Shown here: positions 1-33,646 of the stretch, piece by piece
Position numbering within the stretch: the stretch's first letter is position 1
Layout: each line of letters begins with the position of its first letter
Virus record (IMG/VR): IMGVR_UViG_3300031839_001335
Location: 1-33,646 of that record
DNA from: a virus
Taxonomy: Duplodnaviria > Caudoviricetes
DNA length: 33,646 bases
Strand: one strand, 5' to 3'
Notes under the pieces: model-generated
The model's input: only the letters and a program-made list of their open reading frames with translations
What the model was told of the DNA's origin: nothing
The model's database searches: none
Made by a program: the position numbers and the translations under genes

Positions 1-87
1 TGGTTGGTTCGAGAAACCAAACGAGCTTGCCAATGCAAAGCAAGGGGAATTTTGGTGGCGAGCAGAACTAAGGCGGAGAGCGGGATT

Positions 88-258
88 ATGAAAAGGTTTA
101 TTTTGACGAGGAAAATAACACATACAGAGAGAGCAGTGGTTGAGTCAGAATCATGGGATGACGCTAATGCTATGCTTAGAAGTGATGAAACTGACTTTGA
201 AATTCAGGCCGATGATGATATTGAAGATGAAACTATTGAATATATTGGCGACTGCTAA
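88..258 (+). CDS. Small acidic hypothetical protein (cassette-type ORF)
   Basis: ATG at 88 after GGAGAG. The stop TAA is the TAA of the core TGCTAAC (253-259). The ORF track extends it to a TTG at 4. Confidence 0.65.
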   Translation: MKRFILTRKITHTERAVVESESWDDANAMLRSDETDFEIQADDDIEDETIEYIGDC

Positions 259-271
259 CAGCGCAATAAGC
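253..271 (-). other. attI-like recombination site A
   Basis: Minus strand reads GCTTATT-GCGCT-GTTAGCA (7-nt box, 5-nt spacer, GTT core). It has no hairpin partner and matches sites at 2544-2562 and 25723-25741. Confidence 0.55.
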
Positions 272-321
272 GGAACACTATCCACGTAATTTAATATTAA
301 ACTTAATAAAAGGAAAAACAC

Positions 322-720
322 ATGAACATCATAAGTTTTACAGGCAATCTAGGACGTGACGTTGAAGTAAAAGTTACACCGAGCGGCGTATCAGTAGCTA
401 ACTTCAGCGTACCAATAAAATCAGGATACGGTAATAATGAAAAAACATCATGGGTACGTTGCTCAATGATCGGCAAACGTGCTGAGGGCGGATTAATTCA
501 GTATCTTAAAAAAGGCCAGTTAGTCGGCATCAGCGGTGAATTATCAGTGAATACATATACAAATAAAGAAGGCCAAGAAAAAACCAGTGTAGAAGTATTT
601 GTTAAAGAGATTGATTTATTGGGCAGTAAGAATAGCAATCAATCGGCTGATAACTTTTCATCAGCACCAGCGCAGCCTAAAGAGCCGATGGATGCTTTTG
701 GTGCTGATATTCCGTTTTAA
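322..720 (+). CDS. ssb: Single-stranded DNA-binding protein
   Basis: OB-fold motifs GNLGRD, VANFS and KKGQLV.ISGEL, plus the acidic C-terminal DIPF tail. Confidence 0.95.
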   Translation: MNIISFTGNLGRDVEVKVTPSGVSVANFSVPIKSGYGNNEKTSWVRCSMIGKRAEGGLIQYLKKGQLVGISGELSVNTYTNKEGQEKTSVEVFVKEIDLLGSKNSNQSADNFSSAPAQPKEPMDAFGADIPF

Positions 721-725
721 AAAAC

Positions 726-1052
726 ATGACCAAGCGTATGAAATGGCAAGACATAGCACCCCCTATTCCAAAAGGCGACCCTATGCCAATGACTGAAGAA
801 TATTTCAGAAAGCATCAAGCAATGGCACATGATCTGATTGATAAACAACGTATTGAAATATCTAAGTTAAAGCAACGGGTTAATAACTTAGAATTGAAGA
901 ATAAGTCCATGACAGGTAAAAAACTAATACGCCAAATAATAACAAGACTAAATTATAAGGGCGATGTTTACTTTGTTGGCCACATCGTAAAAGAAATAGA
1001 ATCCCTAACATCAGATGAACTACTCGCATTGATTGGAGGTAAAGCAAAATGA
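726..1052 (+). CDS. Hypothetical phage protein with a coiled-coil segment
   Basis: 108-aa ORF tightly packed between ssb and the next gene (ATGA overlap). Confidence 0.7.
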   Translation: MTKRMKWQDIAPPIPKGDPMPMTEEYFRKHQAMAHDLIDKQRIEISKLKQRVNNLELKNKSMTGKKLIRQIITRLNYKGDVYFVGHIVKEIESLTSDELLALIGGKAK

Positions 1053-1222
1053 ACACAACAGCATCAACATTCTTTAGCCTCATGGCTGAGTTCGGAACAG
1101 CACAAATACCGCTTGAGAGCATGTGCGATAAGTATTTCAACCTAAAGTATGGGGCAGCCAAGAGAAAAGCGGCCAAACAATCATTGCCAGCTAATTTTGG
1201 ATGCCCTTATTGGAGCGCCTAA
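1049..1222 (+). CDS. PrtN-like (pyocin activator family) small DNA-binding protein, apparently C-terminally truncated or chimeric
   Basis: Not in the ORF track. Reads MNTTASTFFSLMAEFGTAQIPLESMCDKYFNLKYGAAKRKAAKQSLPANFGCPYWSA with a GGAGG RBS. LMAEFG..IPL...C.KYF resembles the PrtN N-terminus. The stop lies inside the attC core GCCTAAC. Confidence 0.65.
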   Translation: MNTTASTFFSLMAEFGTAQIPLESMCDKYFNLKYGAAKRKAAKQSLPANFGCPYWSA

Positions 1223-1279
1223 CGCCTTAGTTAAAAGGCGGCTGCTTTTTAGCCGTCATTTTTGAACGACTTGTTAGCT
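1217..1279 (-). other. attC site 1 (63 bp)
   Basis: Minus strand: AGCTAAC-AAGTC-GTTCAAAA...TTTTAAC-TAAGGC-GTTAGGC, with an internal CGGCT/AGCCG stem. Confidence 0.88.
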
Positions 1280-1296
1280 GTTGGAGCTTGATTATT

Positions 1297-1548
1297 ATGA
1301 AAATACCAGAAGAATTAGAAGCAATTATTTACGACACAATGAAGCAGATGAGTGACCACAGTAAGGCTCTCTGCGATTTGGTGAACACGCACGGAACTGA
1401 CGAGCAAAAACAAGCATACAAAGAGGCTGTTTACGCTCCTGTGGTTCGGTTTTCTTTGATTCTCGGCAAAGACGCTATTGCACGCCATAAAATCAGGCAC
1501 GAAGAAATAAGCAAGCAGGTAAAAGCCTGCTTACATAGTGACAGCTAA
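1297..1548 (+). CDS. Gene-cassette ORF, hypothetical protein
   Basis: Bounded by GTTAGCTG (1273) and CAGCTAAC (ending 1549), which are perfect complements. GGAG RBS. The stop lies in the core. Confidence 0.8.
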   Translation: MKIPEELEAIIYDTMKQMSDHSKALCDLVNTHGTDEQKQAYKEAVYAPVVRFSLILGKDAIARHKIRHEEISKQVKACLHSDS

Positions 1549-1607
1549 CGTAATAACTAAGGGGTGCGTAGCGAAGCGGAGCATCCCGCTTGAGTGACTT
1601 GTTATGA
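1543..1607 (-). other. attC site 2 (65 bp)
   Basis: Minus strand: TCATAAC-AAGTC-ACTCAAGC-GGGATGC...GCACC-CCTTAGT-TATTAC-GTTAGCT. Confidence 0.9.
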
Positions 1608-1801
1608 GTAATTTTCAATTTAGCAACGTGGTTGTTGTAGATGATGACCAAATAGGCGTGATCGTCAAATCATGGGCAGACGGAAAGCATGATGTTTATG
1701 TGCGTAGTTACAACGGCGTGAGGGAGTACCCAGAAAGCGAGATTAAGCATTTTATTTACAGTAAAACCCTTGATGAAGATGAATACGCTTTTTACTCATA
1801 A
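1604..1801 (+). CDS. Gene-cassette ORF, small protein with an SH3/KOW-like beta pattern
   Basis: Bounded by GTTATGAG (1601) and CTCATAAC (ending 1802). The ATG and the TAA both lie inside the cores. Confidence 0.8.
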   Translation: MSNFQFSNVVVVDDDQIGVIVKSWADGKHDVYVRSYNGVREYPESEIKHFIYSKTLDEDEYAFYS

Positions 1802-1871
1802 CCCCGCTATTTTGCGGCGCACGTAGTGCGTCCGAGTGACCATCGGGAACGACAACAATGCTTTGTTATGT
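1796..1871 (-). other. attC site 3 (76 bp)
   Basis: Plus strand: TCATAAC-CCCGCT-ATTTTG...CAACAAT-GCTTT-GTTATGT, with an internal CGCAC/GTGCG stem. Confidence 0.8.
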
Positions 1872-1889
1872 GCCGACGAGGAGAGAGAA

Positions 1890-2057
1890 ATGGAAAATAT
1901 TGATGGTGACACAATGCAAGATTTTATTAACTGGCTTTCAGATAGAGAGCAGGACATTGCTGATGGTGTTGAAGATTTTGGGGGACTCCGTGCGATATTC
2001 TTCAGCCTATTTGGGCGTAATGCTGGTGAGAAAGTTGAGCCAGACCCGTTCTGGTAG
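1890..2057 (+). CDS. Gene-cassette ORF, small acidic hypothetical protein
   Basis: GAGGAG RBS before ATG 1890. Cassette bounded by GTTATGTG (1865) and CACATAAC (ending 2066). An in-frame GTG at 1836 lies inside the attC. Confidence 0.75.
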   Translation: MENIDGDTMQDFINWLSDREQDIADGVEDFGGLRAIFFSLFGRNAGEKVEPDPFW

Positions 2058-2059
2058 GC

Positions 2060-2137
2060 ACATAACGCCAATGCTTAGGGGCGCGAGGTACGAGCGTCCC
2101 AGTGAGTAAAGCGAACGACTAGAGCTACTTGTTAGCG
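2060..2137 (-). other. attC site 4 (78 bp)
   Basis: Plus strand: ACATAAC-GCCAAT-GCTTAG...CTAGAGC-TACTT-GTTAGCG, with a GGGGCGC/GCGTCCC stem. Confidence 0.85.
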
Positions 2138-2149
2138 CGAGGAAAAGAG

Positions 2150-2335
2150 ATGGAAATATTATGTTGGATTTTAGCCCTTATTTGGGTTTCCGGCTGGATC
2201 AAAGAATTGGCTTGGGTTCATTCCACCATGGAAAGACACGGTATTGAATACCCGGATGACGCAGTGAAGTACGCGATGCCTGTGGTGCTGTTCCTTGCCT
2301 GGCCGTATTTCTACTTTTATGGAAAGACACGCTAA
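2150..2335 (+). CDS. Gene-cassette ORF, small two-TM membrane protein
   Basis: GAGG RBS and two hydrophobic segments. Bounded by GTTAGCG (2131) and CGCTAAC (ending 2336). Confidence 0.8.
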   Translation: MEILCWILALIWVSGWIKELAWVHSTMERHGIEYPDDAVKYAMPVVLFLAWPYFYFYGKTR

Positions 2336-2393
2336 CGCCATAGCTGTGCGGCGTGGAGCGCAGCGGAACGTCCGAACGAGCGACTTGTTAGGC
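2330..2393 (-). other. attC site 5 (64 bp)
   Basis: Plus strand: CGCTAAC-GCCATA-GCTGT...ACGAGC-GACTT-GTTAGGC. Confidence 0.85.
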
Positions 2394-2440
2394 GTAATTG
2401 GAGACTGAAATGAGCAGGCAGAAGGACTTAGCATGCCACA

Positions 2441-2512
2441 TCCTTTAAGAAAAATATTTTCTTAAAGGATAGCATTATATTTCTTAAAGGACAAAAGCAC
2501 TTTCTTAAAGGA
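2441..2512. repeat. Iteron-like 12-bp repeats TTTCTTAAAGGA (3 direct, 1 inverted) inside an essentially non-coding cassette
   Basis: Direct copies at 2458, 2480 and 2501. Inverted copy TCCTTTAAGAAA at 2441-2452. Confidence 0.85.
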
Positions 2513-2543
2513 TGGAGTTTCTTCAGTTGACCTCGGCTTGAGC

Positions 2544-2562
2544 GCCTAACAGCGTATTAACA
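2544..2562 (-). other. attI-like recombination site C
   Basis: Minus strand TGTTAAT-ACGCT-GTTAGGC. It terminates the array and has no hairpin partner. Confidence 0.5.
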
Positions 2563-2591
2563 GGCAAAAAATAACTATACAGTACGCATAT

Positions 2592-2984
2592 TTACCTGTC
2601 TTTCATCGTTTTTACTACTTTCTCGCTGCTTCTTCCAACAATGTATCCACCGAGTCCGATTTTCAATAAATCCCACAGGTCGGGAGGCAAGATTAACTTA
2701 GGTGCCTCGCTCCAAAAGAGTGAAAGATAAGGATAAATGATATAATTGTTTGCAACAATCCCTGCGAATATCAACATAGTAATTGGCCTCCATGAAGCAA
2801 CAATCCAATGCTCAGACTTTGCTTCAGAGACAATCACATTCATGGCAGACTCTAATTCTTTGAGCTTTCCTTGTTGCTCAAGCTCTAATAGTGCGGCTTG
2901 CGCCTTTGCTCTTTCTAATGGGTCAGGAAATATCTTGCTGATTATAGTTGAACCGAAACTAAGAATCTCACCTACTGGAATCAT
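2592..2984 (-). CDS. Holin (3TM/GTA-holin-like family)
   Basis: IFPDP.ERAKA, EAKSEHW...WRP and LGGYIVGRS.EK motifs, hydrophobic segments, and position near the endolysin. Confidence 0.85.
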   Translation of the reverse strand: MIPVGEILSFGSTIISKIFPDPLERAKAQAALLELEQQGKLKELESAMNVIVSEAKSEHWIVASWRPITMLIFAGIVANNYIIYPYLSLFWSEAPKLILPPDLWDLLKIGLGGYIVGRSSEKVVKTMKDR

Positions 2985-3373
2985 TTAAACCACCTATGCT
3001 CTAAATATTTTACTAAATCCCAAAACCTTACGCCTGAATATAGCAAGCCGACCTTTAATGTATTGATGTTCTGGTTCTTTAAGCTATATAGAAAAACTTT
3101 TGCTGCATACCGTCTAGTTAATCCCATCTCACCTTCATACATTCGTCTCAGCAAGAAGTCGTGAATAACGGCAGATACCTTATACTCACCATCTGGCGGC
3201 AATATCAGCGATATTGGGTATGGAATACTAGCCAAGTCAGTTGGGAACCCCTTTGGAACGCTTCTTGATACCCCGTCTATAGTGAAGTAGAAGTCACTGG
3301 TTAGCCTCCAGCCATGCTCCTTATCTTTCTTTACTTCAAGTTTTGAAAGGTGGCTTACTTTCATTCCGACCAC
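2981..3373 (-). CDS. DUF1353-like protein
   Basis: VPKGFPTDLASIP...SAVIHDFL...GVR motifs. Confidence 0.85.
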   Translation of the reverse strand: MVGMKVSHLSKLEVKKDKEHGWRLTSDFYFTIDGVSRSVPKGFPTDLASIPYPISLILPPDGEYKVSAVIHDFLLRRMYEGEMGLTRRYAAKVFLYSLKNQNINTLKVGLLYSGVRFWDLVKYLEHRWFK

Positions 3374-3795
3374 CTTATATGTAAATGATGTTCTTCGTAT
3401 GGACTTACGAGATTATAAAACTCTTTAATTGATGCCCGTGAGCTAGTTACCATCTGCCCAACATGCTCTTTGCCTAACCCTATGCAGCCTTGGACTTCTT
3501 TAGCATAATTAGCAACGTGAATTAAGCAAGCGTACCGTTTGCTCTTCACCTCTTTGTATTTAGTTACTTCACCATCCATATCAACCATGCACAGAACATT
3601 GCCGTACTTTGGTGAGCTGAACGGCACTAGCTTATAATGACCATCGGGAACACATGATTTGAAAGGCATGTTCCTGAACCAAGGCTTTTCAACCGTAGCA
3701 AACTTTTTTTCGTCTCCGATATAAAGACTGCCAAACGTTCCTTGATCGGTTGATTCGTGTCGATGGAGTGTTAGTTTCATCTTATAATTCGCCAT
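3361..3795 (-). CDS. DUF5675-like putative endolysin (start probably ATG 3780)
   Basis: TFGSL...TVEKPW...SCVPDGHY...LIHVANY..EVQGCIGLG motifs in the lysis module. Confidence 0.8.
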   Translation of the reverse strand: MANYKMKLTLHRHESTDQGTFGSLYIGDEKKFATVEKPWFRNMPFKSCVPDGHYKLVPFSSPKYGNVLCMVDMDGEVTKYKEVKSKRYACLIHVANYAKEVQGCIGLGKEHVGQMVTSSRASIKEFYNLVSPYEEHHLHIRWSE

Positions 3796-4636
3796 ACAGT
3801 CGCAACGTGCCGAAAAGCTGATCTGTCGGGTCGTTGTCTGTTTGGATGCGGATGCGCGTTATTGCCGCAGTAATTGAGCTAACTGTAGATGTAAGGAGTA
3901 CCTGTATATTGTCAGTGTCACGGTAAGTGTTGGAAATACTGGTAGCAATTTTTAGGTTACTCCCGGCATAATCCTCAATCGTTAATTTAAGATATGAATA
4001 CGAGCCGCTTGGCGAACTGGCTGCTGCCGCCGAGCCGATTCTTGCCTCTGCCACCTCGGAGCCTGTTGTTGAGTTATTTGACCCACCGACCCATTGCCTA
4101 TGATAGTTTGAGGCCGTGGTGTCTGCATTCATGTATAACACAACGGCATCAAGTGTGCTGGACACGTCTCCACGTACTGCGCCCTCAATAATAATTCGAT
4201 TAAACCCAGACGGAATGTTGTTAAAATCAAAATCTCCAGCAGTCGTGTTATTGATTTCCTCAATTAGCTGCTTGCCGTAATATGGAGCGCGGTAGCTTTC
4301 CCATTTAGTGATTGTGATCGTGTTGCCTGCCGCCTCGTCTACAATGACATCGCCATCCGTACCGCCAATGGTCATCTTACCTGCTGCAATGGCCGTGATC
4401 TTAGCCGAATAGATGTTGTTGGCTGCGTTGCTAAATCCGGTGACGTTGACATAATCATCCGCATCAAACCCGGCCGTTATAAAACCGTTGCCAGAATCGT
4501 TAAATGAGTTGTCGGCGTTGGCGGCCGAAATAGTGGTGCCTGATATGGTGACCGATGTGGATAGCTGGGACAGAATGACTTGATCTGTGTACGCTGGCGC
4601 ACTGGATGCCGTTAATTTAGAAATTGGTGTGGTCAT
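3782..4636 (-). CDS. Virion tail or fibre-associated protein
   Basis: S/T/G/A-rich beta protein. N-terminal ISKLT and C-terminal AAITRIRI...LRLYG patterns are typical of phage tail proteins. Confidence 0.6.
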   Translation of the reverse strand: MTTPISKLTASSAPAYTDQVILSQLSTSVTISGTTISAANADNSFNDSGNGFITAGFDADDYVNVTGFSNAANNIYSAKITAIAAGKMTIGGTDGDVIVDEAAGNTITITKWESYRAPYYGKQLIEEINNTTAGDFDFNNIPSGFNRIIIEGAVRGDVSSTLDAVVLYMNADTTASNYHRQWVGGSNNSTTGSEVAEARIGSAAAASSPSGSYSYLKLTIEDYAGSNLKIATSISNTYRDTDNIQVLLTSTVSSITAAITRIRIQTDNDPTDQLFGTLRLYGEL

Positions 4637-4759
4637 TTGAAAGCTCCGTGAGACCCCGTCTCTTCAGGGCGGGGAGGTAAGAAGTGCTTTTGATCTTTTC
4701 TGTGCATAAATAATACCTTATATATTGACTTTCACATAATTTAATGCATTATATGAAGC

Positions 4760-4849
4760 ATGGTTAAAAAAGCATACAAATACAGATTCTATCCAGACGA
4801 AGAACAAGCAGAATTGCTTGCCAAGACGTTTGGCTGTGTTCGATATGTT
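4760..4849 (+). pseudogene. tnpB: tnpB 5' fragment (HTH_OrfB_IS605-like)
   Basis: Reads MVKKAYKYRFYPDEEQAELLAKTFGCVRYV, then is interrupted. Confidence 0.88.
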
Positions 4850-5549
4850 AGAAACTGATTCCGGCATCTCTCAAAGCTCCTTCTAAATAATCGATCCTTT
4901 TCTGCATATCCGTGACTGATCTGCGGTTATCTGTTTGTTGTTTTTTGGTTGCCCACCTACAATTATCTGGGTCATAGTTGCCGTTATTATTTATACGATC
5001 TAGTGTGTGGCTTTTTGATGGCCTGCGTCCCATATCCTCTAAGAATTTCGCATAGTTATTTACCCAGCTTTTGCATACGCTAATGCCTCTTTCGCCATAG
5101 TATTTGTAGCTAGGACTTTTATTATTCAAGCATCGGTCTTTCATCGACTGCCAGCTATAGTATTCGGAGCTGTAAGAATCTCCGTGAACAACTTTTTTGC
5201 TAAATTCACACCCGGTATTGCATGAACACTTACAGCCATCTTTTAGGCTAATACCAAGTGCATAAACAATCTCCCCGCAATCACAAATAACTTCATATTT
5301 TCGATTAGACCTATGTCCATTTTTGATTACTCTGTAATTTCCTGTTGCGGTGAGTGATCCAAAACGATCACCTTTAATAACAATGCTTTTCTTTCTTAAT
5401 TCTCCCGTTATGGCCTGTTCAAGCGTGGCCAATTTGTTCATCCTGGAACCAATCGTTGTTAATGGAATAGCATATTTTTTAGATGCTTCTTGTCTTGTTA
5501 AATACTCACCAAATACGTTGTGCTTTTTGGCTCTCATGGCTTTACTCAC
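4848..5549 (-). CDS. Phage HNH-type (His-Me finger) endonuclease
   Basis: CDCG/SCN motifs plus HG...EYYSWQSMKDRC...YGERGISVC...LDRINNNGNYDPDNCRWAT. Confidence 0.88.
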   Translation of the reverse strand: MSKAMRAKKHNVFGEYLTRQEASKKYAIPLTTIGSRMNKLATLEQAITGELRKKSIVIKGDRFGSLTATGNYRVIKNGHRSNRKYEVICDCGEIVYALGISLKDGCKCSCNTGCEFSKKVVHGDSYSSEYYSWQSMKDRCLNNKSPSYKYYGERGISVCKSWVNNYAKFLEDMGRRPSKSHTLDRINNNGNYDPDNCRWATKKQQTDNRRSVTDMQKRIDYLEGALRDAGISF

Positions 5550-5556
5550 TCTATAT

Positions 5557-5928
5557 AACGATAACCAATTATATCACAAAACCCTTCGCATTAAAAACAT
5601 GATTAAAAATCCTAAATTAGCCAAGCATATCGCGGACGCGTCTTGGGGAGAACTGACTAGGCAAATAGAGTATAAGTCCAATTGGGGCGGTCGTACTTTT
5701 GTCGCTATTGACCAATGGTTCCCTTCGAGTAAACGCTGTGATTGCTGCGGATACATTGCGGATACGTTGCCGCTCGATGTACGTTCCTGGACTTGTCCAG
5801 AGTGCTCAACAACACTGGATCGAGACATCAATGCGGCCAACAATATTAAGCGGGCGGGCTGCTCGTTAATAGCCTTTGGAGAGAATGTAAGCGGCATTGG
5901 GTTAGTCCCTGTGTCCAGTTCTCGATGA
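5557..5928 (+). pseudogene. tnpB: tnpB 3' fragment (Zn ribbon plus RuvC-III)
   Basis: NDNQ...IKNMIKNPKLAKHIADASWGEL..QIEYK...PSSKRCDCCG...WTCPEC...DRDINAANNI. Confidence 0.9.
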
Positions 5929-5967
5929 ATTAGGAATCTCCTTCCTTTATGTAGGAGAGCAGTCAAT

Positions 5968-6525
5968 TTATTCCTCTAGTATTATAGCGTTACCGCCCTC
6001 GGTTGTGATTGCTTCGTTGCTCTCGCTGTGTAGAGCCGTGCCTGATGCGGGTGCAGCAGCGCTGATCGTTGCGCTGTGAGTGGTGAGCGACAGAGCCTCA
6101 GCGTTGGCATTGATCGGGGTAGAAAGATTAATAAAAGCCGCATGAGTTGTTATCGTGAAACCAATATTTTTTGTGCCAATATTTCCTCGCAGCGCCCAAA
6201 CGCCAGACGTGCGGGATGCCGTGTACTTTGACACGGAATATTCGTTAGTCAGGTCAAGCATCAAGTCGCCAGACTCAACAGCTATCGACGGCAAATTGCC
6301 GTAGCGATCTATCTGTATCGGATTAGCGTGCTGGGTTACCGTGTTCCCCTCCACCGCCCATGCGCCCTTAGCCGTCGTGCCATCTGTGTCATAGATGTAA
6401 ATCTTATCCAGTGGGTCAATAAACCATCGCGGGTCAATGCTGTTGATGTAAGGCCAATCAAAAGGCACAGCATTTGTGATGGTTGCGGGGTGCGTGGTTA
6501 ATTCAAGTGTTACCAGCGCTGTCAT
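5968..6525 (-). CDS. Hypothetical virion/tail protein
   Basis: Co-oriented ORF in the late operon, coupled to the upstream gene. Confidence 0.65.
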   Translation of the reverse strand: MTALVTLELTTHPATITNAVPFDWPYINSIDPRWFIDPLDKIYIYDTDGTTAKGAWAVEGNTVTQHANPIQIDRYGNLPSIAVESGDLMLDLTNEYSVSKYTASRTSGVWALRGNIGTKNIGFTITTHAAFINLSTPINANAEALSLTTHSATISAAAPASGTALHSESNEAITTEGGNAIILEE

Positions 6526-7067
6526 CTGAGTAAACGCTCTTGCAGGCGAATCAACTGCTGTTGCAAGTAGTCAATCTGTTTGGCATTGCCTTCGACTCTG
6601 GATATGACCTTGTGCGGATGGCCGTCTTGATGCTCGTCAATCACCTCGCGTATCTGATCCAGTTCGCCGTCGATCTGACCCTTTTCATACTGCCAATCAG
6701 CGCGGGAAAACCGGGTTGCCTTGATGCCGCGAATGAACTCAGAATTGCGGTCCACCTCTTTGGTCAGGCCCACAAGAGCAGCCTGTGTGCTGGCATCGCC
6801 AAAGTCACTCAACGTCCGCAGATGCGAAGTTGTTTGCGTCTGCAAGTAAAACAAACCGCCGATAAACGAGATGATGACTGAGGCTGCAAGAGACATAGGT
6901 GCCCAGTTGACTCTTGACTGCTCAAGCTGACGTCTCTCGATGCGTTCAAGAACGCTGACAACTTGCCCGACCTCGGTGTCGATGCGAGTAAGGTTGCGGT
7001 CAGTTTCGGCTTGTTGCGTCCGTATATCAGAAATTTGCGATAACATCTCTGAATATGCCTCAGCCAT
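6522..7067 (-). CDS. Coiled-coil protein with one TM segment
   Basis: Heptad-rich with a central hydrophobic stretch (LAASVIISFIGGLFYL). Confidence 0.7.
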   Translation of the reverse strand: MAEAYSEMLSQISDIRTQQAETDRNLTRIDTEVGQVVSVLERIERRQLEQSRVNWAPMSLAASVIISFIGGLFYLQTQTTSHLRTLSDFGDASTQAALVGLTKEVDRNSEFIRGIKATRFSRADWQYEKGQIDGELDQIREVIDEHQDGHPHKVISRVEGNAKQIDYLQQQLIRLQERLLR

Positions 7068-7073
7068 TGTCTT

Positions 7074-7520
7074 TTAAACCTTACTCAATGTCGCAATGCC
7101 TGAAGCATTCCAAGTGATCTGTAAAGTGATTGCGGTCATATCAATCGGGCCACCTAGATCAACGTAAGCCACAGCCGGGTCACCTGCTTGCGTGTCGTTA
7201 TAGATCAGCCCCCAGTAGGCGTCGGTGTCGTTTGAACCATCAGCCGCCCATGATGGGTTAGTGCCTGAGTCAAACGTCCCTGTGCCGGATGTTTGCGACC
7301 AGCAATTTGCCCAAGTGCCAATAGATGTGCCGCCTGCTGTATAAGTGCCAGCCGTGCCAACTTCGGTGTAGTCACCCAAAGCTGGCGTGGCGTCGCTTGC
7401 TGTGGGCGCTGTGGTGTTGTCGAGAACTGCCACTTTAATGTCATCGGTGCCCGCCCATCCTGCAAAGTAATCGCCGAGGGACATTGCCTCGTCAAACCAT
7501 ACGATGTCGCCTTGTGCCAT
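7074..7520 (-). CDS. Conserved phage structural/tail-associated protein
   Basis: DDIKVAVL...EV...GTYTAGG...WNASGI pattern. AGGAG RBS. Confidence 0.7.
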   Translation of the reverse strand: MAQGDIVWFDEAMSLGDYFAGWAGTDDIKVAVLDNTTAPTASDATPALGDYTEVGTAGTYTAGGTSIGTWANCWSQTSGTGTFDSGTNPSWAADGSNDTDAYWGLIYNDTQAGDPAVAYVDLGGPIDMTAITLQITWNASGIATLSKV

Positions 7521-7537
7521 TGTTATTTTCTCCTGAG

Positions 7538-8284
7538 TTAATAGCCGATGGCCATCCAGTGGTAAGTACCGGATATGCCGCGCTGTGGGTAAATGGTGAA
7601 TTGGGAAAGTGATTTGATAATTGCCGGGCAGCCGCCCCAGTTGGATGCGTTGCCTGGAAAGCCTTGTGTGGCCTCATTAGCCACCACACTGAAAAAAGTG
7701 GTCGTGAATGCTTTAGGCAACGTAATATCTGTACCGGTAGAACTTGACGACGCCAATGTGCCGGTCTTACCCCATTGTATAATTAAGCCGCCGGGTAACT
7801 CTTGGTAGCCGTTCGTAGAAAGCGATTGATTAGCGCCGGTAAAATCAGACTCAAGCAATGGCGCGGTTTGACCCTCAAGCGATGTAATACGAGACTCATA
7901 ATCCGCAGACTCGGTTTGCAACGTGTCGATTTCACTCTCTGCCGTGGTTAGTCGCCCATCTATGGATGTGACCGATGTATTCAGGCTTGAAACCGATGTG
8001 GTCAGGCTGGACAGGTCTGAGACGATAAACGGGTCAATGGTGTATCGCACCACGTCATTTGAATCAGTGACCGTAATCTTGATGTCGCCCACTGTTTCGT
8101 TTACATAAATCGGATCAAAGCGCCCTGTTGCATCTGCAACAACGGGTGTAGAATGGGCTGTGGTAAGATCATCGTCTTGATACACGGTAACGGGCGTGGA
8201 AGTGCCTGTTTCGTAGGCGTAGAGCTTGTCTCCTGCCTCATAGGTTTCGCCAATCAGAGGCGGGAAGATTAAAACTGCTGCCAT
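7538..8284 (-). CDS. Short tail fibre (N-terminal attachment domain, coiled coil, gp53-like C-terminal domain)
   Basis: LYAYETGTSTP..VYQD...PVVADATGRF at the N-terminus. NGYQELPGGLIIQWG...WMAIGY at the C-terminus. Confidence 0.85.
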   Translation of the reverse strand: MAAVLIFPPLIGETYEAGDKLYAYETGTSTPVTVYQDDDLTTAHSTPVVADATGRFDPIYVNETVGDIKITVTDSNDVVRYTIDPFIVSDLSSLTTSVSSLNTSVTSIDGRLTTAESEIDTLQTESADYESRITSLEGQTAPLLESDFTGANQSLSTNGYQELPGGLIIQWGKTGTLASSSSTGTDITLPKAFTTTFFSVVANEATQGFPGNASNWGGCPAIIKSLSQFTIYPQRGISGTYHWMAIGY

Positions 8285-8328
8285 AATTCTCTCCGGTCAA
8301 TATAAAACCCCACATAAGCGAGGCTTTC

Positions 8329-8556
8329 ATGAAAACTTGGTTTCTTTTGTTCACCCCTATCGGAATGCTCGGCCTTGTGTTCCTGGTCGATCTCGATAAG
8401 GCATTTGTGATTTTTATCTCTGCCGTTGCTGGCGGCTTGTCTGGTTTCTATCTCGGCCTATCATTCGCGCTTGAGCGAATGTACTACCATGAACATGGCG
8501 AATACCCCGCTAGTATCATGGTGGACAAAGCGATTGAAAAACTACTTGGTAAGTAA
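8329..8556 (+). CDS. Small two-TM membrane protein antisense to the late operon
   Basis: GAGG RBS and two hydrophobic helices. Fills the gap between the ejection and fibre genes. Confidence 0.6.
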   Translation: MKTWFLLFTPIGMLGLVFLVDLDKAFVIFISAVAGGLSGFYLGLSFALERMYYHEHGEYPASIMVDKAIEKLLGK

Positions 8557-10359
8557 CTCCATCAACGCATCTAAGGCTTTTTCAGGTGTGTATTTCTCGG
8601 CCATTCGTCTTGCCCTGCGTGACTTCAACACGCCGCCAGCCATCTCTGCTGCTGCCGTTGGGTCGCCACTAGCCAACCGTACTTTCTGCATGGCATTACC
8701 ACTAGCTTTCTCAATATCGCCCTGAAAGGTGTTAAACAGTTTTTGTGGCACTACGGAACGTAGCGCAGATTCAACTGAGACTAATTCCATGATGTTGTCA
8801 TCCAATCTGTTGCCATACTGCTGAATAATGCGCTCCGCATTCTCGATGGCGTCCATCTGATTGGTGCCAGCCGCATAATTGCTAAGTAGCTTTCTGGACT
8901 GGATGCCAAGCTGTTTATTGGCTGAATCGCCAAACATATTGACTTTGCCGCCCCATGCGTCTTGCAGCATTTCAAGCGCTTGCCGATGATCTGAATATTG
9001 CGTGTTGACCTGCCGATATTCATCGGACGCATCGCGCAAAACCTCATTCAAGTTATGGCGTAACCGCTTAACCGCGCCAAGAACCTCACCTTTTAGCCCC
9101 TTTTCCTGCCCTTTGCCGTAGACCACCATATTGTCGATCAATCGCTTGACACGATGGATGTCATAAGCGCTTTGGGGCGCATCTCGGCCAGCCAACTTGC
9201 CTACAATCAGCTTCAGCGTTCTTTCTGCGTCATCAGCACCCTCAATCATAGAGCCGCGCAGATCAATCGACACGCCGCCTTGATTGGAATAACCAACATC
9301 AAGGTCTCTCAGGTCATCAATGAATCGCTGCATCGGGCCTGAGTGGTCTACCTCCACATCTTTCAGACGCTTGGCAACGTTATCAAGCTGGCCTGCCGCG
9401 TCATCCATCTTGGTTTTAAGTAGATCAACACGCTTCGCCAGTGAATCACCGATCACTTGATTGATGCGGTTATGGATCGCATAGCGGTTATCTTTAACAG
9501 ACGCTTTCGCCACGTTGACCATTTGCCGCATTTTGGCTCGGTCACCCTTGGAGGCTGTCTTGATTTGCTGGATTAGCCCATCATCAAAGCCTTGCTCAAT
9601 GGCCTTTTGTGCAGCCTTGTCGTTTTTAATGCCGCCGAGTTTGAATTTAGCCAACTCGTATGGCGCTAGGTCTTTGTCGCCGCTGCCAGTCTTAATTCTG
9701 GACGCTATGGCTCTCTCAGACAGTGTGCGGCCTATCTTGTCTGCGACCATGCCAATAGGCGCACCGAATGCCGCACCAGTCGCAGCGCCTTTAACCGCTT
9801 CCGCTGAAACATCTTGCTCGGCCTTGCCTGCACCGTACAAGCCGCCCTCAACAGCACCCGTGGTCGCGCCTACCGTTGCCGCCTTGGTCTTGGGAAGATT
9901 GCGAAGTTTGCCGATATTGCCGACACGCCCCGCTGCATTCGCTATTGTGCCGCCTGTTGCCAAACCACCCACAATCTCAGCGCCCAATGCTGTTTTGGGG
10001 TTTCTTTGTGCGTACGCCTTATCGTCCGCGCGAATCTGATCCCGAATGCCGGTGTAGATTTCACCGAATGATTTATCTGGATGGTCGCCAGACAGCTTTC
10101 CGTAAGCTGCCCCACCAGCCGCCGCCAATTCATCTGCAAACCCGAAAGTAGCACCCTGCCCTAATGGATTCAGGATTGAGCCGCCGTCGCTTTGTGGCTG
10201 CGGAGCCTTCTCGACAGGCTTCGTCACACTGATAAACTTGCTATCGAACTCCTGCCGATCCATATCCGAATAATGCTTGTTATACAACGAATCAGCCAAC
10301 GCCTGATCGCTCAAGTCATTGTACTGCGGATATTGTTGTCGAAATTCTTGGATATTCAT
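8542..10359 (-). CDS. Large DNA ejection/injection protein (P22 gp16-like position)
   Basis: FRQQYPQYNDLSD N-terminus, GQGATFGFADEL motif, and G/A-rich membrane-seeking segments. Confidence 0.75.
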   Translation of the reverse strand: MNIQEFRQQYPQYNDLSDQALADSLYNKHYSDMDRQEFDSKFISVTKPVEKAPQPQSDGGSILNPLGQGATFGFADELAAAGGAAYGKLSGDHPDKSFGEIYTGIRDQIRADDKAYAQRNPKTALGAEIVGGLATGGTIANAAGRVGNIGKLRNLPKTKAATVGATTGAVEGGLYGAGKAEQDVSAEAVKGAATGAAFGAPIGMVADKIGRTLSERAIASRIKTGSGDKDLAPYELAKFKLGGIKNDKAAQKAIEQGFDDGLIQQIKTASKGDRAKMRQMVNVAKASVKDNRYAIHNRINQVIGDSLAKRVDLLKTKMDDAAGQLDNVAKRLKDVEVDHSGPMQRFIDDLRDLDVGYSNQGGVSIDLRGSMIEGADDAERTLKLIVGKLAGRDAPQSAYDIHRVKRLIDNMVVYGKGQEKGLKGEVLGAVKRLRHNLNEVLRDASDEYRQVNTQYSDHRQALEMLQDAWGGKVNMFGDSANKQLGIQSRKLLSNYAAGTNQMDAIENAERIIQQYGNRLDDNIMELVSVESALRSVVPQKLFNTFQGDIEKASGNAMQKVRLASGDPTAAAEMAGGVLKSRRARRMAEKYTPEKALDALMELLTK

Positions 10360-11444
10360 TATCTAAGACCTAGCGGGTCTGGCGCGTTAGGGTTGATGCC
10401 TGGTGTGCCGCCATAAAGCTGCGACAATTCGGAAGCCTTCCTAGGATCACCGCCCAGTTTGGCCCGGACAATGGCATCCACCACCGCGAGCTGTTGCCAC
10501 CTTGCTTCTGGCAGTGTGGTTCTGGTTGGCACCATTCGCATCAACAATTCTTGATCCTTATCGGTGAATACGCCTTCGCCAGATGCGCGGAATAGCTGCT
10601 TCAAAACCGGAGCCATCGCCGCCACAGCACCGTCTGCCATTTGCTGTCCAGCCGTCAGAGCAGGAAGCCTGCCCATAATTGGCCCGGTATCTGTCGAGCC
10701 AAGTGACTGCATAAGGCCGCCCATTGCGGTTTCGTAGACATTCAACGCTTTTTGGTTTTCGACCATTTTGGCGTTGCGGCCTGCTTGATTCTTTGCTTCT
10801 TCTTGCGCCGTTGTCACAGCCGCAGCATGACCTGCTGTGCTTTGTGGTGGCACGTTTTTAGGCGTCGATGTGACAGGGCGGCCAGTCAGCGGATCATTCA
10901 TCAAAACACGGTCGCCTTGATCGGATCTAACCAAAGGTCTTGCAGGCGAAACGCCATCGGGTAGGTTTATGCGCTCTGCGCCCCCGGCTGAATTCAACTG
11001 ATAAGCACTGATATTGCCATCAGCGTCCTTACCATAAAAAGCCGTCAGGCCATATTTAGGGTCGCCACCACTCGCCTTACCAACAGCCCCGCGCAGCCTG
11101 TAGCCTAGATTGTCAGACCACACCGAATCAGCGTTGCTAATGTCTGCGCCCATTCTGCGGGATTGCTCAAGAAAACCTGAGTACATGGCTTGCCGTTGCT
11201 CTTGTGGAGCCTGCTCGACCGCATCAAGAAAGTTGCGCGTTAGCTCCATCTCTCGCTGATATTGATCGGCCTGCTGTTGTTGTTTTTGACGCCCATCCTC
11301 TTTGCGTCGCTGCTCTGCCAACACGTTCAACTGGTTCTCATAGCGCCTGCGGTTTTCGTTCTGAACCAGTGCGTTGCTAACCGTGTTTTGGATGTTCCTG
11401 CCAACATTAACGCCGAAGTTGGCTATGGCGTTTTCGATGCCCAT
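10359..11444 (-). CDS. DNA ejection protein (P22 gp20-like position)
   Basis: Q-rich N-terminus, GEGVFTDKD motif, and synteny. Confidence 0.7.
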   Translation of the reverse strand: MGIENAIANFGVNVGRNIQNTVSNALVQNENRRRYENQLNVLAEQRRKEDGRQKQQQQADQYQREMELTRNFLDAVEQAPQEQRQAMYSGFLEQSRRMGADISNADSVWSDNLGYRLRGAVGKASGGDPKYGLTAFYGKDADGNISAYQLNSAGGAERINLPDGVSPARPLVRSDQGDRVLMNDPLTGRPVTSTPKNVPPQSTAGHAAAVTTAQEEAKNQAGRNAKMVENQKALNVYETAMGGLMQSLGSTDTGPIMGRLPALTAGQQMADGAVAAMAPVLKQLFRASGEGVFTDKDQELLMRMVPTRTTLPEARWQQLAVVDAIVRAKLGGDPRKASELSQLYGGTPGINPNAPDPLGLR

Positions 11445-12001
11445 TAGAATTTACTCAGCCCAAAACCCAACAGCGAGTTACCGATTCCAGCCTTAATGCC
11501 GCCTTTTGCAAGGTAACCGGATGCTTTAGCCCCGCCGATGCCTGCCTCAGCCGCACCAACTTGATTAGCCGTGTTGGTCAGGATATTGGCTTGGTCGCCT
11601 GCAATGCCTCGACCGTAGTTAGCAAGGTTCATATTGCGGTTAAACCAGTTATTGTAACCTTGATCGGCCATGCCCTGGCCATATTTGGTCAAGCCTTTGA
11701 GCTGTGCGCCGGACAAATTCAAACCTCTAGCCGCGCCGGATGAGTCGACTGCGCGTTGGCCTTCGTTAAAGGCGAACTGATAGCCAGGATCAGCGCGGAA
11801 GATGTCGAAATTGCCTGAAGCGTAAGTATTAGCGATGGCGTTTGCGCCAAGCGATCCAAGATTTTGATAAGGCGTATAATTGGCCAGTGCTTGAGACTCC
11901 GCTTCGCGATATGCCTTGATTGCGTTTTGGTAGCCTTGCACCTGCGCGTCAGCAGCATCGCTCGCGTCACCACCACCAAAGGCGCTTGATAAAAATCCCA
12001 T
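11444..12001 (-). CDS. DNA transfer/ejection protein (P22 gp7-like)
   Basis: PYQNLG...DPGYQF...G..AV...AARG..LSGA.LK.L..YGQG.A motifs. Confidence 0.85.
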   Translation of the reverse strand: MGFLSSAFGGGDASDAADAQVQGYQNAIKAYREAESQALANYTPYQNLGSLGANAIANTYASGNFDIFRADPGYQFAFNEGQRAVDSSGAARGLNLSGAQLKGLTKYGQGMADQGYNNWFNRNMNLANYGRGIAGDQANILTNTANQVGAAEAGIGGAKASGYLAKGGIKAGIGNSLLGFGLSKF

Positions 12002-12003
12002 AA

Positions 12004-12339
12004 TTAACTCCTTTCCGTTCCTGAGTGCATAGATAAATTAATAGCGCTTGAGGCATCCGCTACGGCTGAAATGTAGCCAGACGCACCTAAGCGCCGAACG
12101 AGTACCGAAATGCTGTCATACGCAGGCACAGAGCGCTCATAGGCCACTGCTGTTGTCACACTCGATACATTGCCAGAATCAACCGCATGAATGGTCACTT
12201 TGCGGGTTGCGCCTGTGTAGTTGGTTACAATTAAATGTAGATTATCGGCCACCGTGCCGGATGTAGATGGTGCGGTGTAAAACTTCTGCTCTGACGTGGT
12301 TAAATCTATCGGACTTGGTGTTGGGAATGCAACGCTCAT
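12004..12339 (-). CDS. Hypothetical virion protein
   Basis: Coupled ORF in the tail module. Confidence 0.7.
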   Translation of the reverse strand: MSVAFPTPSPIDLTTSEQKFYTAPSTSGTVADNLHLIVTNYTGATRKVTIHAVDSGNVSSVTTAVAYERSVPAYDSISVLVRRLGASGYISAVADASSAINLSMHSGTERS

Positions 12340-12599
12340 AACAATGCCTCTAGTTGTTCAATGCGGCGCTTTAATCGGTCATTTTCAGCCATCAGATACA
12401 GCGCCATATCAGTCAGTCCAATGGTTGATTCAGCGGTTGCGGTGTTACCCGCTAAAGTGGTGTTGATCTGAACCAGATTCTGCGTCGGTGATGCTGATCC
12501 ACCTGCGCGGTCAAACTGGTTACGAAAATACTCGATCAGCACATTCGGGAACCCAAGTTGCTGCATCACATCGCGCGGAAAATAACTCGCATCAGCCAT
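12336..12599 (-). CDS. Hypothetical virion protein (coiled-coil C-terminus, gp26-like position)
   Basis: Coupled ORF directly after the gp10-like gene. Confidence 0.65.
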   Translation of the reverse strand: MADASYFPRDVMQQLGFPNVLIEYFRNQFDRAGGSASPTQNLVQINTTLAGNTATAESTIGLTDMALYLMAENDRLKRRIEQLEALL

Positions 12600-14976
12600 C
12601 GACCGTGATCCTTGCCGTTGCGTCTATAAAAACACGCTTGACCGGCGCCGATATGGTTAGCCTTGGCGTAAATGATCGGTGCTGTCCAAGCCTGCGCCAA
12701 ATCAATCGGTCGCAATGCTCGCCCTCTTTGCCCAGTGACCGCATGGCCTGAGTGATGTCTGGCTCTCTTGCGCCGCAGCCTAATACGTCCAGCATCACAT
12801 AAGGTTCATCGGTGTAATCTATCTGATTGTTAGACACCTCCAGCAATTCACTGGCATCAAGCCTTGCCATACGCTCTTGGTTTGATCCAGCAATAAAAAC
12901 ACCATCGCCATAAACCAAAGCGCCAATTTCTTCCGTTGAAGATGGGAAACTTGTGTCGCTCACAAGCTGCCATGTCGCGCCGTCATCCTCACTGAAGCCT
13001 ATGGTGTTGTTATAACCAACCACTATCCACATATTGAGGCCAGTGCCAACTTCTGTCAGCCTTTCTGTGCCAAAAGGATTTGATATAGATGCCCAAGTCA
13101 CAGCGTTGTCAGTCGAGCGCAAAATCAAACCATTGTAACCAACAGCCACCCATGTACCATTAAGATGCTGAATCGATTGCACATTGGTTGACCCTGCCAG
13201 TGTTTCCGCAGCGGTCAGAGCAGACCAAGTGATCCCATCATCGGTTGATACTCTAACAGTTCCGGAGTTGCCAACATTTACCCACTTGCCGCCGCCATAA
13301 TAGACCCATGTAAGCGCCTCTGATGTGCCCGTGGTGACTGTTGACCATGAGCCGCCGCCATCTGTGGATCGAATCATGTGCCCGTTTGGGCCGTGCAAAA
13401 GCCAAGTGCCGGAATCGTTGCTCTCGCCACCCACATAGCGGGTTGAGCCAACAACAGAAACCGTCCATGTTAGGCCGTCGTCGTCAGATATACCAACTTT
13501 GTTGCCCTCGCCAGAAATGCACCACTTCTTATACAGCGGATCATAAAACGCATCATAAATGCCAGATGATCCGAAGCCGGGGTCGATCGCTGTCCATGTT
13601 TGACCCTGATCGGTGCTGCGTAGCAGAATTGATGACGTTAAGGACACGCCGCCAGTTACTATAAGAACGCCATTGCCGTATCCACCTTCACGTAGTTGAT
13701 CCGTAGTAGTCAAAGCTACTTGTTCCCAGTTACCTAGCTCAAAGCCGTCAGTAAATGTGTTGTTGCTGTAATAACCGGGGACACCTGTTTCTGCAATCAA
13801 TTCGATCTCATGGACGCGAAAACGCTGGTTTAATTGCGTAATTGGCGGGAATTGCACCTCTGAAATGATTTCGTCCCCGTTCTCGTCGTAGACATCCTGC
13901 TTCTGCTCATACAGTCGCCCACGCCCTGTATCAGCGCATAAAATCTTGTTAAATGCTTGAACGTGAAAAGACGCCCTAGATGTATCTGACTTCTCTGATT
14001 TTCGCTTGTGCCAAACACCCGTGGCCGCATCAAAAACCCAAGTAAACAAGCCAGGAACCGTCAACACATAAAATTCGTGCCCCTCTTCGATATAAGAGGA
14101 CGCAACCGCCCCGTCATAGGCTGCACTGTCATCATGCCGCCATGCACCTTTGGCGATTTCGTACTCGACCGCATGAGTGGATATGCGCTCGGCGTTATAC
14201 CCGCCTTGGCCGCCAATCCTTCGCACAATGCCAGAATCATCCAAAAACACGACTGAATTGTCCAGATTGGCAACCGACCACCTTGCACCTAAGCCTCGAT
14301 TGATTACCGAGCCTTTGTAGGGCGCAACAATCTCTGTTCCGCCGGTTAAAAACCAAGATTCAATGGTGTCATCACCAAATAACAGCAGTCGGTCATGGTC
14401 ACGCCATACCGCTACAAGGTTATCAGGCGCGTTCTCAGCCGTTGCGAAGTCTAAGGCATCGTATGTGGTGCCTTCGTAGATTTCAGACCAGAAAAGCTGC
14501 CCAGATGAGCCTGATTGATTGTTGTTAAAAAAGAAATAACCACCCAAAAAAGCCACTGTGTCGGCGTTTGGAAAATCCGAATCGGTTACAGGCGTTAGCG
14601 TGTCGGATGCCAGCGTCACAATGTAGGTGATCGCCTCCGTGGTGATGACAAGTTGTACCCCGTTGTCAGCCATCGACACACGACCATAGCCGCCAATATT
14701 GCCGATTAGCGTCGCTGCGCCTGTCTTGCGTACCTTGTACAGTTTTAGCCCGCAGACCACCCAAAGCGTCCCGTTGACCGGAACCCAATGCATCCCACGA
14801 ATCAAAGCCGTGTCGATCTCGCTGAATAACAGCAGGCCGGGGCATCCGATCAGCGCAACAGGGCTTCTAGCCCCATCTGGTGCCTTCTCAACGTACATGT
14901 TGACCAGCGTTTCAGCAGTGAGCGCAACAGATCGCCCCTTGGCGTTCTTGGTAGCGGTGGGTATACGTTGGCGCAT
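12592..14976 (-). CDS. P22 gp10-like tail hub / DNA stabilisation protein with an inserted BNR (Asp-box) propeller
   Basis: N.Y.E...L..CPGL, VSMADNG.Q, ALDFATAE..PD, RIST.A.E, Y..EGHEFY.L and WRRLG motifs. Repeated S.D.G.TW Asp-boxes at about aa 405-720. Confidence 0.88.
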   Translation of the reverse strand: MRQRIPTATKNAKGRSVALTAETLVNMYVEKAPDGARSPVALIGCPGLLLFSEIDTALIRGMHWVPVNGTLWVVCGLKLYKVRKTGAATLIGNIGGYGRVSMADNGVQLVITTEAITYIVTLASDTLTPVTDSDFPNADTVAFLGGYFFFNNNQSGSSGQLFWSEIYEGTTYDALDFATAENAPDNLVAVWRDHDRLLLFGDDTIESWFLTGGTEIVAPYKGSVINRGLGARWSVANLDNSVVFLDDSGIVRRIGGQGGYNAERISTHAVEYEIAKGAWRHDDSAAYDGAVASSYIEEGHEFYVLTVPGLFTWVFDAATGVWHKRKSEKSDTSRASFHVQAFNKILCADTGRGRLYEQKQDVYDENGDEIISEVQFPPITQLNQRFRVHEIELIAETGVPGYYSNNTFTDGFELGNWEQVALTTTDQLREGGYGNGVLIVTGGVSLTSSILLRSTDQGQTWTAIDPGFGSSGIYDAFYDPLYKKWCISGEGNKVGISDDDGLTWTVSVVGSTRYVGGESNDSGTWLLHGPNGHMIRSTDGGGSWSTVTTGTSEALTWVYYGGGKWVNVGNSGTVRVSTDDGITWSALTAAETLAGSTNVQSIQHLNGTWVAVGYNGLILRSTDNAVTWASISNPFGTERLTEVGTGLNMWIVVGYNNTIGFSEDDGATWQLVSDTSFPSSTEEIGALVYGDGVFIAGSNQERMARLDASELLEVSNNQIDYTDEPYVMLDVLGCGAREPDITQAMRSLGKEGEHCDRLIWRRLGQHRSFTPRLTISAPVKRVFIDATARITVDG

Positions 14977-15338
14977 TAATAAGACTCTGCGTAGATGTTT
15001 AGATCGAAGTCGCGTTTGCCGTACATTGAAAGCAAGTGGTCAAAGGCATCTTCAGACTTCGCGATGGTGTCCATTTCCAGACTTATGTCGTACTGACGCG
15101 ACATATAAACCGCCAGATTCAACACTATCGGCAGAATATGGTCGTCAGGGTATGGCAACGTGTCGGATAACGCCAAGTCTGCGTGACTCAGCGGAATACC
15201 TTTAATCTGCCAATACTTGAGCAATTGATTAAGCAGGCGCAGAGCGTCTTGCGCTTCAGCAGCGTCTGGCTCTTCCTGCGTTTGCAAGATGCCCAACTCC
15301 AACATGGCGTCTTTAATTAGTCGAAGTGCTGTTGTCAC
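14976..15338 (-). CDS. P22 gp4-like head-tail adaptor
   Basis: LI..A..ELG......EP.A.E..DAL..LN.L...W and NLAV motifs, plus synteny. Confidence 0.82.
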   Translation of the reverse strand: MTTALRLIKDAMLELGILQTQEEPDAAEAQDALRLLNQLLKYWQIKGIPLSHADLALSDTLPYPDDHILPIVLNLAVYMSRQYDISLEMDTIAKSEDAFDHLLSMYGKRDFDLNIYAESY

Positions 15339-15489
15339 TGGTTTTTCTCGCCTTGATTACCTTCAGTTTGGCCGTTTGGTGCTGCTCGTACCATTCCGGC
15401 TCGACTTCGGTGTGTTTGCCTTTGGTAAAAACCACGCCCCGATAACTGACGTGGTTTCCTCTGTAGTTTCCTGCGTATTTGACTTTCAT
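15313..15489 (-). CDS. Small hypothetical protein downstream of the capsid gene
   Basis: Likely start MKVKYAG. Fills the gap between the capsid and gp4-like genes. Confidence 0.55.
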   Translation of the reverse strand: MKVKYAGNYRGNHVSYRGVVFTKGKHTEVEPEWYEQHQTAKLKVIKARKTSDNSTSTN

Positions 15490-15499
15490 AGGGATAAGA

Positions 15500-15521
15500 A
15501 GGTGGGGCCGAAACCCCACCT
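15500..15521 (-). terminator. Hairpin after the capsid gene (weak terminator or mRNA stabiliser)
   Basis: AGGTGGGG-CCGAAA-CCCCACCT with an 8-bp perfect stem. Confidence 0.55.
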
Positions 15522-15528
15522 ATTTATC

Positions 15529-16608
15529 TTAAGCGTCAGCCGCTGCGCCGAAGTATCCTGTAACAACGCCGTGATCTTTCAGATCGTCAGTGTCGCTAGA
15601 GCCTGAGCCAAAGGTGATCTTCGCAATGCCTCGGATTTCTTCGATGGCGCAACCTACTTTGTCGCCATAGTCGAATTCTTCAGTCTTGGAAGTGGTCATC
15701 TTAGCCCATCCGATGCCAACAGCCTGTGCGCCGCACAAGTAAGCCGGTGAAACAGCCGCAGACGTATTACCAACGCCGCCCAGAGAGGCAATATCAGGGA
15801 TTTCCTTGATAATCACGCCGTCATAAACCAGATCGCCTCCGGTAAACAGCGGGTTATTGCTACCACGGCTCCATGCTTCGCGATTAGCCTGTGCGATAAC
15901 GCTATCAGCTTTTAGATCACGGAAACAGCGAGAGTCAGTGTAAAGCACATACCAACGCTCATCTTCCGTAGTGCGGATCGGACGTATTTTCGGACTGGCC
16001 GTTTGCGCGATACGCTTCATCAACTGCACTTCAGCCGCGCCCAAGGTCATGGCTGCGGTCACTGTTGCTAAATCAGCAGAGTGATCCGTATAGCCGCCGT
16101 TCCCCAAAGCGTCACCAAACAACACGCGATCGGCGTTATCCACCAGCCAGATGTCTTTGTTGGCTTCTGAGACAGAGCCATAAGCCGTGCCGTTAATCAT
16201 GCCCAAAGCCGTGATGATGTCATCGCGGGTTTGTTCCATGATCCAATCTTTCAGCACTTCTTTGGCTGCGTTACGCAGAGACAATGCGGAAAACTGCTCA
16301 TCAACTTCAGCCACGCGCACAGCGTTGCGGATTTTATCTACGGTCAGCTTAAAGCTGCGTGAATCCATCGCCTCTTCATTGCCTTCCAGCGTAGAAGAGC
16401 CAGTGACGCCAGCGCCACTCAGACGATTAACTAAAGCGTAAGTGACGGAATCGCCTTTTTTCTTAGTCAGGTCTTTCTTAACCTGGATGATGTTGTTTGG
16501 GCTGGTGCCCATTTCGCGCTTAAAGCGGTTTGATTCGATATATTCCTTGAAAAACAAAGAATCCCATTGTTGGACTGTTAAGCCCGTTGCTACTGATGTA
16601 TCTGCCAT
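15529..16608 (-). CDS. Major capsid protein (N4-gp56/DUF4043-like family)
   Basis: DLTKKKGD.V...L...L.G.GVTG...LEGNEE, NPLFTG....YDGV and L.GAQA motifs. Follows the scaffold gene. Confidence 0.9.
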   Translation of the reverse strand: MADTSVATGLTVQQWDSLFFKEYIESNRFKREMGTSPNNIIQVKKDLTKKKGDSVTYALVNRLSGAGVTGSSTLEGNEEAMDSRSFKLTVDKIRNAVRVAEVDEQFSALSLRNAAKEVLKDWIMEQTRDDIITALGMINGTAYGSVSEANKDIWLVDNADRVLFGDALGNGGYTDHSADLATVTAAMTLGAAEVQLMKRIAQTASPKIRPIRTTEDERWYVLYTDSRCFRDLKADSVIAQANREAWSRGSNNPLFTGGDLVYDGVIIKEIPDIASLGGVGNTSAAVSPAYLCGAQAVGIGWAKMTTSKTEEFDYGDKVGCAIEEIRGIAKITFGSGSSDTDDLKDHGVVTGYFGAAADA

Positions 16609-16617
16609 ATCTATTTC

Positions 16618-17442
16618 CTATCGATTAAAGGTTGTTTCAAGCGGGTCTGCTGGCATCACAACTTCGTTGTTCCGTCCAGCGGCTCGTGTGTCGGTTAAAG
16701 ATGGAGAGATGTCAGGAACAGGCTTTGGCTCAGGCGTTGCCGGTTTTGCCAGCATGTCGTTTCTTCGGCCAAGCTCTACAGCTTGAAGGTAAGGCGACAT
16801 TTTGCTGATTCTTTCCAACTCTGCCGGAGTCTTTGCGAGTGCGTAGATCACCTCTGCCCCGTGATCCAGATTCATGGCGACTTCAGCCATTGCCTCAGTG
16901 ATCGGAACATCGGCCAGCACCACCGAATCAAAGTCAGGCGCTACCTTGCGTCCACGGTTGATAAAATCATCCCGCTTGGCCATAGCCTCCTGCTGCAACC
17001 GATCACGTTCCCACTCTTGTTTCAGCGAGGATTTCAAGCCCTCTGCTTGCTGATTCATTTGTGAGCTCATGTATTCGGCTACCGCTTGCTGATACTTGGC
17101 TTCGTCGTATTCAAACTTGTCCAAAGTAGGGAACTCAGCTTGCGATTCAGGCTTTGGTTTTGACGCCTCTGCCATCTGCTGCCGGAGTTGCTCTAACTCG
17201 CGTTGCTGTTGCTCGATCTGACGATCTCGCTCCTGCCGTTTTTCTCTCTCGTTTAACAGTGCCACTATCGGCACTTTGTCAGTCTTTTCAGGCTCGTCTT
17301 GCGACGTTGGCTCGCTTTCCTGATCAGGTTCTTTGTGTGGCTCTGTTGCCGTTTCCTGCGCATCTACTTCAGTTAATTGCTGCTCAGGCACTTCCTGCTC
17401 AGGGGTTTCAACCGTTTCAACAAACTCATCTAGTTCTGACAT
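16618..17442 (-). CDS. Capsid scaffolding protein
   Basis: Acidic disordered N-terminus, VP..AL..ER.KRQ, coiled coil, Y.LAK.P.E..RI. GAGG RBS supports ATG 17442. Confidence 0.85.
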   Translation of the reverse strand: MSELDEFVETVETPEQEVPEQQLTEVDAQETATEPHKEPDQESEPTSQDEPEKTDKVPIVALLNEREKRQERDRQIEQQQRELEQLRQQMAEASKPKPESQAEFPTLDKFEYDEAKYQQAVAEYMSSQMNQQAEGLKSSLKQEWERDRLQQEAMAKRDDFINRGRKVAPDFDSVVLADVPITEAMAEVAMNLDHGAEVIYALAKTPAELERISKMSPYLQAVELGRRNDMLAKPATPEPKPVPDISPSLTDTRAAGRNNEVVMPADPLETTFNR

Positions 17443-17561
17443 ATCGACCTCGCTGCGTCGTCCAGTAATCGACCGCCCTGCGTCGTCCAGTGCCTTATCG
17501 CGGCAAACGTGCAACAAAAAACCCACCGGAGCGGATTTCGTGCTGATCTGTGATCTTATGC

Positions 17562-18542
17562 TTAAATAGGGCCTGCAAATTGAGTCAAAACATTGACGGC
17601 CGTGGCTGCTGCCGGTGAGCCGGTTTTATCCAGCACATAGTCACCTGCCTGATATGCAGTATCCTCGATTGGCTGCTGCGTTACTCTTGCGGCCTGCTCT
17701 AGCGCATCATCCTCACCGATTGCCAACCCATAGCCCAATCGAGCAAGACCCGATAAGCCCTGCATGGGCACATCAAACAAGTCAAGGACGTTGCCTAGCT
17801 GTTGCATGACTTCAGCAAATTGCTGCTTTCTCGCTTCTCGCTTCATGGCAAAGGCCTCACCTCTGCGTCTGCGCTCTTGGTTCTGCTCTTGTTGAGCAAT
17901 AGCTGCCTGAGCCTCTTCAGGAGCCATAGAAGCGCCCACTAAACCGGCTGTTACGGCTGCTGGTGCGGCAGATGCTAGTAGATTTGGGCTGCCAATCTTT
18001 TCGGGGTCGAATTCGGCGTTGACGCTGCGAATTTTTGAAGGGTCAAGCACCACCGTTGCCGGAGGTCTTTGCCTTACAGCATCTGCACCTTCATCGACTA
18101 TAAAACTGTCAAAACCCAATTCAGGGACTTCTTCTCGTAAAAATTCAGCTAATGAGTTATTTTCAACCCAGTCAGGCAACCCTTGTTCTGTGATCTCGGA
18201 ACCGTTATCAAAAACACCCTTGTATTTTTCTCGATAGATACGCAAATGGTCGGGGTTACGAGTATCAAATGTTTTCTGACGATTTAGATAAACAGGGATT
18301 ACACCGGGCGCATCTTTTGTAACCCCGTAGAAAGATGACGATGATGCACTTGAGTCTGTGAACTTACTAGCATAATCAGCGTCTGCCGTGAAAAAGGAAT
18401 CTTCTTTAAATGACGGGAAATCGATATTAGGAGAACCGTGATAAAAAACCTCGCTAGTGTCAAACCCCATGTCACGCGCACGCTTCATACGAGCAGCCGT
18501 TGACATATCCAGCGCTTTCTTTAAGCCAGCCAGCTTACCCAT
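17562..18542 (-). CDS. Protein with a putative ADP-ribosyltransferase-like (polyvalent-protein ART) domain
   Basis: RA..MGFD...YHGS...F...FFT.D..YAS.F...VIPVYL...DP.KIRSVNA.FDP motifs, then a helical A/Q-rich C-terminus. Confidence 0.6.
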   Translation of the reverse strand: MGKLAGLKKALDMSTAARMKRARDMGFDTSEVFYHGSPNIDFPSFKEDSFFTADADYASKFTDSSASSSSFYGVTKDAPGVIPVYLNRQKTFDTRNPDHLRIYREKYKGVFDNGSEITEQGLPDWVENNSLAEFLREEVPELGFDSFIVDEGADAVRQRPPATVVLDPSKIRSVNAEFDPEKIGSPNLLASAAPAAVTAGLVGASMAPEEAQAAIAQQEQNQERRRRGEAFAMKREARKQQFAEVMQQLGNVLDLFDVPMQGLSGLARLGYGLAIGEDDALEQAARVTQQPIEDTAYQAGDYVLDKTGSPAAATAVNVLTQFAGPI

Positions 18543-20376
18543 CAACCTGTTCCAGCATGTCACTTAAGCCAGACTCAACCGCATCATTCTCTAGCTCTTG
18601 AGCCTCAGTGTCGGCCATGTCTTTAGCAGCTTTGGCCAATTTTGCGCGAATATCGGCTACTTTTGTGGCTTTCTCAATTTGGTAAGCCTCTTCCTCACGC
18701 TGTTGAGCCTTTTGCATCTCTACCTGCTTCATTTCAGCCTCTTCCGGGCTTAATTCACCGCCGGAAATGACTTCCATGAGCCGTTTTTTGTTCGGAACAT
18801 GAGGCATCAACTCAAGCCAGATTTGTAAAGGCACCTGAGTACCTGAAGCACTCACCGCATTAGCAAATGCCTCGAATGTCTCGGTCTGCAATGTGGTGAC
18901 GTCCGGCACCATGTCTAGGATGATGTCGATGTCCAACTCAGCCACATGGTTTTCGATGTGGTGAACCTCGTTTGCGATGGGGTTCATCGGATCAAACGGC
19001 TGGCCCTGCTCTTTGAGCATCTCGCCAAACGTAACCGGCTTATTCAGCGCGATAAATTTCAGACTGTTTTCGTCATCGGTAACGCGAATCCACTTCTCTT
19101 CACGCCAGAATTGCTTGATACGCGCCCAAATCTGCCGATAGATGCGCTTTTCCCAGTAACGTGCGCCATCCAGAAGCGGTGCAAGGCCACGCACTGCGGC
19201 CTGCTGGCTCATTTGCATGGCGCGGCCAGATAGCGACTTCTCAGAGCCACCTGAAAGCTGCTCTACGCCACCAAAGCTGTTAAGCGATCCCTTGGCATCC
19301 TGCAATAGCTGAAACTGACCGGACGCTAGGTCGCCAGTATGCTCGATGCTGAATTCTTTGCCGGGGTTTTTCTCAACGTAGCCATCAGGCTTGTTGACCT
19401 CGGCTCTGGCTCTGTTGATGCTATCGACTGCGCCCTTGTCCGCTATGACCTGTCGAGTAGATAGCAAGTGCAGTGACTTAGATCGTCGCTTATTGATCTC
19501 ATCAACAATGGTGATAAGTTGCCGAACATAACCGTATGGGTTGTTGTCCCGATCCATGTAGGCGCGTTGCACCTCAATCGGGTTGGCCGGCTCACCATCC
19601 TCATCCAGATAGTCAGACGGATGCGGCTCGACCACATAACCCTGTCCGGTAAACATGCAGTGCAGCCACTGACCACCAGACTGATAATACATCTCGATGA
19701 TCTTGACGCGATGGCGATTGCGGTCAAAAAACAGGTTCTTTGGCTTGTCGTCGTAGGTATCTGTGCCGCCTGCCTCTTCAATGCCAGCGGTCAGGATGGT
19801 CGGGTCAACATTCGGCCACTTGGCCTGTGCTGCCGTGTCCTCCATCCAAATCGCCTGCCCCATAAACATGGCGTCTGCGCCGTCTTTGCGTGACGAATGC
19901 GAGTCGATGAAAAAGCGATCCCAAGGGATGCGACGAGGCATAATCTCAACACCCCGCTTACCCTTCTTGATCTCCACAATAGAAGCCATCGTGCCTTCGA
20001 CCAAGTAGTCATCAATGCATGTTGTCTTAACTTGATCTAAATTAGCGTTGTCGGCCACATAACGCAAGGCATCGGTCACGGATTCTGCCGCATCTTCATC
20101 GTCTGGATTTCTAGGGAATCCCTTTATATCAGTTCGGGAGGTGATCTCGTAACCGATGATCGATTGAACAAACTCTTTAAGCTCAGGCGATTGCGTTATC
20201 GGTTGCTTGCGGTTCTTAAGCGCAGTTTCTTCCTCAGAAGTCCATTGCTTCAAGTCCACATAGTCTCGATCACGCTCTGCCTTTGTGCGGTTGTCTTGAG
20301 TCGCCAGCGCGGTATCAATATACCAACGTTTCACATCCTCAAGCTGTTTTCCAGGAGTCATATTCGTCATCTTCAT
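18535..20376 (-). CDS. Portal protein (P22-like; start may be 20361)
   Basis: DRDY.D.KQW, L..R.QP, PYG.VR.L...DEINKRRSK and SGRA motifs. Follows terL. Confidence 0.92.
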   Translation of the reverse strand: MKMTNMTPGKQLEDVKRWYIDTALATQDNRTKAERDRDYVDLKQWTSEEETALKNRKQPITQSPELKEFVQSIIGYEITSRTDIKGFPRNPDDEDAAESVTDALRYVADNANLDQVKTTCIDDYLVEGTMASIVEIKKGKRGVEIMPRRIPWDRFFIDSHSSRKDGADAMFMGQAIWMEDTAAQAKWPNVDPTILTAGIEEAGGTDTYDDKPKNLFFDRNRHRVKIIEMYYQSGGQWLHCMFTGQGYVVEPHPSDYLDEDGEPANPIEVQRAYMDRDNNPYGYVRQLITIVDEINKRRSKSLHLLSTRQVIADKGAVDSINRARAEVNKPDGYVEKNPGKEFSIEHTGDLASGQFQLLQDAKGSLNSFGGVEQLSGGSEKSLSGRAMQMSQQAAVRGLAPLLDGARYWEKRIYRQIWARIKQFWREEKWIRVTDDENSLKFIALNKPVTFGEMLKEQGQPFDPMNPIANEVHHIENHVAELDIDIILDMVPDVTTLQTETFEAFANAVSASGTQVPLQIWLELMPHVPNKKRLMEVISGGELSPEEAEMKQVEMQKAQQREEEAYQIEKATKVADIRAKLAKAAKDMADTEAQELENDAVESGLSDMLEQVDG

Positions 20377-21886
20377 TAAAAACCTTATCCCACCTATCGC
20401 GTGGTTTTGTGTCGGCCTTGCTTACAGGCGCAGCACCAATAATCTCGTCAAGCGCCATGCCAATCAGCGCACATACATCTACAGCGTCGTCGTAGCGTCC
20501 TGTAGGAAATGAGCAGAGTTGATTGATGAGCCGGTCGCCCCATTCGGTATAGGGGATATAAACCTTGCCCATTGCAGCGCGTCCTCGGAAGGATTGCGCC
20601 ATTGCCGCCTTGTCTGCGGTGCGAGCAACCCATTCATAGCTTGAATAAAGCCGCCTTTCATGGGCGCGTTTCATCATCAAGCCTTCGATGGCTTTCTGAA
20701 TCACGCCCTTTTCCCCGAAGATGGTCATAGGCTTATGCTCTGCGGCAAGATCAAGCTGTCGATCTACCCAAACATCAGGCGTTTCTTGCCCAAACCACCA
20801 ATCCACTGCGTACAAGTCATCAGCAGGGCTGACGCCCCACACACCAAACTCGGTATAATCGCCACCGCCTTCTGTCACCGCGTAGTCAGATGTTATGTAC
20901 TTATGTACGTCTGGCAAATCCTGCAAGTGATACCGCTTAAACCACTCTCGTTTAAAGAAATCGCCCTCTGTAGCAGACGGTATTTGCTGGTATAAAGAAT
21001 TCCAATCCCTTAAACCTGTTAATGTCATGGTTTTTTTGGTTTGCTCCCACCATTCAGGACTAAACCAATCAACCCAAAGCCATTCGCCCTCTTTGCGGCC
21101 TAATAAGTCGTTTTCTCTAGCCTCTGCCGGCAAGCAAACAACAAACCATTCCTTGCCATCCCTTGCCTTAACAATACCGCTTTCGCCGTTCCAATCTTCT
21201 GGCAAGATACGCCCTGCCAGATCATCTTCATGCCATCGGGTTAAAATGATGATTTCAGGACTATTGGGCTTTAGCCGTGTTTGAAAGTCTGTTTTGTACC
21301 ATTCCCACGTGGAGTTTCTAACCGTTTCAGAATCAGCATCCTTTCTACCCTTAACGGGGTCATCAATAATGCCTAAATCACCCCTTCTGCCTGTAATACC
21401 AGCACCAACACCAACAGACTTGTAATTGTTGCCTTTGGCTGTCTCCCATTCACTCTTAGATTGCGAGTCTTGAGATAGCTCAGTATCAGGAAAAACGCTT
21501 TGGTATTCAGGCGTTCTTACTAAGTTTCTAACCTTGCGGCCAAAGGTGTTTGATAAGTCTTGGCCATAACTAGCCGATATAACGCTTTTACCTACTACGC
21601 CTTCACTATCCCACCTCCCCATCACATAAGCAGGGAAATTAACCGTAGCATAAGTAGACTTTGCCGAACCCGGCGGCATAAATACCATCAAGTTCTTAAG
21701 CTCGCCGCTTACTATCTTGTCCAGATAGCCGTTTAATACTTTATGGTGCTTTGCTGGGGGCTGGTCAGGTGATATAGAAAGGCTAAAGCCTGTCATTGAG
21801 CTTCTAGCCTGCCTACGCTTTAAAAGCTCCCTAGCCGCGTCCTGACGCGATAGCTTCAAGCTCTGCATCTGATAAGCCTGTTGCAT
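20339..21886 (-). CDS. terL: Terminase large subunit
   Basis: MPPGSAKS Walker A, IIDDP.K Walker B, TRWHEDDLAG, and RNase H-like D...FP.GRYDDAVD. Confidence 0.95.
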   Translation of the reverse strand: MQQAYQMQSLKLSRQDAARELLKRRQARSSMTGFSLSISPDQPPAKHHKVLNGYLDKIVSGELKNLMVFMPPGSAKSTYATVNFPAYVMGRWDSEGVVGKSVISASYGQDLSNTFGRKVRNLVRTPEYQSVFPDTELSQDSQSKSEWETAKGNNYKSVGVGAGITGRRGDLGIIDDPVKGRKDADSETVRNSTWEWYKTDFQTRLKPNSPEIIILTRWHEDDLAGRILPEDWNGESGIVKARDGKEWFVVCLPAEARENDLLGRKEGEWLWVDWFSPEWWEQTKKTMTLTGLRDWNSLYQQIPSATEGDFFKREWFKRYHLQDLPDVHKYITSDYAVTEGGGDYTEFGVWGVSPADDLYAVDWWFGQETPDVWVDRQLDLAAEHKPMTIFGEKGVIQKAIEGLMMKRAHERRLYSSYEWVARTADKAAMAQSFRGRAAMGKVYIPYTEWGDRLINQLCSFPTGRYDDAVDVCALIGMALDEIIGAAPVSKADTKPRDRWDKVFNEDDEYDSWKTA

Positions 21887-22229
21887 CTCTAGCCGTTATG
21901 TTTGCGTTAATGTCTTGCTGATCTTTCCAACCGAAGTTGTTTTTCAGGTTGAAAATAGCGCCAGTTACAGCGCTTCCATAAAGTCGTTGCTCTAATGCAA
22001 TCGCAACCCTTTGTTTTGCCGCCTTTATTGTGTGAAGAAATTCTTTTTTATCCTCATACCCAAGTAATGCCCTGCGAGACATGCCAAGCGCATGGGCCAA
22101 GCCTTCTACGGTCGGGCAATACTGAAGCCCGTTGCCAATATCGACGTAGGCGTCCGTCTCGAAATACTTATCGATGACCTTTTGCATCTCTTCTGGCGTC
22201 TTGTACATTGGTGGTCTGCCTGCGCCCAT
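21831..22229 (-). CDS. terS: Terminase small subunit (P22 gp3-like)
   Basis: GRPP.YKTPEE, PTVEGLA..LG and GAIFNLKNNFGWKD motifs. Confidence 0.9.
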   Translation of the reverse strand: MGAGRPPMYKTPEEMQKVIDKYFETDAYVDIGNGLQYCPTVEGLAHALGMSRRALLGYEDKKEFLHTIKAAKQRVAIALEQRLYGSAVTGAIFNLKNNFGWKDQQDINANITARDATGLSDAELEAIASGRG

Positions 22230-22573
22230 TATCGACCACCCGGCAGTACATGAAACACTGTGTGATATTCAACCGTCTTGGAGCCGCTTGTCAGCTCTGC
22301 TACAGCAAGATAACGTGTGTTAGCCGCCAGCGGTATGCTGCTGGTGTCGTAGTCGTTATACAAGTCCCAATCGCGCCCTTGCACCTTTTCGCCCGTATAC
22401 TCAGCCAGTGCCACGTCATCAGTTGCCGTAGCGCTGTAGCTAGTGCGGATCGTGACATTGCCTGCCCATGTGTTGCCATCATCGGGGCCTCTAACAAGCA
22501 GGCGCAGCGTATCGCCAAGCCTAACGGCGCTTTGATGTTCTGAGCTGTAAGGGATGGCAATAATCATAGGCAT
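22229..22573 (-). CDS. Hypothetical protein, first late gene
   Basis: ORF coupled to terS. Confidence 0.6.
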   Translation of the reverse strand: MPMIIAIPYSSEHQSAVRLGDTLRLLVRGPDDGNTWAGNVTIRTSYSATATDDVALAEYTGEKVQGRDWDLYNDYDTSSIPLAANTRYLAVAELTSGSKTVEYHTVFHVLPGGR

Positions 22574-22574
22574 T

Positions 22575-22596
22575 AAAAAACCGCCCTAAAGGCGGT
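22575..22596 (-). terminator. Rho-independent terminator (tR'-like)
   Basis: Minus strand ACCGCC-TTTAG-GGCGG followed by T6. Confidence 0.75.
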
Positions 22597-22635
22597 GGGT
22601 TATCTTTAGGGATAGAATCCCTTATATTAAAAATA

Positions 22636-22664
22636 AGCGTACCACAGCGTTTTCTCTTACGCAA
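22636..22664 (-). promoter_or_regulatory. Late promoter (pR'-like)
   Basis: TTGCGT-17 nt-TACGCT with an extended -10 TG, located between the Q-like gene and a terminator. Confidence 0.6.
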
Positions 22665-23096
22665 CTACATATCGTGTTTTTTTTCAAACGAGACACTAGA
22701 TATTTTGGTTCTGTAATTTTCCGCTAACCAACCTCTTGCTCTGTGGCACATCTGATCGTAAGCATTAGCACTCACTCGCATGATCTCAGCCGCCTTTGCT
22801 GTTGGCAACTGCGAACCATCTATTCTGCGCTGATACCGCAAGCAAATCGCTACATACCACCGTTCATTTTTGCGCTCTAAGTTTAACAGCAATTTTTTTG
22901 TTTCTTTGAATGCTTGGATAATGTCGGGGTCGGTGAAGTCAATTCTCGAACTGGGGAGCTTGCTCTTAAACTCGCAGCCGGTCATCCCGCCATCTTCCAC
23001 CACCCTACCCCAGGGCGATGGCTTATTAAACATCAACTGACGTCTTAGTAGCTCTTCGTAGTAGTTATGTAACATCCATTCAACTCGGTTTTTCAT
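22665..23096 (-). CDS. Putative late regulator (antiterminator Q-like / sigma region-4 HTH)
   Basis: C-terminal LRY...AAEIMRVS...Y.....RA..WL HTH. Sits before the promoter-terminator pair. Confidence 0.6.
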   Translation of the reverse strand: MKNRVEWMLHNYYEELLRRQLMFNKPSPWGRVVEDGGMTGCEFKSKLPSSRIDFTDPDIIQAFKETKKLLLNLERKNERWYVAICLRYQRRIDGSQLPTAKAAEIMRVSANAYDQMCHRARGWLAENYRTKISSVSFEKKHDM

Positions 23097-23120
23097 CGAA
23101 AGAAGCCCGTTATTTGCCGC

Positions 23121-24734
23121 TTATTGCGCTGAAGTAACGCACTTGTTCACGTTGCTGATAATATCTCGCATAACGCTTAATCTTGAATTTAAAACGTCAT
23201 AATCTTCATAAATTCCGACAAGCGTGCTGCCAGAAGCCTTGGCATCCCAGCGATTATCCAAAACGTTTTGAATACGCGAGATTAAGCCATTAATCGCCTG
23301 TTTCGACTCAGAGTAAGGCCATGACTCTTCGCTGCATTTGTCTGTAAGCACTGGCTCTGGCACTGGCTCCGGCTGTGGTTCAGGTTCTGGAACCGGTTCA
23401 GGCTCAGGGCTTGGCTCAGGAGTTGGTTGTGGCACGGGTGTTGGTGCTGGTGTAGGCGTAGGTGTTGGACTTGGAGTTAAGTTCAACTCGCTTAACTGAG
23501 CAAACGTGCCACACGTATTGTTACCCGTGATATTCGAACCGAAGCAGGTCTTATTTTGTACCGTGTTTTTGAAATAAAATTGATTATTATCAATCGTTAA
23601 ATCTTGCCCACGAACAGCCAACGGCAAATCAGTGTGATCTGCTGTCAGTGCTACGATGTTATTGCTAATCTCGATCGGATAGTGCTCTGTTTTTTTCGTA
23701 TCTTCAGAACCTAAATACGTTTTAATCGCTTGTGTGGTGGTGCCAGATAGGTCGGTAATCACGTTGTCTAATATCTTAGTGCCAACGCATGAGCCGCAGC
23801 CGATCGCTGTGCGCCCCATGTTTTCTAATCTGTTACCCTGAATTAAAACATTCTCAAACGATTCTTCTTTAGAGTAACCCGTGTTCACTGCGATGCCGTA
23901 GCACCAGCCGGATGTGCTGTTCACGTCTTCGTGCACGTAGTTATTTAATACGTTGACGTAGCCACTTTGTGTGCCGTGAACCACGATTGATACGCCCTTA
24001 CAAACACCGGAATCTAACGATGAATTGAACGATTCGTTGTTTTGAATCAGCACATTTGAGCCGATATTGCCAACATAAATATTATGATCAAAGACCGTGC
24101 CTGAGCCGTTATTTGCAAAGTAATTGCCGTCAATCGTTAAGCCGTAAGCAGAGCCTAAGAAGCCTTGACGAACGTTGTTGATAATCGTTGAATTGCTTAA
24201 CGTGATATTGCTATTTGCGTTATCGGGTGTTTGAGGCACGTTATGTGCTGTAGACGAATAAACGCCGATGCCAAAGCCATCAATCAGCAAATTATCGAGC
24301 ACGACATTATTAACATCGTTCGCAATAAAGACGCCGTACGTTGAGCCTCCAGTACCAATAAGATGCAAGTTTTCAACGCGATAATCCCCATCTTTTTCCG
24401 GTGTTCCTCCATCGACAAACTGGATGCCATTTAAACCTGATGCTTTAATAATCGGCCTCGGCCCTGTGCCGTAGGCTTTGATTGTGCATGTATTGCCCGT
24501 GCAGTTTAAATTCTGAAATCGAATACCCGAGCCGTTGAACTTTCCTCCTCGACACAACGAAAGAGTGCTATTGCCTGGTGCAGTCGCTAACGCATTCATG
24601 CCTTTGTCGAATGTCAAAAAAGGGCTGGATTGGGAACCTGAGTTTGTATCTAAGCCCGTGTCGCACACGTAATAATCTGTGGCTAAAGTTGTTGTGCTAA
24701 AAAATAATAACGCAATTAGAATTAATTTTTTCAT
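23121..24734 (-). CDS. Secreted right-handed parallel beta-helix protein with a Pro-rich linker
   Basis: Signal peptide MKKLILIALLFFSTTTLA. YYV...G.D.NSG...SPF.T and DHNIYV motifs, I..N repeats, PT/PE linker. Confidence 0.85.
   Translation of the reverse strand: MKKLILIALLFFSTTTLATDYYVCDTGLDTNSGSQSSPFLTFDKGMNALATAPGNSTLSLCRGGKFNGSGIRFQNLNCTGNTCTIKAYGTGPRPIIKASGLNGIQFVDGGTPEKDGDYRVENLHLIGTGGSTYGVFIANDVNNVVLDNLLIDGFGIGVYSSTAHNVPQTPDNANSNITLSNSTIINNVRQGFLGSAYGLTIDGNYFANNGSGTVFDHNIYVGNIGSNVLIQNNESFNSSLDSGVCKGVSIVVHGTQSGYVNVLNNYVHEDVNSTSGWCYGIAVNTGYSKEESFENVLIQGNRLENMGRTAIGCGSCVGTKILDNVITDLSGTTTQAIKTYLGSEDTKKTEHYPIEISNNIVALTADHTDLPLAVRGQDLTIDNNQFYFKNTVQNKTCFGSNITGNNTCGTFAQLSELNLTPSPTPTPTPAPTPVPQPTPEPSPEPEPVPEPEPQPEPVPEPVLTDKCSEESWPYSESKQAINGLISRIQNVLDNRWDAKASGSTLVGIYEDYDVLNSRLSVMRDIISNVNKCVTSAQ
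23351..23477 (-). repeat. Coding low-complexity (PT/PE)n linker
   Basis: TPSPTPTPTPAPTPVPQPTPEPSPEPEPVPEPEPQPEPVPEP. Confidence 0.85.
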
Positions 24735-24806
24735 AACTGGCTCGCTGTTTTCATGTTAAAATTGTGCGCGTGATCTTCTAGTCAAGTGTTAATAGCTTCA
24801 ACGTTA

Positions 24807-25073
24807 TCACTTCACCAATGCATTTCCAAGTATCATTTCAATAATCTGTCTGGCATCCCCGTTCTTGGCTTGATTCGGTGTTACCTGATAAATAGTCCAA
24901 TCATTACTTATCTCGTTTAGCCCAATTTTATCTATGGGCATGATCTTTATGCCTATCTTGCGACTTGGCCATGCGAAACACATTGTCACGCCTTGGACAC
25001 TGTAGTTCGTTTTAAAATCGGGGAGTCTTGCTTTTAGTAGCTGATCGTTTAATGATTTATGTGCTGCTTTCAT
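24807..25073 (-). CDS. Hypothetical protein, possibly a degenerate DUF559/Vsr-like fold
   Basis: FAWP..KIGI and W.IY.VTP.Q.KNG.A motifs, without the usual acidic catalytic residues. Confidence 0.5.
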   Translation of the reverse strand: MKAAHKSLNDQLLKARLPDFKTNYSVQGVTMCFAWPSRKIGIKIMPIDKIGLNEISNDWTIYQVTPNQAKNGDARQIIEMILGNALVK

Positions 25074-25650
25074 TCAATTCCTTTAATTTCTTTTTATACT
25101 CAGTTTCAATCGCTTTGTAATCTTCTGCTGTGCGCTTTACCTGCCTAACTAAACTTAGCGCCTCAACTCGACTCTTGCCTATACGCTCGATCAACCGCTT
25201 CTCATACTCGCCAACATTGCCGCTTAGGTGGTTATTACAGACTGAGCATTGTTTATTGACGTTATCTTCATTGAATCGAATATCTCCCCTAGCCCCAACG
25301 GTTTTTAAATGCCCTGCGTGCCATTGCCCTTGCCAGTTGTGCGGCTTGTCGCACGATATACAGCCCAGTTTTTCATCACGCTTGCGTATGTATGCGTTAA
25401 ACGCTTTTTGCGCTGCTTTGCGCCTGAATGATGTGTCCTGTGCTCTAAAATCTCGTTTCTGCTTCGCTCTCTCCTTTTTCTCTCTCTTCTTGAGGTTCGC
25501 TATCTTTTTCTCTCGCTGTTTCTCTGTCTTTTCTTTAGCCCAAAAAACGGCATGATTCGGTATGCAAAAGAAAGAGTTGTCTGGCGCGATAAACCCACGA
25601 TCAACTCGGCTATACTCTCCACAATACTTACACTTTCTTTTACTGTTCAC
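25057..25650 (-). CDS. ninG: NinG/Rap-family recombination endonuclease
   Basis: AQKAFNAYIR.RD...CISC...WHAGH......RFNE.N...QC..CN.HLSGN motifs. Confidence 0.92.
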   Translation of the reverse strand: MNSKRKCKYCGEYSRVDRGFIAPDNSFFCIPNHAVFWAKEKTEKQREKKIANLKKREKKERAKQKRDFRAQDTSFRRKAAQKAFNAYIRKRDEKLGCISCDKPHNWQGQWHAGHLKTVGARGDIRFNEDNVNKQCSVCNNHLSGNVGEYEKRLIERIGKSRVEALSLVRQVKRTAEDYKAIETEYKKKLKELNESST

Positions 25651-25722
25651 TTCTTCTTATCAGTCGGTCTTTGCCTACTTCCTTTTGACATTTTCTTATC
25701 CTTTTTTTTAGTTGTTAGTTCC

Positions 25723-25741
25723 GCTTAACGCACTGTTATAT
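25723..25741 (+). other. attI-like recombination site B
   Basis: GCTTAAC-GCACT-GTTATAT, preceded by GTTCC as in site A. Confidence 0.55.
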
Positions 25742-26797
25742 AATTTTCACAAGCCATTGGGAATAAATCTCGGTTGCTATTTGTGCAGTCATTACAGGGG
25801 GTACACTCATTCCAATTAAATAAACAGGTTTATTAGTGCAAAAATTATAATCCATTGGGTAACTTCCTGCCTTTTTACATTCATCATCAAATAAAGTTCT
25901 TTCAATTTCATAGTCATAAGGCAAGCCACTTGCTCTAATTGTTGGCACTACTTTGTCAGGGTGTAATTTAATTTCATTAAAGTAGCTTCCTTTAGGGTGC
26001 ACACTGCTAAAGCTATTTCCAGCCTCACAAAGCAACCAATATTCTCTAATCATTGGAGAAAGTCCAATTGCATTTTCATTGCCTTCTGTTTGTCTTATGT
26101 ATTTGTATGGTATTTCAGGTTCTTTAAAATCGATTGTAATTTCAGGAGCAACGGTAAATAAATCCATCTGTTTTAAAAACGGTCTCGCTAAATCTTTTCT
26201 AAATGCAATAAAAAAAACACGCTCTCTTTTTTGTGGCACTCCCATTTTTGAGCCATCAACTAAAAAATGTTGTACGTAATATCCTGCTAAATCAAATTCC
26301 TTGTAAATTTTTCTTACATACTCTTTTGCATCTCCCTGCAATAACCCTTTTACATTTTCAGCAACAACAACTTTAGGCTGCAATTCTTTTGCAAGGTCTA
26401 TAAAGTCAAAGAATAAATTATCTAAAACCTGTACAGCTTGTCCTTCTCTAAATTTCTTTTCTTTTCCCCAGTCCTTTTCTCTATTTCCAGCCGTTGAAAA
26501 ACTGCTACAAGGGGGCGAACCGTCTAAAATATCAAGGTTGTAAAGTTCTTCTGGTAAATCCTTTCTTAATTTAAAAGTTTGGATAGGCTCTAAATAAGCA
26601 TATTTAGGGTTGTGGTTAGCTTTGTATGCTTCCATCATTTTAGGATCAATCTCATTACACCCTAATACATCAAAGCCAGCTAATTTATACCCCATTGTCG
26701 AACCACCACCGCAAGCAAAACAACTAAAAACCGTTCCTTTATCTTTTGTGAAGTTTGCATCTTTTAAAGTCCATTCATATTGGTATCTATGTTCCAT
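25736..26797 (-). CDS. C5 DNA cytosine methyltransferase (gene cassette)
   Basis: Motifs I (FACGGG), IV (GSPPC), VI (ENVKG), VIII (PQKRERVF) and X (GMSVPP). No cognate endonuclease nearby. Confidence 0.95.
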   Translation of the reverse strand: MEHRYQYEWTLKDANFTKDKGTVFSCFACGGGSTMGYKLAGFDVLGCNEIDPKMMEAYKANHNPKYAYLEPIQTFKLRKDLPEELYNLDILDGSPPCSSFSTAGNREKDWGKEKKFREGQAVQVLDNLFFDFIDLAKELQPKVVVAENVKGLLQGDAKEYVRKIYKEFDLAGYYVQHFLVDGSKMGVPQKRERVFFIAFRKDLARPFLKQMDLFTVAPEITIDFKEPEIPYKYIRQTEGNENAIGLSPMIREYWLLCEAGNSFSSVHPKGSYFNEIKLHPDKVVPTIRASGLPYDYEIERTLFDDECKKAGSYPMDYNFCTNKPVYLIGMSVPPVMTAQIATEIYSQWLVKII

Positions 26798-26823
26798 AAA
26801 ATATTAATCTCCAATAAAAAATT

Positions 26824-26957
26824 ATATAACAAAAGCATCAAGCGGACTAAAACCGCTATCGGCTTTTTTAGTTTGTTGCATGTCTAAAGTTAATTGGTCT
26901 TTCAAAGTATCTCCTGTTATTTGTGGCGGTTTTAACCGCTTATGCTAAACGTTATTC
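26824..26957 (+). other. attC site 6 (134 bp, long type)
   Basis: ATATAAC-AAAAG-CATCAAGC-GGACTAAAACCGC...GCGGTTTTAACC-GCTTATG-CTAAAC-GTTATTC. Confidence 0.9.
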
Positions 26958-26967
26958 ACATTAACCA

Positions 26968-27339
26968 CTACCACCACCTATCATCTGATTTAAGCATTTC
27001 CGTTTCTCGACTGTGCCAAGCACAACCAACACCCGAACACTCAGATAAATGCCTCTCAAACACCTGATAAGTCTCGATTGTTTCCTTTGTCGATAACTGA
27101 CTAGATGTTCTGCCGTCGTTCATTGCTTTAGATACAACATTGAATAACTCATGTAGATTGTGTTTTGTCCATTTAGCTTTAAAGCCTTTCTTCATGGCCT
27201 GCTCAATAAATACGGTATATTCATAACCTGAAGCATCCAGCTTTTCAGCATACTCGGTTAGCGTTCCGAACAGTGATGTTCGCTGCTTTTCTGTTCTGGG
27301 TTTTTCGTCTGTATCACCCATCAAGCAAACCCTCTTCAC
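26968..27339 (-). CDS. NinB-like protein
   Basis: KPRT.KQ..SL at the N-terminus and TSSQLST.E at the C-terminus, in the nin region. Confidence 0.55.
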   Translation of the reverse strand: MKRVCLMGDTDEKPRTEKQRTSLFGTLTEYAEKLDASGYEYTVFIEQAMKKGFKAKWTKHNLHELFNVVSKAMNDGRTSSQLSTKETIETYQVFERHLSECSGVGCAWHSRETEMLKSDDRWW

Positions 27340-27514
27340 GACATTGTTCTAACAACCTATCCCAAGTCCCGCTTAATGTCCTGTCAGGGTAAATGCCATC
27401 ACGTTGAGCTTCAGCCATTAAAGAACCTGTTAGGATTAGCTTTCTTAGAGGAAGGGTTTTACTTTTCCTTCTTTCTTTTTTAAAAGTTGCTGGTATTGGT
27501 CTTAATTTATTCAT
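27314..27514 (-). CDS. Hypothetical protein
   Basis: Coupled ORF in the early-right operon. Confidence 0.6.
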   Translation of the reverse strand: MNKLRPIPATFKKERRKSKTLPLRKLILTGSLMAEAQRDGIYPDRTLSGTWDRLLEQCREEGLLDG

Positions 27515-27696
27515 TTCTTATCCCCCATCAACCCCTTGATATGCTCGGCTGTTGCTGAATCAATCGTTTTCAAGTATTCATTAATCTCATACTTAGACTT
27601 GCCTTTGCATACATATCTGGCGAGGCATACTTGTCGGTGCAGATTGATTTTGTCCATTTCTTCTTGTGGTAGTTTTGCCAGGTTTTGGGGTTTCAT
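27511..27696 (-). CDS. Hypothetical protein
   Basis: Coupled ORF after the primase gene, with a GAGG RBS. Confidence 0.65.
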   Translation of the reverse strand: MKPQNLAKLPQEEMDKINLHRQVCLARYVCKGKSKYEINEYLKTIDSATAEHIKGLMGDKK

Positions 27697-28586
27697 AGTG
27701 CGACCTCATCTGCAAAATCAGTCCCCACCATCTCAGGTACAGCCACATTCACCGATCTACCCTCAAGAACAAGCCGATTAGCAAGCGTGTAAGCTGCCTT
27801 CTGTCCAGTGTAGTTAGCATCGTTATCTGCCATCACCGTGATTCGCTGAAACTGCTCCGGCAAATTAATGGCTTGCATAAGCGTTGCGTTAATCCCTGCT
27901 ACACCTGACACGCCTGTTAGCTTCATGCCTGCAAGTGTTGTTTCTATCCCTTCGCCTATGACAGCCGCATCACCAGCCTCACCAAGATAAACGCCGCCAC
28001 CGCTTATCGTCTCAGCTTGCTTGTATATTTTTCGATTGGGACTAACAGGCGCTTTGCCACCATCTTTTAGCCAGGTCACATGAAACCCTAGCCTATGCCC
28101 ACTTACGGACGTTATTCGGGCAACCATAGCGTCAAAGTATGATGTTTTGCCATCGTGATAATGCTTAAGATTCTTAGCTAACCTAATCCCTGAGGGTAAT
28201 TGAGTTATCCCCCTGCTTCTCAGATACCTAGACACTGAATCACCCTCTGATAGCAACTCACAACGCTTCGCTATACCGTCCAAGAGGTAAGAACTGTTCG
28301 CTGGCTTTTTAACTGCCGATACCGCATGATCTTCAGGCGACAAGTCTCTTGCCAATTCCGAGAAACTCATACCTGTTACACCCATCACCAAAGAAAACCC
28401 ATCCCCTGCTCCGCACTGAGCGCAGAAATATGTCCCCTTGCCTTCTTTGTTATCGAACCTGAAGCGATCTTTGCCCTCTCGACAAATAGGGCAATCCATG
28501 TGTTTTCCTGTGAGATACTTGCTATCAACGTAATTCGGCAAAACGCTCTCCCATCGGCCTCTCATTTTTTCAGCTATACTGCTCAT
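27693..28586 (-). CDS. Primase (P4-alpha-type Zn finger plus Toprim)
   Basis: H..CP.C...KDRFRFD...G.G..FC..CGAGDG, YL.SRGI, GEGIET and ADND motifs. Confidence 0.92.
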   Translation of the reverse strand: MSSIAEKMRGRWESVLPNYVDSKYLTGKHMDCPICREGKDRFRFDNKEGKGTYFCAQCGAGDGFSLVMGVTGMSFSELARDLSPEDHAVSAVKKPANSSYLLDGIAKRCELLSEGDSVSRYLRSRGITQLPSGIRLAKNLKHYHDGKTSYFDAMVARITSVSGHRLGFHVTWLKDGGKAPVSPNRKIYKQAETISGGGVYLGEAGDAAVIGEGIETTLAGMKLTGVSGVAGINATLMQAINLPEQFQRITVMADNDANYTGQKAAYTLANRLVLEGRSVNVAVPEMVGTDFADEVAL

Positions 28587-30079
28587 GCCGCGTTCCTTTT
28601 TGCATTAGCAATCTGTAGATGCTTGATATACCTGTAAGTACCGTCTGTTGGCGCTCTTAATGTTTTCTCCAAAGCATTAGGCCATACGCCGAACCGCTTT
28701 CTATACGAATGTGCTGCGTATCCTTCTCGCTTGCCATGTTTCTTGCAGTACCCTAGTAACTCACTGTAAAAAAGCTGTTTATCCTCCTTGCTCACTTCTC
28801 TGTTTAATTTCTTCTTACCTCGCTCTATCTCTTGCAGATCGGCTTGATGAACAGGGATAGGCTCAGACTTGCCAATAATTTGCATACCGCAATTAGGACA
28901 CTCACGCTGCCCTGCAAAAATTGTTTTACAGCGTTGACAGGTGATGTCTTTAGAAACTTTTGCCTTTTCATTTGCGGCTTTCTTCCTGTCCTTTACTTTC
29001 GTCTTTGCGTCAAGTGACCAGTATTGTTCATCGTCAACAAAGCCATTTTCGGAAACAGCACCAGCGTGGTCGATGATGATTGCATCCTCCTTGCCCTCGC
29101 ATACTCGTAACACTCGCCCTGCCGTTTGAAGATATAACGCAATATTCTTCGTTGGTCTTGCCAGCACAGCGCAAGAAAGTGTCGGTATATCCAAGCCAAA
29201 TGTAGCAACGAACACGTTACACAAGACCTGCGTTGTGCCATTGGCTACGCGCTCAAGAATATCCTTACGCTCGTCCAGTGGCGTTTCACCGTCTAAGTGT
29301 TCTGCTCGTATGCCAGCCTGCCTGAACTCCTCGCACAAGTGCCTAGAATGAGCGCGATTCACAGCAAAAACGACTGTCTGCCTGTCTTTGGCAATTCTCA
29401 GCCAGTTATGCACAACGTCACCAACGAGTTCTGCTGTGTCGATACGTCCTGCTAACCCCTTCTCCTGATAATCGCCATCAGCGTTTAATTTCAAGCCAGC
29501 CAGATCAGGTGTGCTTGGTGCAAAGTAACGGACAGGCGCAAGATAACCCTTCTCGGTCAGGTCACGAACCGAAGTGGTAATAACCATGTCATCGTAAATC
29601 TCTGATAGTCCACGACCATCACCGCGAGCGGGTGTAGCCGTCATACCAACAATCACCTTGTCACGGTAATGTTTAATAATATCCATCCGAGTTTTAGCAA
29701 TCGACAAGTGAGCCTCGTCAATCACCACCACGTCAGCTTCGGGCATATTCATTTTCTCGTTGCGTATACCTCTAGCGTGTAATGTGTCAAAACTGGCTAT
29801 CTGTAAATTTCTGTGCATAGCAGGACACTCGCCAGCCATGATGACACCATGACTTACCGACTCGCGGCTAAACATCTTCGAGGCTTGGTAAATTAACTCT
29901 CGTCTTGGAGCAAGAAATAAAACCCGCTTGTTTTTCGCTAATGCGTTTTTTACCAGCTCAACGGATATGGCTGTTTTTCCTGAACCTGTCGGGGCGACAA
30001 GAAGCGGTTTTAAAAACCCCTTGCCAAGAGATGAACGTAATCGGCTGATTGCCTCGCTCTGATAATTTCGTAATTTCAT
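28583..30079 (-). CDS. SF2 DEAH-box helicase with a C-terminal Zn finger
   Basis: PTGSGKT, DEAH, TAT, Q..GR.LR and CxxC/CxxC motifs. Confidence 0.95.
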   Translation of the reverse strand: MKLRNYQSEAISRLRSSLGKGFLKPLLVAPTGSGKTAISVELVKNALAKNKRVLFLAPRRELIYQASKMFSRESVSHGVIMAGECPAMHRNLQIASFDTLHARGIRNEKMNMPEADVVVIDEAHLSIAKTRMDIIKHYRDKVIVGMTATPARGDGRGLSEIYDDMVITTSVRDLTEKGYLAPVRYFAPSTPDLAGLKLNADGDYQEKGLAGRIDTAELVGDVVHNWLRIAKDRQTVVFAVNRAHSRHLCEEFRQAGIRAEHLDGETPLDERKDILERVANGTTQVLCNVFVATFGLDIPTLSCAVLARPTKNIALYLQTAGRVLRVCEGKEDAIIIDHAGAVSENGFVDDEQYWSLDAKTKVKDRKKAANEKAKVSKDITCQRCKTIFAGQRECPNCGMQIIGKSEPIPVHQADLQEIERGKKKLNREVSKEDKQLFYSELLGYCKKHGKREGYAAHSYRKRFGVWPNALEKTLRAPTDGTYRYIKHLQIANAKRNAA

Positions 30080-30663
30080 CAGAACTTCTCCTGAGCAGTC
30101 TGGAAATCAACAATCTCTCCTGTTTCTCTATTAACCTCTACAGTAGAAACTTTCCCTTCTTGGTAAGGTAAGGGTTTTACTTCTCCTTCTCCTTCTCCTT
30201 CTCCTTGCTTCGATGCCCCCTTAGAAGCCCCCTTAGAAGCCCCCTTCTTTGGAGGCTTATAATTGAGCTGATATTTGACTCTAAATTCGCTCTTAAATTC
30301 TTCTAAAACTCGTGAATTTGGCAGCCCCTTTATGATGCTTTGAATACCCATTACTCGCTTATCAGCTTTGTTCAAAGAAGCGCCAATATCGTCAAGCATA
30401 ACTTGCCTCAACCAGACAGTATTTGTCTCTTGATCGAAGGCACAATCACCATCAGAAATAAGGTTATTTAGAGCCGCCATGTAGTCCTCTATCGGCATTC
30501 CAATATCGGCTGCTGCATAGGCTGGATGAAGTGAATACAGGTAAATTAAATTGCTGTGAGGGCTTGTTCTAAGATAAGCAGAAACTATTGTTGTGTTTAA
30601 TCCGTGACGCTTGTTCTTTGCCTCAACCCAAAAAGATGGCGGGAATTGTGCGTATTTTCTCAT
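30079..30663 (-). CDS. Putative replication initiator (O-like position)
   Basis: FW...YL.TSPHSN...LY pattern, internal repeats, and position upstream of the helicase and primase. Confidence 0.65.
   Translation of the reverse strand: MRKYAQFPPSFWVEAKNKRHGLNTTIVSAYLRTSPHSNLIYLYSLHPAYAAADIGMPIEDYMAALNNLISDGDCAFDQETNTVWLRQVMLDDIGASLNKADKRVMGIQSIIKGLPNSRVLEEFKSEFRVKYQLNYKPPKKGASKGASKGASKQGEGEGEGEVKPLPYQEGKVSTVEVNRETGEIVDFQTAQEKF
30181..30246. repeat. Intragenic repeats, candidate replication origin
   Basis: (TTCTCC)x4, then GCCCCCTTAGAA x2 plus a partial third copy (encoding KGAS repeats). Confidence 0.65.
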
Positions 30664-30855
30664 TTAAACCACCAACGAATAGCTGGCAAACTTCTTGCCT
30701 GATTTATAAATCATCGTGGTGTGTATCGGGTATATTTCCCTGAGGTCATTAATGCGACTAGCAAGCCTCATACACCCATACAGGTTTAATGCTTCCATTT
30801 GAGTGATTGATTTACCGCTTTTTAAATGTTTAAGTATTTTTAATGATTGACTCAT
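30664..30855 (-). CDS. Small winged-HTH protein
   Basis: IL.HL..G.SIT..EA...YG..RLASRI.DLR motif. Confidence 0.85.
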   Translation of the reverse strand: MSQSLKILKHLKSGKSITQMEALNLYGCMRLASRINDLREIYPIHTTMIYKSGKKFASYSLVV

Positions 30856-30880
30856 GTTATTATTTCTCCGTTGTTAATTG

Positions 30881-30919
30881 AAAACCGCCGTTACAGTGTT
30901 CTAAGCACTAGGCGGTTTT
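30881..30919. terminator. Hairpin/terminator downstream of cro (tR1-like position)
   Basis: AAAACCGCC...AGTG/CACT...GGCGGTTTT inverted repeat. Confidence 0.6.
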
Positions 30920-30975
30920 TGTTTGAGTTACGGCATAAAGCCGAACCAGTCTTTGGTTGGTGCGAGTTCGCTCAT

Positions 30976-31200
30976 TTATTTGGAGTCCCGTAAGAACTGC
31001 CAATCAACATCGGGTCGCAATACCTCACACCTGATGGCGCCTTGTGTTTCTTTTTCAAGTTTAACACAGATACGAGCGCCAATACGTTGCCCTATTGAGC
31101 AGGCTTTTCTAATATATCCAATCGTAGTGCCACACTTGAGGCACAAATCAGATTGATCTTTAGTTGGTAGGCTATTTAAGTAATCTAATAATTCTTTCAT
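30976..31200 (-). CDS. cro: Cro/YdaS-like repressor (probably leaderless)
   Basis: L..YL......Q......CGTT.GY...E..T.GA...E.LRPDVDW motif. ATG 31200 lies 7 nt after the -10 box. Confidence 0.82.
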   Translation of the reverse strand: MKELLDYLNSLPTKDQSDLCLKCGTTIGYIRKACSIGQRIGARICVKLEKETQGAIRCEVLRPDVDWQFLRDSK

Positions 31201-31207
31201 ATTCGGG

Positions 31208-31236
31208 ATAATACCCACAGGTATTCATTATGTCAA
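31208..31236 (-). promoter_or_regulatory. PR-like sigma70 promoter with operator
   Basis: TTGACA-17 nt-TATTAT. Palindrome AATACC-CACA-GGTATT at 31210-31225. Confidence 0.85.
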
Positions 31237-31271
31237 CACCTAATGTCTTCCCTTAATTATCTTCAAATAAT

Positions 31272-31314
31272 TATACCTTTGGGTATTGACTTGCTTTATA
31301 CCAGTAGGTATTAT
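31272..31314 (+). promoter_or_regulatory. PL-like sigma70 promoter with two operators
   Basis: TTGACT (31286)-17 nt-TATTAT. TATACC-N4-GGTATT at 31272-31287 and 31297-31312. Confidence 0.85.
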
Positions 31315-31349
31315 AACTCCCGAAATAACAAAAAAGAACGGGGTTAAGC

Positions 31350-31493
31350 ATGATAGATCAAATTAAGAACTGCGAGAGACGCGATAAGCGCAAAGACTTT
31401 TACGATAAATTAATTTTGAACGTAGCGGGTATTGGTGGAGCAATCGCTTTTATTGTTATCTTGGCGGTTAGCCAAACATTGGTGACGCTATGA
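31350..31493 (+). CDS. Small protein with a C-terminal TM helix (47 aa)
   Basis: Not in the ORF track. GGGG RBS, first ORF after PL, ATGA-coupled to the next gene. Confidence 0.6.
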   Translation: MIDQIKNCERRDKRKDFYDKLILNVAGIGGAIAFIVILAVSQTLVTL

Positions 31494-31822
31494 GCTTCGT
31501 AAGAGGTATGCCCTGCTCAATAACAGCGGCAGGAGACGAGGAGATATATGATGCGCCTGATGAAATAGAAGAAGTTGAAACGATTAAAAACGCTTTAATT
31601 CATGGCGACTCATTCACTTTATTTGGTAAATACAAGACATCATTCAGCAATGTTGTAGAGGAAGAACTGGCTTGTGATGACCACTTTACTAACGAATTAA
31701 GAAGGCTCCTTGTGAGTGAAGATGGAAGTGTTGAATTTAATGATGCATTAGAAAAACTGATCTGTATTGCACACAATAAAACGCACTGTGTAGCACAAAA
31801 CATTTATGATTCAATAGGATAG
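31490..31822 (+). CDS. Hypothetical acidic early protein
   Basis: Coupled ORF before recT. Confidence 0.7.
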   Translation: MSFVRGMPCSITAAGDEEIYDAPDEIEEVETIKNALIHGDSFTLFGKYKTSFSNVVEEELACDDHFTNELRRLLVSEDGSVEFNDALEKLICIAHNKTHCVAQNIYDSIG

Positions 31823-31825
31823 ATT

Positions 31826-32917
31826 ATGAGTAACCAATCAATAGCGCAAGTGATAGAGGTGGCTGAGGAACGATTTAATCAAATCGCGCCATCAAGCATG
31901 AAGTACGAGGCTGAGAAAGGCTTTGCGATCCAGTTGTTAAAAAACAGTTCGTATTTAATGCAAGTGGCTACGGCTGCGCCTCAGTCATTACAGCAAGCAA
32001 TAACCAACGTTGCGGCAATCGGTTTAAGTTTAAACCCAGCCGAAAAGATGGCGTACTTAATCCCTAGAAACATTAAGATCAGCAAGGATAAGTGGGAAAC
32101 AAGGGTGTTCTTAGAGCCTTCTTATATTGGCCTCATTCGATTAGCGACTAATTCTGGTTCAATAGACTGGATTCAGGCTAACACGGTTCACGAATCAGAC
32201 ACGTTCACTGATAACGGCATGGGTGATAAGCCAACTCATGTGTTTGATGCTTTTGCCAACAAAGAAAAGAGAGGTGATGTTGTCGGTGTTTATGCGGTCG
32301 CTAAAACAAGTAAGGGCGACTACTTAACAGCTACCATGAGTCTTGATCGCATTTTAGAGATACGCGATAGATCGGAAAGCTATAAAAAATATCAGTCTGG
32401 CGTATGGGTAACTGACTTTGAAGAAATGGCTAAAAAGGCCGTGATAAGACTTTTATTTAAAACCCTGCCTAGAACAGATGAAAACTCAAGAATGGCTATG
32501 GCGGTGGAAATATCAAACGAGAATGAAGGGTTCGAGCCTATTATCAACAACCCAGACATAGGTCAATACACTGCAAACCAGAAAGAAACATTCGACAAGA
32601 TTATATCTGATGGCGACGCTTTCGGTATGTTTGTTTTCAGTAGAACGATTGACAGGGGCGTATTCGATAATCTTTATCATTCATTCGAGAAAGGCACTAA
32701 AGGAAAATATCAGAAGATAATAGACTCATTAAACTCTGATGGCGCAGAGGTAGCCAACGAATACGCAATGTCAATCACTGAAATGGCTAATAGAGGTGAT
32801 GTAGACGGATACAGAGAGCTAATTAACCCATTAACTAACGATGACTTAAAGGTAATTGATAGCCTTCTGGATAGCGAGGTTCAGATGATAGTCTCAAGGG
32901 AGTTCGCGGGTGTATAA
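31826..32917 (+). CDS. recT: RecT-family single-strand annealing protein
   Basis: IGLSLNPA...AYL.PR, SY.GL..LA..SG and W.TD.EEMAKK.VIR...K.LP motifs. Confidence 0.88.
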   Translation: MSNQSIAQVIEVAEERFNQIAPSSMKYEAEKGFAIQLLKNSSYLMQVATAAPQSLQQAITNVAAIGLSLNPAEKMAYLIPRNIKISKDKWETRVFLEPSYIGLIRLATNSGSIDWIQANTVHESDTFTDNGMGDKPTHVFDAFANKEKRGDVVGVYAVAKTSKGDYLTATMSLDRILEIRDRSESYKKYQSGVWVTDFEEMAKKAVIRLLFKTLPRTDENSRMAMAVEISNENEGFEPIINNPDIGQYTANQKETFDKIISDGDAFGMFVFSRTIDRGVFDNLYHSFEKGTKGKYQKIIDSLNSDGAEVANEYAMSITEMANRGDVDGYRELINPLTNDDLKVIDSLLDSEVQMIVSREFAGV

Positions 32918-32977
32918 AACAATAAAGCCAAAAAAACCATATAACAAAATATGTGACTGCTGTGGCGCTGGTTCTCG

Positions 32978-33220
32978 TTGAGCTACGCAAGCTGGCTGAC
33001 CCTGCCGCGAATAATGATGCACGAAATGCCGGACGAATGGCAGGACAAAATGGCTGCTTTGCTTGAGGAGTGGGACGAAACCTGGAACAGCGACGACATG
33101 CCAAGCCCAAGCGTAACAGCTAAACAAAACGGCAAATTTACACTGTGGCCGAGCTGGTTGTTGAACTACCGCCACCCAGACAGGCAGGAAATTGAGAAGC
33201 GCAGAATTGGCGGCGCATAA
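32978..33220 (+). CDS. Cassette-type ORF, probably 5'-truncated
   Basis: TTG start without an RBS. The frame extends upstream only to a TGA. The stop lies in the core GCATAAC. Confidence 0.6.
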   Translation: MSYASWLTLPRIMMHEMPDEWQDKMAALLEEWDETWNSDDMPSPSVTAKQNGKFTLWPSWLLNYRHPDRQEIEKRRIGGA

Positions 33221-33344
33221 CGCCAAGCGTAACCCGACGCCGGGCAGAAACACGGGAGACTTGAAGCAATGAAAGAGCAAAAAGACCACACAAAACCAGA
33301 AGCCGCAGAGGATCAGGCGGTCGGCGTTGACGCGCTTGTTAGTT
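33215..33344 (-). other. attC site 7 (130 bp, long type)
   Basis: Minus strand: AACTAAC-AAGCG-CGTCAACG-CCGACCGCC...GGCGTCG-GGTTACG-CTTGGC-GTTATGC. Confidence 0.85.
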
Positions 33345-33589
33345 TGCGGATCACGGACGATACCAAACTGGGGCGCAAAGCCATCATGTTTGGCGATGGC
33401 GAAGACGGCTATTTCATGCAACAACACCAGATTTTTGCGGACGACCACGACACTGGAGTAACCATGCTTGTCACCGGCAATCTTGGCAAGGACAACACCA
33501 CTCGGACTTTTGAATTCGGGGGGCAGGATTTCGAGAAAATCCAGGATGCCTTTCGAGCTGCTGGGCACGATGTTGTTTCGTCAAACTAA
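33269..33589 (+). CDS. Gene-cassette ORF whose first ~25 codons lie inside attC7
   Basis: GGGAG RBS and ATG within the attC loop. Cores GTTAGTTTG (33338) and CAAACTAAC (ending 33590) are complementary. Confidence 0.78.
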   Translation: MKEQKDHTKPEAAEDQAVGVDALVSLRITDDTKLGRKAIMFGDGEDGYFMQQHQIFADDHDTGVTMLVTGNLGKDNTTRTFEFGGQDFEKIQDAFRAAGHDVVSSN

Positions 33590-33644
33590 CGCCCACATAT
33601 AAGCGGTGGCGATTTTAGCCATCCGATTGATTTGCTTGTTAGCT
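33584..33644 (-). other. attC site 8 (61 bp)
   Basis: Plus strand: AACTAAC...CGGTGGC-GATTTTA-GCCATCCG-ATTGATT-TGCTT-GTTAGCT. Confidence 0.78.
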
Positions 33645-33646
33645 GT

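Follow-up and report, generated by a model that had tools for sequence, protein, structure and literature searches.

Integrons are known as banks of anti-phage genes. Their integrase, IntI, joins the folded bottom strand of an attC site to a double-stranded attI site at G/TT. In the portions of the literature available to us, the attI1 architecture is described as comprising L and R boxes and two direct repeats (PMC4792948, PMC3146285), recombination between two attI sites is documented for IntI1 (PMC4792948), and attI sites are reported to be specific to their own IntI (PMC2095811). Nearby literature also covers marine attI diversity and archaeal attI.

Bacterial CALINs are located far from intI, and half of them occur in genomes that encode IntI; their origin has been ascribed to insertion at secondary sites, to rearrangement or to loss of the integrase, and for most integrons a search for attI was not possible (Cury et al. 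2016, PMC4889954). CALINs are likewise described in phages, and in the Shewanella prophage M16-3 an integron and a CALIN are each preceded by a host attI (Qi et al. 2023, PMC9892861). Unlike the record described here, in which no intI was found, the cryptic prophage M16-3 has an intI of its own, and the accessible part of that source mentions neither three to seven shortened attI copies in integrase-less phages, nor inverted docks, nor attI cassette exchange between related phages (PMC9892861). The attG sites share with the sites described here an IntI that acts away from the integron on double-stranded targets; attG has a GWT consensus only, whereas the phage sites have a conserved, host-homologous L box and are reused (10.1101/2022.09.11.507474). 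In the parts of the literature searched, with subscription journals and supplements outside the scope, multiple shortened attI sites in integrase-less phages and many attI platforms per chromosome are undescribed.

The stretch of DNA analysed here (hereafter ‘the window’) is the whole viral record IMGVR_UViG_3300031839_001335, 33,646 bases in length, which is linear and 81% complete according to CheckV; a circular reading of it was dropped for these reasons. It encodes podovirus-type head genes, a terminase, primase, helicase, RecT, SSB, NinG, holin, repressor and an excisionase-like protein, and the sequencing runs that contain it are mostly marine. Searches with RecT and NinG returned few close relatives, no GenBank phage had a match that covers site A (see below), and the nearest capsid proteins, at most 60% identical, point to no host. 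A preliminary description had reported three attI-like docking sites (docks) in the window, and all three strings were recovered. The sites, with the neighbouring genes that matter here, are:

253..276, minus strand: site A, an attI simple site (GTTCC, L box GCTTATT, 5-bp spacer, core), predicted crossover G259/T258
277..302, minus strand: block upstream of site A, colinear with the host attI platform in an alignment with the bacterial genomes G013 and G014, the interval between two direct repeats being lost
322..720, plus strand: single-strand DNA binding protein gene (ssb), the fixed neighbour of site A
2544..2567, minus strand: site C, a degenerate member, predicted crossover G2550/T2549
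25718..25741, plus strand: site B, an attI simple site with a perfect inverse core (GCTTAAC) and a 5-bp spacer, predicted crossover G25735/T25736
31826..32917, plus strand: RecT-like annealing protein, which bears on the homologous-recombination alternative weighed below

Sites A, B and C adjoin ssb, a small ORF ahead of ninG, and the holin gene, respectively. With at most one mismatch, the 14-letter motif TTAWYRCRCTGTTA matches the window exactly three times, at A, B and C (0.15 expected; three reached in 0 of 100 shuffles), an enrichment that is circular because the motif was derived from the same sites. A 16-position consensus, built mostly from A, B and their relatives, is matched by A and B without mismatch, and both have the simple-site architecture of an inverse core and a GTTRRRY core at fixed spacing. 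Site C departs at four of 16 positions and keeps 12, and is not the equal of A and B for which it had been taken. Not one of 2903 GTTA sites of unrelated loci comes within four mismatches of this consensus. Folding found no hairpin partner arm for A, B or C, as had been noted.

The sites thus share with chromosomal attI of attI1 architecture a double-stranded simple site with no hairpin, an inverse core 5–6 bp before GTTRRRY and a position at the head of an array (PMC4792948, PMC3146285). They differ in being multi-copy, in lacking an adjacent intI, in being trimmed to about 20–45 bp and in lying opposite to gene expression, with no promoter-like match at A; two direct repeats lie upstream in the bacterial copies and one in site A. 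The 5-bp spacer, previously taken to distinguish attI from the 6-bp attC right arm, fails as a criterion: copies adjacent to intI in G013, G014 and the contig L304 have 6 bp, and spacer length therefore cannot separate attI from attC. It is 5 bp in the window sites and 5 or 6 bp across the attI-like family. Of the features of a complete integron, neither an intI beside attI nor a Pc followed by sense cassettes was found in the window. The earlier statement that the phage keeps these sites without intI or Pc can be retained insofar as the 81%-complete record has no tyrosine recombinase (PF00589) match and positions 200–400, the one stretch scanned, have no promoter-like match near site A; ‘without intI’ cannot be extended to the whole genome.

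Eight attC sites were recognized in the window by two finders combined, seven of minus and one of plus polarity, the polarity being read from the extra L'' base and the 5/6 spacers. The finders are our own heuristics, the second trained on 44 sites of these loci, with at most 0.03 false calls per 33.6 kb and misses likely. These sites and the associated cassettes are:

88..258, plus strand: first cassette gene behind A, 56 aa from the ATG at 88, without an NCBIfam match; antisense to attC polarity, stop codon within the core
1217..2393, minus strand: array C, with attC at 1217–1279, 1543–1607, 1796–1871, 2060–2137 and 2330–2393 and four small plus-strand genes antisense to them
2394..2549, minus strand: first cassette of array C, without an intact gene, with a palindrome and repeated 12-mers
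25736..26797, minus strand: cytosine methyltransferase gene (TIGR00675, over cut-off), the sole cassette of array B; antisense, stop codon within the core
26824..26957, plus strand: attC of the methyltransferase cassette, whose bottom strand folds in attC form (z -2.75)
33215..33344, minus strand: attC from the attC finders, probably belonging to array A across the contig ends
33269..33589, plus strand: cassette gene, 106 aa, antisense, starting within the preceding attC
33584..33644, minus strand: terminal attC of the contig, with 82% identity to the one that follows the site-A homologue in the relative L001

Taking a CALIN as at least two attC sites with no nearby intI, array C (five attC sites) and the contig-end pair are CALINs; array B has one attC. 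Two attC sites of array C were tested for folding and folded no better than shuffles (z -0.87 and -0.06). All three docks had been described as first in their arrays. For B and C, this is seen directly, and R'' of the first attC in each array complements the core that heads it. Site A points toward the contig start, and we infer that it heads the attC sites at 33215 and 33584; because the record is linear and 81% complete, this link is taken from the gene order of L001, in which a near-identical attC, a different 242-aa gene and the site A homologue follow one another in this order. The own attC of the 88..258 cassette was not recognizable in the window. Positions 1–87 are likewise not recognizable as attC, and the sequencing runs X5–X7 have there an attC arm, GTTAGCAG, complementary to the core of site A.

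In the window, cassette genes run against attC polarity, and the core supplies the TAA stop codon of the genes behind A and B. The same arrangement, antisense and stopping in the core, was found behind 14 of 17 phage or phage-like copies of the motif that stand at the start of arrays (heads), whereas behind 13 of 14 bacterial copies the gene is in sense. The methyltransferase at B is plausibly anti-restriction cargo.

Exchange of cassettes was compared among 49 heads with enough flank, a pair being counted at 75% identity or more over 40 upstream bases. Downstream, 17 of the 21 flank-sharing pairs, which are non-independent, diverge, with a mean identity of 1.0 over GTTA that falls to about 0.3 within a few bases; three of the other four represent a repeated coding match. 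The flank of site A leads into other first cassettes in L303, L325 and L305, and that of site B precedes another cassette in G005 and in run X12 (other letters after 25740). In two pairs, one cassette stands behind unrelated heads, and the cassette 1213–1550 recurs at 98% identity, up to AAC, as the second cassette of another array in L315. Contigs from runs X5 and X7 continue the cassette behind A past 259 into other sequence (attC-like in X7), the methyltransferase cassette in run X6 starts at 25735 with different letters ahead, and in runs X11 and X12 the right flank of locus B starts at 26951. In independent runs, then, neighbours switch at 259, 1550, 25735–25740 and 26951 (as seen in contigs only), and for A and B the cassette changes at G/TT. 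Site C is known from one identical record only, a holin search over 58 loci having revealed no allele variation; in run X6, the holin end is preceded by other sequence and not by site C, and pieces from X6 and X7 end at 2550, the site C crossover.

No empty dock was found on comparing 77 head-following with 132 attC-following 50-mers, the one match being a cassette in two positions. Two candidates (G001:6766 and G008:20105) were rejected since both have cassettes with a decayed attC arm, as was the joint 25738 -> 26939 in X6, whose shorter side spans 29 letters and whose two sides are separated by unknown letters. At locus B, both of two relatives lack head and cassette alike, so that the whole platform comes and goes. 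We also set aside a head-plus-cassette circle that would excise at the motif-opening GTT and land at attG: it predicts a restorable native site, and locus B of G008, with about 45 extra bases, does not fit.

A bacterial home of the motif was found in a marine gammaproteobacterial family, whose three genomes contain six (G013), three (G014) and one exact copies, with none for a reversed control; these are the only three of 401 genomes of the order with an exact match. Each has one integron integrase above the TIGR02249 cut-off. In G013 and G014, one motif copy sits immediately upstream of intI and faces away from the gene, an arrangement also seen in the metagenome contig L304/L334; the distance is about 100–170 bp in these two genomes and the contig. 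L304 and L334 represent one integron, in which the motif adjoins an IntI fragment, 74% identical. In the host platform, about 110 bp long, a 10-bp direct repeat occurs twice and two hexamers form a promoter-like pair (0.7 expected by chance). The match of site A to this platform covers the simple site and one direct repeat; B retains the 20-bp site alone. Judged by sequence, the phage sites are homologous to a chromosomal attI beside an integron integrase gene.

In G537 and G468, the site upstream of intI is a related form with a 5-bp spacer, further copies of which head distant arrays. The exact 5-bp form was found beside intI in none of the bacterial genomes scanned. Two attC sites of the window resemble attC sites of G014 (86% and 78% identity); positions 13647–33646 have no extended DNA similarity to five candidate genomes. 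The GTDB scan that led to this family yielded 10 matches against about nine by a rough chance estimate, of which seven had no nearby attC and are read as chance, and two, on contigs titled Pseudomonadales bacterium, head sense cassette arrays. A class-wide search with two mismatches hit 30 of 401 genomes, about the rate of the reversed control, with attC at only three of the 30 loci. The intI region of G012, read directly, contains no motif copy.

A longer pattern found 22 loci in viral contigs and 43 in metagenomes; merged with the GTDB hits and with duplicates removed, these amount to 61 unique copies. An attC of the same polarity lies within 1.3 kb downstream of 29 copies and upstream of one, which bears out the expected enrichment at the starts of arrays. 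Nineteen copies are inside long ORFs and are read as mostly chance; among the other 42, 28 have attC downstream. The 52.8-kb phage G001, 100% complete and without a PF00589 match, has seven heads with zero or one mismatch, and all six of its arrays start with a head; heads with 5-bp and with 6-bp spacers coexist even there. The motif is lineage-bound, since only one of 16 arrays in a sample picked by attC pattern has it at the cassette start. Arrays without a head or with a divergent head are also present in G003 and G008.

The docks, then, are homologous to attI beside intI, stand at array heads, change neighbours at the core and are followed by antisense genes that stop on the core TAA. We consider it probable that A, B and the worn C derive from the attI of a bacterial integron, copied in shortened form to three phage loci against the direction of phage transcription, and that host IntI likely inserts and excises attC cassettes there at G/TT during infection. 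A phage would have acquired attI from a host of the G013/G014 family or a relative, and most of the platform, i.e. the promoter-like hexamers and one or both direct repeats, would then have been lost, the 20-bp simple site being retained because it still docks cassettes. Host IntI would act in trans on these docks in infected cells. The preliminary description had put forward IntI1 and IntIA beside a candidate host IntI for recombination assays; the cognate IntI is the appropriate enzyme, attI sites being integrase-specific (PMC2095811). Since cassette genes are antisense to their attC, those that enter an inverted dock would have the orientation of the phage operon; phage promoters would then transcribe them, and no Pc is needed. 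Several docks would give cassettes entry to different transcription units, beside ssb, beside ninG and at the holin end. Possible clues to how docks multiply are a flank-plus-head duplication in G003, the head of site B in another context in G005 and the attI-by-attI recombination documented for IntI1 (PMC4792948).

Among the alternatives, the one that deserves most attention, though we hold it to be unlikely, is that the sites are attI by descent, no longer integrase substrates, and serve as short homology arms for RecT-type swapping of head-to-attC modules between phages. The window encodes a RecT-like protein, a crossover within the shared 20 bp would also yield divergence after GTTA, the head of site B with about 25 bp of flank occurs in other gene surroundings in G005, and both the joint absence of head and cassette at locus B in two of two relatives and the lack of an observed empty dock agree with such swapping. 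It leaves unexplained, however, where cassettes that start at the core come from, and how one and the same cassette can open an array in one genome and lie inside an array in another, with AAC as the point of the switch; moreover, the conserved letters are the L box and the end of the spacer, fixed 5–6 bp from GTT. Less probable still is service of the docks by a tyrosine recombinase of the phage itself, whose gene may lie in the missing fifth of the genome. The 55-kb phage-like contig L315 has a gene for a 214-aa tyrosine recombinase consisting of the catalytic domain only (4030–4674), which starts nine bases past a head whose upstream flank recurs in L310, and the window, itself incomplete, encodes an excisionase-like protein and a repressor. 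Yet none of four complete head-bearing phage records (G001, G003, G005 and G006) has a PF00589 match, the integron integrase model gives the L315 protein 25 bits, against a cut-off of 265, and the bacterial home of the motif is beside a true IntI.

That the sites are eroded attC right arms, left after clipping of array ends, is very improbable, even though GCTTA is common as an L' sequence, the 6-bp forms share attC right-arm geometry and an imperfect inverted repeat lies upstream of some heads (G003, L307). The reading as attI, for which such erosion had been named as a refutation, held: none of 44 attC right arms comes within four mismatches of the consensus, and none of the 61 copies has a left arm or is an attC right arm. 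The seven G001 copies, moreover, differ by zero or one mismatch while the attC arms of the same genome vary, and in bacteria the motif is the intI-adjacent site. A remote descent of this attI family from an attC may nonetheless lie behind the resemblance. Entry of cassettes at chance GWT (attG) sites, with the shared flank being incidental, is the least credible proposal: IntI is described, in the available part of the source, as inserting cassettes at GWT sites genome-wide (10.1101/2022.09.11.507474), which could fit site C, but A and B match host attI over 16 positions, and this match recurs in relatives.

If attI copies served by host IntI are indeed what these docks are, they would explain how integrase-less phage arrays gain members, which attC alone does not, and phages would be active users of integrons. 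They would also supply a named enzyme and natural minimal attI substrates of about 20, 45 and 110 bp with 5- and 6-bp spacers for probing the requirements of an attI, and a dock could be a marker for host prediction, attI sites being integrase-specific. Compared with the CALINs in the accessible part of PMC4889954, the distant bacterial arrays described here bear full copies of their genome's attI platform (six in G013, three in G014); as such genomes combine a single intI with many attI platforms, some CALINs may still be active as docks. A bolder extension strikes us as possible but doubtful: phages might run an inverted, multi-site integron on stolen host attI, with a dock of about 20 bp spreading in the genome, the host integrase working in trans and the inversion splitting two gene pools, because host-type cassettes, which are often anti-phage, would not be expressed in a phage dock, nor would phage-type cassettes behind a host Pc.

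Several minor observations concern the bacterial platforms. One intI with several attI platforms elsewhere, mostly followed by sense cassettes, was seen in G013, G014 and G012 (L341–L350) and in G537, G468 and G692 (L438, L452, L454, L458–L460), and in G012–G014 most platform copies share nearly one left boundary. In L345 (G014), the first cassette behind the intI-adjacent attI has a 75-aa antisense ORF that stops in the core, possibly a phage cassette caught by the host.

Others concern the phage arrays. A second head within an array, behind an attC and a short unit, is present in G003 (39509 and 39965, with the upstream flank duplicated), G007 and L174, and these second heads also make a 12-bp hairpin with their L box. 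In L043 (5498–5575), an array before ssb closes with a divergent head, and 30 bases away lie an L box and spacer resembling those of site C, in opposite orientation and without GTT. The gene behind one head of G001 (6766–7950; L262) is repeated inverted across an intergenic region, with attC arms bounding both copies. In the window, the genes past the last attC of arrays C (1049–1222, excisionase-like) and A (32978–33220, the C-terminal part of phrog_3527) also stop on a TAAC core; they may be old cassettes or native genes struck at the stop codon. The gene-less first cassette of array C contains, at 2439–2512, a 31-bp palindrome, a possible terminator, operator or origin, and two further copies of its 12-bp arm, at the convergence of the plus and minus operons.

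Follow-up and report, generated by a model that had tools for sequence, protein, structure and literature searches.

The early operon of the marine phage represented by our window (the whole stretch of 33,646 bases that was analysed) probably carries a reversed integron-type array, whose units are exchanged at their cores, with a host IntI the likely enzyme and the folded coding strand its likely substrate. Described in an initial annotation as an integron-like gene-cassette array, the feature is a CALIN that behaves like an integron array: five sites lie within 1.2 kb and the record holds no intI, and it is neither a complete integron nor arranged in the usual cassette layout. Comparison of sequences established that the sites have attC geometry when read on the minus strand, that unit ends are matched, and that hairpin-plus-gene units recur almost unchanged in other phage contigs beside different neighbours.

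The virus record is linear, with a CheckV completeness of 81%. Its gene content comprises a head and connector of the podovirus type, genes for replication, recT, ssb, a cro-like repressor and a xis-like gene; neither an integrase nor cI was detected in it with PHROGs and PF00589 profiles. The array is located between the xis-like gene, whose stop codon falls within the TAAC of site a, and a holin gene on the minus strand (Table 1). Since the array cargo proteins recur on a contig of 35,264 bp, the record lacks about 1.6 kb of phage sequence. The best match of the terminase was at 55%, and a promoter scan returned three sites, below the chance mean of 5.4. Two further loci of the window drew our attention: a broken IS605-type element in the late operon (4640-5960), which retains a TnpB-like remnant and is accompanied on the other strand by a gene for an HNH endonuclease, and an ADP-ribosyltransferase-like domain (PF18760) flanked by portal and scaffold genes (17562-18563).

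Table 1. Features of the array and of related loci in the window; the strand given for attC sites is that of the top strand.
Feature	Position	Strand	Details
Terminal half-site, 21 nt	256..276	-	before ssb
xis/PrtN-like HTH gene, 57 aa	1049..1222	+	PHROG 1300 excisionase, E 1e-9; PF11112
attC site a, 63 bp	1217..1279	-	42 bits; L box 7/7 pairs, extra C; predicted crossover 1222/1223
ORF1, 83 aa	1297..1548	+	predicted cassette 1, 1223-1548
attC site b, 65 bp	1543..1607	-	31.6 bits; L box 6/7; predicted crossover 1548/1549
ORF2, 65 aa	1604..1801	+	predicted cassette 2, 1549-1801
attC site c, 76 bp	1796..1871	-	29.3 bits; predicted crossover 1801/1802
ORF3, 55 aa	1890..2057	+	predicted cassette 3, 1802-2065
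attC site d, 78 bp	2060..2137	-	21.6 bits; predicted crossover 2065/2066
ORF4, 61 aa, two hydrophobic stretches	2150..2335	+	predicted cassette 4, 2066-2335
attC site e, 64 bp	2330..2393	-	39 bits; predicted crossover 2335/2336
Unit 5, non-coding	2387..2550	+	first 45 nt of gene cassette and block of four 11-bp repeats
Half-site f	2544..2568	-	beside holin stop (2592)
Terminal half-site, second copy	25718..25738	+	after methyltransferase gene
C5 cytosine methyltransferase	25736..26797	-	PF00145, E 2e-44; unit 25735-26830, 13-nt matched ends
Long attC site, 134 bp	26824..26957	+	top strand opposite to genes; L box 7/7; z -2.9; PWM orientation
recT	31826..32917		
Long attC site, 130 bp, 3' of recT	33215..33344	-	box geometry; PWM
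attC site at contig end	33584..33644	-	29.4 bits; 82% copy in contig L078

The five imperfect palindromes of 63-78 bp reported in the initial annotation were recovered as sites a to e, and its figure of eight attC sites in the window held for complete sites, three of which lie outside the array; beyond these, there are the two copies of the terminal half-site and the site following unit 5 (from 2544), which is no more than a half-site. Box geometry and model matches support the assignment of the complete sites as attC-type. The units have complementary ends, as had been noted: the match spans 9, 11, 10, 7 and 8 nt in the array and, for two units outside it, 9 and 13 nt. Among the 5040 permutations of these seven units, the true end pairing received the top score, and non-cognate pairs match over 4-6 nt. 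The labels core and inverse core had been assigned to the wrong strand, and both belong on the other one. An arrangement of one ORF of 55-83 aa per unit was seen in four units (83, 65, 55 and 61 aa), the exception being unit 5, which has no ORF of at least 45 aa. Stop codons fall in TAAC, as claimed, in three of the four ORFs and in the upstream xis-like gene; that of ORF3 lies 6 nt earlier. At the ends of the window, the last bases (33638-33646) equal the first 9 nt of a unit whose start is the same as that of unit 1, and an ORF at 88-258, preceded by the region 1-87, has its own matched unit start in one metagenomic run (X7) and none in the window copy.

Folding was a poor guide to these sites. 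The free energies of the array sites are weak against shuffled sequences (z from -1.65 to +0.79), with only the long site beside the methyltransferase gene reaching -2.9. Constrained folds of the bottom strand gave -7.6 to -13.6 kcal/mol and pfold values of 0.01-0.23, unconstrained z-scores being weak, and the constrained fold of the site at the contig end was poor. Folding by free energy without constraints failed to pick out the array sites and returned many chance hairpins, and an Rfam search reported no family at its threshold. The case for attC rests on end matching, box geometry and models, and not on folding energy.

PHROGs, Pfam, Atlas and homolog searches gave nothing usable on the function of ORF1 to ORF4. 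Three homolog clusters were found for ORF1, with no family assignment; ORF2 has 110 matches at E<=0.001, all unnamed, its nearest Atlas clusters being hypothetical with scores <0.9; and ORF4 has a single homolog (63%), likewise without a family. The start codon of ORF2 lies inside the GTTATG (GTT) box of hairpin b (1601-1606), so any ribosome-binding site must derive from that hairpin. The sole hint at function in the cargo is the C5 cytosine methyltransferase, 68% identical to phage methyltransferases, which suggests restriction evasion.

The initial annotation had implied the usual layout, in which a gene is followed by its own attC on the same strand; instead, in each of the four array units (4/4), the gene runs antisense to the top strand of attC. 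Along the plus strand, AAC is followed by a spacer of 6 nt, boxes of 7 and 8 nt, a spacer of 5 nt and GTT, and the usual attC top strand is the mirror of this reading. Along the minus strand, the order in all five array sites is AAC, a spacer of 5 nt, L boxes of 8 and 7 nt, a spacer of 6 nt and GTT, the usual attC layout, which an alignment of bacterial sites shows too. L-box pairing reaches 6-7 of 7 on the minus strand versus 4-5 on the plus strand, and the extra base is C in four of the five sites. By blastn, site d is 80-87% identical to sites in plasmid cassette arrays and site e 76-79% identical to Thiolapillus plasmid sites, in both cases on the strand opposite the plasmid genes.

Models gave the same orientation. 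A covariance model, a check of the kind proposed for the sites at the outset, matched six window sites, all on the minus strand, at 21.6-42 bits (next best, 7.1); it was our own build from 32 bacterial sites, 24 of which had been found with a window-derived pattern, making it partly circular, and had been oriented from our own ORF calls. For this reason, we built a position weight matrix (PWM) as a second check, using 31 of the 43 bacterial matches in which the window-derived pattern is absent, at most three per locus. The PWM preferred the antisense strand in 8/8 sites, all of which ranked in the top 9 of 564 candidates. Sites of TJE1, a published phage array, scored weakly with our covariance model, which thus captures no more than a portion of the diversity of attC sites. 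The spacer lengths and the extra base, together with the bacterial attC model and the blastn matches, place the attC top strand opposite the genes, which predicts a crossover at the TAA|C that follows every gene; a cassette would then be made up of a hairpin and the gene downstream of it. Judged by its sequence, the methyltransferase site on the other genome arm is reversed too.

Reversed polarity was also the prevailing state in a viral-versus-bacterial control, for which one strand-neutral pattern was searched in both collections and loci were taken from among the matches listed. With overlapping duplicates excluded, we applied the model to 79 of the 80 long viral loci, to 78 of the 80 long bacterial ones and to four plasmid loci, and it matched in 17 viral and 34 bacterial or plasmid loci among the matches listed. 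Within this set, 11 of the 16 viral units lying between model matches were antisense (one sense, four unclear), and 37 of the 49 bacterial units were sense (four antisense, eight unclear). Counted per locus among the same matches, six viral loci were antisense and two tied out of eight, versus 18 of 19 sense in bacteria (p 4e-5), where units are not independent and two of the viral loci share one contig. A rougher first count pointed in the same direction. Further reversed arrays were observed on other contigs (L119, 5647-7910; L078, 5371-6551 and 1810-2910; L124, 1-1689). Several of them start with a similar partial site that retains only the arm adjoining the first gene, and this partial site may serve as an anchor.

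Between the cores, gene content proved variable among both related and unrelated phages, the opposite of invariance and in keeping with the shuffling envisaged in the initial annotation. On phage contig L124, whose terminase could not be aligned with that of the window (best E 0.97), the unit 1273-1549 occurs at 99.3% and hairpin e at 100% over its 58-nt body; the two are joined to each other, and hairpin e sits between other genes than in the window. A 55-kb contig, L478, carries hairpin a (52/57 nt) and unit 1 (275/277 nt), again between other genes, and a 91% copy of site a is present in L119. We also compared contigs over the array from the source run (X1) and from seven runs of seven other studies, all of mixed communities. 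Pieces running from hairpin a into ORF1 were listed in four of the outside runs (X11, 1258-1529; X12, 1228-1549; X13, 1247-1535; X18, 1228-1296), and none of the outside pieces listed joined ORF1 to hairpin b; in X6 and X7, a different hairpin follows 1550. Altogether, an a-type hairpin precedes ORF1 in five of six outside sources (L478, X11, X12, X13 and X18, the exception being L124), and three other hairpins follow it (in L124, in L478 and in X6/X7), a linkage pattern that fits cassettes bounded at TAA|C. Hairpin c and ORF3 (1804-2068) recur in X18 with three differences and in different flanks; the stretch 1864-2066 is present in X12 with 28 differences, and site c precedes a different gene in X13. 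Taken as sequence evidence, these recurrences indicate that cassettes move as discrete units between phages.

Unit 5 has junctions of its own. Its repeats start at 2441 (inverted), 2459, 2481 and 2502, with direct copies spaced 22 and 21 bp apart; contigs of X11 and X18 diverge from the window after 2431, and in X12 the repeat block has a different upstream neighbour. The repeats possibly form a protein-binding array that travels as a cassette. They are kept in relatives and lie (2441-2512) at the cumulative GC-skew maximum. Half-site f is probably a truncated attC, and the X11 contig continues past 2568 into an attC-like far arm.

Coverage of the array differed among sources. Most runs had no cover over cassettes 2-4, which we did not count as loss; X12 showed depth in the bin of site b that none of the pieces listed explains; and the source run yielded a single unbranched contig over 1000-2750. 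Neither circles nor excision joints appeared in the assembled contigs of the eight runs, a form of data that drops rare forms. A blastn search of GenBank phages with the array returned no match, relatives found by holin and xis had no array except L001, which is the same phage, and a search of metagenome contigs for the holin-end pattern returned nothing.

Some breakpoints lie at the other core: in other contigs, different genes come after hairpins a, c and e, and ORF1 follows hairpin e in L124. Crossover of the bottom strand alone does not explain them. In chromosomal integrons, many genes normally share the same hairpin, but this leaves the two different upstream hairpins of ORF1 unaccounted for. 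Because one gene occurs here with two different hairpins on the cassette-internal side, ORF1 offers a test case for gene-attC joining. To our knowledge, the origin of attC sites is an open question in the field.

The terminal half-site gives the array system a candidate entry point. Matched twice in the window versus none in 100 shuffles, it ends two other window arrays, as well as two arrays of L078. Among 36 metagenome loci, it was found in 34 distinct contexts, some probably chance matches and several on a common contig; for 18 of them, an 8-nt unit start that matches lies <=2.5 kb upstream, and for 22, an ORF of at least 40 aa stops in the half-site TAA. In at least five groups of contigs (window/L468/L486, L466/L483, L488/L490, L473/L478 and L462/L489), identical DNA 3' of the half-site is preceded by different units before TAAC. 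In 17 of 18 half-site loci, the attC lying closest upstream is reversed, and 11 of 14 units are antisense, with none sense. These sequences make the terminal half-site a putative attI-type entry site, since such a site would behave in this way in a reversed array. Half-site f of the main array differs from it. An ordinary xis and integrase follow the half-site in L463, and temperate phages therefore share the system. One 52.8-kb contig (L466, L467, L471, L487, L489 and L490) has six or more terminal half-sites, together with several arrays.

In the mechanism that we favour, a host IntI would catalyse exchange on the coding strand, the predicted recombining strand, with crossover at TAA|C and with cassettes that each comprise a hairpin and the following gene. 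New cassettes would enter at the downstream attI-like half-site or at an attC, and their genes would be read from the phage early promoter. The absence of a tyrosine recombinase noted in the initial annotation extends over all 33,646 bases of this linear, 81%-complete record, which likewise lack intI, and neither IntI nor PF00589 was found in any of five array-bearing records, all of them fragments. A search of viral contigs with an IntI query, requiring exact peptide words, returned no match that combined IntI-level identity with IntI-level length (the longest at 29-34%), and the 28 loci scanned out of 80 had no attC. A host IntI would be the simplest source of the activity.

Alternatively, the same reversed array could be served by a phage-encoded recombinase, whose gene would lie in the missing 1.6 kb or in a phage that infects the same cell, which we regard as improbable. 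The 35,264-bp contig leaves room for a gene of about 1 kb, and a tyrosine recombinase of 214 aa lies 8 nt past the terminal half-site on two contigs (L478, 3030-3674; L473, 648-1292), on the side and strand expected of intI. That protein was rejected as an IntI: it scores 23-25 bits against TIGR02249, whose cut-off is 265, and has neither the IntI-specific insertion nor the N-terminal domain. Many different backbone genes follow the half-site, and the five array-bearing records without IntI and PF00589, although fragments, argue in the same direction.

Another explanation needs no integrase at all. The hairpins would be integron relics or recurrent intergenic elements, and RecT-type annealing would swap genes at short cores. 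The phage has recT, swaps occur at both cores with 5-11 nt in common, and the same hairpins are seen in many contigs. Nevertheless, swaps by homology would neither create nor maintain matched ends of 7-13 nt that are specific to each unit, they do not account for an extra base on one side and for the asymmetry of the 5- and 6-nt spacers, and the breakpoints at the terminal half-site lie exactly at TAAC; we consider this reading quite unlikely. That the whole phage is one giant cassette, integrating into a host integron via its own attC in place of int/attP, is highly improbable even though the array lies at the usual int/attP position, after the xis-like gene and facing the lysis genes, with no int or cI found, the xis-end core and the 2387 core match over 8 nt, and some variants have the 2387 core joined almost directly to the holin, since the core GTTAGGC is frequent among the bacterial sites and pairs with the end of unit 5 itself too, no lysogeny repressor is visible, and no prophage within an integron was found.

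With host IntI as the presumed enzyme, the reversed polarity may itself have a function. IntI has been reported to prefer the bottom strand about 1000-fold, with excision increased when this strand serves as the template of lagging-strand synthesis (Loot et al., 2017; PMC5371416). For genes co-directional with the replication fork, the coding strand is the lagging-strand template, and reversal would therefore keep the genes in the operon and favour shuffling. The recombining strand might thus be the lagging-strand template of a fork that moves with transcription, a suggestion we make more guardedly than the rest. Cumulative GC skew turns at about 31,276 (minimum) and at 2,424 (maximum), which fits this fork direction but may also be an effect of transcription. 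In a wider and tentative scenario, unrelated marine phages would trade reversed cassettes through attI-like sites and host IntI, and genes would be re-coupled to hairpins to make new cassettes; this is possible, yet we would not count on it.

The early regions of phages often contain small variable genes in rows, which are usually attributed to illegitimate recombination. The system described here offers a site-specific mechanism for them and would make a host adaptation enzyme a tool of phage evolution. The window resembles bacterial integrons in attC box geometry, matched cassette ends and one gene per unit, and its sites share 76-87% identity with those of plasmid arrays. Unlike bacterial integrons, it has no intI and no Pc, its genes are antisense (bacteria are sense in 37/49 units among the matches listed), and its cargo is 55-83 aa in size, with expression that would come from the phage operon. 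As the half-site of the window would, attG sites provide an entry route into integron-less DNA, and these double-stranded sites have been proposed as attI precursors (Loot et al., 10.1101/2022.09.11.507474). The attG sites are short and scattered, whereas the 21-nt half-site is conserved across many contigs and reused.

Clusters of attC without an integrase in phages, recombined by IntI1, have already been published: Qi et al. (2023; PMC9892861) reported 17 CALINs in 10,705 phage genomes, and IntI1 recombined five of the six sites tested. These phage CALINs share with the window several attC between small phage genes, no intI, and methyltransferase cargo. The closest case is their CALIN of Pseudoalteromonas phage PH101 (NC_029094). 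In its array (76529-77987, L455-L458), we found the annotated genes on the minus strand and the attC top strands on the plus strand, and the reversed layout is thus present in a phage tested with IntI1. That paper lists the PH101 coding strand as the bottom strand, which IntI1 recombines better than the top strand (PMC9892861). Two of the PH101 attC sites resemble copies of one sequence. TJE1 has normal polarity, so reversal is not universal in phages. We found no published account of reversed cassettes in phages within a scope that mostly excluded subscription papers, and the figures or Dryad data of Qi et al. may show polarity. In its passages on PH101, the same text calls the layout typical and mentions neither antisense genes nor turnover nor an entry site (PMC9892861). 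Unlike PH101, the window has three arrays on both genome arms, exchange seen in sequence comparisons, and a conserved terminal half-site. What it adds to these known systems is evidence of linkage between genes and hairpins, a cassette in common with an unrelated phage, and a candidate entry site.

Follow-up and report, generated by a model that had tools for sequence, protein, structure and literature searches.

Inverted attC arrays followed by attI-like half-sites in a phage contig and in other viral genomes

Phages are already known to carry clusters of attC sites. Qi et al. (2023; PMC9892861) reported 17 CALINs in 10,705 phage genomes, that is, integrase-less attC clusters with methyltransferase cargo whose sites recombined with IntI1 via the bottom strand, and the arrays described here are of the same kind. 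The text of that paper terms the phage PH101 typical and does not report the polarity of its genes relative to attC, which we found to be inverted (attC top strand on +, genes on -); the orientation of PH101 may be visible in its figures or annotation file. Neither does the text describe a terminal attI-like site, which our arrays possess. Bacterial arrays and CALINs (Cury et al. 2016, PMC4889954; Nivina et al. 2016, PMC5027507) share with ours the R and L boxes, the extrahelical base, the central spacer and the terminal loop, and the arrays also share chimeric sites, short genes and a stop codon that often lies in the box. In contrast to these bacterial arrays, the genes in our window (the whole stretch of DNA analysed, 33,646 bp, which is the entire viral record) lie on the attC bottom strand, attC comes before its gene, an attI-like site lies downstream, intI and Pc are missing, and the cargo is phage-like.

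Other described systems resemble the window in part. In the 'inverted integrase' integrons of Treponema it is intI that is inverted and not the genes, whereas the window inverts the genes; the accessible text of PMC13323075 and of bioRxiv 10.1101/2022.02.06.479319 concerns integrase orientation only. Insertion at attG sites (Loot et al., bioRxiv 10.1101/2022.09.11.507474) is similar in that IntI acts in trans and cassettes settle outside the integron, where a resident promoter reads them. However, it keeps the classical order of gene and then attC and uses very many unrelated sites, whereas in the window the terminal site is a 20-nt motif that is conserved and recurs at loci unrelated to one another. 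The delta-attI-type cassettes of integrons belonging to classes 1 and 2 (PMC12901181) likewise have attI fragments of 14-18 nt past the gene, and these recombine with IntI1; there, the fragment replaces attC in the classical orientation, whereas the half-site of the window faces the opposite way and ends an array of full attC sites. Literature searches, covering few subscription journals, returned no report of gene-inverted phage attC arrays or of a downstream attI-like site. Phage attC clusters are therefore known (PMC9892861), and what appears to be new relative to these sources is the inverted polarity as a viral rule together with the downstream attI-like site.

The record is classed as linear and 81% complete, and seawater sequencing runs contain near-identical DNA. 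PHROGs matches identified a P22-like head, portal and ejection module, a DnaD-helicase-primase block, NinG, RecT, ssb, a cro-like gene and an excisionase-like gene. No integrase family was found among the 49 ORFs scanned, a TIGR02249 search of this incomplete contig gave no match, and neither did an Rfam scan of the window or a blastn search of positions 1200-2600 against GenBank phages. A RecT homologue search for the host returned only Gammaproteobacteria labels, on two matches. The excisionase-like (PrtN/AlpA-type) gene (1049..1222, +) precedes array B and takes its stop codon from the first attC box (TAA), and it is followed by no integrase gene within the contig. Two sigma-70-like promoter candidates were predicted, one PL-like (31286..31314, +) facing arrays A and B and one PR-like (31208..31236, -) facing array C, and such promoter-like sites were no more frequent in the scan than expected by chance. 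The region 31200-31490 combines these divergent sites with three ATACC-N4-GGTAT palindromes and the cro-like gene, and no cI-sized repressor ORF was found between the two sites. The phage is possibly a lytic derivative, or its repressor and integrase genes sit in the missing part. Elsewhere in the genome, an HNH endonuclease gene (4848-5549) on the opposite strand splits the remnant of an IS605/TnpB-type transposase (4636-5970; 5' end at about 4760-4860, 3' end at about 5575-5928).

Eight attC-like hairpins occur at three places in the window. Array B (1217-2393) has five of them and array A (33215-33644) two, both with genes on +, and array C (26824-26957) has one, with a methylase gene on -. 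Array B starts with attC B1 (1217..1279) and gene B-c1 (1297..1548, 83 aa, whose protein is also found in relatives L395 and L489, next to different neighbours). It continues with attC B2 (1543..1607), gene B-c2 (1604..1801, 65 aa, its ATG within a GTTATG box), attC B3 (1796..1871, right arm branched), B-c3 (1890..2057, 55 aa), attC B4 (2060..2137, right arm branched), B-c4 (2150..2335, 61 aa, hydrophobic) and attC B5 (2330..2393); B-c1, B-c3 and B-c4 have no assigned function. All these genes are on +, and the classical top strand of every site is on -. A decayed cassette, B-c5 (2394..2543, +), for which relatives (loose ends from runs X5 and X7) have further sequence after 2431, separates B5 from the terminal half-site T2 (2544..2565, -). 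In array C, the gene C-c1 encodes a C5 cytosine DNA methylase (PF00145; 25736..26797, -) and has end boxes complementary over 13 nt; it lies between the terminal half-site T3 (25718..25741, +) and the 134-nt attC C1 (26824..26957), whose classical top strand is on +. Array A holds the 130-nt attC A1 (33215..33344, -), gene A-c1 (33269..33589, +, 106 aa, no assigned function), which starts inside A1, and attC A2 (33584..33644, -), 2 nt short of the contig end. At the other end of the contig, gene A-c2 (88..258, +, 56 aa from the ATG at 88), whose upstream attC probably lies beyond the contig end, is followed by the terminal half-site T1 (253..276, -). A join between the two ends of the contig was considered and dropped: the record is linear and 81% complete, and the box of A2 fits that of B2 (9 nt) better than that of T1 (6 nt). 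The leader before A-c2 (positions 1-91) is unlike its counterpart in run X10, in which the gene has the matching box directly before it, and in run X1 a second contig shares positions 62-91 and then runs into another ORF.

On the coding strand, each site reads RYYYAAC, 6 nt, L arm, loop, L arm with one extra base, 5 nt and GTTRRRY, with the conserved AAC/GTT R''/R' boxes present at all eight. When the extra base is placed on the right arm, L-box pairing is 6/6 in six of the eight sites and 5/6 in one; the classical placement reduces it to 3-4 of 6. Because the extra base and the 5-nt spacer lie on its right arm at all eight sites, the coding strand corresponds to the classical bottom strand. 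The same layout is seen in the aadA7 bottom strand as given in the PMC9892861 supplement, and the gene 3'-attC order of a classical integron cassette was found at none of the eight sites. In array C the polarity flips along with the direction of the gene, such that C1 reads as a classical top strand on +. The original prediction, made from the DNA alone, was that all eight sites are reversed relative to their genes and read canonically on the non-coding strand, the minus-strand methylase locus included, and that the eighth site is the least regular; all three points were borne out. This last site, A2, pairs at two of six L-box positions at fixed spacing. In attC sites the extrahelical base lies beside L'' and is G on the bottom strand. 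In the window it occupied this position at every site, although the base itself varies: on the coding strand it is G at seven sites, B1 among them, and C at B3. The C form also occurs at two related loci (L370 and L409).

We searched the window with a covariance model built from 33 bacterial attC sites (61 positions, E up to 10). This model clearly matched B1 (38.9 bits), A2 (31.8 bits, with a one-base insertion), B2 (31.6 bits) and B5 (26.9 bits) and weakly matched B4 (10.6 bits), all on the template strand, as anticipated; no coding-strand match was obtained at any of the eight sites. The longer or branched sites B3, A1 and C1 were missed by the model. As a control, both attC matches in the class 1 integron of pR148 were best on the coding strand. 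With a score of at least 12, our own scanner detected five sites in the window against a total of seven over 20 dinucleotide-shuffled sequences (mean 0.35 and at most 2 per shuffle), and it overlooked three of the eight sites. Its matches at 7157, 14100, 23481 and 24705 were attributed to chance, being of low score and inside genes. The bottom strand of attC is reported to fold more stably and to contain more G:T pairs and more purines than the top strand (PMC5027507). Folding both strands, the second check that had been proposed, agreed in part with this expectation: in constrained folds, the coding strand was stabler at seven of the eight sites (at one by 0.1 kcal/mol) and had more G:T pairs at six, but it was purine-rich at only five.

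The boundaries of the units can be read from their end boxes. In seven of eight cassettes, the GTT box preceding the gene pairs best with the AAC box of the next site, over runs of 7-13 nt, compared with 4-5 nt for the GTT and AAC boxes within a site; only A2, which lies at the contig end, departs from this. Six of eight cassette ORFs and two of three upstream phage genes terminate at the TAA in the box. The sense ORF scored better than the antisense ORF in all seven intact cassettes, and the strand of the methylase gene and of B-c2 is set by homology. Relatives vary at the same boundaries. Contigs from runs X5, X7 and X10 diverge from the window at or beside the crossovers 256, 1550, 2328-2332, 25741, 26950 and 33586, and the methylase gene and C1 are found as a single piece in relatives (25735-26979, 25709-26954). 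L395 is 97.9% identical to positions 1213-1550, a segment comprising the upstream attC B1, in which L395 has two compensatory pair changes, and its gene, and then continues with an unrelated downstream attC. Relative to L397, L407 contains an extra 296-bp unit made of an attC and the downstream 66-aa ORF, with the joint at AAC. Because the end boxes match in seven of eight cases and relatives diverge at the crossovers, the units of the window are real cassettes, with the complementary ends and varied contexts of integron gene cassettes. Moreover, L395 shares only the upstream attC of its gene and the L407/L397 indel is exactly an attC plus a gene, in line with the expectation that each cassette carries its attC 5' of the ORF. 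In L489, B-c1 sits behind a B5-type attC instead of B1, which indicates that attC and gene can be re-paired, and B1-type and A2-type attC sites precede other genes in relatives.

We did not find an exact empty site in contigs from five runs; the candidate joints 1234-2546, 1250-282 and 25738-26939 were discounted for their short sides or unknown fill. Among 77 loci of NinG relatives used for empty-site comparison, only L409 presented an array. It had also been proposed that new cassettes enter at the promoter-distal end. An attI-like site does lie at that end. The sole clean indel (L407 versus L397) is internal to its array, however, and the distal cassette of array B (B-c5) is decayed, common to relatives and adjacent to the diverged T2, such that distal entry stays a conjecture.

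Each array closes downstream of its last gene with AAC, 5 nt and a 7-nt L box that form no hairpin (T1-T3; the boxes of T3 are inverted, and T2 is the most diverged of the three). The motif of T1 and T3 was found at 27 distinct places on viral and metagenome contigs, some of them near-identical. Six of the viral matches lie on a single 53-kb contig, IMGVR_UViG_3300027852_000046 (L372-L374, L376, L379 and L380), in both orientations, and most of them close an inverted array. The stop codon of the upstream gene lies inside the box at 23 of the 27 places, a matching upstream box of at least 7 nt was present at 19, and none of the 27 presented an attC fold or an adjoining IntI gene. In 30 related loci (the 27 motif loci plus L409, L489 and L274), all 42 covariance-model matches were on the template strand. 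The same R-L layout was observed in 10 distinct sites beside bacterial intI, and T1-T3 and the 27 motif places have the layout of attI: R and L boxes separated by 4-5 nt, absence of an attC hairpin and a position at the end of the array in attC polarity. Similar half-sites end many other viral arrays. In Rhodanobacter caeni, the terminal site of a prophage reads AAC ACACG ATAGACC CCAAAAAGCG and the site beside the host intI reads AAC GCTAA GTAGACC CCAAAAGCG. This match between prophage site and host attI, a single case judged by sequence, argues that the terminal half-sites are copies of host attI that face against the phage operon. Short tyrosine recombinase genes follow two of the 27 terminal sites and lie near a third (L392, L395 and L383); in two of these contigs the gene (PF00589, 214 aa in L395) starts 28 nt past the terminal site. 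By eye, the arrays of phage P12002L also end in a repeated half-site. There, after gp35 and gp53 (L213), the assayed P12002L_attC2 (PMC9892861) is repeated downstream of two gene rows, and it resembles a terminal half-site more than it does an attC.

With regard to known classes, arrays B and A have five and two attC sites, respectively, and no nearby intI, as in CALINs, and array C is a single site. They do not form a complete integron: intI was not found beside any array in this contig, and the attI-like site lies downstream of the last gene, as opposed to upstream with Pc.

We then compared viral and bacterial contigs using one attC pattern blind to both genes and polarity, over 11/64 and 2/64 parts of the data, respectively. 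Gene strand between neighbouring sites was called from our own codon, start and ribosome-site score, which was checked on the window and on the phage TJE1; for most cassettes of the survey the call is this codon score. A total of 84 of the 94 viral cassettes were inverted, none was classical and 10 were uncalled, compared with 12 inverted, 129 classical and 59 uncalled among 200 bacterial cassettes. At the level of clusters, 38 of 118 viral clusters were inverted-only, no other class was observed and 80 had no call, whereas the 130 bacterial clusters comprised 35 classical-only, 7 mixed, 2 inverted-only and 86 without a call (Fisher p ~7e-15 with mixed clusters taken as inverted, for clusters that may still be related). 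Thirty-six further single viral sites, judged by their flanks, were inverted in 19 cases, classical in 2 and unclear in 15. The 12 bacterial inverted calls include one IS30-type transposase, six weak ORFs of 30-42 aa and two cassettes within a prophage. We found no copy of a window-type inverted cassette in a host array across 149 bacterial loci. Cassette ends match alike in the two sets, with mean runs of 8.5 nt (viral) and 8.8 nt (bacterial). Over a scan of 11/64 parts, about 740 stored viral stretches fit one narrow attC pattern, not all of them being true sites. By these counts, viral contigs have the mirror-image layout as a rule and bacteria only rarely. A distinct phage-adapted cassette class, as originally suggested, is supported by the 38 of 38 called viral clusters that are inverted-only against 2 of 44 bacterial ones, but TJE1 is of classical polarity and the class is therefore not uniform among phages.

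Several features of the reading frames were observed along the way. In A1, L029, L041, L048, L059 and L066, the terminal loop of a long attC contains both the ribosome-binding site and the ATG used by the gene that follows, and 7 of the 84 viral inverted ORFs start inside an attC. All 20 viral read-through ORFs enter the next site in the frame in which AAC encodes Asn; the same frame is used by 10 of 11 bacterial read-through ORFs and is therefore not phage-specific. The complementary boxes of B-c2 (1601-1612 and 1792-1802) overlap its native start and last codons, and this start is shared with an attC-free homologue (L214). It is possible that this overlap, a single case, is a trace of cassette making.

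Close relatives of the methylase were found at 80 viral loci, and six homologues of B-c2 (59-80%) in other viral contigs. A strict scan called no attC beside the gene at any of the 80 methylase loci or the six B-c2 loci; by eye, complementary end boxes are present at least at methylase loci L129, L148 and L202. AT-rich viral methylase genes (L129, L148, L200 and L202) also have upstream GTTA boxes and hairpins of another style that the scanner ignores. Family matches in PHROGs were obtained for 17 of the 76 viral inverted ORFs scanned, namely those of at least 150 nt among the 84. The proteins of viral inverted cassettes had no match in the 149 bacterial loci, a small sample. For A-c1, tblastn against GenBank phages was without match and an Atlas look-up returned nothing exceeding lead level. 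Given the attC-free viral relatives and the lack of proteins shared with the bacterial loci, the cargo looks phage-derived and similar to ordinary phage genes.

Taken together, it is likely that these three short mirror-image arrays, each with an attI-like half-site behind it, are moved by a host integron integrase that acts in trans and uses the coding strand in its folded form. The observed basis for this explanation consists of the anatomy and polarity of the sites, the boundaries, the varied neighbours, the contrast between viral and bacterial sets and the prophage half-site. Against it stand the lack of IntI beside the T1/T3 motif (0/27), the two classical sites among the 36 single viral sites and the classical TJE1. 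In established integron chemistry, cleavage by IntI takes place in R', at the AAC of the folded bottom strand (PMC5027507). In the window, IntI would thus cut the coding strand, at the AAC that each hairpin has on its gene-upstream side. Excision would free a unit of attC plus gene, which could be inserted at the attI-like site or at another attC. A unit inserted at a T half-site would become the last of the array, in sense with phage transcription, and the same unit inserted at a host attI would present its gene against Pc. Since the attI-like site is oriented against the phage operon, inverted cassettes would be the only ones that the phage early promoters, the PL/PR of the original prediction, could read. 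The silence of these genes in host integrons, also predicted, would follow from the mechanism. Such cassettes would likely be made from phage genes and circulate among phages. The bottom strands of PH101 recombined better than its top strands with IntI1 (PMC9892861), and since the PH101 sites are inverted, we infer that its recombinogenic strand is the coding strand. This amounts to the strand-specific assay proposed for the window, performed on another phage. More speculatively, an origin near the repeats at 30215-30246 with two forks would place the bottom strand of all three arrays on the lagging template, a position that raises excision (PMC5371416).

Three other explanations have to be weighed. 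It is unlikely, in our view, that phages have no separate pool of cassettes and merely filter an inverted minority held by hosts, through a landing site that faces against the promoters. Hosts do present such a minority (12 of 141 called bacterial cassettes), the attC sequences of viral loci resemble bacterial ones and cassette ends match equally well in both sets. However, this minority largely dissolves into the transposase, the weak short ORFs and the prophage cassettes described above, the viral inverted-cassette proteins are without match in the small sample of bacterial loci, and homologues of the cargo are plain phage genes. We likewise give little credence to an IntI origin followed by shuffling mainly through RecT-like annealing at short homologies, in which case the polarity would be a frozen accident. 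The phage does encode RecT, attC sites of the B1, B5 and A2 types recur with other genes, and the switch in L489 falls within an 11-nt stretch common to both attC types. Yet identity stops within a few bases of the AAC crossover and the following sites share almost nothing; the end boxes of one cassette remain complementary and compensatory changes preserve the hairpin. Moreover, an accident would not yield one polarity in 38 of 38 clusters from unrelated contigs.

The enzyme itself may conceivably be a phage recombinase rather than that of the host, given that the contig is only 81% complete. A stronger version of this idea appears very improbable: another tyrosine recombinase, perhaps phage-encoded, would read the template strand, and the cassettes would be functionally classical, with gene and then attC. 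The short tyrosine recombinases near three of the 27 terminal sites, the missing fifth or so of the genome and the L489 exchange near the GTT side are compatible with it. On the other hand, the ORF and TIGR02249 searches revealed no integrase, arrays open with a complete attC and close with a half-site, shared units contain the upstream attC, and IntI1 favoured the coding strand of the inverted PH101 sites (PMC9892861). Movement by a host integrase in trans remains our preferred explanation.

We tentatively suggest that phages may run a parallel, mirror-image cassette system on the host integrase, with copies of attI and inverted cassettes of their own that are traded from phage to phage and insulated from the host integron. 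If true, short copies of host attI sit at the ends of phage early operons, and phage accessory genes are packaged in inverted cassettes that would face Pc in a host integron. The presumed purpose of strand choice by IntI is to make cassette genes face Pc. A large viral population of cassettes of opposite polarity, together with attI look-alikes in phages, would mean that the integron machinery is exploited as a shuffler of phage accessory genes, and would account for some of the mosaicism of phages. Having two natural classes of cassettes would also bear on cassette genesis, a process called unknown in PMC4889954 and PMC5371416. Because attC-free homologues exist in phages and the two classes differ only in the direction of the inner hairpin, their comparison would offer a handle on how gene cassettes are made.

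Follow-up and report, generated by a model that had tools for sequence, protein, structure and literature searches.

The window analysed here is an entire viral contig, linear, 33,646 bases in length and 81% complete, which codes for terminase, portal, major head, RecT-like, SSB and NinG proteins along with a C5 DNA methylase. Using a scan for TAAC...GTTA pairs with complementary arms we recovered eight attC-like sites, the numbering of which agrees with that in a preliminary description of this DNA. The short ones are attC1 (1217..1279, +; recognized by the arm-pair scan and fold geometry), attC2 (1543..1607, +), attC3 (1796..1871, +), attC4 (2060..2137, +), attC5 (2330..2393, +) and attC8 (33584..33644, +), and the long ones are attC6 (26824..26957, -) and attC7 (33215..33344, +). 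All eight display conserved AAC and GTT cores and pairing L boxes; their unpaired central spacers measure 6 and 5 nt, except in attC8, where they measure 7 (left) and 5 nt, and their lengths of 61-134 bp fall inside the attC range of 57-141 bp. The five sites between 1217 and 2393 and the two between 33215 and 33644 have the makeup of CALINs, i.e. at least two attC sites within about 3 kb and no integrase, while attC6 is isolated from the other sites and is accompanied by a half-site alone. The layout of a complete integron, with intI beside the array, was not seen in the contig: a search across it for a tyrosine recombinase/integrase (PF00589) gave no match, which at 81% completeness does not imply absence from the phage. 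The canonical cassette layout (gene on the top strand, attC 3' of it) was likewise not seen, with the attC body lying 5' and the gene on the bottom strand.

We also observed array-terminal half-sites, comprising TAAC, a 5-nt spacer and an L-like box with no right arm, beyond which core genes (SSB, NinG) follow. One of these closes the methylase cassette (25718..25738, -), a second, nearly identical to it, lies ahead of the SSB gene (256..276, +), and a further one is found at 2546-2566 (+). They resemble attI-type double-stranded insertion sites, and half-sites of this kind are also present in L688-L691. The same 21-letter half-site word is found in five viral contigs, and in four of those (two of them identical) an upstream frame of 80-200 codons ends in the half-site TAA. 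Contigs of three runs diverge just before position 256. Elsewhere in the window (4848-5966), an HNH-like frame (4848-5549, -) overlaps a second frame (5350-5928, +), the C-terminal half of which resembles the zinc-ribbon end of an IS605-type TnpB.

Orientation of the attC-like sites

In integron attC sites, as described in PMC5027507, extra-helical bases lie on the arm opposite the AAC of the recombinogenic bottom strand: a G close to L'' and, six pairs beyond it, a T. When the sites of the window are read on the gene-sense strand, each of the eight has an extra base on the arm opposite AAC (a G in seven and a C in attC3), and in attC6 an extra T (26846) and G (26839) are six pairs apart. This placement indicates that the gene-sense strand corresponds to the bottom strand, and the predicted crossover is at the left TAA^C. 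We infer that in this phage the gene-sense strand is the recombinogenic strand and that each site hence lies 5' of its gene, as the preliminary description had proposed. Pieces of contigs from other runs agree with this position of the attC, in that they begin or end at left TAAC cores (256, about 1550, 2060 and 2332); one such piece (1804-2068) is a complete hairpin-plus-gene unit from TAAC to TAAC, and another has a different right arm ahead of the gene at 2400. At six of the eight sites, attC4 and attC6 being the exceptions, the left-core TAA ends a frame that runs in from upstream over 59-118 codons, including one with 87 open codons at attC7.

By a crude longest-frame measure, genomic sites (bacterial and archaeal) had upstream flanking frames on the top strand in 37 instances and on the bottom strand in eight, and viral sites had them on the bottom strand in 18 and on the top strand in nine. 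Three Bacteroidetes-type cassettes (L005, L006 and L027) have their sequence in common between the left TAAC of the site ahead of the methylase match and the TAAC that follows, and diverge outside these limits, a pattern that again places an attC-like site 5' of its gene. Among the published phage sites tested with IntI1, the two of PH101 (L200:1890-2560) have their bottom strand as the gene-sense strand, and those of TJE1 (L695:240-1520) are canonically oriented. The inverted layout is thus not universal in phages, since TJE1 and some long viral sites are canonical.

Putative translation starts within the loops of the long sites

The loop of attC6 contains a Shine-Dalgarno-like (SD) AGGAG (26911..26915, -) 5 nt ahead of a TTG (26905), which opens a 27-codon frame (26822..26905, -) coding for MKDQLTLDMQQTKKADSGFSPLDAFVI. 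This frame stops two codons past the right core (TAA at 26824-26822), 9 nt before the GGAG (26812-26809) and 24 nt before the ATG (26797) of the C5 cytosine DNA methylase; the methylase thus has its own initiation signals (26797..26812, -; spacer of 11 nt) and runs for 353 residues (PF00145; 25736..26797, -) to a stop in the TAA of the terminal half-site. In attC7 an SD-like GGGAG (33254..33258, +) lies 10 nt ahead of an ATG (33269), from which a 106-residue frame, MKEQKDHTKPEAAEDQAVGVDALVS... (33269..33589, +), continues to a stop in the TAA of attC8; it consists of a 23-residue leader encoded by attC7 and an 83-residue cargo of no known family. Both arrangements are those given in the preliminary description, and the (L/V)D.(L/F)V ending of the leaders is, as claimed there, fixed by the L and R boxes. 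The shared MK(D/E)Q opening, which had also been remarked upon, is real in the two window peptides and does not extend further: we examined 31 fused leaders of viral sites elsewhere, and not one begins in this way. Relatives of attC6 open with MKDQ, MQDQ, MEDQ or MNDQ.

We then examined how frequently such starts occur in homologous sites, using a pattern that fixes the boxes and leaves the loop free, so that a D/E-x-L/F-V ending is built in and does not constitute independent evidence. The scan for long viral sites was complete (90 stretches), that for long sites in bacterial and archaeal genomes covered 11 of 64 parts and that for short viral sites 47 of 64 parts. Filtering by stem score, with the cutoff set at the 95th percentile of a null of mismatched arms, dropped about half of the pattern matches and reduced the distinct ones from 81 to 36 (long viral), 131 to 62 (genomic) and 99 to 42 (short viral), of which 34, 53 and 38, respectively, had flanks. 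A start was scored when an SD (AGGA, GGAG or GAGG) plus ATG in the loop was open through the core and for at least 40 codons beyond. Such fused starts are present in 20 of the 34 long viral sites as against a mean of 0.89 (maximum 4) in 200 shuffles of the loops, and in 4/53 long genomic sites, 1/38 short viral sites and 1/23 weak-stem viral matches; on the opposite strand of the long viral sites SD plus ATG through the core was found in 2/34. Clustering at 75% identity left 16 of 30 viral versus 2 of 35 genomic clusters (Fisher p 2e-5), and one of these two genomic clusters, L300, has the phage layout. Both frame 0 and frame 1 are in use, and the 14 long viral sites that have no fused SD plus ATG include some that are canonically oriented. 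Across independent sites the loop starts are far beyond chance; chance does matter if the two loops of the window are taken by themselves, a 4-letter SD and start through the core arising in 5.8% and 11.7% of 5000 shuffles. An enrichment of ribosome-binding sites and starts in homologous loops, the lack of which the preliminary description had counted among the signs against its proposal, is present in the long viral sites.

The same description had drawn attention to attC2, in which an ATG (1604) directly follows the core GTT, with no clear SD, and opens a 65-codon frame ending in the TAA of attC3 (1604..1801, +). This ATG is indeed in the core, and it appears to have no special meaning: GTTATG is found in 15/53 genomic, 7/34 long viral and 6/38 short viral sites, as the core consensus favours it.

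Leaders and their cargos

A metagenome scan with both arms of attC6 yielded 185 matches, mostly to other sites, from which we retained six loci representing five distinct relatives, 90-95% identical to attC6. All five preserve the AGGAG, the 5-nt spacing and the TTG; an in-frame internal ATG of the window is replaced by ACG in two of them, and TTG is accordingly the conserved start. Their likeness to attC6 ends at TAAC on the left and GTTA on the right, and four of the five are fused in frame to four different methyltransferase cargos: two N6/N4 methyltransferases that are 35% identical to one another, one phrog_799 methyltransferase and one whose full protein, P0014, matches PF01555. Two of these loci (L562 and L615) have no ATG between the core and the first methyltransferase-type motif, in a check of ATG codons alone. 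The four complete cargos terminate in the TAAC of another site. In one relative of attC6 (L549:658-744, -) the leader is shifted by a single base relative to the methyltransferase frame of 210 codons that directly follows the core; a sequencing error, a broken gene or re-initiation may account for this.

When proteins of 99-315 residues were searched with the N-terminal 40 residues of L615, 11 with an attC6-type leader were recovered, three of which are the metagenome loci already found and eight of which come from the protein search alone. Ten of the 11 match DNA methyltransferase families, P0017 being the exception, which suggests that DNA methyltransferases are the usual partners of the leader family to which attC6 belongs. 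Of the eight codons that vary in the leader, seven are nonsynonymous, so that strong selection is not evident over most of the peptide. The 27-residue peptide of the window is better read as a leader deprived of its in-frame cargo than as a purpose-built peptide, and it is likely an orphaned leader ahead of a methylase with its own start.

This methylase is 94% identical to that of locus L002, which is preceded by a different, short site, and the sequence after GTTATA is similar in the two. Joints that skip the methylase cassette were noted in X5, X6 and X12 (25738-26939 and 25740-26951), their sides extending for only 29-30 letters at 85% likeness; they do not locate the crossover, and we do not count them as proof. 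The attC6 frame has the layout of an ORF-11-type upstream ORF, with an SD and start of its own and a stop near the start of the next gene. Folding of the RNA pairs the methylase GGAG with the stop region of the leader, with an unpaired probability of about 0.05, and the isolated hairpin predicted over this SD amounts to only -1.8 kcal/mol. At most, the peptide could possibly serve as a translational-coupling uORF for the methylase, a role that such modelling founds weakly. A T run follows attC6.

Turning to attC7, we found four full-length homologs of the 106-residue protein (54-75% identical) which have leaders of like length and share only the box-encoded (V)D(A/P)(L/I)(V/I)SL of the attC7 leader. 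Conversely, a site 75% identical to attC7 (L393 = L694) bears an unrelated cargo. Further pairs with the same leader and unrelated cargos are L370 and L382, and L366 and L110, and the same cargo family is found behind unrelated leaders in L339, L418 and L551, and also in L379 and L632. This reuse of one leader on unrelated cargos, along with the enrichment of loop SDs and starts in long viral sites, is what would be expected if, as the preliminary description holds, the attC carries portable expression signals. A search of viral contigs for DNA relatives of the attC7 cargo confirmed none, and the exact right arm of attC7 had two matches there, one in a known long site and one without a matching left arm. 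In P0006, a protein of 172 residues and apparently a chimera, the N-terminal 30 residues of the attC7 cargo family are flanked by unrelated sequence on either side.

Of the 120 top-ranked homologs of the L551 methyltransferase, the majority start 5-13 residues ahead of the first motif; some 11 display attC-type leaders, judged by the appearance of the peptide alone. At the C5-methylase loci an attC-like site is found upstream in 8 of 76, as against 0 of 76 at a control position; three of these sites, of 124-127 bp, have an in-frame loop ATG, and at the five shorter ones the gene starts after the core.

Certain leaders also contain recurrent words. The beta-clamp-binding consensus is QL[S/D]LF or QLxLx[L/F], and QL(T/N)L is present in all nine of the attC6-leader methyltransferases that were scanned; three unrelated methyltransferase leaders hold QATLF, QQTLF or QNSLF, and three others have no such word. 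We take these words to be akin to the clamp-binding consensus, and presumably the same applies to an internal QMDLF of the window methylase (26797-25736, -; loci L001-L080), a QxxLF-type word being found in 55 of 76 homologs. In a weak test of whether leaderless methyltransferases have such a motif at their C-terminus in its place, a clamp-like pattern was observed in 7 of about 102 short-start homologs, and we claim no complementarity between the two positions. Four frame-1 leaders, belonging to three clusters (L336:1893-2159, L366:1128-1343, L110:964-1191 and L421:70-363), combine a basic start, a hydrophobic right arm and a cysteine just after the core, and are presumably lipoprotein signal peptides with a lipobox cysteine; L366 and L110 share 80% of the site. 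Hence the leaders appear to be specialised, as a methyltransferase leader and as lipoprotein signal peptides, which we offer as a lead and not as a result, and a fixed genomic slot or a weak TTG that suits methyltransferases would explain the association of leader and methyltransferase equally well. It is conceivable, if rather doubtful, that inverted attC sites constitute a library of swappable N-terminal modules, in which each long loop gives the start and a function-specific tag (for methyltransferases QLxL, clamp-binding-like; when the second frame is read, a lipoprotein signal peptide), any cargo being attached in frame through exchange by the integrase at the right core. If true, such a system would build new protein fusions besides moving genes.

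Probable origin of the fusions and relation to known systems

Starting from the established geometry and frames of the sites, the enrichment over controls and the presence of the same leader on unrelated cargos, we consider it probable that the accessory genes of this phage lie behind reversed attC hairpins and that the SD and start of a long loop are translated through the right arm into the cargo as a fused leader of 15-30 residues. The two long hairpins of the window would then likely supply the first 23-25 amino acids of any gene joined behind them. Whole cassettes, i.e. hairpin plus gene from TAAC to TAAC, may move by bottom-strand recombination at the left core, probably through the integron integrase of the host, while leader and cargo might be re-paired more rarely at the right core, in what would be the equivalent of top-strand recombination. 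As the core fixes the phase, re-paired partners would be in frame. The attC7 protein would be such a fusion, and the C5 methylase, with its own SD and ATG, likely came to stand behind the attC6 leader through a junction at the right core; the 27-residue orphan that resulted may help re-initiation at the methylase start.

Several alternatives have to be set against this. The loop starts might be real and the sites no longer integrase substrates, the shuffling being due to the RecT-type annealing protein of the phage or to other short-homology recombination at the cores. Such a process would fit with the RecT-like protein encoded in a contig where PF00589 was not found, and with exchanges at both cores, whereas integrases prefer the bottom-strand AAC (PMC5027507). 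Against it, the extra-helical bases and spacers still occupy the positions standard for attC sites, the boundaries lie on cores of 4-7 bp, which are short for homology-driven exchange, and similar phage sites, including the inverted ones of PH101, recombine with IntI1 (PMC9892861). We hence regard it as improbable. That the loop starts are unused, chance features of purine-rich bottom strands has still less in its favour: attC bottom strands are purine-rich (PMC5027507), the attC6 start is a TTG, and the two window loops alone give such starts in 6% and 12% of shuffles, but neither composition-preserving shuffles nor equally skewed bacterial sites have such starts at the viral frequency, and those cargos in which no ATG precedes the first motif rely on the start within the loop. 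We give this explanation hardly any credence.

The preliminary description had further suggested that the attC hairpin attenuates transcription in the RNA and that translation of the loop frame melts it. The attC6 RNA is predicted to fold into a long hairpin, and small terminator-like stems are present inside attC6, attC7 and attC8, with the T run after attC6. However, the count of terminator-like sites (10) is not above the level of shuffles (7.7 +/- 3.0), and folding of the attC7 RNA does not predict the attC hairpin. Moreover, according to reviews and deletion tests, attC hairpins act on translation, mostly weakly, and do not bring transcription to an end (PMC8876359, PMC11511950); as the RNA examined in those tests was that of the top strand in class 1 integrons, they are no direct test of the gene-sense strand here. 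This part of the earlier proposal is not borne out, and attenuation relieved by translation strikes us as very unlikely. Short ORFs in attC, on the other hand, can help downstream translation (Jacquier 2009, as reviewed in PMC8876359, PMC11511950).

The reading in which reversed hairpins supply fused leaders can be compared with known systems. The sites share with classical integron attC sites, as set out in PMC5027507, the AAC/GTT cores, L boxes, unpaired spacers of 5-6 nt, extra-helical G and T six pairs apart and a length of 61-134 bp. Unlike the classical cassettes of that account, the gene is on the bottom strand with the attC body ahead of it, the left core provides the stop codon of the previous gene, and the loop and right arm are coding. 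Clusters of attC sites without an integrase, often with DNA methyltransferase cargo as here, were described in phage genomes by Qi et al. 2023 (PMC9892861); their sites have the same box, spacer and extra-base layout, are active with IntI1, and in PH101 are also inverted. In contrast to the long inverted sites studied here, those tested by Qi et al. are short and those of TJE1 canonical, and the main text of PMC9892861 has none of the terms 'start codon', 'antisense', 'opposite' or 'translation' and describes neither loop starts nor the shuffling of leaders and cargos. The ORF-11 of attI1 and short attC ORFs (Hanau-Bercot 2002, Jacquier 2009, via PMC8876359, PMC11511950) have frames with their own SD that cross the core and are proposed to hand over ribosomes, and the 27-residue frame of attC6, if used, would work in the manner of ORF-11. 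As presented in these reviews they lie on the top strand as part of the platform or of the upstream cassette, whereas in the present sites the start moves together with the gene that it serves and usually forms, by in-frame fusion, the N-terminus of the protein. Full-text literature searches, with subscription journals mostly outside their scope, turned up no account of phage attC sites that are inverted and carry starts. Both the attC clusters of phages and the short ORFs within attC sites of bacteria are published; what the present analysis adds is that leaders are shuffled among cargos and that they are apparently specialised.

In integron biology the manner in which attC sites acquire their genes has stayed an open question. 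In the present data, near-identical copies of one attC are linked, in frame and at the right core, to methyltransferase genes of several unrelated kinds, and members of a single gene family lie behind several unrelated attC leaders; with sharing seen both ways the building of cassettes becomes directly testable. The leaders also explain a common odd N-terminal extension (...V(D/E)xLV...) of phage proteins, and gene callers will miss or mis-start such genes. The sites further suggest that phages, beyond carrying captured bacterial cassettes, use integron-type sites for self-expressing cassettes of their own.
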